A stretch of DNA of 63,602 nucleotides, filler included, from Choristocarpus tenellus KU-1152 (lineage: Eukaryota > Protista > Phaeophyceae): the NCBI GenBank assembly GCA_964200185.2. It is 12 parts of 12 records of this genome, joined end to end, with 100 filler letters (N's around TTAATTAATTAA, not from the genome) between each part and the next. Parts side by side here need not be neighbours in the genome. Positions count along the whole stretch, not along the records: positions 53,769 to 56,926 come from CAXNAD020021882.1; positions 57,027 to 60,540 come from CAXNAD020019520.1; positions 60,641 to 63,602 come from CAXNAD020023336.1; 9 more parts are not named here. The stretch is one strand, 5' to 3'. A model generated the notes under the pieces. It was not told the origin of the DNA. It saw nothing but the letters and a program-made list of their open reading frames with translations, and did no database searches. Shown here in pieces: positions 1-63,602 of this stretch; the stretch's first letter is position 1; every line of letters starts with the position of its first letter. The position numbers and the translations under genes are program-made.

Positions 1-54
1 GCCCTTCTAAATGCAAATACAGTCGCAAAAAAAAAACTTTCGGTACTTTTTTTC

Positions 55-120
55 AGACCGTTTTCGCAAAACAACCATCCTCACAGTCCCGCTCCTTCCT
101 CAATTTTGAAAACCCACTGT
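55..120 (-). mobile_element. Terminal segment of a TA-flanked DNA transposon (Tc1/mariner-like)
   Basis: The reverse complement (ACAGTGGGTTTTCAAAATTGAGGAAGGAGCGGGACTGTGAGGATGGTTGTTTTGCGAAAACGGT) closely matches 53598-53660. Both copies abut a TA dinucleotide at the terminus. Confidence 0.5.
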
Positions 121-1533
121 TATTTGGGAGTTGATTGTATTTTTGTTGCTCTTGCATATATATTGCGTGGCTTATATTAATGACTGATACTGTGGAAACA
201 ATAACGGTATAATAACAAACATGCTTTCCACACTACTATCAATGTATATTATTTCGAATTATTAGTACATAAAAATGGAGAAAAAAAGTACGAGACAGGT
301 TTGTAACAGATCGCAAACAAAAATACAAGGCGTAAGAGTGAGGGTGTTGAAACTGGTGAAGGTGTTTTCCTGGTGAATGATTTCACTCATCGAAGGCTTC
401 TATTTCTCTTGTTTTCAACTAGCAGATAATACACCAACTACTACGCCTGTTGTATCAGAAGGCCTTCGTTGTTTCCTCCTGTATACTGGGGTATTTTTCT
501 CCCTCATAGCAACATCCACGTGGAAAATGTTAGTGGGCATGTGAATACATAAGACATACAGTAATTTAAATATTATGGTAGTAGTCTAGTCAAGGAGGCG
601 TACCATTCGGCAGGAGAAATTAGCGTATATTACTATACGCTAACTTATGTCCAAATTTAGCAGGTGAAGCGACCAATATCTACGAAAAATATATTGAACG
701 GTTTTGTACCTGCCACGTTGTGCCTACCCAACAAGTAACACCCCCTTCTTTTTCCAAATAGTACCATATACCATGCCATGGTTATGGTAAAGTAACCAAT
801 CACAGAGTAGGTACCTTCGTTGCGGCACTTGCATATTCGATCTCTAGGCTGCACTCTCTATCTCCCAAATACTACAAAAGTTAACAAGAATGTGCCAAGC
901 TCTTTACATCCATGAAACAGTGACCCCTAACCCGATCCGGGGAGATTGGAAATTGTCCAATGTCAGATGTTACTTTTCTTTACAGCAGATGCGATCTTGT
1001 TTGTAGATATCACGGCATTCTTGAGCACATGCACTGCACAGTGGATGACTAAGGTGTACCAAGCACAAGTAATAGAAAGGTTGTGGAGATAGTACATCAT
1101 CAAGGGACGTGCCCACTGACTGGTAGGGGAAACACAGAAGTTGCATGACACCTGTGATACACTCTCGATCATACCCTCAGTGTTATTTATTTTATTGGTT
1201 CTTAACTACTTGTTCCGCCTTTGATTGCCGAATTAGCATTCTCATAGAACTCTACTCGGGCGGTGAACGGAGATGCATGTCAGCTTAGTGTAGTATGCTG
1301 TTAAAAACCATGGATATTCAGAATGACTTCAAATTGAAGAGATAAAAATTCATATCACCAACCTACCTCATTTGCTCAAAAGCAAGGCACGCACCAGGAG
1401 CCCTCCTTCAGGCAAATGGGTTAGGGGTTGGTTGTGGGCGACCAAACCTTCTCCTCTTCATGAGATCATCCTCAACCTCTCTACTCCTTTTTAAGTGCCA
1501 AAACGTACATGCACTCGTGTGTGTGCGTATGTG

Positions 1534-2078
1534 TGTTACAGGTACGCTTCAGAAGCTTACCTCCACCAGATGTGTAGCTCCAATCCACCGACCTATAGAT
1601 GACGTCGATGTTCATACAGAGCACCCAGGATCCTCCACAGGATATACAACTCCAATCCACAGGTCTATAGATTACGCCCATGCTCGCACAAGGCTCCCAG
1701 GACACTCCGACAGCCAAAGGAGTCCAATCCACAGGTTAACGAACGTCAGCTTAGCAGAACAGGGGTACTCTCAATGAATGAATTAGCACTAGAAATGTTT
1801 ATTGGTATCAGTTAAGAGAGTTTAAGTGGGTCTCTAGGTCAGAACTGAGCTGTTTGGAGCCGTTTTTAGGATCCCTTGTCGTCATTTACCATTGGGGCTT
1901 CTTTGGTTAACAGACATCGGAATATATCTGAGAACCCTTGCGACTTTCCCGAGTTACAGATTTTATTCTGCAACCTTTTAGCAAATCGGAGTTCCCCCTT
2001 TTGGGGTTCCTCATGAGTGTACACTGCTCGCGCCGGTTAAAGCGCGGGAAGAAATACTCGCACTACTCGCCTGTAACA
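1534..2078. mobile_element. Solo LTR-like element, TGTTACAGG...CCTGTAACA family (545 bp)
   Basis: TG...CA ends with inverted termini. Left arm (TTACCTCCAC..GATGT..AGCTCCAATC) is shared with the copies at 5671, 24780 and 47761. Flanks are TGTG/TATG. A TCCAATCCAC motif recurs three times at a 72-bp period. Confidence 0.7.
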
Positions 2079-2668
2079 TATGCGTTTTCTTGTCCACCCC
2101 TCAATTGTGAGACATGTCTACCAGGATGTGACATACGCAGCTCTTTTTCTCTCCAAGGTTGTGGCATTTTTCAAGGGATACCCTATTTTGCTGCTGTTTG
2201 GTTTAGGGTTATCCACAGCGAGTGACTGTGTTTGACTTGTTTAGTCTCATACTGGATAACAATTAGTTTGATTTTTTTGTCTGAGAAGTTCTGTATGTTA
2301 TTCTATTTGTGCTGCTTGGATTAGCACATACAGGATAGTCCTAGTTCCTATAGGAAGTCAAGTGCTTACTCGAAGTAAATGTCAAGGAGGAGCACAATGT
2401 GCACAGAGGTGAATGAAGGAAGAGTTTTACCCGTTGGTATGAGTAGTTTGGTCTAGGGACGTTGGCCGCGGAGGGGATATGACATGCCATACAGATTTGC
2501 GTTACTTGACAATCACTACATTCCTATAATTATTTATTTCCTACCCCATCTCTCTTATCATGACAGAGATATGAAGTAAACATAGCAGCACCATCGTATT
2601 TTTGCACTGTTAAATAATGGATCAATCCGGATCAGAGTATAGGTTGACGGATTTTGAAGCATGTAACA

Positions 2669-3580
2669 GGTCGGCAACCAGTCAGCGACCTTCACCTTTT
2701 AGTCCTTTGTACTGGTTGATGGCGTTCCCCTGCTGGGTCCTAGACAACAGATATTCCCGTACCTGCCCCAGGGCTGGAGGCCAGGTGCGACAGCACACAC
2801 CCTTGGTGAAACGCCTAAGCGAACTATGCAGGGAATGGGCATCCCTTGCACTACGGAGGACGGCAGCCCCTTCACGGTAGGCCAGAATTCCCGCATGGAT
2901 CTAGCCTTCCATGCAGGGGCACTTGAGGACGCTGGAAACAGCCCTCTACCGGGGCAAAGGTCTCCTGCTAGATGTTACATTTGCAGAAGTGCGGGCGAAC
3001 TCCCATCTCCCACATTCATCCACCAGCAATGGTGTAGCTGCAGCATAGGCACGAAAGCGCATCGTTGTAGTTATAACCTCAACAGGCTCAAAGTATCTGG
3101 GGGGGGGGTGGCGGCTGTCATTTTGGGGTCAATTTTTTTATGTCGCTATTTGTTGATGATTTGGTTGCATACGTCGGATGGGTAATGTAAAGGCACTTTT
3201 AGTGGTTTTAGTCCAAATGGACACCCTGGTGTAGACCCCCCCCCCCCCCAGATACTTCGGGTCACACCTTCGCGGTGGAAAGTTTTGGGCGCCTCAGCAA
3301 GCAAACGGACTGTTTCCTGGACGAGCTGGCTACACACATGGTGGGGGGGAGAGGAACTGGAGGTGAAGGCAGGAAGGGGGCGGTCAAATCGCGGCTACGC
3401 CAAATAGTCTCAGTAGTAACAACATAAGTGGCACTGTCTAGACGTGTGATGTGTTTTAACCTGGAGTCACCAGAGAGATGGGCAAGGAGGGGTTGGATTC
3501 TTGGGATGCCTCCCTAGCTCCTCACCCTGGGGTGCAGGAATAGGTACATTGGAGGTACAGGAAGGCAGTGGTACAACATA
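2669..3580 (+). mobile_element. Degenerate 3' portion of a CRE-clade non-LTR retrotransposon (RLE endonuclease), interrupted by a MITE
   Basis: Paralogue of 4300-5030 (TCPRAGGQVRQHT..., RMDLAFHAGALEDAG, LLDVTFAEV) with frameshifts and the same 3' UTR. A MITE is inserted at 3085-3263. Confidence 0.85.
3085..3263. mobile_element. MITE family B (~180 bp, TIR CAAAGTATCTGGGGGG)
   Basis: TIRs GGCTCAAAGTATCTGGGGG / CCCCCAGATACTTCGGGTC with a 3-bp TSD ACA. The empty site AACCTCAACACCTTC is visible in the paralogous LINE copy at about 4705-4719. Confidence 0.92.
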
Positions 3581-3814
3581 TGCAATATTGAAATAACAAA
3601 TAGATTAATATTTTTCACATTTGTAACAACTTTTACTTCTTCAGGGTTTATACTGACATGTGAATAGTTTTCATTGGTTTTCCCCCTGACACATCAACAA
3701 AATGTCAGAGGGCATAATAATATTATATAGTATAGTTATATCTTCAATATCTTTTAAATATGAATACCATTCAACAAAATATCATACCAAAAAAATATAT
3801 CTACAATATAGTAG

Positions 3815-5030
3815 CACCCTCCTCGCAAGGCAGCAAGGGTCTCATGGCGAGTCATTCTCGCAAGCTATCTGCACGAGCCCCACCATACAGGCCTTAGAAT
3901 CATCGATTCACTCCCTCCTTTCCGCAGGTGTCCCCTCATAAGACCTTGCGGAAATCATTGGCCAAGACTGGGTAACCTGGGGGGGAACAACACCTCCTGC
4001 ACCTGCCCCAGAGACAGATATCCTGGCTGCTCATGACGCCAGGATCACAAGGAGGGCTCAACATGAGATCACACGCCTCCTGAACAGGATCCGTTTTGAC
4101 TCCTTCAGGACACAACTGGCCGACCTTCTAAGCGAGGCACACCAAGGGAGGGAAGCACCTCATTGACCCTAGCGCGCCACCGGAGCCAGTGAGGACAAGG
4201 GGCAACGTGTGGGCCTCAACTCAACCTCTGGAACCAACATGCCAGATCCCCCCTCTGGAATCTAAGCTCACAGTCAGCAGATCCCTAGGAAGGGAGGAAG
4301 TCCTCTCCAACAGGTGTCCATTGGCAGGGTGCAGGAGGTAAAATGTTGATACCAGACATGCCCGTACCTGCTCCAGGGCAGGGGGACAGGTACGACAGCA
4401 CACTCCAATAGTGAAACACCTGCAACTATGCAAGGGGATGGGCGTCCCTTGCACTATGAAGGGTGGCAGCCCTTTTACAGCGGACAGGAATCTCCGCATG
4501 GATCTAGTTTTCCATGCAGGGGCACTGGCAGATGCTGGAACAGCTCCCTACTGGGACAAAGGCCTTCTGCTTGATGTTACATTTGCAGAAGTGCAGACAG
4601 CATCTCACCTGCCACACTCATCCACCAGCAACGGTGTAGCTGCTGCTGCAGCTGAGGCACAAAAGCGCACCCACTACGAGGGCTCTTTTGATCCTCGTAG
4701 TTATAACCTCAACACCTTCACGGTGGAACGTTTTGGACGCCTTGGCAAGCAAGCGGAATGCTTCCTGGATGAGCTGGGTACTCACATGGTAGGGGGGAGA
4801 GGAACTGGAGGATATAGCAGGAAAGGAGTAATTAAATCCTGGCTACACCAAATTGTCTCCGTAACTACGCAAGTAGCACTGTCTAGACGTGTCATGTGTT
4901 TTAAACTTGAATCTCCAGGGAGATGGGCACGGAGGGGTTTATTGGATTCTTGGGATGCTTCCCTAGCTCCTCCCCCCGGGGCATAAGGTATAGGTAGATT
5001 GGAGACACAGGAAGTCAGTAGTACAACATT
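3815..5030 (+). mobile_element. 5'-truncated CRE-clade non-LTR retrotransposon: post-RT region, CCHC-like motif and restriction-like endonuclease
   Basis: ORF 4411-4986 carries the RLE motifs (LRMDLVF...GLLLDVTF...AAAAAEAQKRTHY...FTVERFGRLG.QAECFL). Upstream are C..C....HARTC...GG.VRQH and QHEITRLLN segments broken by stops and frameshifts. Confidence 0.88.
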
Positions 5031-5670
5031 GATAGTGGTGAGTATAACAAATTATGTTGGGGGGAGGTTAAGTTCTTGTGTTTAGTTTTTGGGGAAGTTC
5101 AAATGTTTTTGGGGTCAATCCGAATGGTGAATAGTCGCGACTCGACTGCTCTGTTTTGGAATCCGTTTTTTTTTATGGATTAGTATCTTTCGCATTTATG
5201 ACCTTTTTTATTGTCACGAAGTTATTAGCCCGAAAGAAATAAAATATCCTAAACATAAGAACACTATTAAACATTGTAAGTATGGAAACCACTAATCAGT
5301 TACTTCACTACCATCAAATATTGTACTACTGTCTTCCTTATCTTCCCATGACCTTTTATTTCTCTAGGGCTTATACCGACAATGTGTAAAGTTTCCATTA
5401 CTTTCCCCCCTGGAAAATGTCAGAGGGCATAATAATAAATTAGTAGTAATATTGTAAAGATATATATTCACCACAAACGGAAAAAATATATAATTATAAA
5501 AAAATATATATGAAAAAATAAGAGAGGAAGAGGGATAGAACACCTTTACCATCAAAGCTGTCGATCTCACTACTATTTTTTATTATTATGTCCTCTGACA
5601 TTTTGAAGAAAACCCAATATGCAACTCAATCCATACCAATGACAAACAATTTATCAAGTCATAGAAGAAG

Positions 5671-6155
5671 CGTTACAGGGTGCCCCAGAACTCACCTCCA
5701 CAGGATGTACAACTCAAATCCAACGACCTTAGAACAACGCTATAGAGGCGTTGCCTTTAAAACCAGTTTATTGGGTGTCAGACAGCCTTCTCTCGATACT
5801 CCACTCAGTACATAGCTCAAAGCTCGACTCAATGTTTCGTTCGAGATAAAAGACTGACGAAGAGATAAAGGATCATCTCATCCAAAAGTCCTTCTCATAT
5901 ATTCATCATTTGCCCGACCTCTTCAGACTACAAGTCAAAAGAAATCTGCAAGCTGTTGTCTACGTACTCAAATTACAAAAAAAATCTGCAACTTCCTGGG
6001 ATTAACGTCTATTCTGCGAGGTAATGTATGCATCTCAAACCTTACTCCGTGTTTCTTATCAATTCAAAGTTCCTCTTGTATGATTTCTTACGTATGTATA
6101 CTGTTCGCGCATTTTGGAACACGGAAAGAAATGCTCGCGCTATTCGCCTGTGACA
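5671..6155. mobile_element. Solo LTR-like element, TGTTACAGG family (485 bp)
   Basis: Ends (C)GTTACAGG ... CGCCTGTGACA with an exact 4-bp TSD GAAG on both sides. A fragment of the same left arm occurs at about 14272-14370. Confidence 0.8.
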
Positions 6156-6465
6156 GAAGATATTTGGACTCGCGCTATGTATTCCAATACATCGTTTCCT
6201 CACCCCAATCAACAATATTGTTCAGGGGATATAATGTGGACATACAACTTTCCTATCTCACATGATAACCTACTGTCCAGACAAGCTTGGCACCCACAAT
6301 CCTCAAACCTCATGAAACAAGTGGGCATTTATGACTCACAAGTCCCATCTAGCAACCAGATCTCCGTATTTGCTGGATGCATACACAAGAAAGTATGCTC
6401 AAGCCTGGTATCTTACCATTAATAATCCAGAGAGCTAGAGCTCCACGTATATTTTATTGGGACAG

Positions 6466-6671
6466 GCATTGTGACACATTACTTGATGGGGATAGATGAG
6501 GTGAAGACCTGCCTGAACGAAACAAACTGTTATAAGGTATTGCAGAGTTGCTACCTTCCACACTTGTCGGTAGTGCATTGTGACAAATTACTTGATGGGG
6601 ATAGATGAGGTGAAGACCTGCCTGAACGAAACAAACTGTTATAAGGTATTGCAGAGTTGCTACCTTCCACA
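6466..6671. repeat. Direct tandem duplication, ~109-bp period
   Basis: GCATTGTGAC...GCTACCTTCCACA is present twice, nearly identical. Confidence 0.9.
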
Positions 6672-6927
6672 TCAGTCAGTAGTGCATCTTTATTAAAAGT
6701 GAGTCCATGGTGTTTCAGAGTATAATTTCTCTCCACCAAGGTAGAGCGTGGTGCTAATGAGTTGCTTTGTACATTAAATATTTCCGCCAAGCGCCAAAAA
6801 AAATGAAGTGCTACACATTTCAGTGTACTCATGATGCCTGGAATACTCGAGATTAGTGTACAGATCAAGGAGACAACAGCCAACACGCGACCCTATTACA
6901 TCCTCCAGGGAAGAAATCCCAGAGTGT

Positions 6928-9193
6928 TCACGATATAGTACATGCCTTGGATACCACCGTCTCCACCTATTGGGGTTGGTTCACGGTGTTAAAACCAATG
7001 GGAGGGGAGATTCAAGCAGAACTGACTGTGTCGCCACATGGAGACAAATGTGTACAGCTATATACTTGATACACGAGCAACCTGGTCATACAGAAGTCCT
7101 TGCACACCCACTTTGTGAACTAGAAATGACCAATGAACAAGAAAGAGCTACTCCTGTTCACTTCGATTGTAGTTTTGAATAAGAAAACGGAAAGTACAAC
7201 ACACATTGGTAGACAAGGACCTCCGCCACTGAAAATATCAATGGAAAGAATGAAATTCTCAATATGAAGTATGCACTAGTACTATGTGCTTCAATATACT
7301 GTTATGTAAGAGGACCATATCACTCCAGAGCACAAACAATTCCTCAAGGTAGAATACAGCATTTGCAACCACGTCTGACTCCATATTATGCTGTACTATT
7401 TCATGTTGGGGGGACAGATGTAGCTTGACTATCAACATTTTCTATGACTGGTCATGCAATAAAGTCACCCACATAGGGGAAAGTGCAACAACATCAAATC
7501 TGACGGATTTGATCAATCAGTCTCCACACACACCCTCACGCCATTGAAGAGGTATTGCTTGCAGTGCACCAAACCTTTCATCAAAATGAGTGAAAGTAAA
7601 TTAGAGGGTGCGAGGTTTGCCCTATTTGTCCGTTTGCGGCTGGGCTTCTCACGGGTTTTATATGACATTCCTACTCTGAAATATTTCGGAGTAGGTAAAA
7701 TGTGTATGATGAAAAGGTGTGTCCGGAACAAGGATATTGGCACTTCCTTACAAAAGACAACCAAAATTACATCAAAATCGGAACATTGCATTTTGGACCC
7801 CAAATGGACATGACTCTACCCTCTAAGATACTTTGACCCAATATGACTGGCAAGCAGTGGAAGACTACTTGTTCTAAGTTGGTTCTGTGCCCTGCCACTG
7901 GTAGCACCTGCTCCTTGGCTGCAAGGTATGCTGCTGGCCTTTCCTTCAAAAGTCTACTCTTCTGTTCCTGCAGCAAGCAGATTTCGTCCTAACAAGGTCA
8001 TGCATGGAGGTGAGGTTAGGAGAAGATGAGAAATATGTAGAGAAGGCTAGTCTAGAGTTCCCATTCGATATTCTTGGATTATTACTTCAAAGTTATTCTA
8101 CACAAACGTTCTTGGAAAGAGGAGAGAAGGCGAGGTGGAGAGGGTGGCATAAGGAGAGACAGAGGAGTCTCATCCTTCCCACTTATGCTTTGACGGTATT
8201 AGTAGAGATCAGGTAGATGATACAGGAAAAATAGTCCAATTTTCACTCTTTCTCCATCCGAATATTATTTTGGAGTGAAAATATCTTGGAGGGTACGAGT
8301 TTTGCCCTGTTTGTCCATCTGAGTCTTGTCTTCCCACGATTTTCTTTTATTACATTTTCCTACAACAAAATGTTTCGGAGTAGTTGAAATTTATATGTTA
8401 TGAGAAGGTGTGCCTGGACCAAGGAAACTCACACTTATTTACAAGCACGATTGCCAAAATCATATCAAAATCTTAACATTGGAATTTGGCCCTCAAATGG
8501 ACGCAGGCCTACCCTCTAAGATACTTTGGCTCTGTGTCCAGAACATGGATATTGATACTACGTAACAAACACGATGGTCAAAATTCCATCAAAATCGCAA
8601 CATTGGATGTTGGCCCCCACATGGACACGGCTCTACCCTCCAAGATACTTCGGCTCTTGGATTGTTTCTATTAAGATTGAGGGGTTGTAGTACAACCATG
8701 CCAGAACCGGCCTTCCCGCATAGTGTTGTATTTGTAATCACTGTTAGTGGAAGTAGCTGTTCACAATGTCAGGTTGGCTTCACTTGGATAGGGTATGTCA
8801 CAAGATACAAAGAGTGATTTGGCACTTGTATCAGACTCCCTAGCAGGTAATCTATGTATAAATACAGACAACTTCATAGTATCAACGCTACACTTGTCAA
8901 CACTGAACAACCCAACCCCCATTCACCACTACTTAACCTCTACTATGAGGGGCAGGCGTGCAAGAGTGTAAAAGAAAGACCATTCTCCCATTAGGGTAGA
9001 GCGCAACACTGCCATCCAAACAAGAGGAACTGTGCATTATTCCCAGATCCCGTGCACCAACTGGTAAGTCCAACCTGAAACTATCGACTCCCCTGTCTTA
9101 CCCGTAATCGGAGTTTGGTCTCTTCTATCGACTGGGCCTTGGTCTCTAAGTTGCAGTTGAGTTTCTCCAGCTCACGAACTTGGTTGGCGTGTT
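6928..9193 (-). CDS. 3' end of a coiled-coil protein ending in a CaaX prenylation motif (partial)
   Basis: Phase-compatible GT-AG exons 9193-9102, 7967-7908 and 6966-6928 splice to ...HANQVRELEKLNCNLETKAQSIEETKLRLR-EQKSRLLKERPAAYLAAKEQ-VETVVSKACTIS*. Confidence 0.5.
7588..7839. mobile_element. MITE family A (~255 bp)
   Basis: GAGTGAAAGT...TTAGAGGGT / ACCCTCTAAGATACTTTGACCC termini with a 3-bp TSD AAT. Confidence 0.9.
8273..8656. mobile_element. MITE family A with duplicated right half
   Basis: A full unit (8273-8532) is followed by a second right arm (8533-8656). The TSD TTG brackets the whole 384-bp composite. Confidence 0.85.
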
Positions 9194-9811
9194 CTGGATA
9201 ATTTACCAAGATGTGAGAGGTGTAAATGATGGAGTGGCAAGAATACGGCACAGGGACAGTGAGATAATGTTCAGGAAGAGAAATCACAAGGGATGTGTCG
9301 GGTAGTACTCCTGAGTACAATCACATTGCATAACTTGGACTGGTGTGGCATTGGTTCAATTTTGTCAGAGAAATTGAAGGGGAATCGATCCATACTGATA
9401 TTGTGGCAAGCAGTGGTAGCAAGCAGAGCCGACAATATTCTTCAAAGCTGATGCAGTTCTTTTCAAATCGAAAATTTGTGTGTTCTAGATATTAGCTGAG
9501 ACTGAGAGGTTGCATCTTGATGCATGTTAGGCACAAAATGCTACCAGGCATACACCCTAAGATTGAGTGTGCTATAGGTCAGAAGAGGAAAAAATTGAGA
9601 AAATTCAAGAGAGTTGGCATCTTCGTTTCCATTCCATTCATAGCACCAACTCCATTGTTAAAACAAGCCCTCTAACCTGCAGTATGTCTACACACATTGC
9701 CATATTCACGACCCTGGTTCTCAGCCTATCTTTAGACAACTGAGTGAGAGTATCTTAGAGGGTACGAATTTTGCCCTGTTTGTCCATTTGGGGCTTGGCT
9801 TCCCTTGGGGT

Positions 9812-9911
9812 NNNNNNNNNNNNNNNNNNNNNNNNNNNNNNNNNNNNNNNNNNNNTTAATTAATTAANNNNNNNNNNNNNNNNNNNNNNNNNNNNNNNNN
9901 NNNNNNNNNNN
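9812..9911. other. Artificial contig linker (44 N + TTAATTAATTAA + 44 N)
   Basis: Identical 100-nt spacers with stops in all six frames occur at 9812, 12612, 18291, 23205, 26107, 32908, 37666, 50079, 53669, 56927 and 60541. The window is therefore 12 concatenated contigs. Confidence 0.98.
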
Positions 9912-9929
9912 CATGCAAGGCCCCATAAA

Positions 9930-10189
9930 GAGCCGAAGTATATTAGAGGGTACAGCCGCGTCCATTTGGGGGCCAAAGTCCAATGTTGTAATTTTGATGT
10001 AATTTTGTCTATTGTGTGTGTTTAGGAAGTGTTAATGTCGATATTCTGGACACACCTTCTAATAACATACACATTTTACACACTCCAAAACATTTTGGAG
10101 CAGGAAAATGTCATTAAAAAACCCATGGGAAGCCAAGACCCAAATGGACAAACAGGGCAAAACTCGTACCCTCTAAGATACTTTCACTC
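9930..10189. mobile_element. MITE family A (opposite orientation)
   Basis: GAGCCGAAGTATATTAGAGGGTA ... TACCCTCTAAGATACTTTCACTC. Flanks AAA/AAT. Confidence 0.9.
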
Positions 10190-10581
10190 AATGTTGTTTT
10201 GTTGCAGTCAAACAACACACCTTATGCAATGCCCGTGCTGCTCACCCAATAGATCCTCCAGACAGTCCCATTCTTCCTCACGCCCATTCCCCCGGGGGCT
10301 ATGACAAGTTTAGGGTAAGACTATTCGACACGGATGTTCTGGATGGTGTTGTACTGCCTTAGTAGGTAAGTTGACTGTAATGTGGATGAGCGTTGGTGGA
10401 GGGTTGATAGGACATGCGAACATAATTCTGTAGGTGAAGAAGGCCTATTGGAGATTAGTTCTCAAGTGTCACCCGGACAATCCATACAACTCAACACACT
10501 GAGTTGATGGTGATTCTGTGATAAGAGGATTCACTCATAAACGTTGTCTTTTCTAACCCTCACCACCCTTGGGTTGAGCAT

Positions 10582-11080
10582 AAGTAAAAGAGTGAAAGTA
10601 TCTTAGAGGGTACGATTTTTGCCCTGTTTGTCCATTTGGGACTTGGGTTCCCACAGGTGTTTTATGACTCTTTCCTACTCCGATATGTTTCGGAGTAGGT
10701 AAAAATTGCACGCTATGAAAAGGTGTGTCTGGAACAAGGATATTGACACTTCCTCAAAAACATGATAGTCAAAATTACATCAAAGTCGGAACATTGAAAT
10801 TTGACCCCGAAATGGACGCGGCTCTACCCTCTAAGATACTTTGGCTCAAAGTATTTCAGAGGCTTAGGAGTTTTGCCCTGTTTGTCCGTATAGGGCTTGG
10901 CTTCCGATGGGTTCTTTATGTCATTTTACCTACTCAGAAACATTTTGGAGTAGGTAGAATGTATTCGTTATGAAAAGGTGTATCCGGAACAAGGATATTA
11001 ACACTTAGTATTAAACACGATAGTCAAAATTACATCAAAATCGCAACATTGGATTTTGGCCCCCAAAGGTACTTTGGCTC
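10582..11080. mobile_element. Nested MITE family A (younger copy 10590-10847 inside the left TIR of an older copy)
   Basis: The inner copy has TSD AAA. Removing it restores AAGTAAAAGTATTTCAGAGG, a degenerate left TIR. The outer copy has TSD CAT/CAT. Confidence 0.85.
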
Positions 11081-11501
11081 CATGTACCTACAAGCAAAGC
11101 ACCTTCTTTGCATCATCCCACTGACCCAAGGCCATATAAGCACTTTCCCGCATGAGCGTCAGCTTATAGACCATCGCCATGTCTGAAGGTTGTGTGAGCT
11201 CCAGTGCCTATGCGAAGAGTCCACAGGTGATCAGGGTGTTGACAAAAAAAGAACGCACAAGTGATATTGGCAGGATCAGTGGCGGAAGTACTGGCAGGAG
11301 GGTTGCTTTTCCCATACATCCCTATCCTGTCAGTTGCCGTGGTAGAGTTTCTAGGGAGGTGTCTCATCTTTGGAGTCCCTTGGCAGTCATGGAGTGATGC
11401 GGTGGGGAGTAGGACCACATACTACTCTGGTGATGAATACAGATCAAGTATCTTCAACTGCCTTGACATCAATATATACATCACTTCAAGAGTAGCGTCA
11501 C

Positions 11502-11678
11502 ATTGCTGCAGTCTATCACAACTTCAGCATGCTCCCAACTATTTTCCGATGCCTCTGCTCTCTTGATATGAAGGCGTGCTCTTGTCTCTTTCTGGGACTG
11601 GTCTATGGCATATATCGCTAAATTCAGGAAGTAGGTGGCACTCCCAAACCTGCCCTCTCGGAGGCATTCATCGGCCAT
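11502..11678 (-). CDS. Internal exon of a TPR-repeat protein
   Basis: AG/GT-bounded 177-nt exon reading MADECLREGRFGSATYFLNLAIYAIDQSQKETRARLHIKRAEASENSWEHAEVVIDCSN, a TPR-like pattern. Neighbouring exons are not resolved. Confidence 0.5.
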
Positions 11679-12738
11679 CTGTTTTTTGTTACAACGATGA
11701 AGGCACATGCACAAACAGGCAAGTACAGATTATCATCATTATACACACAGAGAGCACTTCATACCAATGATGCTGTACAACCAGAAATTGTATCCTACTT
11801 GTGCACACCAACAAGTTCACAAATTTGAGCATGTGTTCATGCTAATGTACCTCCTGGGCAAACACATGCAATGATCCACATGTATACTCATTCCATGGTA
11901 AGCCATCGGATAAAGGGGATGCACATTGTGGTCAGGGTTTACTGAGTAAGGTGTGGAAGAGGGGGTATAGGGTGTATCCAGAGGAAGGCAAAACATTTCA
12001 AGAGCAAGACGCTGCATGCAATAAAACGATGCACTGGGAATATCTGCCGATATTTTGTCTTTCATAGCATTTGAGTAGTCTACCACCCAAAACCTGGCAT
12101 TGGTTTCAACTAGAGCTCCTCTACCCCTATTACGACATTATAATTTTGTAAAACAACCTAGGTAGTGCAAGTGCGTTGGGGAGCTTAGTACGAGGGTCTG
12201 ATATGACATAATCCTCATATATTGGGAAAGCTGATGTCCTCCAGAAGATTGTATGAAACATGCCCAAGGGGCGGTCCATGTTCAGGGGGTCACCACCAAC
12301 TTGTGCTCTCCAATAATGGTGATGGGAGAGGATTGCTGATGTCCAGATGCGTGCTTACATGCAGCCTGAGTGCTTGATGGCATAAATACGCCTTCACTCA
12401 ACCTACTGCAATACCTTGATGTATTTCATGCTAGCTCAATATTTTGTCACTTTCCCAGTTGCATCCAACTTGCTAATTTTCTGGCACACCTAGTTTGTGT
12501 TATAGCTCAGATATCTTAGACCAAGCCACCATCTGTAAGTACTCATGAGTGAAAGTATCTTAGAGGGTACGAGTTTTGCCCTGTTTGTCCATTTGGGGCT
12601 TGGCTTCCCATNNNNNNNNNNNNNNNNNNNNNNNNNNNNNNNNNNNNNNNNNNNNTTAATTAATTAANNNNNNNNNNNNNNNNNNNNNNNNNNNNNNNNN
12701 NNNNNNNNNNNTACATATTTTACCGTAACTGTCCGATA

Positions 12739-13680
12739 GAGTTGGAAGAGTCTAATCGAACAGGTGTCTCCCACTTCTTGCAAGATTGTGGTTCCTCTGC
12801 AGGACACTAAACGGGTCCCCGTGTCGTCCCCCTTCAGGCTATCCTCGACCCTGACTTCACACACCTTCGTTGTAATAACCTCGACGATACATACACCATC
12901 GGGCCTGGTCAATACCAGAGATCCACTACGGAATCCAATCGGCAACCCCTCGGCACAATACCTGTTCGCTTCTCAAGACAATGCAGACGTGGAGACATAT
13001 CCAATGCCAAGTTTGGTCAAGGCACCACTTCCATCCTACGCGGGAGTGGGGATGCTATCGTCTGGGGGAAGATCCACGATGTTGAACTAGCCGATTCTGG
13101 GGCATGTGCTTACTCTGTGTGTTACCAAGGTGAGCATGGTGAGACCTCCTTGCTGCCTGGGCTGAAGTCGTTCATGGCAGAGGACGAGATCGAGGAGGGG
13201 GTCGAACAACTGAGGGAGAAGGAGAAGAGGGACCGTGATAAGACTGCAGCCCAGTGTGCCAACCAACGCTGCGTGCAGATGATAAACCAAGTGGACCGTA
13301 GAGTGGACGAGAAGGATACCGAGACATACATCCTCCTGCAACCGTCAATGAGGGTTGTGCCGGATTTGGACGGGGAAGGGGCACTTTATTCAAGAGCCAA
13401 GGGCAGGGGACTGTACTTTCGAATGGACAGTCAGTGGATGCGAGGGATCATCACCAAATACCAGCCCTGACACACGGTGTGAGTGGGAGAGGAGTGAGTC
13501 AGCTACCTCTACGAGGTGAAATGGGAGAATGGTGGCGAGGTGCGAAATATTTAGCTTGTTGAATAACGATACACTATGGGGCAAGACGCCAAGTCATGGT
13601 CCTGGTTCTGGATGAGTCCGACATTACCGTACTATAGAAGGGAGGGCAAAGCGTTGGACAGGCTACAATGTTCTGTAATT
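12739..13680 (+). pseudogene. Decayed intronless ORF with a Tudor-like C-terminal module, probably transposon-derived
   Basis: One frame of about 310 codons with six in-frame stops (12808, 13468, 13480, 13495, 13552, 13564) and no frameshift. It reads GRGLYFRMDSQWMRGIITKY...YLYEVKWENGGEVRNI...WSWFW. Confidence 0.5.
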
Positions 13681-16030
13681 CATACTCATGTGTCACCCTC
13701 TCCCTTCATCCATCCAGTACATCATGCTTCCCGTGGACATCCTTTCCTATAGAGGGTGGACATTATTGAGGCGCTTCATTTTCCATCTATTACATTCTGC
13801 GTTACATCAGTCCTATCTTTTCTACTAACATGTGCTCCTGCACCTTTGTTTATTGTCCTGATAACAATAGACGTTTAGAATCTGTATCTTGGTCAATTAT
13901 TTCCTTACGACTACTGGTATACGCCATAATGTATTTAGGGATGTATGGATAGAATTTATCATCAGAATTTAAAGTCTGCTTCTCTATGTTAAAAAGAGCA
14001 CGTGTTTGCCCCATCACAAATACATAAACACCACAACGGAATTAATTTGTCGTGATCTCGTGCAGTGTGGTCTTTTATATGCAGCGTTCCATGCACCCTA
14101 TATGCGTACTCAATCAATAATGTGCGCGCATTCGTCTCTCCCGCATATCGCACTTTAAGACATTGATACGACATTCTGCACTCCATAAGGGACATAATTA
14201 TATCCCTCTAATATACAAACGCGAACATATACCTGCAAACAACTCATCCCCTCCCATCCCCTAGTACATACAGAACTCACCTCCACAGGATGTAAACTCA
14301 AATCCAACGACCTTAAAACGACGCTATGGGAACGTTGCCCTTGATAACAGTTTGTAGGGTGTCAGGTGTCCTTCTATTTCGAAACTTTAAGCTAATTTTC
14401 GAACCATGATTGTTGTGAAATATCCGTGAATAGATAGATAGGGAGGGATGGGAGGAGGGGTAGGTGATGACATGATGGAGCACGTGTCATATATTTTGCT
14501 TTGGTATGGGGAAAAAAGGTTGACACCATCCAGGAAAGATGATGCAGCAGCGTCGTAGTGTTACACCACAAGACGTTTGGTAGGTGGGAGTTACCAACCC
14601 CGTGGTAATTTATATTATAAGGGAGGCACTGAAGGCAACTATGGGGGCACACGTAAATAACGAAGGAAAGAGGAAGGACAAGCAAATACGAAACCGTTTG
14701 ATGTTAAAATGGTGTTAGAGGGGAGGGGGAGGGTAGTTGCTAGGTACTGATTTACTACATACCTCCTATGCAAACCTGACGAAATGTTTTGGGAGACGAA
14801 ACGATTTGATACGCCCAAACTCCTGCCTGATACGTGTGAATGTTGTGTATTAATAATATTGTCAACTCCAATTGTTTGTCACCAACACAGAAATGCAGTG
14901 ACAGGGTAGAGGTCAGGACAGTGTGTCCAAGGGAGATCAAAACTGCAAGGGGATAGCTATCACACGCCTGACAGAGAGGCAAGGGAAAACAAAGATGAAC
15001 GACGGAGGGAACTGGAAGGTAGGGCGAGCAAGGGAGGAAGGAGCAGTTGGGATGCTGAGTGGGTTTATGGACAGTTGTGATGAAAACTTACCACTAAACA
15101 GTCCACTTCATCATGGCAGACAGACAGAGCAGATTGGAAGTGTGGAGAAGAGAGCAAGTAACCATAGCACTCTGCACGATAGTCAAGACGTGAGGACTTA
15201 ACCTAAGGAAATACGCTCCATATTCAGGGAAGATATGGGGGAACACACATAGATAGGGGGACAGGGGGTAAGGGACACTAATAACATAAACATCATCCCG
15301 AATGGAAATCAGAACATTAAAAATGGCATATATCATAAGTGTATTTATTATGAAAGAGGCAGAGAAAGTGTGAAGGTCATGAGGGGGGGAGGTTTTATGT
15401 TTTATAGACCTCAAATACTGGAACAAGTGGAAGAAAGGAAACGTCAATATGAATTCTTATGCGGGGAGTGAGTGTGAAAGGAGGTACTATCTTTGTTGTA
15501 GAAGAGTTGTGTTGCTTGCGCGCAAAGTTAATCCTCACTTCCACATCGCGCGCCACCCTTCAAAACTCAACAAACGAGGTTGGAGGGTGGGATTCTTGTG
15601 TCTCATCCCTTGAAGTTTTCGGAGGTGTGGTTACTAGACCAACGGCAACTTTATCCCTGCGAGCGAGACGGTTATAGGGGGGTGGGGAGCTCAAACGAGC
15701 TCGGTGGAGCTGGAAATATGTGCCAAAGTGTCACAATCGAGGGGTGATAGTGATATGGTGATGTGGGACATGTTTTGGAGGGAGACTGTTTTTTCGCACT
15801 GTCACATGCCCAGCTTGGGTTGGAACCCTAGCTAGGGAGTTAGACATTGTTGCGCTTGAAGAACTTAGAGTGTACAAGATCTGAAGTAATACGGAAGGGG
15901 AGAGGGGCGTGGTGATATTGACAAGACCGAACGGCATAGTTTGGACGTCAACCTAGAAAGGACATACGAGTACCTTCGTGATCCTGCCTCTTGCAATCGT
16001 GCAAGAAGCTCCGAGAAAATATACAAAAAA

Positions 16031-16540
16031 ATGTCGATTTGCAGAGATAACAAGCAACACCGAAAGGAAAGGCAGCGTCTGGGGCAGGGTGTGAGGCGAC
16101 CCCGCGCAGAGGTGAATACCACGCTTGCACTCCTTTACTGTTGCTATGTTCTCAAGCCGGTGTCTGGAGCTGCTTCTGGAGTGAATTCAAACAATGGCAG
16201 GGGACAGGGTCATCCACACGCACCAGAGGGGCTGCATCGTTCTGCTGCCGCTCGGGGGGGGTCCAGTGTGCCGCCGACTGTAGCCTTTTCTCAGACAACC
16301 GGGACAGATGAAGCGGGAAGGAGTGGGGGAGATAACTCCGGATTTGATAGCGAGGGGTCCATGGATGGAGGGAGTTCGTTTCACTCTGACTACTCCCACG
16401 GTGATGAGGATGGACAGGATGACTGGGGGCCGAGGCGAGGTGGAACAAGCTTTAGCGATGGGGGGCGTGCCTTGGATGATGATCAAAGGGAAGGGAGGCC
16501 TGATGGAAGCAGTCATAAGGATCTCAAGCAGTTGTTGCAG
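16031..16540 (+). CDS. Probable first exon of a hypothetical protein (basic N-terminus, hydrophobic stretch, Gly/Asp/Ser-rich region)
   Basis: GC-richer 170-codon open stretch from ATG 16031 to the donor CAG|GTTATG. Possible downstream exons at 17296-17308 and 17444-17479. Confidence 0.6.
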
Positions 16541-18709
16541 GTTATGATTGTACATTGCAATTATTGCAGTAATCAGTATCCTGTTCCTAGTATATTGCTG
16601 ACACCACTATAATCTCCATTTTAGGCGACACTATCATCAGTGACATAGTTATACAGTGTGTAGTCCACGAGTCAACGATCACTGCAGGGTACAAGCCCTT
16701 TATGATATTCACTCCCTCCTATGCTTCTGTTTCGTTTTCTTTTGCTGTCCCGTTGTTTTGCCGTTTATCTTGGTTAGCTTCAGTAGAGAGGAAATGGCCT
16801 TTTTTTTTTTAACACATTGTTGCAGACCTTCTCTCACCGATGCCACCCCTTACGTATGTTAAGTTCAGCCTCAAGACGGAAACCTCGGAGGATTTTTACT
16901 CCTTATTCCTGGCTTTTCTTCAGATTTTTGAGCGTTGTTGTCAGATCATACCTATTTTGTTGAGGTCCCTTTTTATTCGTATGGAGTAGGGTGACTGTGC
17001 ACAGCGAGATATTTACCCTGCCCCCAACCCCTAACCCTAGACAACTCCCCATTGTGGGGCGCTTGGTGGTATATCTAACCTTGCAATAATTGAAGACAAG
17101 TACAAGTAAAGAGTAGAATAGCTCAACACCTTTACTTTTTTTTCGCAATGTTCCACGGGTGTGAGCGCGATTGGGCTGCCCCTTTTTGTTGCAGTCATCT
17201 CTCGTAGTCCATGGTGAGGGGTACCTGTGCTCTATCCACATTTAACTACAAGGCTGACATGAAGAGCAGAGACCTAACATGCAATATTCCTGCAGGTTGA
17301 TGATGCGAGTGTATTCTATTTGTCTGGTTTTTTTTTCTATGATGTATACTAAGCTATACATCAATCTACTCCGAATTTATTGCTTCCCAAGCCAACTTAT
17401 GTATTGTGAAATCTAATATATATATGTATAGATCTAACCTCAGGGCAGTTTGAGATGAATTTCCCAACGCAGGAAAAAGGTACTACTCTTTTTTTTAAAT
17501 TGAAATGTTGATATTGGTCCCCTAAATAGACACTAGTTATTCCTTTCAATAAATAATCAGATTGTGAGCAAAAAAGCAGTCTCAGTGCTTCAAAAGCGGC
17601 CTATAATCTCAAGCCACTTTGTGAACTTATCGGAATACAAAAATGTACTACCCTAAGTTGATACACTTGAAACGTTGTATCTCTTAACACTGTAATTTGC
17701 TGGAAGTCTTTGCCCCTATATCAGCGCACTGTCCTGCCAACCCTATTGTCATGTCCATGTTGGTCCATTTCAATTCCTTGCATATGCAATCCTATTCCTG
17801 TAGTTGTTAAGTTAAAGAAGAACAAGACGCCAGTCTAAATCAATTTTTTTTCTCACTCTGGACACAATTTTCCTACCAGGGTACGTACACAGGGATTGAG
17901 TCGGCACTAAGTAATTCCACTTAGCATTCAAACACACGGTGTAAAGCTTAGCGTTAGGGTTTATGAATCTTGCTGTCAACACTCTTATCGTACTACTCTC
18001 TCCCTTTTTTTTTTTCTTGCACTCTTTTTATGTGTGTTCACAACAGTACGTGCGTGCTACTAGGTTTTTTTAATTTTTTTTTCTGGACTGTATCTGCGTA
18101 ATAGTCTTGAGAGACAGTGTTTGGTGGCCCTCCCCTTAGTGACACCAAAAAAGTAGAAAACTTCCGTCCCTGAATAGTTCGGCTTTGAGTATTGACTAGT
18201 TGGTAATGGGATAATGATGTCCAAGACCCCGCTCCCCCTCCCCAAAGCCCAACCCCACATTCCTGTCTCATTCCATACCCACTACTGTCTNNNNNNNNNN
18301 NNNNNNNNNNNNNNNNNNNNNNNNNNNNNNNNNNTTAATTAATTAANNNNNNNNNNNNNNNNNNNNNNNNNNNNNNNNNNNNNNNNNNNNGGTTAAGGAA
18401 AGTGCCCTTTTCCTGGTTTGGTCCCAAAGGGCCAATCTGGGGTGGCCCCCCCCCCCCCCCAGATACTTTGGGTCTTCATTTACACAAGTAATTTCCATAT
18501 CTCCGTCCTCATGCACACACAGTGGGAAGAGGGGAGAGGAGGGTTAGGCTATGTTGTGTTGATTAGATTCAAAGCATTTTGCCTGAGACAATCAGCACAA
18601 TCCAAGCATTGCTAGTAACCTTGCGCACTAAGCAAGATTTCTGTTGTCCCCTGCCTGTCCTAACTCAAGTACGCTCCCTCCTCTTTCCAGTGCAAAACCC
18701 CATACACAC

Positions 18710-21554
18710 CTGACTGTGAGCAAGCGATGCAATGGAGGCAAATAGATGTTCAACAGTGCTGATGACCCTGTCTTGTCACCCTCATCCACAGGGGCGACTC
18801 CCCCACGCCCATTTCCTTCTGAAGTGTGGCAAAATTGTCAAGTTGCATGTTTATTACCACCCCAAAGGAGAAACAGGATGCTTGAGGGTGTGAGTAAAGC
18901 ATAATATTGTGGGTTTAGTGAAGGCATTGGAAGAATGAGGAATAGATGGCGCGGGAAATCTTAATCCATACAAGGTGTGGATATTCACTAATTAAATTAT
19001 GTAGATATTATGCGACAGGATACCCAATTACTTCGGTTCATGAACACCTTACCCACTCTCAAGGAGTCCTGGGAAGGATCAATACAAGACTTCATGCAAG
19101 ACCGTTGGGAGGTGTTAGTTGCAAAGCTTGTTCCAGGAGAAGGATAATTATACCTGAGGTGCGGTGGAGTACCAGCTCATAGGATAATTATCCTTCTCAT
19201 AGGATCCCTTTTGGCACGATCATTTCTACCCCCCCAAATACAGAAAAATATGATTTTGGGGGGGCATATTGCGGTATTTTTGCCTTTTCAAGAGTTGTCG
19301 CGAAATATAACTAGGAGGAGAGGGGGGCGAGGTTAAAGCGGAGCTTCCGCTCATTTCGCCTTGTGTTGGTTCAAATTAGTCATGCTCAGCATCAATACAC
19401 ATCATAGAGAGGATGTTCACACGCTTGTATGGCATTGTGATATTTGCCAATTGCAGCACCTGGAAGGTACCCTCAGATGCTCACCGTTGAGCTCCTCACT
19501 GTTCTGATGCTCTGCGCAGGTCAGCACCTCAGTGCCAACCCAGCCAAGTTTCTTTGCCTCAACCAATAGCACGGCTTCAGCTTCCCTTAATGCCTTTGCC
19601 ACTTCACAAAGGATTGAAAGTACATGCCCATGGTCTGTTTCACAGAGGCTCTGCTGCTGACGAATCTATATCGAGAGCAGGGGGGTCGAATTTACCCATT
19701 ATCAAAACAGTGAACGGGCAGGAATTGGGAAGGCAAGCCAAGGATGTAAGCCAACCGTGCTGATAATGCTGGCCACCACGATTTGGGCATGAGTTAATTC
19801 CTTGTGTCACTGCTTTTGAAAACTGTCCTTCTTTCAGGGAGGCAGCTAAGGTTGTATTTGAAAGCATGGAATCAGTTGTGTTGACCAGACAATGATTTTT
19901 TGGACTTTGAACACCGAGAATAATCCCTACAGGCACATATCCTAGCAATATATACATCTCAACAGTCTTGCTTATGGAGGAACACCCTTCAGCTTAAAGT
20001 ATGCCAAACATTCCCTACTTAAAGTTATGCAACGGGTCACATATAATGTTCTTGTTGAGCAGAGTTATTGTCACAAACTTGGTGGATCTTCCTGGCAGTA
20101 GTACTCTCTATAATCTGGAGCAAGGGATGTACTTTGAAGTAGTAGTGAATGCCCCGTGAGCATGACAAGGCATTGAGGGATAGATGTCTTACCTTGGACA
20201 ATAGGTGAAGGACAGACACATAGTCAAGACCAAGAGTTTCATCCTGCATGTATGATTGTGACAGGGAATGACAACCAGCAATTGCCATGTCCAGGTTCCC
20301 CTCTGCTACAGCTGCCTGCATGCACCCCAGGGCAGGGGTGGGTATATTGGACAGTGCAGGGGGAACAGAGCAACATGACAGGGGATGGAAATGGAACAAC
20401 TTATGTAGCCAAGGGAGAAACTAAATGGCGTGCACAATCCAGTTATGTGAAAGCACTAGCTGGGCAGCACTTATGTTAATTACTATTTACTCTTAGCTGA
20501 CCACAAGAGAGCAAGGACATCTACCATACTACACACTGCCCTCAGTCCTCACACACATGGTTGCGAATAGCAGGCAGTGACAGGTGGTTGCATTTGTACA
20601 AATTGGATAGGGAATTGCTACTTTGGTTCAGAGGACTTTAGCTGGTATGTGGTCAGCATTCTTTCTTTGTTGAACATAAAACTGTACTGGGCTCATACTA
20701 TCTGGGAGGGGGTAGCGGCTGACAATTTGGGGTCAATTTTTTCGTGTCGTGTTTTTGGGGTGATTTGGTTGCATACGTCGGATGGATAATGTAAATGCAC
20801 TTTTCCTGATTTCGACCAAATGGAAACCCTGGTGTCGATCCCCGCCCCCCCAGATACTTTAGGTCTTGCACAACTGCAGTGCGAATGTCTGGTTTTCATT
20901 TTTTCCCAAACATCTCACTCATATGGTACCCCCTATAATGATCTGAGCCTTTTTGCTGTAGGCTCGGCTTCTGTAGTGCCTTGATTTAGGAGAGGAGTTC
21001 AGAGATAGAAGCAGACTATTCTAATGGTAAACATGTCCACTCACTCGCATCTACACATATTCAATATAGTCCAGAGTATTGACACTTTTATTGAGAGACT
21101 ACGTAATATATGCATTGCATTACTAGAAAAAGAGCCAAAAAGACTTTTGTGACAACCCCAAAACAGCACATTGAGTCCTTTATGCATCTAGAGTTAGTTA
21201 TTTACTTATTTTCTATTGCTGTCTCCCCCTTTAAGATGCCACACACCAACTGTTGCTGGGTTGTTCATTTTCTGACCTAAATATAGCTGCTCAGTATTTA
21301 CTACCCATGAATTTGAATTTGATGGGGCGATCAAAGTATGCCACCCTGAAAATGTAGCTTTTCTTGTTTAGGTCAAGCTGGGAGTTATTTTAGAGTGTTG
21401 TTGTGTGACCTCAATTTCAGCCTTTGGCACAAGGATCCCCCTGCCTAACCTGCGCCTTGAGTCTCTTCAATCGAAGGTAGACCACCCTTTCCCCTACAGT
21501 TTCAGCCTCCTCCAAACCTCTCCTGCACTGGACAATGGCATCTTCTGTGCGTCC
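18710..21554 (-). CDS. CFAP54: CFAP54-like flagellar central-pair protein, internal exons (partial)
   Basis: Five phase-compatible exons (21554-21450, 20315-20193, 19665-19460, 19153-19053, 18818-18710) give GRTEDAIVQCRRGLEEAETVGE...ALREAEAVLLVEAKKLGWVG...LLNIYLPPLHRLLTVR. The NIYLP..LL motif and helical pattern resemble CFAP54 as recalled from memory; no search was run. Confidence 0.6.
20690..20865. mobile_element. MITE family B (intronic)
   Basis: Same termini and internal TTGGTTGCATACGTCGGATGG as 3085-3263. Flanks CTG/TTG. Confidence 0.88.
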
Positions 21555-21819
21555 CTGCAGATGAAAGAAGAGATGATTTGTCATATTGCAGGAATTGTTA
21601 GGAGGGAACGAGTTCTTGGTTCAGGAATAGTGTATATCCATGGAGTTTTGGGGGGGTTTCAAAAAATACCCTGTGAGTAGATGCTAGCAATAGGTATATT
21701 TGAGCACCATACTAAATGTACATCCTGTCTATGTTTGTGCTCCAGCCACTTGAGGCCTAGTATTAATTCTTCACATGTATCATTAATGTTCACTCAATAG
21801 ACCATCCATAATGTATCCT

Positions 21820-22342
21820 GACCCAAAGCAATCAAGAGGGTAGGAGTTTTGCCCTGTTTGCGAGCCACATTATCTTAGAGGGTAGAGCTGCGTCCATTTG
21901 GGGACCAAAATCCAATGTTGCGATTTTGATGTAATTGGCCATTGTATTTGCTAGGAAGTGTCAATATTTATGTTCTGGACGCACCTTTTCATAACTTATA
22001 CATTTTACCTATTCCGAAATATTTTGGAGTAGGAAAATGTCATAAGAAAACTCATGGGAAGCCAAACCCAAATGGACAAACAGGGCAAAACTCATACCCT
22101 CTAAGATACTTTCACTCTTGCCTGTTCGGGGCTTGGCTTCCCAGGGGTTTTTTATGCCCTTTTTCGGTTTTCTGTCTGAACACAGTACTACCTAAAATGT
22201 ATACAACTATGAAAGGTGTGTCCAGAGCAAGGATATTGACACTTCCTAACAAAACACGATAGCCAAAATTATATCAAAATCACAACATTGGATATATGAT
22301 CCTGAACGGATGTGGCCCTACCCTCTTAAATGCTTTTGACTC
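21820..22342. mobile_element. Nested MITE family A (inverted copy 21862-22117 inside an older copy)
   Basis: The inner copy has a 4-bp TSD TTGC and the outer copy has a 4-bp TSD TCCT. Confidence 0.85.
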
Positions 22343-23394
22343 TCCTTCCAAAAAGAACTTGCTCATGGCGATCTGATATCAACCCAGACCAGTGTGTAAT
22401 GGTGTGTTAATCATCAAGGATGATACTATATTGAACTTTTCCGAAATTGGATGCCAAAATGGTGAGACCATGTGAGGGTGATTCGGACACAACTACATGC
22501 TCTAGTGTAATCACTCACATCAGTTGGGGATAGAGGAATGGGGGTTGGGAGGAGAGGGAATGCATGCAAGTGTATGATAGGTGACACAGAAGGAAATCTA
22601 TTATTAGGGTCTTCATGGAAAAGACCTTCTGCCCGTGAAGTTTGTTATGAAAAATAGGATATTTCATTCCAGGGATTCCTTTCCTTTGGTCAATAGAAGG
22701 TACTGTCCGCTGACCCCGAACAACATATGCACTAATTCTCAAAATATTTCGTTTCACTTCCTTGGGGAACTTGGAAGATTTGGGACAACAACTTGAGACT
22801 GCTCAGGTTTTTAAAACTTCCCACGAATCTACAGCAGCAGATGTGACTCAATGGAATGCTTCAGAGAGAGCCTCAAGGCTTAGTGCGATATCGTTTATGA
22901 CAAAGGACTACTGACTACTTCAAAATGAGCTTTGAGATAATTCCTGTCACTCTATCCCCCAGGTTCACATCACAACACTAATGTTCTCACATTCAACCTT
23001 TGACCCTCAACTTCCTAATCCAACCTCCCCTTTAACCCCTGTCCGTTTCACTATATGAGCTTCTGTGTGACCATGTAAGTTCTTGGGTAGAATTTTTTCT
23101 GTGTTTCTTCTGATTCAAGCACGAGACACAAAGTATCTGGGAGGGGGGGAGGGTTCTACACCAGGGTGTCCATTTGGATCAAAATCAGCAAAAGTGCATT
23201 TATANNNNNNNNNNNNNNNNNNNNNNNNNNNNNNNNNNNNNNNNNNNNTTAATTAATTAANNNNNNNNNNNNNNNNNNNNNNNNNNNNNNNNNNNNNNNN
23301 NNNNCCCACCCCACCTCCTTCCTCGCCCCAATTACCACCACCACCTGCCCCACTACCCCCCCCCTTCTCCACAGAAAGTCTAGGCCACCTACCA

Positions 23395-24779
23395 CTACAT
23401 GCACGTCTGCCTTGGGGGGTCCACACTCCAAGTGTAGCTTGTGCCCTTGACCAAGTCCAGATGGAGCTGGAGCAGGTAAATATCACCATGGTTAGGAAGG
23501 TCCCAGGCAGGCTCTGCAACATCCACACAATCGCCCTCATGCACACAGTGGATCTCCTGATACATGAGGTAACTGCCCCAAGGCTGAAGGGGGGGACACC
23601 AACAATAGGGTTCATCAGAGCGTCCAAACTCTTCCACATGATCTTTGGCCTCTTACTGGCAAATGATGGAAAATTCTCGAGGGAGGAAAGGTTTGCCCGG
23701 GTTGATTCAGGGAACATCCAAGAGCTAGTCACATGGCTAATAGAACGATCCCAGAGGACCAGCAGACGTAGGGAGGACCCTGGAGAGGACCCCAAATCCC
23801 GCCAGGAACTCGCTGCAGCTCTGGGTCACCACCATGGAGGAGGTTCCAAGGGGGCAAGCGTGCTCCAGCACAATCCAGAGCCCGGGGGACAGAGGAGACT
23901 TTCAACATACTGGTCCCTATATACCCGAATGAGAACCAGGACGAGCTTAGGAAGGCCATCATAAACGCAAGAGACTGGGTACACAAGGGAATGCAAGATC
24001 TAGGGAACAAAGGTACTGCCTCTGAAGGGGAGAGCACCCCTACCTCCCTTCGAACAGCCTTCATGAGGGCTAACAGCAACTCGGCACCAGGCCCTGACGG
24101 GATGCGCCCAAGCCACACCAGATCAGCCATCACGACAGATGTTGGTCACAAAGAGGTGGCGGAGGCATTTGAAAAACTACAGGAGCTAGCCTACACCTCC
24201 CTGGACTCTCTACCCCTAGAGTTTTGGACACTTCACACAAACTCCAGACTGTCCGCAATTGGGGAGAAGTGCCGCCCGGTTGCCTGCGTTTTTTTTTTCA
24301 GAAGGGCATATGCTTCAGCTTTCTGCACAGACCGGCGCCCCTACCTGGAGGAATTTTTCGGTGGAGTAGGACAATTTGGCGTCAGGGTCCCAAATGGAGT
24401 AGAATGTGTACTCCTGGATATTCGCCTAAGGATTGAGTGCGGAGAATGGGTTATCAGTGGACGGAATGAATGCTTTCAACAGTGTACGTCGCTCAGCTTT
24501 CATTCAGGCCCTCCCAGAGACTCTACCAGTACTCCTACCTTATGTCTCCAAGGTATATGGGGACACCCGCAATCTTCTTTTTCCCCTGGATGAGGGCAGG
24601 ATGAAGATCCTGCCATCAAGATCTGGGGCACAACAGGGAGACCCACTGGACCCCCTCTTATATTGCACAGCAACACAGAAGCCCTTGCAACAGGTCCAAT
24701 CAGTTTTTGGACCCCAAGGGATGTCCTCCCGAAGCTAACTGGATGACATATCCATATCAGCAAGAGAGATAGGCCCTAA
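23395..24779 (+). mobile_element. CRE-clade non-LTR retrotransposon reverse transcriptase (frameshifted, truncated)
   Basis: Motifs SAPGPDGMRPSH, CRPVAC, GQFGVRVPNGVE, DGMNAFNSVRR, SGAQQGDPLDPLLY and *LDDI are spread over three frames. The sequence is cut at 24780 by an LTR. Confidence 0.9.
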
Positions 24780-25330
24780 TGTTACAGGCGCCCCTCGATG
24801 CTCACCTCCACAGAATGTATAGCTCCAATCTACGGGCTTATAGATGATACTGATGTACGTATAGGACTCCTGATGCACAAGTCGTCAAGTATGCTGGATC
24901 TCTCACTTGGATTATCGTAAATAAAATGGTATAAAAAGGGACTGATCAACAATGTCGATCACAATCGGGGACCATAATAAATAAATAATCAAGAAATACA
25001 AATATATCAAATCTGGAACTTCAATGTCATAATGGTGTTTATGAAACCGCCATCAAGACATATCGCCTGCGACATGCCCCCCTAGCATGAAGCATAACTG
25101 CTTCAACGCGATAAATAGGCGATTGGACAAGGAGATATAATGTCGCTCCTCGTCCTATCATGAACGCAGCAGAAATGAAGAGAATGTCGCTTCCAGGTTC
25201 TAACATATCAGTAGGCAGCGTTGGGGATCCAGCGGAGGAGGAAACCTGGAGGGAAAACTCCCTTCCAACGTTTACCCTACGACGACAGATATGTCGGCGC
25301 GACACTCGTACCTCACGGCACTCACTCTGC
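24780..25330 (-). mobile_element. 3' end of a Ty3/Gypsy-like LTR element: LTR 24780-25074, PPT and chromodomain-like remnant
   Basis: The LTR is closely similar to 47761-48005 but has no TSD. On the minus strand it is immediately preceded by CTAGGGGGGCA (PPT-like). Upstream translation RRRVNVGREFSLQ...MLEPGSDIL weakly resembles a chromodomain. Confidence 0.6.
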
Positions 25331-26206
25331 ATTTGACTCAACGTTCCAAAGAAAACTTCTATTCCAGAGTCTCATACACACTTCAAAAGTAGGGTACTGC
25401 CTAAAAAGACTCCACCCCTTCCAAGATAAACAAACACAAATACAGACACAAAATCATAGTAAAACTCCTACACCAGAGTCTCATATACACGTCAAAAGTA
25501 GGGTGCTGTCTAAAAAGACTCGATCCCTCCTGCCCCCCCTCCTCTCAATACCACGTCTTCACCATACCTTCCGTCTCCTTCTTGATCCCATCTAACTAAC
25601 TAACATCTGTTCATTCTCCCTCTCTATCATCAGATCCTTGTCGCCATCTTCTGACGATAGGATGCAGAAGTAGTCAGTGCTAACATCAATGATGTACGTG
25701 ATATCCTGCCTTTCTTCACTGGCTGTAGCAAGTTTGATCTGGAGATATCATCAGCTTTTCCCTTCCCCTTTCCCTTTTTCCTTCCTTTCCCACGTCAACC
25801 TTAAATGCCAACCCTGGATCATGCAGCAGAACCAGCTGTGCACATGGTTTCGGATCTTACACTTGACTGCAAAAACATGGGCCACCTGGTTGGTAAGGTA
25901 GTTTCATATCACTTCGGACCTCTTCTGCTTGGTTGCAGTATGTCCTTCTTCTGCCTTTCAGTGTCGGCACGGAGTCCTCTCGTAGACCATCATCCTCCTT
26001 GTCACTCTTGCTAAGACTTTGTCTTCATCGCCACTGACCTGAATTATCTGAGGGGAGGGGGGGGGGGGTCTACACCAGGGTGTTCAGTTGGGGCAAAACC
26101 AGGAAANNNNNNNNNNNNNNNNNNNNNNNNNNNNNNNNNNNNNNNNNNNNTTAATTAATTAANNNNNNNNNNNNNNNNNNNNNNNNNNNNNNNNNNNNNN
26201 NNNNNN

Positions 26207-26428
26207 GTATATATATAGTTTTCATTGGTCTCCCCCCTGACACATCTGCAAAATGCCAGAGGGCATAATAATAATACATCACTGGTGTGCGAATCAACAG
26301 ACAGAATAAATCGGTAATATTGTATGGTATCAATGACACAAAAAGATTAATATTATTTTATTTTATTATTATGCCCTCTGACATTTTGCAGATGTGTCAG
26401 GGGAAACCAATGAAAACTATATATATAC
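26207..26428. repeat. Foldback element with ~68-bp inverted arms (family C)
   Basis: GTATATATATAGTTTTCATTGG...CAGAGGGCATAATAATAA and its reverse complement. Related arms occur at about 3665-3725, 5390-5440, 5580-5605 and 53320-53590. Confidence 0.85.
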
Positions 26429-26849
26429 ATGTTATTAGCCCTAAAGAAGTATTATATTATTATTATGCCTCTTACATTTTATAATATCATTTAACACACA
26501 TTACATTCATAACTGTTTGTAATAATAATCTTTTTACTTCAACAATGTATTAATGTTATCCCACAACATTGATTCCCACAAATATCTTCCTATGACAAAA
26601 CCTCGGAATTTAGAGAGAAAGTCCGATATCTTGTATTTTCGGAATATCTGAATTACGAGAGGTATGTTGTGTTTCGAATACTCAAGAGTCAGGATGGCGG
26701 CTTCCTCTATACCGCAAATCTTACATCCACCAGAGGATACAAGAATGGAGAGCTGATGCACTTCGAATCCCCAATAGATAGGATCATCAAGGTCAGCAAG
26801 GATTCACTTCAGGAAAAATATAGTAGGGCGGAGTGGTGAGAGTAGGGGC

Positions 26850-29800
26850 ATGGGTTGGGGGTTACGTCTCTGTCTTGACGCTCTGCTTCTTCGAGGTGTA
26901 GCGTCTCTCCAGTGCAGCCCATTGTTGCAAGAGTTCGATGTAAATAACAGCTCAACTGCTAACATCCTAGCATCAGCGGTTGCCTGTACAGGCGGTACAA
27001 TTAATGTTAGTTGGTACGGGTCCGTGCTCCTTCAAAGAACGATAGAGGTGGGATCGGGAACCACACTAACCATCTTATCGGGTGACATATTATCAGATGC
27101 CGAAGTAGATGGGCAGTCCTCAGTCTCCCTCTTTGCCATTGGTTTAGATGCTTCCCTCTCACTGGAAGGTATCACCTTACGCAATGGGGTTGCCGGAAAC
27201 GCCACCACGGGCTACTTGGAAGGTGGCGCAGTTCTAGTGAATGGTGGTTCTCTAGATGTGAAGGACTGCCTCTTCGTTAACAATACAGCTATGTTGGGGG
27301 GGGGTGCTATTTCCGCTGACAACTCTACTGTGACAGTGAAGAACAGCACTTTTCGTCAGTGTCACGCTGGAGGATTGCTGGAGTCTGATACTATGGAGAG
27401 CCTGGGGGCGGGCGGTGGAATCAAGGTGTGAGTATATCTGGTGTGCGTGTTGAAATAGGATCCTTGGGAGTATTTTCTGCTCTCAATGCTAGACTTCCCA
27501 TCGATACTAACAAATACCTTCATGACGATTACACATTATTTGCTTATGTGAATGGGAGAGGCTTGAATTTTGTTGGAAATAGCGGCTGGTGGAAATGGCG
27601 GTTGTTATACCAGAGAGGAAGAAAGATAGGATCAACACAAGTAAGAGCTCGGAAAGGCTTCAAAGAGATCTCTACCGGAGGGCGTTAGGTTTTCACAAGC
27701 ATATCAATGTACTCAACTGACCATCTTCACATTTTCAACCTATAAAATGATACTCTCAGAGAAATTATTATATACATGAACGCATAATCTCTGGGTCTCT
27801 GCCTGCTTTTGGAAGTTTGGTGAAAGAGTGCTGTTTGCTTTTCTTGTAAAATCCCACGAGTCAAAGGAGAAAGAACAAATTGTTATATTTTCCTTTCTGG
27901 GTGAACTTCCATCCTGTACTCTCTAAGATATCCTGAAATAGTCGTTACTTCAGTAGATAAGGTCACAGTACAGCTAACAGTGGTGATGGTTTTAGGGTCA
28001 TGCACTAGATAATAGCATTACATGCTCAGCACAGCACTGGTGCTACGACAACACACATGTACATACACTCCAAAAGCATATACTATTGTTTAGTTGCAGA
28101 TATCAGAGGCTTTGTTTCTGACTTGCAGTGAAGTAGAAGTCAATATCATGTTGATCTGTTTCCTTTTTTTTGTCCCATCGACTTCTCACTACCTATGTTT
28201 ATTGTTCTTGAAAAATCAACTTGCAACCTTTCATCTTCCCCCCTGGTGCACAGTATGCTCCTACTATGGCCATGAATGATAAATTCCTCTTGTACCAATA
28301 TCTAACCTTACAAGTAGACACGTCTTGGCCAAACCACACGTGACAAGATTGTATCCATACGGAAAGCTTCAGTGCACTGTCACTATCTTCCCTACATTGA
28401 TTCCTCAATGGAGCAAGGATTTTCTACATATTTTGCGTGTTATATGGTGCTCGTATTCCAACCGACACAACTATAGAAAGCTCTAGTGCTGCTTCTTTGG
28501 AAGGCACATTGAGGTTGAAGCACGGTGTTGCCACTAACCCGAAGTCCTGCAACTCCAATACTAAAGAGATATAGGAGCTGAGATTAGTAGAAGCCTTGGG
28601 TATTTGATTCTACATATATTGACTTTGACGCCGCAACAAAATTGCTGCAGCACGAGGATTCCCTCAAGGGCAAATCACCATGATGTGTCCCCCTACGTGG
28701 TAAGAGGAGAGGAACACAAATTGTTGTTGAGAGTGTAGTAGACTTGGTTCTTGTTGATATACCTCTTCTATATTGGAGTGTCAAGAAGTGATCATATTTA
28801 CATTATTTAAATAAGGAACGTTGCTATAGAGGTGTCCATAATCAAAAGACGTGAACATGCTACATATCACATTGCCGTCAAAGCATACATTGCTAGCGGA
28901 TATCGCCAATATTGATTGTTTGGAATGTAGCCAGAGAATAGGCATCTTCTTGCTCTTTCTAGACTATCCGCTTGTGGGTGCATGATGACCACACGCAAGT
29001 CGATTATTTCATTGAATGTTTTCACCAGGGGTACGAAGATAGTGCAAATACTCCGCAGTACTAATTTTTTCTTGGTAGTATTCAATTGTGGACTACTTGG
29101 AATTTATCCCTTCCTTTTTCACCCATTGTTCTTCCCCGATCTTTTTTTCTCTTTCTATTCCTATTGATAGGGTGATGGCTCAACATGCTCCATTGTCGAC
29201 TCGCTGTTCAAAGACTGCTCTGCTAGGGAAATGGGCGGCGGGGTGTCTTTGAGTGGAGGGAGCATGTCCATTAACAGCACAAACTTTATACGAAACACTG
29301 TCGGGATAGATGAGAACACTGGTAAGTCTCGAATGTCAGTACGTCGACATTGAATAAGGTGGTGGCCCCATATAGATTGTTCGACAAAAGTAGAAAGTGA
29401 TGAAGATCTTTATTGCAATCAACCCAGAGTGACGCTACATTGCACCCTGGGCAAAGGCCACAATTTTTTCTCGACATTGTAGTGGATGATTTTTCGTTTG
29501 TAGCACTTTGCAACGTGGTAAAAACTCTGTTTCACTCATGAAAGTAGGTTAAATACTTAAGAGTAACTCAGTAAGCTCTATTCCTACAACGTCCAAAGGT
29601 TTTATCATCTGCTTGCTTGTGCGGGGTAGCTTCTTCCTTTTCTCCCAGCGGAACCAAGTGCCAGCAGTGTCCTCTTACTGCTTGCTGTTTTATATTTCCT
29701 CTAAACCCAGAGGAACCAGTCGGGAAGGGCGGGGGGCTGTACATTGAAAACTGCATTGGGACATCTGATGGCGATGTCTGTATGATTTCCTCTGCTGGGT

Positions 29801-32176
29801 TTGATTCTAATGTTGCCGCTAAGGATGGTGGTGCACTTATGATTGAAGGTTCAGAGTCAGTGCTCATGATAAACAGGTAAGTTTGCTAATCTTAGCACTC
29901 CTTGGAACTTTGGGTTAGTGATAACTAGTTAGTGCCCATGTAAGCCCTCTGCAGTATGACCAAAGGGCGCTAAATTCATACAGGCTTTAATGAGAGATGA
30001 GCCGTTGTAATCCCTTGCTAGGATTGTACATGCACTTAAGATATTTTATGTAATCCCAACATCCTAAGTTTGGTTTATGCCAGCACCTCTGAGGGGGTCT
30101 CCTGTTCCTCGTAACTCCTCCCCCTCCTTCCTTCTCACAATGTGTGCTGTAGATGTGTCTTCAGCAACAACAATGTAAGTGCTCTCATTGACGATGACTC
30201 GCAAGGAGAAGGTGGAGCGGCGTCTGTTGGATCCTCTTGCGCTCTGCTTGTCGCTGATACAATCTTCACAGGAAATATAGCTGGGGGAAATGTGAGCAAT
30301 GAGTCGAAAGGTTGGGACATGAAATCCCTCCGCCTGTTATTGTTTTCCAGTCGACACTTTTAAGACCACTTTGAAATTGATGTTCTCTTCTTTTAGTATT
30401 AATATCGTATGAGAAACAGAACGTAAGCTCATTTTGAACACAACATAGGGTTACATCCAATGATGAGACTCTGACCTTCAAATATGAGATATATTCTATG
30501 TTAATCGGAAGGGTTAGAATTATTATATTCACTTAGATCTACTGATTGGTCGATAGAATAATGGTTCCGAAAGGGATCTCGTCGGTTTTAATTGAAACTT
30601 GCCTAAGTGATTTCTTCTAGCATCAGTAATCTGAATATATACACTGAGTATTATAATATAAATGAGCCAAAGTATCCTAGAGGGTAGAGCCGCGTCCATT
30701 TGGGGGCCAAAATCCAATATTGCGATTTTGATCTAATTTTGACTATCATGTTTGTTTGGAGGTTTCAATATCCGTGTTCCGGACACATCTTTTCATAACG
30801 TATATATTTTACCTACACAAATTTTTGAGTGGGAAAATGTCATAAACACCCTAAGGGGAGTTAAGCCCCAAATGGACAAACAAGGCAAAACTCGTACCCT
30901 CTAAGATACTTCCACTCAAATTGGGTTTCCCTACTTACTGGCTTATCATTGGCTCGCCCATCCATTCCTTTTGCCCCAATAGATACATTTTTTTGTTAAT
31001 ATTATGTTATTTGCCGAACAGAGTTTTTAAGGCTACTGATTGACTCTGACGTGTTTTTCTTGTCACATTTTCCTGGGATTTCTAGTGAGAACTAGATGCA
31101 CTGTGAAGTCCTGGGATGTTCAGTTATTAATTTTCTACTAGTTGGGAAAGTAGACAATAATTTGCCAAACTTTGGAGCTAAGGATATGAACTGGCTCTAG
31201 GTTGGAACGTGTGTGTGAGTATAATTTCTTGTTCCCTCACCATGTTTCACAGGGAGGTGCGATTGCAATGGGAGATTCATCGTATGTTGAGATAACATCA
31301 TCGGATATTTTTCTCAACAAGGCTCAAAAGAATGGTGGCGGCGTGGAATTGGGTGGAAAGGCTACTCTCCTTGTGCGGTCAGGCAATTTCTCTAACAATA
31401 CGGCAAAGTCTTCAGGGGGTGCCTTCTATGCACGGGCCGATTCGAATGTCACCGTTCTGAATGGCACAATCACTAACAACGTGGCGGAAATCGTAAGTGA
31501 AACTATCACATCCCTCCTTCCTTGGTCTGGACTAAGGCTCAATTGTAGCCATGTTGAATTGGAGGATGTCCAAATCGTAACTTACTGAAGATAGGGCAGT
31601 CATGAGGAGGCTTCATGACCAAACCAAATATAAAATATACTGTACCACTAGCTTGAGGTAATGAAACTACCTTCTTGATAATTGTGCTTTGTACTACCAA
31701 TGTAACGTTTGCTGAACTATCGCTGCAGATGGTCATGGGTCATCAAGTAGGAGCATGTGACACTTGCATTCTGAAATGAATCTGTAGTTATGTGATTGTC
31801 AGCGCAGTCCAGTGTTCTTTCTTCTGTACTGGAATTTATGGTGTGTGTAACATAGCCTTCATGCCGTTGTCTCCTTCTCTTCAATGCCATTTCTTGACAG
31901 AAAGGAGGGGTTATATGGGCGCAAGGCATAGTGCAAATAATGTCCGGGATCATCAATGGAAATGAAGGTGTTCAAGATGCTGGAGCCGTCTATGCATCCG
32001 ATGGTTCCTTGGTACATATTGATGGAGGGATCTGGAAAGAAAATTTTTCTGAGGACGGAGGTTGTCTGTACGCTTCGGGCGAATCATCTATTCTTGTCTC
32101 TGGCGGGGACTTTAGGCACAACATTGCCACGAACAGGGGTGGTTTTGCGTTCATCATAAAGCAGTCAGAGTTCAAT
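26850..32176 (+). CDS. Secreted polymorphic-membrane-protein (Pmp)/adhesin-like beta-helix protein, 5' part
   Basis: Signal peptide plus six phase-compatible exons (26850-27425, 29171-29321, 29711-29876, 30153-30291, 31253-31492, 31901-32176) with repeated GGA(I/L/V) and FxxN motifs. The 3' end lies off the contig. Confidence 0.9.
30664..30917. mobile_element. MITE family A (intronic)
   Basis: Family termini with a 4-bp TSD AAAT. Confidence 0.9.
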
Positions 32177-33701
32177 GTAAGCTGTGCTATCTTCAAATAG
32201 TATTAATATATATATACATGAACTGCACGAAGTAATATATCCCAGAAGCTTAAGAATCGTGTCAATTTCCGTCCAATTCAGAACTTCTTTTAAGAGATAA
32301 ATCAAAATATCCGCCTACATGCTTGTGGTGGTACTCGGCCTATCACTCATGAGGAATTCAATGATTTCTCTGGTGGAAAATGTCATAAAACGTTTTTTGT
32401 AGATGTTCTCAGGTGGTGGTGGTAATTGTGCGCACCTACGAACTTCTTCTGAATGGTGCGAAAATTCAGCTGTAGAAGAATAGTGACTGAGCTCTAGAGG
32501 GAAGACTGCTGGATCACTATCATTCTTGTTCATTTTCCTCTGGAGAGACTGGAAGAGTCAATCGGCAATTTTTTCAAACGGTACAACTAATTTCATGTGT
32601 ACTGTCAGCAGATTTTCTTAGGCATAGTGTACCGCTGACGACTGAAACCAAAATTTGATGTTCTTTGTACGGAAGATGTTTTCTGGAGGGAAGAAGTCTA
32701 CCTGGTTTGTCCATGATATAGTACTACTCGGAGTATTCATTGCTCTCCATCTCAAAGAAGATGTTTCTCTGAAGGTTTTTGTCTATCATGCGTCAAAGTG
32801 ACATCAACAGGGACGGGTATGAAATTTCCAGTGCAAATGAGACCTACTGGCTTAGTGAGGTGTGTTGGTGTGTTGGTGTGTTGATGTTGATGTCTTTTTG
32901 AGATGTGNNNNNNNNNNNNNNNNNNNNNNNNNNNNNNNNNNNNNNNNNNNNTTAATTAATTAANNNNNNNNNNNNNNNNNNNNNNNNNNNNNNNNNNNNN
33001 NNNNNNNAACAAAAACACCCAACCCCCCCCCCCCCCCCCCTATTTTCCAAAAAAAAAAAACCCCCCCCCCCCCCCCCCCCCCTGGTGTCGCGACTGGACT
33101 CATGTTGAGGTTACATCTCGAGCACTAAAAAAAAAAAAAGTGGTACAGTACGGTGAGTGTAACCACTCCGATGCTGCTGTGCTCCAATCCCACAGATGAA
33201 CAAACCCCCTAAACCCTTAAGGGCAACAAAGAAAAAAAAAAAAATCTTCCTTTTTATTTTTACACTACTACTACCTGGTACATGTGCACATTGCACACTT
33301 CTCTCCACATAGTAAAAATAAAAAGGAAGAGAGACAAATACTAAAAAAAAAAAATGAGTAGTCTGGACTTCTTCTTGTTCTTATTATTATTATTCTCGTA
33401 CCTCTGACACGTAACGCTCGGTCCTCCATAAAAATTCAAAAAAATTCAAAAAAAATTCAAACAAATAAAAAAGTCAAGAGGTTTGAAAAAAGGGGGGTAG
33501 AAGTCGAGAACCCCCCAAGGGAGGAGCTGACTCGGCCCCCAAGAAAGGACCGTCACAACCAGGGATCAAGAGACAAAGAAAGCCTGCCAAGGTGGCAAAG
33601 GCCGACGGAACTCCCCCCGTTCTCTTCTTATTTTATTTCTCTCAATTATTTCTCTTTTTTTATTATTTCCCATCATGCACCGACGTTGACCAGTGAAGAA
33701 G

Positions 33702-33780
33702 GCCCTTTCACTTCCAATACCCCTTTCACTTACAATACCCTTTCACTTACAATACCCTTTCACTTACAATACCCCTTTCA
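33702..33780. repeat. 18-bp minisatellite (CCCTTTCACTTACAATAC) x ~4
   Basis: Read directly from the sequence. Confidence 0.85.
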
Positions 33781-34141
33781 TATGGATACTTAGATCACAC
33801 TTACAACACACTTAGAGGACTCTTTACGGTGATGAACAAAAAAAATGACAAAATTGGACACCCGTTTCCGTTTTTTTTTTTTTTTTTTTTCCCATTTTTT
33901 TTTTTTTAATTTTTTTTTTGTTTTCTTNNNNNNNNNNCTTTTTTCACATAAAAAAAAAAAATGACAAAATTGGACTCCCGTTTCCGTTTTTTTTTTTTTT
34001 TTTAAATCCCATTTTTTTTTCTGGAATTGTAGTGTCGGTTTCTATCCAAATCATTACTGAAAAAAAAAATCAGAGGTTTAGGAAATCCCTCTCTGCGTGA
34101 AACCGTTGGTTACCTCGGCCTTGGTTAGTTAGGTAAGCATC

Positions 34142-34229
34142 GTGTCAAACCGTGTCAAACCATGTCAAACCGTGTCAAACCATGTCAAACTGTGTCAAAC
34201 CATGTCAAACCATGTCAAACTGTGTCAAA
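34142..34229. repeat. 10-bp minisatellite (GTCAAACCRT) x ~9
   Basis: Read directly. Followed by (ACAT)n at about 34328-34362 and (CCCTAA)4 at 34411-34435. Confidence 0.9.
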
Positions 34230-35778
34230 ACCACACGAGCAGGCATGTGTTCAGCAGCAAAAAGGCACGGGCCCACATAATGACAGGGAGTCATACGTGT
34301 ATATATACACATATATACAGATACACACATACATACATACATACATACATACATACATACATAACTGAAGAGAAATACATACCCATACGTCTAGAGACTT
34401 AAATAGAAGAAACCTAACCCTAACCCTAACCCTAATCACAATGTACATACGGAGGCGTGTGCGTCGCAGACCTTCAAAGCAGAGGCACTCACACAGAAAG
34501 CAGTCAATCAAAACTCACCCGTCAAAAAATACTACAGACTTGACTGATCGGAGAGATTTTCACAAGTTTTATTATCATGTTTCGAGATCTGGGATTGCCA
34601 ACGCCCTCCAGGGCACTGGATGTTCTCTCCACAGTCACTCTGGAGCACTGGAGGTCGTGCCCTGGAACCTCGGGACGACTTGCTTCTTCAACACACGCTG
34701 CCCTCGGTTCAAGACCGACTTGTAACTTGTAGCTACCTTTTTTTGTTTTAATTAAATTAAGAGCGGCAGTTACGCACCATACCTATTCGCAGTACGAAGG
34801 CGTGTTTCCAAAAAAACTTTTTTTTAATACACAATTAACAACAAAAATTACTGGACATTTTTTTTCTACTCAGCTTGCACCAACAGTAAAACACAAGTGC
34901 ATTAACTGCACTCAGCGTTCTAAACTTGTCTTTTTTTTTAAATGCACTCTCTACAAAAGCGCAAACATCCAAAATTAAATAAAAAATTATACAAAATTAA
35001 ATATATTACCAATATAAATCGCTATATATCTGCACCTCTGACCCCCCCCCCCCAACCTGCAAATGAAGTGCCTCCTTGATAATGACTTCAAATCCATGCG
35101 TGTAATACAGATTCTCAACTTACATTCATTCATCCAATCACAATTCAGAACGCGCAACCCGTGCTAACCCAACCGTAACAGACTACAATAGAGCCAGCCC
35201 CAATAGGACTAGAGAATAGAGCCAGCTAAAATGAGCCTTGCGAATACGAAATACAGAGTAGTAGTTTCTTGTCCCGTGAAGGAGGTCAGCTCTCTCAAGC
35301 ACCTCTAAACATACTACACACACATATACACATAAGCATGCACTAATTATATGTAAGCACATACACATAAGCATGCACTAAATATATGTAAGCACATACA
35401 CATAAGCATGCACTAAATATATGTAAGCACATATGCTCCAGCAGACATGCACCAAAATACACTGCATGCACTTAATACAAAAATATAAATACTGTACAAG
35501 CATACGGAAAATAAAAACAAACACACAGACACACAGACACACACAGACACAAGAATGAACTTTAATAATACTCCAAGGTGTATAGTCCTCTGGAGTATTA
35601 CTATGCAACACAACGGCAGAAAGGGTAGATCTCTGCACATGGAAGACCGTACCGTGAATGCATCTGATTGGCTCGATCTACAAGATACAGGTCCCCCAAC
35701 CAATGACCCAGCTTCAAATGCTGGGGGGGAGGGGGGAGGGGGGGGTGCAATGAGTCCGCATACATCTACTTATCATAC

Positions 35779-37559
35779 CTGTGAGAAGATTGGGGGAAGG
35801 AGACCGTCTTTTGACATCGCAAACAGCAGCCTCGGCTGTGCCATGAAGGAGACAAGCACCACCAGTGGAAGAGTCATCACCTCCCCCACAGCAGTGATCT
35901 GAAAGAAAGAAAAAAACGTGTGTGTATATATGCAGAAAGTTTCGAGGGGGCCCGAAACTCGATTTTAAAAAATAATAAAATATGTATCATACTTGGTACA
36001 CACGCATCTCAAAATAAGAAAAAAATGGAGTCGGAGTTTTCAAAACGCCTAACAAATTTCATCGAAAACCTCATTGACAATGCCGCTACTTCCTACTGCA
36101 TGACAGTATACACATATATTAAGATGCACACATTAAAAACGCTTTTGTAAGCATATCCTATCAAGGTATATCCTAATCCCAACATCGACAGCCAACTCGA
36201 ACGTTAGAACCCTTCGAAAAGTACTGGGACCAAGAACTTCAAAGAGTACCAGAACCTTCCCAGTAGTACTATGAAAAGAACCGGACTAAGAACTTCAAAG
36301 AGTACCAGAACCTTCCCAGTAGTACTATGAAAAGAACCGGACTAAGAACTTCAAAGAGTACCAGAACCTTCCCAGTAGTACTGTGAAAAATACCGGACCA
36401 AGAACTTCAAAAAGCACCAGAACCTTCCCAGTAGTACTGTGAAAAATACCGGACCAAGAACTCCAAAAAGTACTAGAACCTTCCCAGTAGTACTGCAATA
36501 AGGACCGGGACCAAGAACTCCGAAAAGTGCCAGGTAACCGTACAACACGCGCCCACCACCTAACCCTAACCCTAACCCTAACCCTAACCCTAACCCTAAC
36601 CCACCACGCTTCACAAACACAACACCACGCAGAGAGATAAACGCTCGTACAATGTGAAAACAGTAACGCCATACACCATATATAAAACATACCGCAGGTC
36701 ACCGTCACCTGATAGGCCCACCTCAGCCCGTTCTCTCGAAAGCCCTCAGCGAATCCATCCTCTGAAGATAAGTCTTTCGATGGGGCCATGCCCACCAGGG
36801 ACAAAGCAGACACAGAGCACACTACCGTCACAATAAAAAGGGACACCAGGAGGGCGCGGGGAACGGCCCTGTGGGGGTCCCGGGTCTCTGGAGACAGGAG
36901 TACGACCTTTTTTTTTTTTGATTTGGGGAGGTAGGCCTGGGATTGAGAAGTGCTTCCAATGGGGTGGTGTGGCTTTAAAAAAGTATAAATATCGTGCTTG
37001 TGTTTGTACGTAGATGTCTGGGAACCCATGGGTGACATCACGATGACATCATCATCAGTGTATTTTACATGATGCCTATCTGGTTGTTTTGACACTTTCA
37101 GTGGGTACATCCTGAGGGTATAGAAGGAGCTCATTGTTAGAGCATGGTAATGCCGTGGGTAAACAAGGTGCCATAATGATGATACTATTAATAATGTTTT
37201 AAAGCTCCAAACGTGCCAAGTTCAATTAATGCCTCACCATCAACTTAATGCATTAATACCTCACCATCAACTAAATGCATTAATACCTCGCCATCAACTA
37301 AATGCATTAATACCTCGCCATCAACTAAATGCCACCACCACCACCACCACCACCACTTACTAAGAAAAGAGGGGCAAATAAAGTCTAGGATCCTCACTGC
37401 CCTGAAAAAAAAACTGACCTCATCAAAGCCCAGGTAGCCAAAGAAGGCGGCTACAGAGCCACGCATGACGCCACCAATCCCGTTGGGACAGAAGGGTTCC
37501 AAATTCTCGGAGGAAAACAGGGAGAACGCAGTCACAATCATGAATACAACCAGCACAAT
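35779..37559 (-). CDS. APC-superfamily cationic amino-acid transporter (CAT-like), internal exons
   Basis: Exons 37559-37419, 36906-36709 and 35898-35779 give FCPNGIGGVMRGSVAAFFGYLGFDE-VVLLSPETRDPHRAVPRAL...-ITAVGEVMTLPLVVLVSFMAQPRLLFAMSKDGLLPPIFSQ, which carries the hallmark CAT motifs. Confidence 0.92.
36215..36533. repeat. 56-bp minisatellite x ~5.5 (intronic)
   Basis: Unit GGACCAAGAACTTCAAAGAGTACCAGAACCTTCCCAGTAGTACTRTGAAAA..ACC recurring at 36231, 36287, 36343, 36399, 36455 and 36512. Confidence 0.92.
36559..36602. repeat. Interstitial telomere-type repeat (CCCTAA)7
   Basis: Read directly. Shorter tracts at about 17029, 34411, 57325 and 57430. Confidence 0.9.
37230..37332. repeat. 27-bp minisatellite x ~4 followed by (CCA)n
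   Basis: AATGCATTAATACCTCRCCATCAACTA units. Confidence 0.85.
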
Positions 37560-39018
37560 CTGTCGTAGTGAATGGTCAGATGTCAGTGGGGGCAGGGGAG
37601 GGGGGGGGGGGACAGCGGGTCGTAAGGATTGCCATTGCCATCGACAACAAATTCATTAGATGCCANNNNNNNNNNNNNNNNNNNNNNNNNNNNNNNNNNN
37701 NNNNNNNNNTTAATTAATTAANNNNNNNNNNNNNNNNNNNNNNNNNNNNNNNNNNNNNNNNNNNNCCATCTCCCTGGTGACTCTAGCTTAAAACGCATGA
37801 CTCGCCGAGATAATGCTACTTGCGTAGTCACCGAAACTAGTACTTGTATTGTCAAGCAATTTATTGAGTTTTACATGGTTGAATCTTTGGGGAACGAGAT
37901 TGAAGTAGTTCGACGATTTGACAGAGTGAAGGTATGTTGCATTCCCGAAGTTGTCCTCATCATGTGTATTATTGAGGTAGGGTTGTTAGACTTGATTATC
38001 TTCTCCAATTACTTGTAGAATATATAGGTTGATTGTAATAAGGAGGAAACAATTTCGTAAGTCCAACATTCAACACACGGGTCATTTTTTTGTTCACCTG
38101 ATGGATGAGTGGCGGACATCTTGTTATTAAGTTGTTGAGGGTAGGGGAGGATACTACTAATAACAAAATCCAACGCACTATCACAACCACCAAAACGATA
38201 TTGCTCGTAACACTGACGCACTATGGTTGATCCCAGTAACGCGGAACGGAAAGTGAATCAACTAAAGTTAGATCCCAAATTCTCTACAAAAATATATATT
38301 GTGTATACCTCACAAATTGATGTCATCAAACCTACTAATTATTCTACATAATATGTAACCTTCATAAAATCATATAATATATATATACAGTTCTCAAACC
38401 CCTTCTCTAACTGAACCACACAACTACACCCTTACAAATTACTAGTGAAACATGAACAACTATCTATCTCTATCCTATTATATGACACTGCACCAAAGTG
38501 TTGTACCGTTCTCCTCTCAGTTTACAATCACCCGCCCTGATTCCAGACTTGGCATCAAATGCTTCAGACGAGGAACCTACTTTTTTGGTCCCATCTTGAT
38601 TTTCCCATTACGCCCAATCCTTGATATCGTCGAGACCTACCCTTTGTCTGCTTCAGGATTTGTGTAGCCGAAGACGGAAGGAGGTGCGGAATGCCGAAAT
38701 AGCGACCGATGTAGGGGTAGGATGCTTACAGGAGAGCTGGAGTGTTGATTCCTAAGTCGGTATTCGAGTAATAGCATACATGGGCTGAGAGTGACTTACT
38801 TGCGTTGATCCGTGGCAAAAATCGTGGTCGAACAGGATACCTGATGCTAGTCATGTACAGTGTGGACAGTCCAACAGTTTTATGATGAGGTTGAAACAGA
38901 AGTATTGATGTATTGCATTCCTCATAAAATTTGGTCCGTGCCCTTTCATGCCATTAGCTTTCCTCTAACCCTGGAGAGCCAAAGTCCCACCCTTCCCGCC
39001 CTCGCTGCAGCACCCACA

Positions 39019-42000
39019 ATGGGTAAAACTGAACGCGAGGGAGTAGGCAGTGGATTACTTCAGTACCTTCGAGCTGCAAAGGCGACTCTCGACGACAGGG
39101 TGTACACATCCTTGATCTATCTCGTGAATTCTTACCATGGCCGCATGTAAGTGATGATGCTGCCAATGATGGATGCACGCTTCTATAGCGTAGGTCTCGT
39201 CCTGAACGAGAGTTTTTCTTGAGGGGTAGCAGGTGGAGTAAAAAATACCAATACTAAAGTTGAAACAACGTTTCTTTCCTTTAAACAACCAAGAGTCACT
39301 CGGTCCTAATATCCTGGAACACCTTAGGACGGATACCGATGATCTCATACTGGGAGCATCGGAGCTTTTCTCTGCGCACCCTCATCTTCTCATCGGCCTG
39401 AAAACTCTTATCCCCGAGTCAGACCATCCCAGAATAGATGATGTCATTAGAAAGAAAGGATCAGCGGGGGTGAACAATGAAGGTAAGACCAGCCTCTGCG
39501 CAATTGACAGGAGACCGGAATGGAGCAACCTCCATAATGGAACGGAGAGGACGGCCATGCAGGATTCTCAGTATCCAATGCTTCATGGTGGTAGACTGGG
39601 GCTGGAACTGGGGGAAGGAGAGTCAAGAGGCGACGTACTAGGAGCTAGAGCATTTCCTCTTAATCCGTCCAGCAAAGGGGGGGGGGTGTCCTCATCCCAT
39701 GATCAATGTTCTTCTTTCAATAGCTGCCTTGAGTCGTTGAGGTGAGGTTTCAAGATCAGGAACAAGGTTGATAGATGGGGCAGTGGAGAACTGCAACTTT
39801 GTTCACATTGAACAAACATACTCTTGGACAGACTCACTCAAGTAAGGTGTACATATGACGAAACACTCTCCTGAAGCACCCCTCGTGGTTGCATTGCTTG
39901 GCTTGAGATTATTTGCTTGAGTGTTATGTTTTATGGGTTAAGTGTAGGATCACGAAGCACAGGTAAATTGTCGTGGATCTCTGGACCTCTTCTCAGGGAA
40001 CTAATGCATCTTACCATTTCCTCCCAGTCTTCCACCTCCAGGGGGTGGCACAACTTCATCGGAGAACAGCACAAATAATGAGACTGTGGTGCCTGACAAC
40101 AGTAGTGTACTCCATGGTCTAGGCACGTTTTGCACAAAGAGACCAGTCACCCCACGATCTGATGATGGTGGTGACCAATCTGCAAGATGGGCATCCCTCA
40201 ACGTGAGCACTGAGAAGTTGACATCAGTAACAGCTATCTGCACAGAAACCTGGCTGTTATATGTTAGACTTGTGTTGGTACCCAGTTACACAGAATCAGG
40301 GCTTTGTATGTCAAGATGGCTGTGAAGTGTTGTGCTGTGCATTATTTTCTAGACATTACTGCATGTGTCATGTCCTGCCTGTGTCTTCCTGACCCCTGCA
40401 ACTGTTGATGGCAGAGGCCAGCTGTGGAGTAACTCCCAGATCAGACAAGTGTATTTAATTTTTTCAGTTTTCCTCATTTGCTCTGGTGTTCATTGTCATG
40501 CTCCTAACAATGTTGAACTACATCCTCTCCTGTCATGCTATGTTACCTATTTCTCTCTTCTTGCCAGGCGCTCTCTAGCCTCGTACTGGCTGACTATACA
40601 CCAAATAGTGTTCACAAGGAGCACCTGACACACTCGCATTACCCAGAGAAGATAAATTCCATCCCTCTACATCCTAATCTCTGTCAAGACCTTGCATCTC
40701 CGCATAACAATCTGCAAGTTACACACACAGATACTCCCCACACAATACAGGTATGTTGTATTCAAACCGCTTGGTCAAGCTGTGTATTGGCCACAGGGGC
40801 GGGAATGGTTAGTAATTTGCTAGTGTGCATCATCAAGATAGTTGCCTCTAATCATGATTTTGTGTTTGTTGACTCTGTAGTATTATTCCCACATAGCACC
40901 ACCCCTTTTGAATTCAGAGCACCTGGAACGAGAGAAGTGTATTTGCTAGTGATTGTCTTGAGATGCAACCACTACTTTTAAGGTGAGTCTGACATGGACT
41001 GAGCTCTTGTACTTGCTCTGTGCCACCAGGAAAAAAATCAAGCTCACTATAACTTTTTTTACAGGCACTCGCAGCAATTCAATATTTTCAATTCGAATAT
41101 TACGTACATGATGGAGTGAAAGTATCTTAGAGGGTACGACTTTTGCCCTGTTTGGGACTTGGTTCCCATGTTTAAAAAAAAAATGACATTTTACCTACTC
41201 AAAAAAACATTTTGGAGTAGGTAAAACGTATACATTATGAAAAAGGTGTGTCTTGAACAAAGATATTGACACTTCCTAACAAACACAATAGCCAAAAATA
41301 CACCAAAATCGCAACATTGGATTTTGACCCCGAAACGGACGTGGCCCTACCCTAACCCTAAGATACTTTGACTCACGAATCTAAGAACCCACATCTTGTC
41401 CTTGCCTGCTTTGTTGATCTGGGTATGTCTACTCATTGTTGTACACTCTTTTTAGATGCTGCATGATACGCCATCAAAAGTGATGGGTGCCACCACCAAC
41501 GCTGCGACATGTTCATCAACCTCATACGTCACCCACAGTGGCACAGACCCCTCTGTCATCTGTAGGTCTCAAAGGAAAAATCATGGAAGAAGAGAAGGGT
41601 TTCGGACTGATGTTAACACTACTGATGTTAACACTACTGATGTTAACACTACTGGGCCTTGTGGAGAGTCTCGAGATGAAACTTCTACCACTGGAGACCC
41701 TTTCATTTCTTTCTCAACGATCTTTCCATCATTCCGTGAGAAGCGGAAGTCTCATGATGCTCTGGGAAAGGAGTATGCAGCCCCCAACTGTGTTCAGAGA
41801 CCTGTGAGGTACAGGCCCAGCTCAGACGGAATTCCCAATGGTAGTTCAGGAAACGGGGGTATCTCAGAGATGGGAGCAGTGACAGCAGAAAGGGTGCAAG
41901 GTGTGCTGAGCTCAGATGCAGCACCAAAATTGGCTGGCAAAGTTTGTAAAGGGGTGCATGGAGCTAGACCAAGAGTTCTGGAGAGCACATCTGAGGCTAT

Positions 42001-43942
42001 TGAAAGTCAGCAAGCGATGCAGGCCTTTCAAGACAGTATTCAACAGAAGTATGCCTTGCTCTTGGAACACAAGGTATGTCGCACAGACACAGACAGAAAT
42101 GTACGCCAGTTGTTCAGAGCATGCATTGAAGTACTGCACCACAAACCATGTTACATTCCTTAATCTTCTACAAGACAGACACATCTAGGGTCTTTATAAA
42201 TGTGTTGATGACAGTTTGTTCTTTCCTTTGCTCCTCGCCAATTGAATGTATCAATGTGATGTGTTACATTCAGTGGATATCTTTGTATTTGTTGTTATTT
42301 AATCCGATGTATATCTTTCTATTCATGTTTACACCAAAGTATTTGGTTATGCATCAGATGATACTTTCAAACCGTTTCAAGTCTCCTTGGGTACTGGGAG
42401 AGCTGCATAATCCTTGGGTACACATGAGGACATTTTGTGAAACAGTTGTTGTATCAAGTGACATATTCATGGATCCAAGAAAGGTTGGTGGGTTGGGTAG
42501 AGGTTAAGTGACTTAATAGCAATCAGCATTTCAATCAACCCGCATTTTTTATCATGGTGTTTCATACTTCTATACTATACTACTGTTCTCCTATGCTGGA
42601 CCTGTTGGTATACTTTGCCTGATGTGGGCGAGACTCCTTTGGGCAGCTCATTGTGATTTGCGTGCCTTAGGTATATGTGTTTGTATGCTTGTATTGATCT
42701 CTGTGTGCATAGCTTCAAGTTACCTTGATAGTTACCTTGATAGTTACCTTGCTAATTACCTTGATAGTTACCTTGGTAGTAACCTTGATAATTACCTTGA
42801 TAATTACCTTGATAGTTACCTTAATAGTTACCTTGATATTGCTTGCAAAAAAAATGCTCATGATTCACCCATCAGGTCTCACTTGTGTGAAGATATTGCC
42901 TTCAACCCCCTTTGTATGTCCCATTGACTGCAATCACTTTTAATCTGACAGTCTTGACTAGCCAACTGTATTGTAACATCCCCTAAGTGTTTGCCAATCA
43001 TATCAAGTTGTTATTTGATTGGGAATTAATGCAATCAAGTGCGACCCAATCAACAACAAAATTTCAATTTAGAAGTAGGCGTTTTTTTAATCATTAATTT
43101 CGTATGGTTTTCTCTACACTCTAACTTTTGAAAAATTGTTTAATGAGATTTTGCAATTGGGACCTCTTTTTGCAACTCTGACCATGCCCAGGAGTGAGAG
43201 TCCATTCCCCATCCAGAAACCTTGAGCACATAATTCTACCTCTTAGTTGACACATTTGTTGCAAGATACAGAGGTCTTCTCAGACAAACTGGCGGCAAAG
43301 TCTTGCGGTAACTGACAATTTGTAGTTTGTAGTGTTGTAGTTTGTAGTGTTGTCAATTGTAACGATTTGACACTGTCCACTTGTTAATTCACAGAATAAT
43401 CAAACCATGTTTGAAAATTTTCGCTATTTCAACTATTTTATCATGATTTTATCATGATTTTATCATGATTTTATCATCCATATATGCGTTGCACAATTCG
43501 CTTTTAATCTTCCTCGTCATGCTTGGCATTTTGTTGCAGTGACCTACCAGAGCTTGGCTTGGCTTGGCTTGGCTTGGCTTGTGCACTGTATGCAACTCCT
43601 AGATTCAGTAGTATATATTTCATTGTTCCATTTTTTTTTTTGAGTCAATTAATGAAAAACTATTTATTTATTTCGATTCTCAAAACAAATGAAATGCTAA
43701 AGTTTCAACATGTTTTTCCTTATCCCGACTCCTCTCGGGTTGTTAAGGACCGTGAAATTGCCCAGCTCAAGGAGGCAGCAGCAAGGTTGCATGCCAGTGA
43801 TACAGGTCTTCGTGTTTTGTTGCAGGGGCTACAGGAGGAGAACAAGCGACTTGTGGATTGTGTCAATGGTGCTAAGTACAGTATATCCCAACCCAAACAG
43901 GAGATGAAGAACATCAGTATTTCCCCTGATCTGATATTTTGA
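39019..43942 (+). CDS. Protein with an N-terminal PAH (Sin3-type paired amphipathic helix)-like domain and a C-terminal coiled coil, apparently complete
   Basis: Six phase-compatible exons (39019-39146, 39328-39741, 40028-40202, 40568-40750, 41456-42073, 43748-43942). YLRAAKATLDDRVYTSLIYLVNSY...ASELFSAHPHLLIGLKTLIP fits the PAH pattern. QQKYALLLEHK-DREIAQLKE...LQEENKRL is coiled-coil-like. Confidence 0.75.
41114..41374. mobile_element. MITE family A (intronic)
   Basis: Family termini. Flanks ATG/ACG. Confidence 0.88.
42718..42838. repeat. 12-bp minisatellite (AGTTACCTTGAT) x10 (intronic)
   Basis: Read directly. It explains the spurious YLDS and LIVT repeat ORFs. Confidence 0.92.
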
Positions 43943-46900
43943 AGACATGTGTCTACTGTGAAGGAAGACTTGATGCTTTGACTGATATCTTTTAGAGCAC
44001 TAGCTGAAGATGTGAAGTATGCAAGGTTACCCCTCCTGAAAAAACTAACGCACTTATGGTACGTGACCACTAAAGAAAGCCACCCCAAGTGTAGGGTTTT
44101 CCAATACCTTGTCTAGTGTTTTCATATGTGGTAGGCTGAGAAATAGTCAGAGGGGCGAACTTTATACACCATTTACACCCATAGATAACTAATCCACAAA
44201 GAAAGGTAATTGAAGACCTGAATTGTGGTGACCAGGCTTTATTGGGGCCAGGCAAGTACTGCACAAGATCGGAGGGAGGGAAGTGGAGGAACAAGCAGTG
44301 GGATGGATGTCTGAATGATGTCTGAACGATATCTGAATGGTATCTGAATGATATATAAATGGTATCTAAATGAACCCAACGCGCGAGAAAAAAGGGGCAT
44401 ATAAGGGGAGGTGCAATTAGCTGTGGTGCAAGAGTTACTTAGTAGTAAATGAGAAACAGTGCAGTGTATAGTACCTCCGATCTAGTGTTGGGACCTAGGT
44501 AGGATTGAGCAAGGTTCCTTGTCCCAGACTATGTGCAGATCATAGCACTAAATTTAAGTTTTTCACATCTAGGGTAATAGCATATAGTGAGGGAGTGTTT
44601 TAACAAAGAGCTAGGATCATAGTGTAATATGTAGCATATGTTACTTTGTGTTTCATTTGTTACCATTTTTTTTGTTTGTAGATCAATGGTGCAAAGAGTT
44701 GATGACCTTTTGCACATGTTCTATTTTTATGATCTATCCTTGCCAAAAGTGGTGTGTGAATCAATGGTTTCATCAGGTTGACTCTATTATTTGAGGACTA
44801 ATAGACAGTGTGATAGAAGTTTAATCATTCAGTTATTTCTTTTTTGTCTTGTGCATCAGGAGTGACACAGAGTGTATAGTTCAGTGGTGATCACAAGGTC
44901 TCACTTCTCTCTACTTACTCCATTCATTGCAATGTTTCTTTTTGATGCCTATGGAGGATTTGTGTATGAATTCTTTGATCCATCTTGTGGGTTTGCTGTC
45001 CGACATGCAGGGAATGAAGATTGATATTTCTTGAGCAAAAGATGGGTAAGACTCCATCTCTGATATCAACTACAGGAGATTTAGCTTCTGGCAATGGACA
45101 AATATCACAGGAATAAGTGTAGGTCGAAATTTTCGCTTGTCCACCAGACGTTCCACTCACCATCAGAGGGGAGGACACTTTGTTTCAAGATGCTATGTGG
45201 TGCTCAACACGTGTGCTGTGCACTTGCTTTGATTGAAGAAGACTTTAGGTTTTTTAAATCCGATTTAAACCTATTGCTACATTGTATACGTATCATGTTG
45301 TGTTTTATTGTATTCTAGCCTTCCTTGTTCTTCTTGTGTCCTCCATGGCGACATTTCTAAAGTGCTCATGGAAGAAGTAAGGCACGAGTGGAGACAGTCC
45401 AATTGATCATTTAGAAACAGGTACTTCCATGTAGTAGTTGTACAATAAGTGGTGCAGTATGTAAGACCTCTGACTGTGGGTGGGTGGGGGTAGTCCCCAA
45501 CAAAATGCATGATGAAATTTCTTTTACTATGTACTTGCAAGCCCGCTTCAGCAATCCCACACACCACCCCTTGTTGTTGCCTCCCCCAACAAATTCTTAT
45601 TCTGGACCTGCTTTAGTGTTGCCTGGGTATTTATTCTTTGCCACGTTGTTCTCTGTTTTTTTGCGTTTCTTGGCGGTATAGCAGTAGTTAGGATAACACA
45701 ATTACAAGTAGTGACAATCCATAGTGGTTGCTATATTAACTTTGAATAATTAAGATCAGATTTTGATGAAAGAAATCTGGCGCTATCGGGTTTTATCCCC
45801 AGAATTACTCTTCACTAAGCAATGAATATTGAGACGTCAGGACACTTAAAAATAAAGTTCAGCTAAATTATTTGTATTTCACCCAAGAACTAATGTAATG
45901 AGAAGGTTATGAATGCTGAACATAATGTGATTGCAAAGCAGTCCGATCTTGGTAAGGGGTGGAAGATGATATCACAAAAGCTCAACTAGGAATCTCTGAC
46001 TTACGCACTATTGAATATTCATGACGAAATGTCGTGATTGATTTTCGTGATTGGAATTTAGATTTTTTTTTTTTTTGTAGAATGTGTACTTCTTGTGGCT
46101 GATGGATTTTGGAGGCGTGGATTTGTGGGTTTGAAAAATCTCATCTTTAGACCCCTTTCCATAACATCTGGTTTTAATAAATAATACCCAAAGTCGTGTG
46201 GTAAGCACTATAGAGTGTACCAACTTTACTCTGACCCAACAAAATGTATTAATACTAAATCTTACTCTATGTCTTACAGCATACTAGACCCACGACATTT
46301 TGCAGATAGATGTGTCAAGGGAGGGAAAATAAGATGAGAACAAACAAGGAAACTACAAGAAGAACTTGTGCAACAGTAAGTTCTTGTTTCCAATATCCCT
46401 TCTTTATCCGTACTAACTACCGGTATACAAAAAAATGTCACTTGCGGCATTGATCAATATGTTACGGTAATAGTTTGTTGCTCTTACCAATATACTTTCT
46501 TCTTAACCTAACCTATACTAACTACTAGTCACTTGTAGCATTGTTCCCTACTACCAGATGTCGACACTGCTATCCTCGTAGCCAAGACCTACAAGGGATC
46601 GAGGAGGCAAAAATATCATTTGTATGATAAGTGTGTTAAATGTATGGATATTGTATGGAAAAAATATATTTATAATTTTTCTTCACATTAGTCTGAGCTT
46701 GTCCCAAGCTATGCATGATTTCAGTTTATCACACTATATAAGTTGGCAGGTCATAGATAGGTCTCACTCCTTTTCCTCTCTGAGACTGGGCGATGGAGAC
46801 GGAAAGCAGCTGTTGAGGGTTGACCAAAAGGGGAACGGGGATAAAGAGGTAGAGGTTCCTCTTCAATGATAAAATAGCTCAAGAAAATATTTTACTGGTA

Positions 46901-47302
46901 GTATTATCAATACTAACTCAAACGTTGGATAATTGTAACTATATTCAGATACCTTTCCCTTCTCTTCAATTTGTGTTCCAACACTTTCTTGTTGTTTATT
47001 CTTGAGGGGATGGACAGTCCAACACCTTCTACCCCAGGAGACAACTCATCCCTGCTACCTAGGCACAGTCCCCGCCCTGTACCTTCCCTCCTGGTGTTGC
47101 TGGGAACACAGTGGCTACTACCTGGTGGAGCTTCTCCTCCTCTTTCCCCCCAGGCATAGCTCCCTGTACCTTTCTTCCTTGCGCTGCTTGAGCACTGTGG
47201 TTACTAACTTGCGGATGTTCTGCTTCATATCATTTTCTCCCAGCACAACCCCTGAGATTTTACCTTGGCACACCCCCCTGCTGTTCCCTCCCTCTGGGTT
47301 CT

Positions 47303-47483
47303 GACCCAAAGTATCTGGGGTGGTGGTGGGGGGGTCTACACCATGGTGTCCACTTAGCCCAAAATTAGGAAAAGTGCATTTGCATTATCCATCCGACGTA
47401 TGCAACCAAATCACACAAAAATAACGACAAGAAAAAATTGAGCTCAAATGGACAGCCGCCACCCCCACCAGGTTTTTTTAGCC
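47303..47483. mobile_element. MITE family B
   Basis: Family termini with a 3-bp TSD TCT. Confidence 0.88.
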
Positions 47484-47760
47484 TCTACCTGGTGGATTTT
47501 CCTCTCCCCTCAACACAGCCCCCCCCATGCTACACACTCATAGTGTTGTGCCTTGCAGTAACTTGTCCTAGCCATATAGAGTGTCTGCAGTAGCTCATTA
47601 TGGTTGTTGTAAGGTGGAGACAGGAGGAGCACTCAACAGGATTATGCCTCACCAGCATTGTAGCAACAGGTTTATCTCTGTGTGTATAATTCTCAAGATG
47701 AGTGGAATGCTGACAACAGAGCACAAAGAAATGACTGCAGTATGAGGTGCAGGGTCGAAG

Positions 47761-48005
47761 TGTTACAGGCGCCCCAGAAAGATTACCTCCACAGGATGTA
47801 TAGCTCCAATCTACGGGCCTATAGATGATACTGATGTACGTATAGGACTCCTGATGCACAAGTCGTCAGGTATGCTGGATCTCTCACTTGAATTAAATTC
47901 AATATCATCGTATAAGAAAGGAACTGATCAACGATNNNNNNNNNNAGAACTTCAATGACATAATGGTGTTTATGAAACCGCCATCAAGACATATCGCCTG
48001 TAACA
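47761..48005. mobile_element. Solo LTR-like element, TGTTACAGG family
   Basis: Perfect 11-bp inverted ends TGTTACAGGCG / CGCCTGTAACA with a 4-bp TSD GAAG. Contains a 10-N gap. Confidence 0.85.
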
Positions 48006-48719
48006 GAAGTGCACAAGACTGTGTTACAAGGGACACTCAGGAGTAAAAAGAGCATCTTCAACACATTTTTGCCTGGTAAACAGATAAGAACATAGCATCA
48101 CAAGTGGAGCACAGACCACATTCCCACCTCGGTCCCTCTGGTTAGATTGATTAGAGTGTGGATCCCACAGTTCCCACTAACATTTTCCAAGCATCGGAAG
48201 GCCTGGTGAGTGGATAAGTCCTTACTATCCCCATGCACCCATGTTGTCCATTTCAAGACATTATATTTTGTGGTCCGTAGGTTGTTGCTAGTTCCCAATG
48301 TACGCAATGTACACAGGCCTGCACAAGAAGCTTGCTTGAGTCTGGTCAATTGCTCACCACCCTCCTCACAACACATTAGTGCGCTTCTATATTCACTCTA
48401 CTGCCAAATTGGCTATCAAGGTACCATTCTTAACAATCAATAGAAAAAACCTTGAAATTGGTAGTTTGCAAACACAGGCAAATACGAGAGAGAGGCTGGA
48501 TTTCTAAGAGATACGGTGGAATAAGAGAAGTACAAAAAGAAAAGCCACACTTCTCTAATTCCACATGATTGCTTCAGTCCTTTGGCAGTATACTGGAGTC
48601 AGACCATGTCAAATAGGTGGGTTGACCCTCCCTCCTTGATATGTAAGCAAGATGTCATGAATGGGGTGTGAGGGTGAGGTTGATTGAAACTACGAGATTG
48701 GTGATGTGATTCAGAGACT

Positions 48720-48897
48720 GACCCAAAGTATCTGTGGGGAGGGGGGGGCTACACCAGGGTGTCCATTTGGACCATAACCAGGAAAAAGTGCACTTACATT
48801 ATCCATCCGACGTATGCAACCAAATCACCCAAAAATTGCGACATCGAAAAAATTGGTCCAAATGGACAGCCACCACCCCCCTCAGATACTTTGAGCC
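48720..48897. mobile_element. MITE family B
   Basis: Family termini with a 3-bp TSD ACT. Confidence 0.9.
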
Positions 48898-49420
48898 ACT
48901 ATCAGAACAAATGTGTGTTTTTTGAAAGTACCTTGGTGTGGGAGATACAAGTTGACGATGTTGCTTGTTTTGTTCGATTAATTGCAATTGTGGCAAAACC
49001 TAGTAATTAGTGATGTGATGCAGCAACTATATCCGTGTAAACCTGTGTTTTGAACGTTCCTCAGTGCAGTAGCTTGTGTAATGAGTGATGAGGTCACAGG
49101 TTGATTATGTTCAAGATGTCTTGATTAGGCAAGTTGAAAATTTGAGTTTATGTGATTGAGTGATGACACATGTTTTCGAATTATAAAATATCCTCTCGTC
49201 CCTTGTGCATGTGTTGGTGAAACGATGTCCTTGATGAACTTGACGGAGTTTCGCAGTTGTATGTGGGTTACAAGTTGATTCCAGAAAAGTACAGTCTGGA
49301 AGTCCAACACAAGCCATTATTTGTTCACCTCATGTGAGAGCAGGGGATACCCCTCACGTTTTTAAGCTGTTACCAACAAAAATAGGAGTACCTTCTGTCG
49401 ATATTTGCAGTTGAATTCAC

Positions 49421-49681
49421 GGGTGAAAGTATCTTAGAGGGTACGAGTTTTGCCCTGTTTGTCCATTTGGGGCTTGGCTTCCCATGGGTTTTTTAATGAC
49501 ATTTTCCTACTCCAAAATGTTCAGGATTTGGTAAAATGTATACGTTATGAATAGGTGTATCCGAAACATGGATATTGACACTTCCTAACAAACACTATAG
49601 CCAAAATTACATCAAAATCACAACATTGGATTTTGACCCCTAAATGAACGCGACTCTACCCTCTAAAAGATACTTTGACTT
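49421..49681. mobile_element. MITE family A
   Basis: Family termini. Flanks CAC/CAT. Confidence 0.9.
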
Positions 49682-52149
49682 CATGTCCCTTTCATACTTG
49701 TCACTACTTGTTCGGTTCTTTTGGGCTGCAACAAATCTGGTCAATATACAAATCTGTCCTCAGCTATATCAGACCTTACTGGTCCCCAAAATACACCTCT
49801 GTCCACTCGCAAAGCGGATCGTACATCGTAGAAGTAGAATTGGAGGCAAACTGAAAAGAAAGGAGACAGACCGATAGAGATGAGTGACGGCGATCCGATT
49901 CTGTTGGCAAAACCTACACAATCAATTACAGATCAGACTGGTTTCTACCAGCACCTCAAATTCTTGAATGAGAGCAGGAGCAAACAGATGGGTTCTCTAT
50001 TTATTCTAGATGAGATAAGCGGGTTGTTGTGAGAATCGGGTCAAAGTATCTGGGGAGGGGGGGTGGTTTGTGAGGGGGNNNNNNNNNNNNNNNNNNNNNN
50101 NNNNNNNNNNNNNNNNNNNNNNTTAATTAATTAANNNNNNNNNNNNNNNNNNNNNNNNNNNNNNNNNNNNNNNNNNNNCCCCCCCCCCCAGTATGCTTGC
50201 TGAAGAATTGGGTGTACGGGTTGGATTGGTTTAGGCAACGGCTGTGGATTAGTTGAAAGCTGATGAATCGTTAGGAAGAAATGAGTCTGCTCTATGTCAT
50301 CGGGCTTAAAACATTTTCTAGAAAAACTAGAAGATTTTTTTTTTGTAATGTAATGCAAATGATGATATTTTACACTACAAAGAAAGATGACGAGGAAGAA
50401 GAAGAAGCGCCTTTCAAGGCCGTACCCCCTCCCACCAGGCGTTTACCCCACGCCTTCTGGACCTGGGTTAGTCTACACCCATACAATGTTAGGGTTATGG
50501 CCAGACGTTGCTTGTAGAAACACCTGACTTGCGCTCCAGAGTTTCTTTTCGTTGGTAGCATTGATTGAGAGGTAGGTGAGACGTGAGGAGCAAGGATGTC
50601 AATTTCAGAACAATATACTCGATTAGAACCATATTTGGAAGCGTTGGAGTAGATCTCGCATGATGGACAAATTGACAAATTGACAAATTGACAAATGAAA
50701 AATGACAAATGACAATGACAAATGACATATGCCGCCACTGCATCGGTTCTCCTCCACTTTTTTTTTTTTTTTTCTTTGATTTCTCATCTAGTCTCCGTTT
50801 GAATAGAGCAGGTTCTCACAAAAAAAAAAAATGGAAAAAGATGTATCGCATTGCTGTGGCACCAAATACCTTTTATGGGGAACGTGGATATATTTAAAGA
50901 AATTTTGGAAGGCTGGGGGAAGAGGTTCTACAGGGTAGATGCATATCAAGAATACTGGAAGGCGTCCGTGGTCATATTGTTGTAGGCCACCAAGGGGTAC
51001 TACAGCGGATGAACTTAGGGTGATGGGGGTATATGTTGATAATGTAGATGGCATAAAGGTAGTACCCCTGCGTTTTAGACCACAAAGGGTATGACTTCCC
51101 ATACCAATCAATGCTCACACAATCATTGGTCAGTTCTTCGATAAAGATAATGATTAGTTTTCCCCTTAATCCATTTTGTAACCCCCTTCGAACCCAAAAT
51201 ACGTGGAAATAATATTTTTTTGTTCATTAATATACCTACAAGATGTTCAGATCAAGAGTGTATGGCTGCTGCCAATAAGAGGAGTAGTTGTGCTGCCAAT
51301 AAGAGATGTTTCTGTCTGTAATGAACGGTCTTCCACTATCTCCAAGCAATTTCCCACATCACACAGGCCTACGGATCATATGGGCTTGTTTAAGGTAAAT
51401 GTACATCAATATAGATGTTCCCTGACTGTGTTTACCCACAGGTGAAATGTCTTGGGAAGCACTTTTACATACGGATGCATCAGAGACAGATCTCATTTTC
51501 ACCTTCTCAAGATTGTCCGTTCTCCCGAATGCAGCAGAGACAGAGCAGTAGCCACGGAATATGACTTGAACCACACCTGATACGGTACAATGTACAGTGG
51601 GAGGGAGGAGGCAGGTTTCGGTAAGATCAAGATTGGCCTATTATGTATGTATGTCATCACTGCAATGAAGGCTGGAAGGTTGGTTGATCAAGCGTGTGAG
51701 GCTTTTATTATGGAGTTATTTGTTCAGTTGAATCTGGACACTTTATTCCATTAACTCACATGTGTAATAGCTTGTGTTCGCGTCTTTAGGTGTGTGAATT
51801 TACATGTATGCCTGACTGTGCCTGGAAAAGAAAAAAACGCCAGAAAAATGTACTGCGAGCTGGTGCATTGCCAGGTTCAGGTACACCTCGCCTCAAGGAT
51901 CGAGGAACCCTACCTCCATGGACTATAGCTGTTTTGTAGATGACAAACTTACACACGTTCCATATGTTCGTGTCGCCCACCCAGGTTCCCTCTTTCTATG
52001 TCCATGAAGCAGCAACTCTTCAAGAACCAACTATCTCATCGGGCGTGCAAATTCTTTCCTCAGGTTCGGCGGGGCTGTAAGGGGACCTTACTATGACTCG
52101 TTGCATGATGTGTGCCTTCCAGGGACTCACATCTCCAGCTTATATACAT

Positions 52150-52408
52150 GAGTGAAAGTATCTTAGAGGGTACGAGTTTTTCCCTGTTTGTCCATTTGGG
52201 GCTTGGCTTCCCACGGGTTTTGTATGACATTTTACCAACTCCAAAATGTTTTGGAGTAGGTCAAATGTATACCGTATGAAAAGGTCTGTCCGAAACAAGG
52301 ATATTAACATCTCTTAACAAACACGATAGCCAAAATTACATCAAAATTGCAACATTGGATTTTGACCCCCAAATGGACGCGGCTCTACCCTCTAAGGTAC
52401 TTTGACTC
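52150..52408. mobile_element. MITE family A
   Basis: Family termini with a 4-bp TSD ACAT. Confidence 0.9.
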
Positions 52409-54838
52409 ACATTTCATTTAAATTTTGGATGTTACACAACCTGCAGTGTGCATTGTATTTCATCTGAAACGCGATCGTGCCGGAATTCGCTTTTCACCCC
52501 CAAAAATGCCACCCTTTGGCTTGGGGAAGGGGGTGACTGATGGATCTTTAACCAGACGCCCCTTTGATATTGGAAGGAAAAATGAGTGAACGAGAATGGT
52601 GTGTATGATGTGTCAAGCTCCCACCAACCTCCTGCAGCATTGACGATTGAAGGAATTTATGCTACAACCAGCTTTCCGCACGAAATACCTTCAAACTTTG
52701 ATAGCGTACCATGGTAGGTCTTAACAGGTATACAACGTGACTGGACCACCATCCACATGGGAAGACTCTGCTTAGCTAAATACACGTGGATTGGCGTTCG
52801 GTCTAAGGAACAAGAAAGAATTTGTCATCACCCGTTTAGTCAGAAAGACCTCTGTAGGGACCCTCACATGTCGTACGTCCCCTTTTCCTTCCATGGAAAA
52901 ATTGCTATCGAACAGAGGTACTCGCCCTTCGATTCGCTCCATTATATCGAGCGGATCGACCTAGCTATTCTCCTACCCTTTCCACCCAGGTATCGAGTTG
53001 CAAAGGATGCAATTGTGAGAGACGATCACGTACAATACTTGCACTATTAATAGTGTAAAAAAGCCGAAACGTTGGAAAGTTGAATATATTTTTTTAATGT
53101 AGTGATGGAGTAACGCTTAAAAAAGTAATGAACAATCATGAAATTGTACCTTGACAACTCACTAACCTGGAAATTCCTGGTTAGAGATACAAAAAGGGAA
53201 CAGTGTAGCGTAGCAAAATAGTGAACAGACTAATGTTTTTTACATTTACGACAACTGTTACTTTTTTAGGGATTTTTGTGACATATTATTATTGGTTCTC
53301 ATTGGGTTTTTTTTGCACATCTATCTGTAAAATGTTAGAGGGCAAAATAATAATAAAATATTAGCACTTTGCAGTGCGTTAAGATGCTATTTACCCCGGA
53401 CGGTACATAAAACAATGCAATGCTTGACTTTCATTGGTTTTTCCCCTAACACCTCTCTCTCTCTGTAAAATGTCAAAGGGCATGAATAATATTCATATTA
53501 TTTTTATTATTATGCCCTTTGACATTTTGCAGATGTTTATGCCCTCTGACAATTTGCAGATGTGTCACAGGGAAAAGAAATGAAAAGTATACATATAACA
53601 GGGGATTCGCAAAATTAAGGATGGAGCGGGACTATGAAGATGGTTGTTCTGCGAAAACGGTCATAAAANNNNNNNNNNNNNNNNNNNNNNNNNNNNNNNN
53701 NNNNNNNNNNNNTTAATTAATTAANNNNNNNNNNNNNNNNNNNNNNNNNNNNNNNNNNNNNNNNNNNNCCCCCCTAGATACTTTGACCCACTTCAAGTAA
53801 CTTTTTTCATCTTCTTCAATTCACCCTTATTTATACGGATGGAGTGCTAAGATTGACTTGAGAGCGTTGAAATATCTATTATTGGTTGAAATTTTTCAAC
53901 AAAATTTCAGAAAGGTTTCTACCCACATTTGTACAAAGGTCGATTCTTACAAATTTGTCAGCATCCTTATTACCTCTTATTTCATTAGCTCGAAATAAAT
54001 AAGACACAAACGAAATTTGAAAAACCCATCCACTTTCATTTAAGTTGGGAACAAAGAGCCCAGTCTATTTTCTGGATCTGGTCCAGAATGCTTAGCGCAC
54101 TTGGTTTGGTTTCCCTTGTCTCAAAATAAGGAAGAAAAGTGATGTTACTAGGTAGGAGAGTAGGACTTGGTACTCTATACTCAGGAATTTGGACTCCATG
54201 CTCTGGATCAACTACTACGACGATTACTACTATTATTGTGTACAAAATTAAGGTTTTCTATTGAAAATAGAAAACAAGATCATCATAACACAATAGTGGA
54301 TGGGAAATGTTGAGATTTGAGATGATTGAGATGACATCGAAACCACACAACAGAACGTACACCTTTTCATAAATTTTAACCGAATATCGAATGTTTTGTT
54401 GTACATATGCTCCTCAAAAAATTATATCCTGGAAACCTTATTAGATATGGTGGGAAGAGTTCATTGTGGGTGATCAACAAAATATTATTAGTACAATTAC
54501 AAAAGTCGTAATATAGATAGGATTCCAAAGAGGATGTGGAAGTACAAAGTGATTGGATGGTTGAACTAACCTGTGAGAAAAAACTTCAAGGCAGAAACTT
54601 CAAGGCAGAGTAAACTATTTACATGTTGAAAACAAATTTCGCATTTCAGTACCTCCATTATTGTTGCTGTAACGAGAAGTTGAGGGTTGAAATAGGTAGC
54701 TCAATAACATAATATTGTATTACTACCTACCTCTTCGTTGGGGGTTAAGCCACATATAGATAATATATGTTCAAAGTTTCAGACTGAAGTGCTGAAAAAA
54801 TATCAGTAACAATTCGAACAATATGAGTGCAAGTATGA

Positions 54839-54875
<37 letters not shown>

Positions 54876-55380
54876 TCTGTTAAGTGTTCTATACCATAAT
54901 ACTATCTGACATCATTGATTTTTTTTTGTGAATGTGTAAGGGAAAATCCAAAATTATGTTAAAGGAGTACTGGCTGCGAATAATAATAATACACAACTAT
55001 ATACTCAGAAGTATTAAATTTTGGTGGGAATGATCTTTGGTTCGAGAGGTGACTTTGATGCCACATTAACTATATTTTCATACCAGAGTGTAGATTAATA
55101 CTATTGATAATATTGGTAATTCATACTCGCTTCATCATATTTTCGCACTTCTTATGTTACATTTAACCACTTTATCATCCATTCACCCAGAACTGTTGAT
55201 TAAGAGACAGATTCTGGTGAGAGACAGAATCCCAAAAAGGAGTAATCAATCCCTTTCCACATTTCAACTTGCAACGACAGCAACACGTCGCAAAAACAAC
55301 ACGCAACACAACGAACCACAGCTCAGCAAGCGCCAACACCAATACCCACTCCAACTTAACTCCTGGAGCAAGGGGGAGTC

Positions 55381-56810
55381 ATGACGCGATATGAACGTGG
55401 GGGATGGATGCGGATATCTGCCTGTAGACCAGGATTCAAACCGCAGAATGTTCGAATAATACGTTGGGCTGAACTTCTCAGCATCAGGCACCTTGCGAAC
55501 GGGGCCATGTGTTCATGCTTTACTGCAGAGCTTGATGGGGAAACCGTGGTGATCAAGACACCAAGAAAGGACAGCACCGAGGTGATCTTAAGTGAATGGA
55601 TTATCTAACACTTTCGCCCCAAATCTCAGAATTTGTCCTGTCTGTGGCATCTTGTGAACAATTCGAAAGCAACTTCTTCACCACTCATTCCCCTGCCTTT
55701 CCTCTCCCTTGCACATGAAGACAAAGAAAGAGATTGAACGCGAACTCCGGATAGAAGAGGCCATTTTGCAAGAGCTTGACCATCCCAACATTATCAAACT
55801 TGTGGGTAAGGGCACGACTGAAGACGGATCGTCTTTCCTGGCACTAGAATATCTGGCTGGTGGGACTCTCCGAGATGTTATAAATGAACGACGTCTGCAC
55901 ATGGCAGATTCAAAGGGGTTGCAGCGGTTGAATCCTTGGCACCAGGCGAGGATGAAACCCGTTCCTCTCGCAGACGACCTTTGCTGGGCAAAGGTAAGGA
56001 ACATCTATGCCACGGCGACGTTGATGTAGTGGATGCTGGACGTCAAAGTTGAAGTCCGGAAGCCTCAACTTCAGCATCCCCTATGCCCTGCAGTAACAAC
56101 ACCGAAAAAGTTGATACTCTAGACACATCTACCACACACCACACATTCTAACTCATCTCTCTGATCGTTTGTCCACAGGAACTGGCAGAGGCACTTCACT
56201 ACATGCATGTAGAAGCCTCCGACGACCATAGTTACCTCTGCCGGGATGTCAAACCAGAGAACGTAGGCTTCACAGCAGACGGAACTCTTAAGCTATTCGG
56301 TGAGTCGAATTCCAAAATCCATGTTCAAGCTAGAAAGTGATGCGACCCTCTCGAATAAAATCCCTTTCAGTTGACTATAATACGCTTACACGTGTGACGT
56401 CAGCAACCACAGAAGCTTCCATTGCTTTTGCATCATCTTCCGCAAGACCCGATCTACAACACCTCCCTACCAAGTTCAGAATATGTTCCCTGACTATGTC
56501 CCTTTCCGTTTTCAGTCAACAACACCAAGAACAAAGACCCGTCAATGTCCCTGGCTTAGTACGGTTTTGCCCTGACCGCTTTACACTCACTCCTTTTGTC
56601 TCCCCTAACGATCTCGCTTTACACATGACCCTGTTGTCTCTGATCATGGGTCGTGTTGTGGATCACATGATGATGGGGTTTTGGTTCACAATAGACTTTG
56701 GCCTTGCGAAACGAGTGAAGAGACTGAAAAGGAAGGGACCCACAGGAGAGTGCATGGAGCGCTATGTGATGACATCACAGACAGGGACTGTCCGTTATAT
56801 GGCACCTGAG
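55381..56810 (+). CDS. Ser/Thr protein kinase (TKL-like), 3'-partial
   Basis: Exons 55381-55581, 55721-55993, 56179-56299 and 56695-56810 give VVIK, ELDHPNIIKLVG, LEYLAGGTL, CRDVKPENVGF, KLFDFGLA and TGTVRYMAPE. The start codon is uncertain. Confidence 0.93.
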
Positions 56811-57580
56811 GTAGGCGACATCACAAACCGGTGGGGGAGGGGGGGGGGGGGGTGCTGATGTAGAGACAGGGCGGGGAATATATATGGCAGGATAGGTTGA
56901 GCGAACCGAGTCTTTGTGGGAAGCGTNNNNNNNNNNNNNNNNNNNNNNNNNNNNNNNNNNNNNNNNNNNNTTAATTAATTAANNNNNNNNNNNNNNNNNN
57001 NNNNNNNNNNNNNNNNNNNNNNNNNNGGGGGGGTGGAGGAGGGGAGGGGAACAATTCAAGATATAGGGCAAGTACGATGTTGCATGGTGGATATCTTCAT
57101 GCATCTCCTTGGCAGAACACAAGTTGTATCGATCCCACTATTGACAAAAAAAATCGGAATACTATTTTGTGCAAGTAATTGTTGACACACCCCATTTGGC
57201 TTAGCACAATAAAAAAGTGTCCATCCCATCGTTGGTGTACAAAAATATACTAACCCACAAAATACTAAAAAGAAAATGAGTTGGCGCAATCGGTTGTTGA
57301 ACTCTGTACAATATACACACATGAACCCTAACCCTAACCCCATACAGAAACATTAAAATATAAACACGGTAGCACAATATCCATATCTCCAGACAAGTTC
57401 GTAAAACCTATGTTTACTCAAAACCGACGCCCTAACCCTAACCCTAGCCCTCATCTGAACCTGCTTACTGTACCTACCTTAGGTCCAAACACCCTGTCCA
57501 ACAAAACACAAAAGTCACACAACAAATGACCCAGAACACCGCATACTTCACCACACTGCAGCTGGACCGACACAGCCCTC

Positions 57581-58613
57581 TGTGCAATATAGGCTGATAG
57601 TCTATATGGTTTAAACGTGTTTAGTGAACACTACTTCCGCGTCGGAAGAGATATCCAGCCCAAAGTGAACCTGTCAAGGTTTGTCAGGTGGCCAAGGTAC
57701 ATTCGCCTGCAGCGCCAGCGCAAGATCCTTGTTCAACGGCTGAAGGTACCCCTCAGCATCAACTAGTTCAGCAAGTGCCTTGATAAGAACCAGGCCACAG
57801 AAGCTCTGAAGCTTCTAATGAAGTACCAGCCAGAGGACAAGAAGACCAAGCAGGAGCGCCTCAAGGGTATTGCCAGGAGTAGTTCTCTTTTGCATAGGTT
57901 ATGAGCCTCATTGGTATGTAAGCGGACTCCCGTATGCTGCCACTATGGAGTGGAGCGCGGGGGCATACACGGGAGAAGTGGGCTGAATAGCGGATGGCTT
58001 TGGTGAGTTACTCGGGCGGCAAAGGACTGTACCGGATACTCCAACCTGCATACTGCATTCCAGCACCTCCCACAGTCGACACATCATTCGAAGAACACTG
58101 CCTGTACGATGAATACGTTAGGCATCGAGAAGCCTTGTGGTTCCTGCTGGGACAGACCATGAGGGGTGCTGCAGCTATGGTGGTCTTTTGCCAGCAACTT
58201 TGCTACACGCTCATGGGGGAGTGTGCAATATAGGATGATAGTCTATATGGTTTATACGTGTTTAGTGAACACTACTGGACAACGGGAATGTTGGCTAAGT
58301 GGAACGAGTGTTATTGACATCTGGTCGTGTGTGTAAAGTAATGAGTTCAAACCTCATATGATCGATTCTTGATTACTTGATATAAACGGACTGATGTAAG
58401 GGTTCTTACATAGTACTAGCTATACCGGACCAGTGACATGTACGATGTAACGGCAGGATACGGCTTGATGAGTCAGCTGATATAAGTAATAAACAATAAG
58501 ATAATGAGAGAGAGCACCCCCAACCACCAAGGGCTGTGCTCACTCCGCTAATATGATATCCATACCTCACAAAGCAAAATACTCTACTTGAGAAGTTCTC
58601 TTTTGCGTACGTA
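57581..58613 (+). mobile_element. Internally deleted (TRIM-like) Ty1/Copia LTR retrotransposon
   Basis: TSD CCCTC (57576-57580 and 58614-58618). 5' LTR 57581-57896. PBS GGTTATGAGCC at 57897-57907, the half-tRNA-Met-type site typical of Copia. Gag N-terminal remnant (LPLWSG...W..*RMALVSY..KGLY...ALWFLLGQTMRGAAAMVV) fused to a pol-end-like stub. PPT GGGGGAG ending at 58221. 3' LTR 58222-58609. Confidence 0.85.
57635..57874 (+). pseudogene. RPL7A: Fragment of 60S ribosomal protein L7a (eL8) coding sequence with an in-frame stop
   Basis: Translates as [82 protein letters not shown] at 57764 replaces a conserved Gln. Flanked by LTR sequence, not splice sites. Confidence 0.95.
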
Positions 58614-61058
58614 CCCTCATCAACGATCACACACCGCTATTTAGTCCCAGTATACGCTGGAATGGATAGCCCAGACCGGGAACATTGACACACAGCTTGA
58701 CTGATATGACCCTGGGCCATGACCCCCCACAAACACATCCGTCTACTGGGGGGGGGGGTCCAAACTCTTGTTTTGCTACAGTGAAGAAAACGTTTTTGGC
58801 ATTATGTGGTGATATATATGATTGGTAGAGGAAGGAACTGCTCCATATAAAGCCAAACATTTTATCTCCTTCACCACAAATGACTACAAAACCTTTCCCT
58901 CTGTGGAGGTCCATCACCAAGTGTCGCAATATCTTTTTCACCCAAAATGGAGCAATCCATCCCCTCTCCAAGCAAGCAAGCAAGGTGAGAGTGCACTGCT
59001 ATGCTGCAGGTGCCTCGCGTTCCTACGAATAACAACAATAGCCTGCCAAGGAAAACCCATGTCAATGTTTAGAGACCGTAAATCGATGGTGAGATCCTTG
59101 AATTTACAGAGAACATGGTTCTGTGAAACCTCCTGATCACCATCCTGTGGAGAACAGGCAAGGATTTAGGTTTGTATGGAACAGGGCAACAATAACTGGG
59201 GTTGTTTTCCTATATGCTGTTAAATCATTGAGATACCACTGTCTGACAAAACTCAGAGACTGGGAAGCTAGCTTTCCACAATCCGTGGGCCGTAACCCAC
59301 GAATTGCGTACTCTCCCCGAAGTGGCCAAGTCAATCTTCGCGTTTCCCATTTCGTAGATCTCAGGACCACATTCTATCTGTTTATCTTCACATCGTAGGG
59401 AGTTGGGAAAGTGGTCTAGCGGGGATTCAATCCTCAACGTCTGACATATAATATGTGCAAGTGACCTCGGTGACAGCTCAACTTCTTGTATCCACCAATA
59501 TCAAGGTTTCTTTCTACTTCCCCATCACCTTGCCAATACAGGTGCAGTTTATGTTGTGAGTTCAAATTTCACTACTGAGGGAAGCACAACAAGCTTTGTT
59601 AACAACACTTCTGGTTCTTATGGAGGTGAGAATGTCTGGCTAGATTTTGAGCCAAAGTAATTCAGAGGTAGGCAAGGTTGCATTCTAAGATGTCCATAAA
59701 TGATAAAAAATACACTATTTTGTACAATTGAGAAACTGCCTTTGCTGAAGTTTGGTGTCCCTTCGTGTGTGGAAAGAGGGTTTATGACTTTTTCGTGCAC
59801 TGCTTTTCCCATACAGCGATCATATGGGGTGTATTGCACTGGGGTATAAATATGACTTAAGAATTAAAAAGGACTCAAATCTGCTTACCTCCCAATTACA
59901 TGGACTCTTCATTAAAAAAAACCTTTTAACTGGACCCTCATAGATTGAGCATATCCGGGAATGTTATGTTCAGTAGGAGCGCTCGTGGAAATATGCGCCA
60001 AACATTAAACACTTTGCAGGACACTGTCTACCGTGAATATGCCTGACCATCTTACATGTACGTCATCTGTTAGCAGACAAAATTGTGGGTGAATCGGAGT
60101 GTGCATATCCCGAAAAGGATTCTATATGAAATGGATAGATTCTACTCACCATTCCAACAAAGAACCGTCAACCCATCAGGTGTACCCTGCACTAATCAAC
60201 CTCTAGTGTCACTAGTAAGCACTGTTTAGTTGTATGAACTATTTAGGCTCACGGCAGGAACCTAGTGGATGAGAAAGTGAGAGTTTTGTTGAAGGTGCGT
60301 TTTCAAGGTTTTCTTTGTACAAGGTCGCCCTTTATTTATTACCGAGCAGGGCATTTGCGGTGATCTGCCAACCAGAGTGTATACCCGCACATGGTCTGGT
60401 GGTAAACTTCCTTCACGACCGTAGGGGGATGGATATATCGGCCCTACCCGGTAGGCATTACACTCTGGTAGGATGCTTACGCTTGCCTACAACATAGCTA
60501 TGACCCAAAGTATCTGGGGGGGGGGGGGGATCTACAAAAGNNNNNNNNNNNNNNNNNNNNNNNNNNNNNNNNNNNNNNNNNNNNTTAATTAATTAANNNN
60601 NNNNNNNNNNNNNNNNNNNNNNNNNNNNNNNNNNNNNNNNGGGGAAAACCAAAAAAAACAAAAAGAAAAAAAAGGGGGGGGGGGGGGAGAGGGAGGGGAA
60701 GCATTGTGTGGGGTAGTTTCCACAAAGGGGCTTCATTTCTATAATTTTATTGGCTCTATTACTAGTAAGCTATTGGATCCGCCCTGTTGGATGAAGTAAG
60801 TTATATACATATTTCATATCTCCGACTGGTTCCACTTACACCATGCTGCCCACACTACATCACTTCATCCTGTGCTCCCGCCTACATGCAAGCAACACAT
60901 GCACTAAACTTCCTTGTTGGATAAGGGTAGAGAGTACAAAGATCTATTCTACATAGCAGAACACACCAATTACAGCATTCACTCATATTGATCACTTAAA
61001 AAAGCAAGACGCAACAAAGAAAAAGATCCTGTGAGAATTTGTTCAGGTTTTATCTTAC

Positions 61059-61952
61059 CCTTCCCTTATCCAGTGTAGGTATGCGGACCTCACCCCCAGA
61101 CTTGACCTTTTTTGGAGTCAGCCGGAAGTACAGTATTAAATCATCCCCTGCCATTGGGTTTACGGGGGGCTGACAGGTTACAGAATTGGACAACATAACT
61201 ACCTTCATTGGATTAATATTCTTAAATGTACAGCACCTAGTACTTCACACTATACACAATAGACAGTGGCAAATTCTGCATGGAGCAAAGGTGAATAAAT
61301 AATAAATATTGATCAAGCTTTATCAGCAAGATGAGGGTCAGGCAAGGCAACAGGATGACCAGAACCCTCTCTATTTTATGTCACAACCTCTATGAGTGAT
61401 ACCATTGTTGGTGGCTTAGGGGGGGAGATTGTGGGGTAAAAACATGCTATTGGTTCAATGTGGGATATAGGATGTTTACTGATATCATCGGGAGTAGTTG
61501 TTAGTTGGGATAAAACAAAATAATGTTACTTCTTGTGTCATGCTGATACACTATGAATAGTAGTACCTACTGCGTTCTAAGCATCTTTGTCCACACCACA
61601 CACCTCTCTCTACAACGACAATATATATATATAATATACTTGACAAACAGACCCGCAAAGTATATGTTATAGTGAATGCTCAACTTGCCAGCAAACATGC
61701 CTCCACCCAACCTAGACATTGCTCTTGATCAAGAAGGAAAACCTTACTTCCCTACAAACTCCATCACATACCGGCCCTCATGAACTTGCTCGGCCTTTGC
61801 ACAAGCTCAAACACAACATCTATTCCTCCAGGGCTTGAGAAGGTTATGGTGGTGCCCTCACGATACCCTGCACTTATGGGGATGGAATAGTTGCCAGCAG
61901 GTACGTGGGGCAGCTTCAGGTGAATGTAAGCTGCGAACGCCAGGGCTGACAC
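61059..61952 (-). CDS. DnaJ/Hsp40 C-terminal peptide-binding domain protein, internal exons
   Basis: Exons 61952-61772 and 61147-61059 give YSIPISAGYREGTTITFSSPGGIDVVFELVQRPSKFMRA-GDDLILYFRLTPKKVKSGGEVRIPTLDKGR. A probable upstream exon lies at 62331-62261. Confidence 0.8.
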
Positions 61953-63134
61953 CTTTGAGGTTATGTTCAGGGGTGGTACTGAGATTAATATTTTTTGCTG
62001 AATTTTTGTTAGTGTGGAGTGGTTGCTGTGAGGAATCACTGTGCTCAGGGTGGAGGCAGGAGGAGGTCATTTCTCAAGCATATGTGTGCCACACGACCCA
62101 CTCTGATCTTCCTTGTGGCCGTAAGCATTTCTTCACGGCCCACCTTGCCGTGCTAGGCACTCTGCACACCTCATCTGGCGTGTTGCATGCACCACTCCCT
62201 TTCAGTTGAAATACACACAAAAAAAATTCGGTCACCCAAGCATTCATTCTTTCAGCTCACAAAACTACTCCGAAATGTATGCGAAGAGAACATCTGTATA
62301 CACACTTTCAAGTAGTAGGCTACTATCGAACCTGCTACATTCAAAGCATGAAAGCAAAGCCATCAGCAGTACGAAGCATGGGCATGCATACACAGGACGG
62401 CACACAGGGAACAAATGCCCTTCACAGGAGTTGAGACGGAGCGGGGAACAGCGGATGACCATTCTGCAGACTATCGCTTCAAGGGGCCTGAAACTAACGG
62501 GAGGAATGACTGTTGCGAAAGAGTCTCTGCAAATCTCTACTCCACACTCAACTCCCTTCTAGGTGTTCATGGATAGCAACAAGCACCCCGGGTATTAAGG
62601 GCTACAACAGCAAAGCTATGGGCGAAGAAACGAGGATAGCCTCCTGAGCCCCAGTTCGATCAAAAGGTTAAAGGAACGCATTCAGATCAAGGGGGGCGGG
62701 CTAGCAAGAGCAAGCACAACTATTGTAGCTCTACGGAACCAGCACATCCTGCATTACGTAAGCTATGGAAGAAGACTCCTCCTCTCCCCACGTCCTTTTC
62801 TTCCTTTATGTCCTCCTTCCTTTCTTCCCAGTCCCATGCCCCTTATTCCTTACCGACACAGGACACCGCAGAAGTAGGGCTCCAAACACCACTGCGCCTT
62901 CTTGAATAACCTCTGACAGCAAGCCTGTTTTCACTGCCTGCCTATACCGTTCAGTGATAGAATCCTTTAACTGAAAAACGTACAGAGAGAGGGGGGGGGG
63001 GGGGGGGGGGGGGAAATAAAAAAAAAAGAGGGGAGAGCACCCCGTCGAACCCCCACCCCCCCCAAACCCCGTTTTCCCCCTTTTCGTTTAAAANNNNNNN
63101 NNNTCGTGGGTCTAAAATTGATAGGGTGAGAGCG

Positions 63135-63189
<55 letters not shown>

Positions 63190-63602
63190 GATATGCATAA
63201 ACAAGTAAATAAATATGTATTGTGTATAATATAAAAAAGAGTGTATCAGAGTGGTGTTGAGATTGAAGGGTAAGGGTCACAGTAGAATAAGATCAAATAA
63301 TTCAATGCAAAAAAAGGGAACAAATATACGTATTGTGGACATATTGTGACCAGAAATCATAGTCAATTGGATCAATCGGCTGTTGGACCTCTTGCTCATC
63401 ATTCCAACCTTGCTGGCATCACGCACCGAACAAAACATTATTGTTCGCTCACTGAGCAGAACAATAACAACAGCTCAATAAACAGACTACTAAAAACCAC
63501 ATTCTAAGTAGTAGTTGCTCATTCAACAAAACAACCCCCCCCCCCCCCCCAACAACAATCGCAGTAAGAGACTTTGGTGTCTGTATGTACGGTGGCCAGT
63601 CC

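Follow-up and report, generated by a model that had tools for sequence, protein, structure and literature searches.

The 63,602-nt stretch of Choristocarpus tenellus DNA analysed here (the window) carries an LTR-type insertion of 1,033 bp on the plus strand (57581-58613) in which the core of one terminal repeat is replaced by part of a host ribosomal-protein message. The 5' LTR reads as a chimera of a 55-nt head, about 238 nt of spliced-message-like eL8/RPL7A sequence in sense orientation and a 27-nt tail, and the 3' LTR appears to be an ordinary one. This replacement by mRNA sequence within one LTR is a single, unusual and cleanly bounded instance of gene capture, a process of a known kind.

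Results

The insertion is one unit bounded by a 5-bp target site duplication (TSD), CCCTC, at 57576-57580 and 58614-58618. The TSD had been claimed in the initial annotation of the window and is reinforced by our comparison with contigs of the sequencing runs X1-X4, of which X4 is labelled as another organism. In X3 record 19, a homologous public-run contig with 93% identity, position 57575 abuts 58614, only one CCCTC is present and the entire 1,033 bp are missing as a unit, showing that the site exists in an empty form too. The flanking repeats lie within the 4-6 bp expected of a TSD, and 57581-58613 is a single insertion event. Splicing was rejected as the origin of the joint between 57575 and 58614, since none of the six registers allowed by the TSD offers GT-AG, GC-AG or AT-AC borders. 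At the same site, an X2 contig reads TSD, GATACAT, TSD (57580 + GATACAT + 58614), which resembles an excision footprint. No single read in the runs compared covers flank, element and opposite flank.

Two terminal direct repeats bound the element and correspond to each other except in their cores. Largely as previously proposed, their heads (57581-57635, starting with TGTG, and 58222-58276; 55 nt) and tails (57877-57899 and 58590-58612; 23 nt) are shared, with 96% and 87% identity in a direct-repeat comparison; overall about 23-27 nt of tail are common to both LTRs, and in the 5' LTR the tail extends over 57874-57900. The cores (57636-57873 and 58277-58586) are unrelated, with a local alignment score of 9 compared to a mean of 9.4 and a maximum of 15 for shuffled sequences. 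In the 3' LTR (58222-58613, plus strand, 392 nt) the head is followed by a non-coding core of 310 bp and the tail, and the core contains the TATAAA (58380-58385) and AATAAA (58488-58493) reported earlier, both on the plus strand. The termini are not of the TG...CA type: the repeats start with TGTG and end in ...ACGTA (3' LTR) and ...AGGTT (5' LTR). Non-canonical LTR ends occur in some families, and the missing CA therefore only weakens the LTR assignment without excluding it.

The internal region (57901-58221, plus strand, 321 nt) is non-coding, with no Pfam domain in any of its ORFs. A polypurine tract, GGGGGAG (58215-58221, plus strand), abuts the 3' LTR directly before the TGTG at 58222. 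The initial annotation had both this tract and a primer binding site (PBS) in place: the tract is indeed present, although short with seven purines, but the PBS-like sequence TGGTATGTAAGC (57912-57923, plus strand), starting with TGGTAT, is a weak candidate that lies 11 nt past the LTR end and has no matching tRNA assigned to it. A Pfam search of six element ORFs returned no domain and thus no gag or pol capacity, and the ORFs of element and flanks together gave no real domain; a hit to Cadherin_tail (E 0.039, below threshold) was discarded as noise. No match came from searching proteins with the 79-aa ORF of the internal region, from Rfam and ARAGORN searches for RNA genes and tRNAs in the sequence piece that contains the element, or from exact-pattern scans of metagenome contigs with the PBS region and LTR head. 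At 1,033 bp and with no gag or pol coding sequence, the element is supported as a small, non-coding and non-autonomous (TRIM-like) LTR-type retrotransposon on the plus strand, and its LTRs of 320-392 bp are at the long end of the TRIM range (PMC4717578). The Copia label of the initial annotation is not supported: that superfamily is recognized by a pol with integrase ahead of reverse transcriptase and by a Copia-clade RT, and this element is non-coding, with a weak PBS. The opposite orientation was dismissed, the minus strand having neither TGG after an LTR nor a purine tract before one, and so was a DNA transposon, because there are no terminal inverted repeats.

The core of the 5' LTR is formed by about 238 nt (57636-57873) of eL8/RPL7A coding sequence. 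With the CT at 57634-57635 that it has in common with the LTR head, the fragment spans 57634-57873 on the plus strand and covers residues ~39-115, its frame being set by 57635, as judged from matches to structure chains and from X3 contigs. It runs in sense relative to the polypurine tract, the TG start and the order of TATAAA and AATAAA, an orientation that every RNA-templated route predicts. The initial annotation was right in calling it sense RPL7A coding sequence but not in calling it uninterrupted, as an in-frame TAG stop (57764-57766, plus strand) takes the place of the Q in the conserved INQF motif. The pieces on the two sides of this stop match residues 39-81 (E 2e-15) and 76-108 (E 9e-8) of solved eL8 chains. 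Pfam gave no match for the fragment, because this N-terminal stretch lies outside the Pfam model, and the hits of a protein search with the fragment ORF were all eL8 pieces from other organisms, with at most 78% identity. A functional eL8/RPL7A gene would have an ORF of ~250-270 residues, whereas this fragment is limited to residues ~39-115, carries the TAG and has LTR sequence on both sides.

X3 contigs with depths of ~15,000-25,000 match the fragment at 97%; X3 record 20, at a depth of ~14,700, shows four differences over 57636-57774. Beyond 57634 and 57873, the loose ends of X3 contigs carry further eL8 coding sequence. The source of the fragment is therefore the message of the host gene. 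It had been suggested to align the fragment to the gene and its mRNA and to look for crossed exon junctions and for microhomology at both ends. The fragment is colinear with the abundant eL8 sequence and uninterrupted at two intron positions conserved in the eL8 genes of other eukaryotes, from which the host introns are inferred. In this it resembles the inserts of LTR-mediated retrocopies, which are copied from part of a processed cellular mRNA, with the intron sites judged from other eukaryotes. When the RPL7A sequence in X3 contigs is used for comparison, microhomology amounts to 2 nt on the left (CT, 57634-57635), whereas the right junction has one C at most (57873); the ACT and GAG-AG considered before were rejected against these real RPL7A flanks. 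By chance, at least 2 nt are expected at a junction with P about 0.16 and at least 1 nt with P about 0.44, and the observed microhomology is no more than chance.

Both chimeric junctions, for which spanning sequences had been called for, are bridged by contigs of separate runs. X4 record 24 matches 57581-57682 exactly across the left junction and X1 record 2 matches 57657-57906 with one difference across the right one; since both junctions occur in reads of independent runs, they are no assembler chimeras. X4 record 24 also has two unaligned letters beyond 57581, and X1 record 2 leaves the window sequence to the left of 57657; both are hints of a different copy or setting.

Heads, tails and internal region are repeated thousands-fold, with head depths in the thousands in X1 and X2, and the element family is very abundant and high-copy. 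Exact high-copy contigs cover the internal stretch 57884-57958, and contig loose ends show that other family copies join the window sequence at 57877 or 57881. For the eL8 piece the copy number is about one: over 57735-57852, depth in X1 and X2 corresponds to no more than about 1-3 copies. X1 record 4 matches 58265-58505 of the 3' LTR exactly, and beyond the 55-nt head, family copies normally have the same continuation as the right LTR. The idea that the LTR acts as a cassette sampling the transcriptome is not supported by these two properties, the way family copies read on and the near-single copy number of the RPL7A piece. We consider it very unlikely that LTRs of this family keep head and tail constant and exchange the centre freely, with the RPL7A piece as one case of repeated RNA-sampling template switches. 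The sole hint of such an exchange is that the depth profile is low not only over 57636-57873 but also over the middle of the 3' LTR (~58325-58442), in both cases between ends repeated thousands-fold.

Discussion

We favour, tentatively, an origin by template switching of reverse transcriptase onto co-packaged RPL7A mRNA, or its cDNA, while the DNA of this copy was being synthesized, and infer both this timing during retrotransposition and the enzyme. In this variant of LTR-mediated retroposition, reverse transcriptase would have switched from the element to a stretch of RPL7A mRNA (or cDNA made from it) partway through the terminal repeat and come back to element sequence close to the head. 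The replacement would have left exactly those parts that are required in cis, as LTR ends, PBS region and polypurine tract, which serve priming and integration, appear to be retained. What the 5' LTR has lost is its promoter and poly(A) segment; such a copy would be dead on arrival and would therefore have stayed single. The divergences between the LTRs (about 6/79) and between fragment and source (4/139) are compatible with one date. Junction microhomology at chance level, below the 6 bp median of retrocopies (PMC5131818), speaks against template switching.

Normal reverse transcription makes both LTRs alike, and the asymmetric product therefore needs a rarer route. Candidates are a chimeric plus-strand strong-stop DNA, a heteroduplex that was later resolved and minus-strand read-through past the PBS. 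The exact step proposed in the initial annotation, a switch in minus-strand completion after the second transfer, is one of several reverse-transcription routes with an equal product, and break repair after insertion with an RPL7A filler would leave that product as well.

Repair after insertion is a somewhat unlikely but serious alternative. Here, the element would have had two normal LTRs until, after a later double-strand break in the 5' LTR, resection took away ~310 bp and end joining closed the gap with RPL7A cDNA or an mRNA-templated filler. End joining typically leaves 0-2 nt of microhomology, deletions with filler or templated insertions at breaks are well documented (PMC7156093, PMC1976456, PMC11724301), and the asymmetry would need no special reverse-transcription pathway. 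The divergence of the fragment from its source (2.9%) is, if anything, less than half of that between the LTRs, which also fits a later event. However, this route requires free nuclear RPL7A cDNA and gives sense orientation in just 50% of cases, and a random loss of 310 bp would stay confined to the 5' LTR and spare head, tail and PBS region in only about a tenth. We regard it as improbable that the RPL7A-bearing repeat belongs to a small subfamily or duplicated segment, acquired by the 5' LTR through gene conversion or recombination, or that the window fuses two family copies via their shared high-copy parts. An assembler could exchange copies, given that internal region and LTR ends are repeated thousands-fold; X1 record 2, whose depth of 10.5 is about twice the unique depth, departs from the window at 57657, and X4, labelled as another organism, has the exact left junction with apparently other letters beyond 57581. 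Yet X4 record 24 physically links RPL7A to a head with the two private variants of this copy, TSD and empty site fit one element with these two ends, the 1-3 copies seen in X1 and X2 over the central piece leave little room for a subfamily, and a 5' LTR without promoter and R could not be propagated by normal retrotransposition.

Scarcely credible, finally, is the view that there is no LTR retrotransposon at all and that two neighbouring fragments of another repeat class, such as a DNA transposon or tandem repeat, bracket an RPL7A processed pseudogene by chance. The 3' end that is not CA, the offset and unmatched PBS and the footprint-like X2 contig would agree with it. Against it are the direct repeats with their TG start and the purine tract abutting the 3' repeat, the absence of terminal inverted repeats, the 5-bp TSD with the whole 1,033 bp missing as a unit from the empty site, and an RPL7A piece with neither a poly(A) tail nor a TSD of its own.

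LTR elements are already known to capture host mRNA, but nearly all described captures lie between the LTRs. A capture that is limited to a single LTR, in a copy flanked by a TSD, documents either a mistake made at a specific late step of reverse transcription or the use of RNA or cDNA in break repair, and with either origin the chimeric LTR fixes the location of the switch points. For a single dead copy a function is unlikely. Further copies of this type, if the very repeat-rich genome contains any, could reveal remodelling of LTR promoters and the rate at which ribosomal-protein messages enter virus-like particles.

Among known systems, LTR-mediated retroposition replaces parts of LTR elements with partial mRNAs by a double template switch in virus-like particles, and the resulting chimeric retrocopies are known from Ty1 in yeast and from Drosophila, mosquito, fish, chicken and mouse, with a median microsimilarity of 6 bp (PMC5131818). 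Here, too, a partial, intron-less sense mRNA copy with no poly(A) tail replaces part of an element, with element sequence on both sides and the ends required for integration kept. There, however, internal (ORF) sequence is replaced and the LTRs are alike, whereas here only the core of one LTR is affected and microsimilarity is 2 and 0-1 nt. Break-repair filler DNA (PMC7156093, PMC1976456, PMC11724301) likewise replaces a deletion by unrelated sequence with 0-2 nt of microhomology, but fillers are usually short or derived from nearby DNA, and an mRNA-colinear piece of 238 nt from an unlinked gene would be at the long end. Gene capture by TRIMs and other non-autonomous LTR elements has been described for an Arabidopsis TRIM with a P450-like fragment, soybean GmaRetroS TRIMs and maize Bs1 (PMC4717578, PMC13317346), including exon-only captures in TRIMs (PMC4717578). 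Our element resembles these in being a non-coding LTR element of ~1 kb with a 5-bp TSD and exon-only host gene sequence; unlike those captures, which lie between the LTRs and are often multi-copy, its fragment is inside the 5' LTR, about single-copy and has removed the promoter. Abnormal template switching has put foreign sequence into the LTR itself in BARE-2, derived from BARE-1/Wis-2, and in long Veju (PMC13317346, PMC1950507). As in the present case the LTR is chimeric, which there has been ascribed to switching between co-packaged RNAs. In those chimeras the donor was a different retroelement or unknown DNA, and a whole subfamily has inherited the new LTR on both sides, whereas here the donor is a ribosomal-protein mRNA and one LTR only was changed.

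Results

Within the analysed stretch, 57027-60540 of the window, the pentamer CCCTC adjoins both outer sides of an LTR retrotransposon copy (57576-57580 and 58614-58618), which sets its limits at 57581-58613 (1,033 bp). The element comprises, on the + strand, a 5' LTR (57581-57900, 320 bp), an internal region (57901-58221, 321 bp) and a 3' LTR (58222-58613, 392 bp). Bearing out the paired LTR ends around unlike cores described in the initial annotation, the two LTRs share a head of 55 nt (57581-57635 and 58222-58276, 96% identity) and a tail of 23 nt (57877-57899 and 58590-58612, 87% identity), all direct repeats in the same order, and the cores between them are unrelated (local alignment score 9 versus a shuffle mean of 9.4). 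Four features speak for the + orientation: the TG start, the purine run GGGGGAG directly adjoining the 3' LTR, a TGGTAT motif 3' of the 5' LTR, and, within the 3' LTR, TATAAA (58380) followed by AATAAA (58488). The opposite orientation shows none of the four and was rejected. A PBS-like motif is set 11 nt beyond the LTR end; it agrees with the plant initiator-tRNA type of primer binding site (TGGTATCAGAGC) in its first six and last three bases only. The earlier Copia assignment is putative: coding sequence is absent from the element and a partner element was not found. TRIM-like non-autonomous LTR element (PMC4717578) is the label that can be defended.

Of four public sequencing runs of one study (X1-X4, all Logan contigs, k=31), X3 contains the empty site. 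A 1,455-nt X3 contig (record 19, flanks 93% identical) runs from 59975 to 58614 and then directly through 57575-57488 with one CCCTC only, so the whole 1,033 bp arrived as a unit and the annotated target site duplication (TSD) holds. Spliced RNA as the cause of the joint between 57575 and 58614 was rejected, since a splice-site pair fits in no register. Both junctions of the insert in the 5' LTR were confirmed. X4 record 24 matches 57581-57682 exactly, with 55 nt and 47 nt on either side of the left junction, and X1 record 2 matches 57657-57906 with 1 difference, reaching at least 33 nt past the right junction; in contigs built with k=31, joins of this kind cannot arise from an overlap of 2 nt, so reads with both junctions exist.

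Some contigs depart from the window. X1 record 2 (490 nt) follows it from 57906 to 57657 and continues with 240 nt unlike it, which points either to another context for the eL8-tail junction or to a cross-over in the assembly graph. Past 57581, two letters of X4 record 24 are unaligned. In one X2 contig (depth 42) the left flank is followed by CCCTC, GATACAT, CCCTC and the right flank (57580, GATACAT, 58614), a third site state that looks like a TSD plus footprint, unexpected for an LTR element. Any one of the three could reflect a further copy of the chimeric LTR or another context for it, or a low-coverage graph artefact.

Translation of the insert in the frame set by 57635 yields an 80-letter protein that matches solved eL8/RPL7A chains both before the stop (E 2e-15, chain residues 39-81) and after it (E 9e-8, residues 76-108). 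The in-frame TAG at 57764-57766 stands at the Q of the conserved INQF and interrupts the reading frame, making the piece a pseudogene fragment; the initial annotation was thus right about sense RPL7A sequence but not about its being uninterrupted. The fragment has a GC3 of 72%, and the LTRs and flanks a GC content of 40-44%. Depth in X3 is ~15,000-25,000 over the fragment and ~16 over the flank, and we infer that X3 is an RNA run. Over 57636-57774, X3 record 20 shows 4 differences, and X3 contigs continue in frame as good eL8 past 57634 (...PLFPARKRS/FRVG...) and past 57873 (...GIA/AAKAAGQQPA), which identifies the host's own expressed RPL7A as donor and 57634/57636 to 57873 as the captured span. 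On genomic contigs of other eukaryotes, homology in eL8 ORF-exons begins at G(Q)DIQPK and ends at LD(R/K)xx before G, marking two conserved intron positions there. The window fragment runs through both (FRV/GRDIQ and LDKNQ/ATEAL) and is colinear with the abundant X3 sequence; taken together, these observations point to mRNA or cDNA as the likely template.

The element family is very high-copy: depth is 1,800-5,400 in X1 and 7,600-23,700 in X2 at the head, across the tail plus PBS region, in the 3' portion of the internal region and at either end of the 3' LTR, compared with ~5 and ~25 on unique flank. The eL8 bin 57735-57852 has depths of 14 (X1) and 30 (X2), equal to one to three copies. The 3' LTR is likewise near single-copy in its centre (bin 58325-58442, with TATAAA; depth X1 12, X2 97), between ends repeated thousands-fold, and X1 record 4 is an exact match to 58265-58505 with a depth of 3.7; LTR centres therefore vary in this family. 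This is the sole hint of an LTR cassette sampling the transcriptome, an earlier proposal that gained no direct support, as family copies usually run on from the head as in the 3' LTR (24-32 contigs cover 58284).

Two versions of the flanks (58614-60500 and 57488-57575), differing by ~7%, are equally deep in X1 and in X2 (over 59222-59473, for instance, record 12 has 20 differences and record 13 none) and could be haplotypes, homeologues or an old duplication; of the two, X3 has just the divergent one with the empty site. Two short interstitial (CCCTAA)n blocks (57324-57344 and 57430-57451) lie 85-89 nt apart. Many run contigs leave out the intervening stretch, and in many a block is joined straight to sequence at 60497-60507, where a very high-copy repeat (right end, 60502-60540; depth 11,000-42,000) with a 14-G run begins, which suggests that an abundant element ends right next to telomere-like repeats. 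Long runs of G (11-14 nt) occur at 57027-57049 (the G-rich stretch start), 58749-58759 and 60516-60529, and one X3 variant has an extra GG at 58747; these runs may belong to repeats or be artefacts of sequencing chemistry.

Discussion

In normal reverse transcription, both LTRs derive from one U3-R-U5 copy, so unlike LTRs need a late synthesis error or a later change. We consider a reverse-transcription origin of the chimeric 5' LTR quite possible, if short of probable; it is favoured by the sense orientation of the insert, the intact head, tail and PBS region, and compatible dates (6/79 differences between LTRs, 4/139 between fragment and source). Rather unlikely, in our view, is its main rival, breakage of the 5' LTR once the element had inserted, followed by a repair that lost ~310 bp and took in RPL7A filler, as described for breaks elsewhere (PMC7156093, PMC1976456, PMC11724301); it would dispense with a rare reverse-transcription pathway and suits the minimal microhomology. 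At the left junction (slashes mark junctions) the LTR reads ...AACACTACT/GGAC, the gene ...GCGCAGCT/TCCG and the chimera ...AACACTACTTCCG, with CT common to LTR and gene. At the right junction the gene reads ...GTATTGC/TGCAGCC and the chimera ...GTATTGC/CAGGAGTAGTTCTC; some family copies, seen as loose ends at 57877 with an agreement of only 0.63, have ...CTCTACCA ahead of GAGTAGTTCTC, a reading that limits the overlap to one C at most. The microhomologies first suggested, ACT and GAG-AG, are thereby reduced to these letters. Chance predicts at least 2 nt at ~16% of junctions and at least 1 nt at ~44%, and junction microhomology is without weight for or against either mechanism.

Exactly such a product, with a sense insert, would result from three reverse-transcription routes. 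In one, the minus strand could be completed on plus-strand strong-stop DNA with a detour onto mRNA, as initially proposed, which would leave a heteroduplex requiring later resolution. Alternatively, plus-strand strong-stop DNA could itself become chimeric by a detour onto RPL7A cDNA, with no heteroduplex. In a third route, the minus strand would pass the PBS into U5 of a second packaged RNA, switch to mRNA and return to U3 near its start; the left end would then be set by plus-strand priming at the upstream polypurine tract.

Overall, the structure is real, well bounded and one-off. The chimeric 5' LTR is a variant of known LTR-mediated gene capture, and its mechanism would be one or the other of two known processes. 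All three routes would be variants of LTR-mediated retroposition (PMC5131818), and they have a parallel in BARE-2 and Veju, for which abnormal template switching has been invoked (PMC13317346, PMC1950507).
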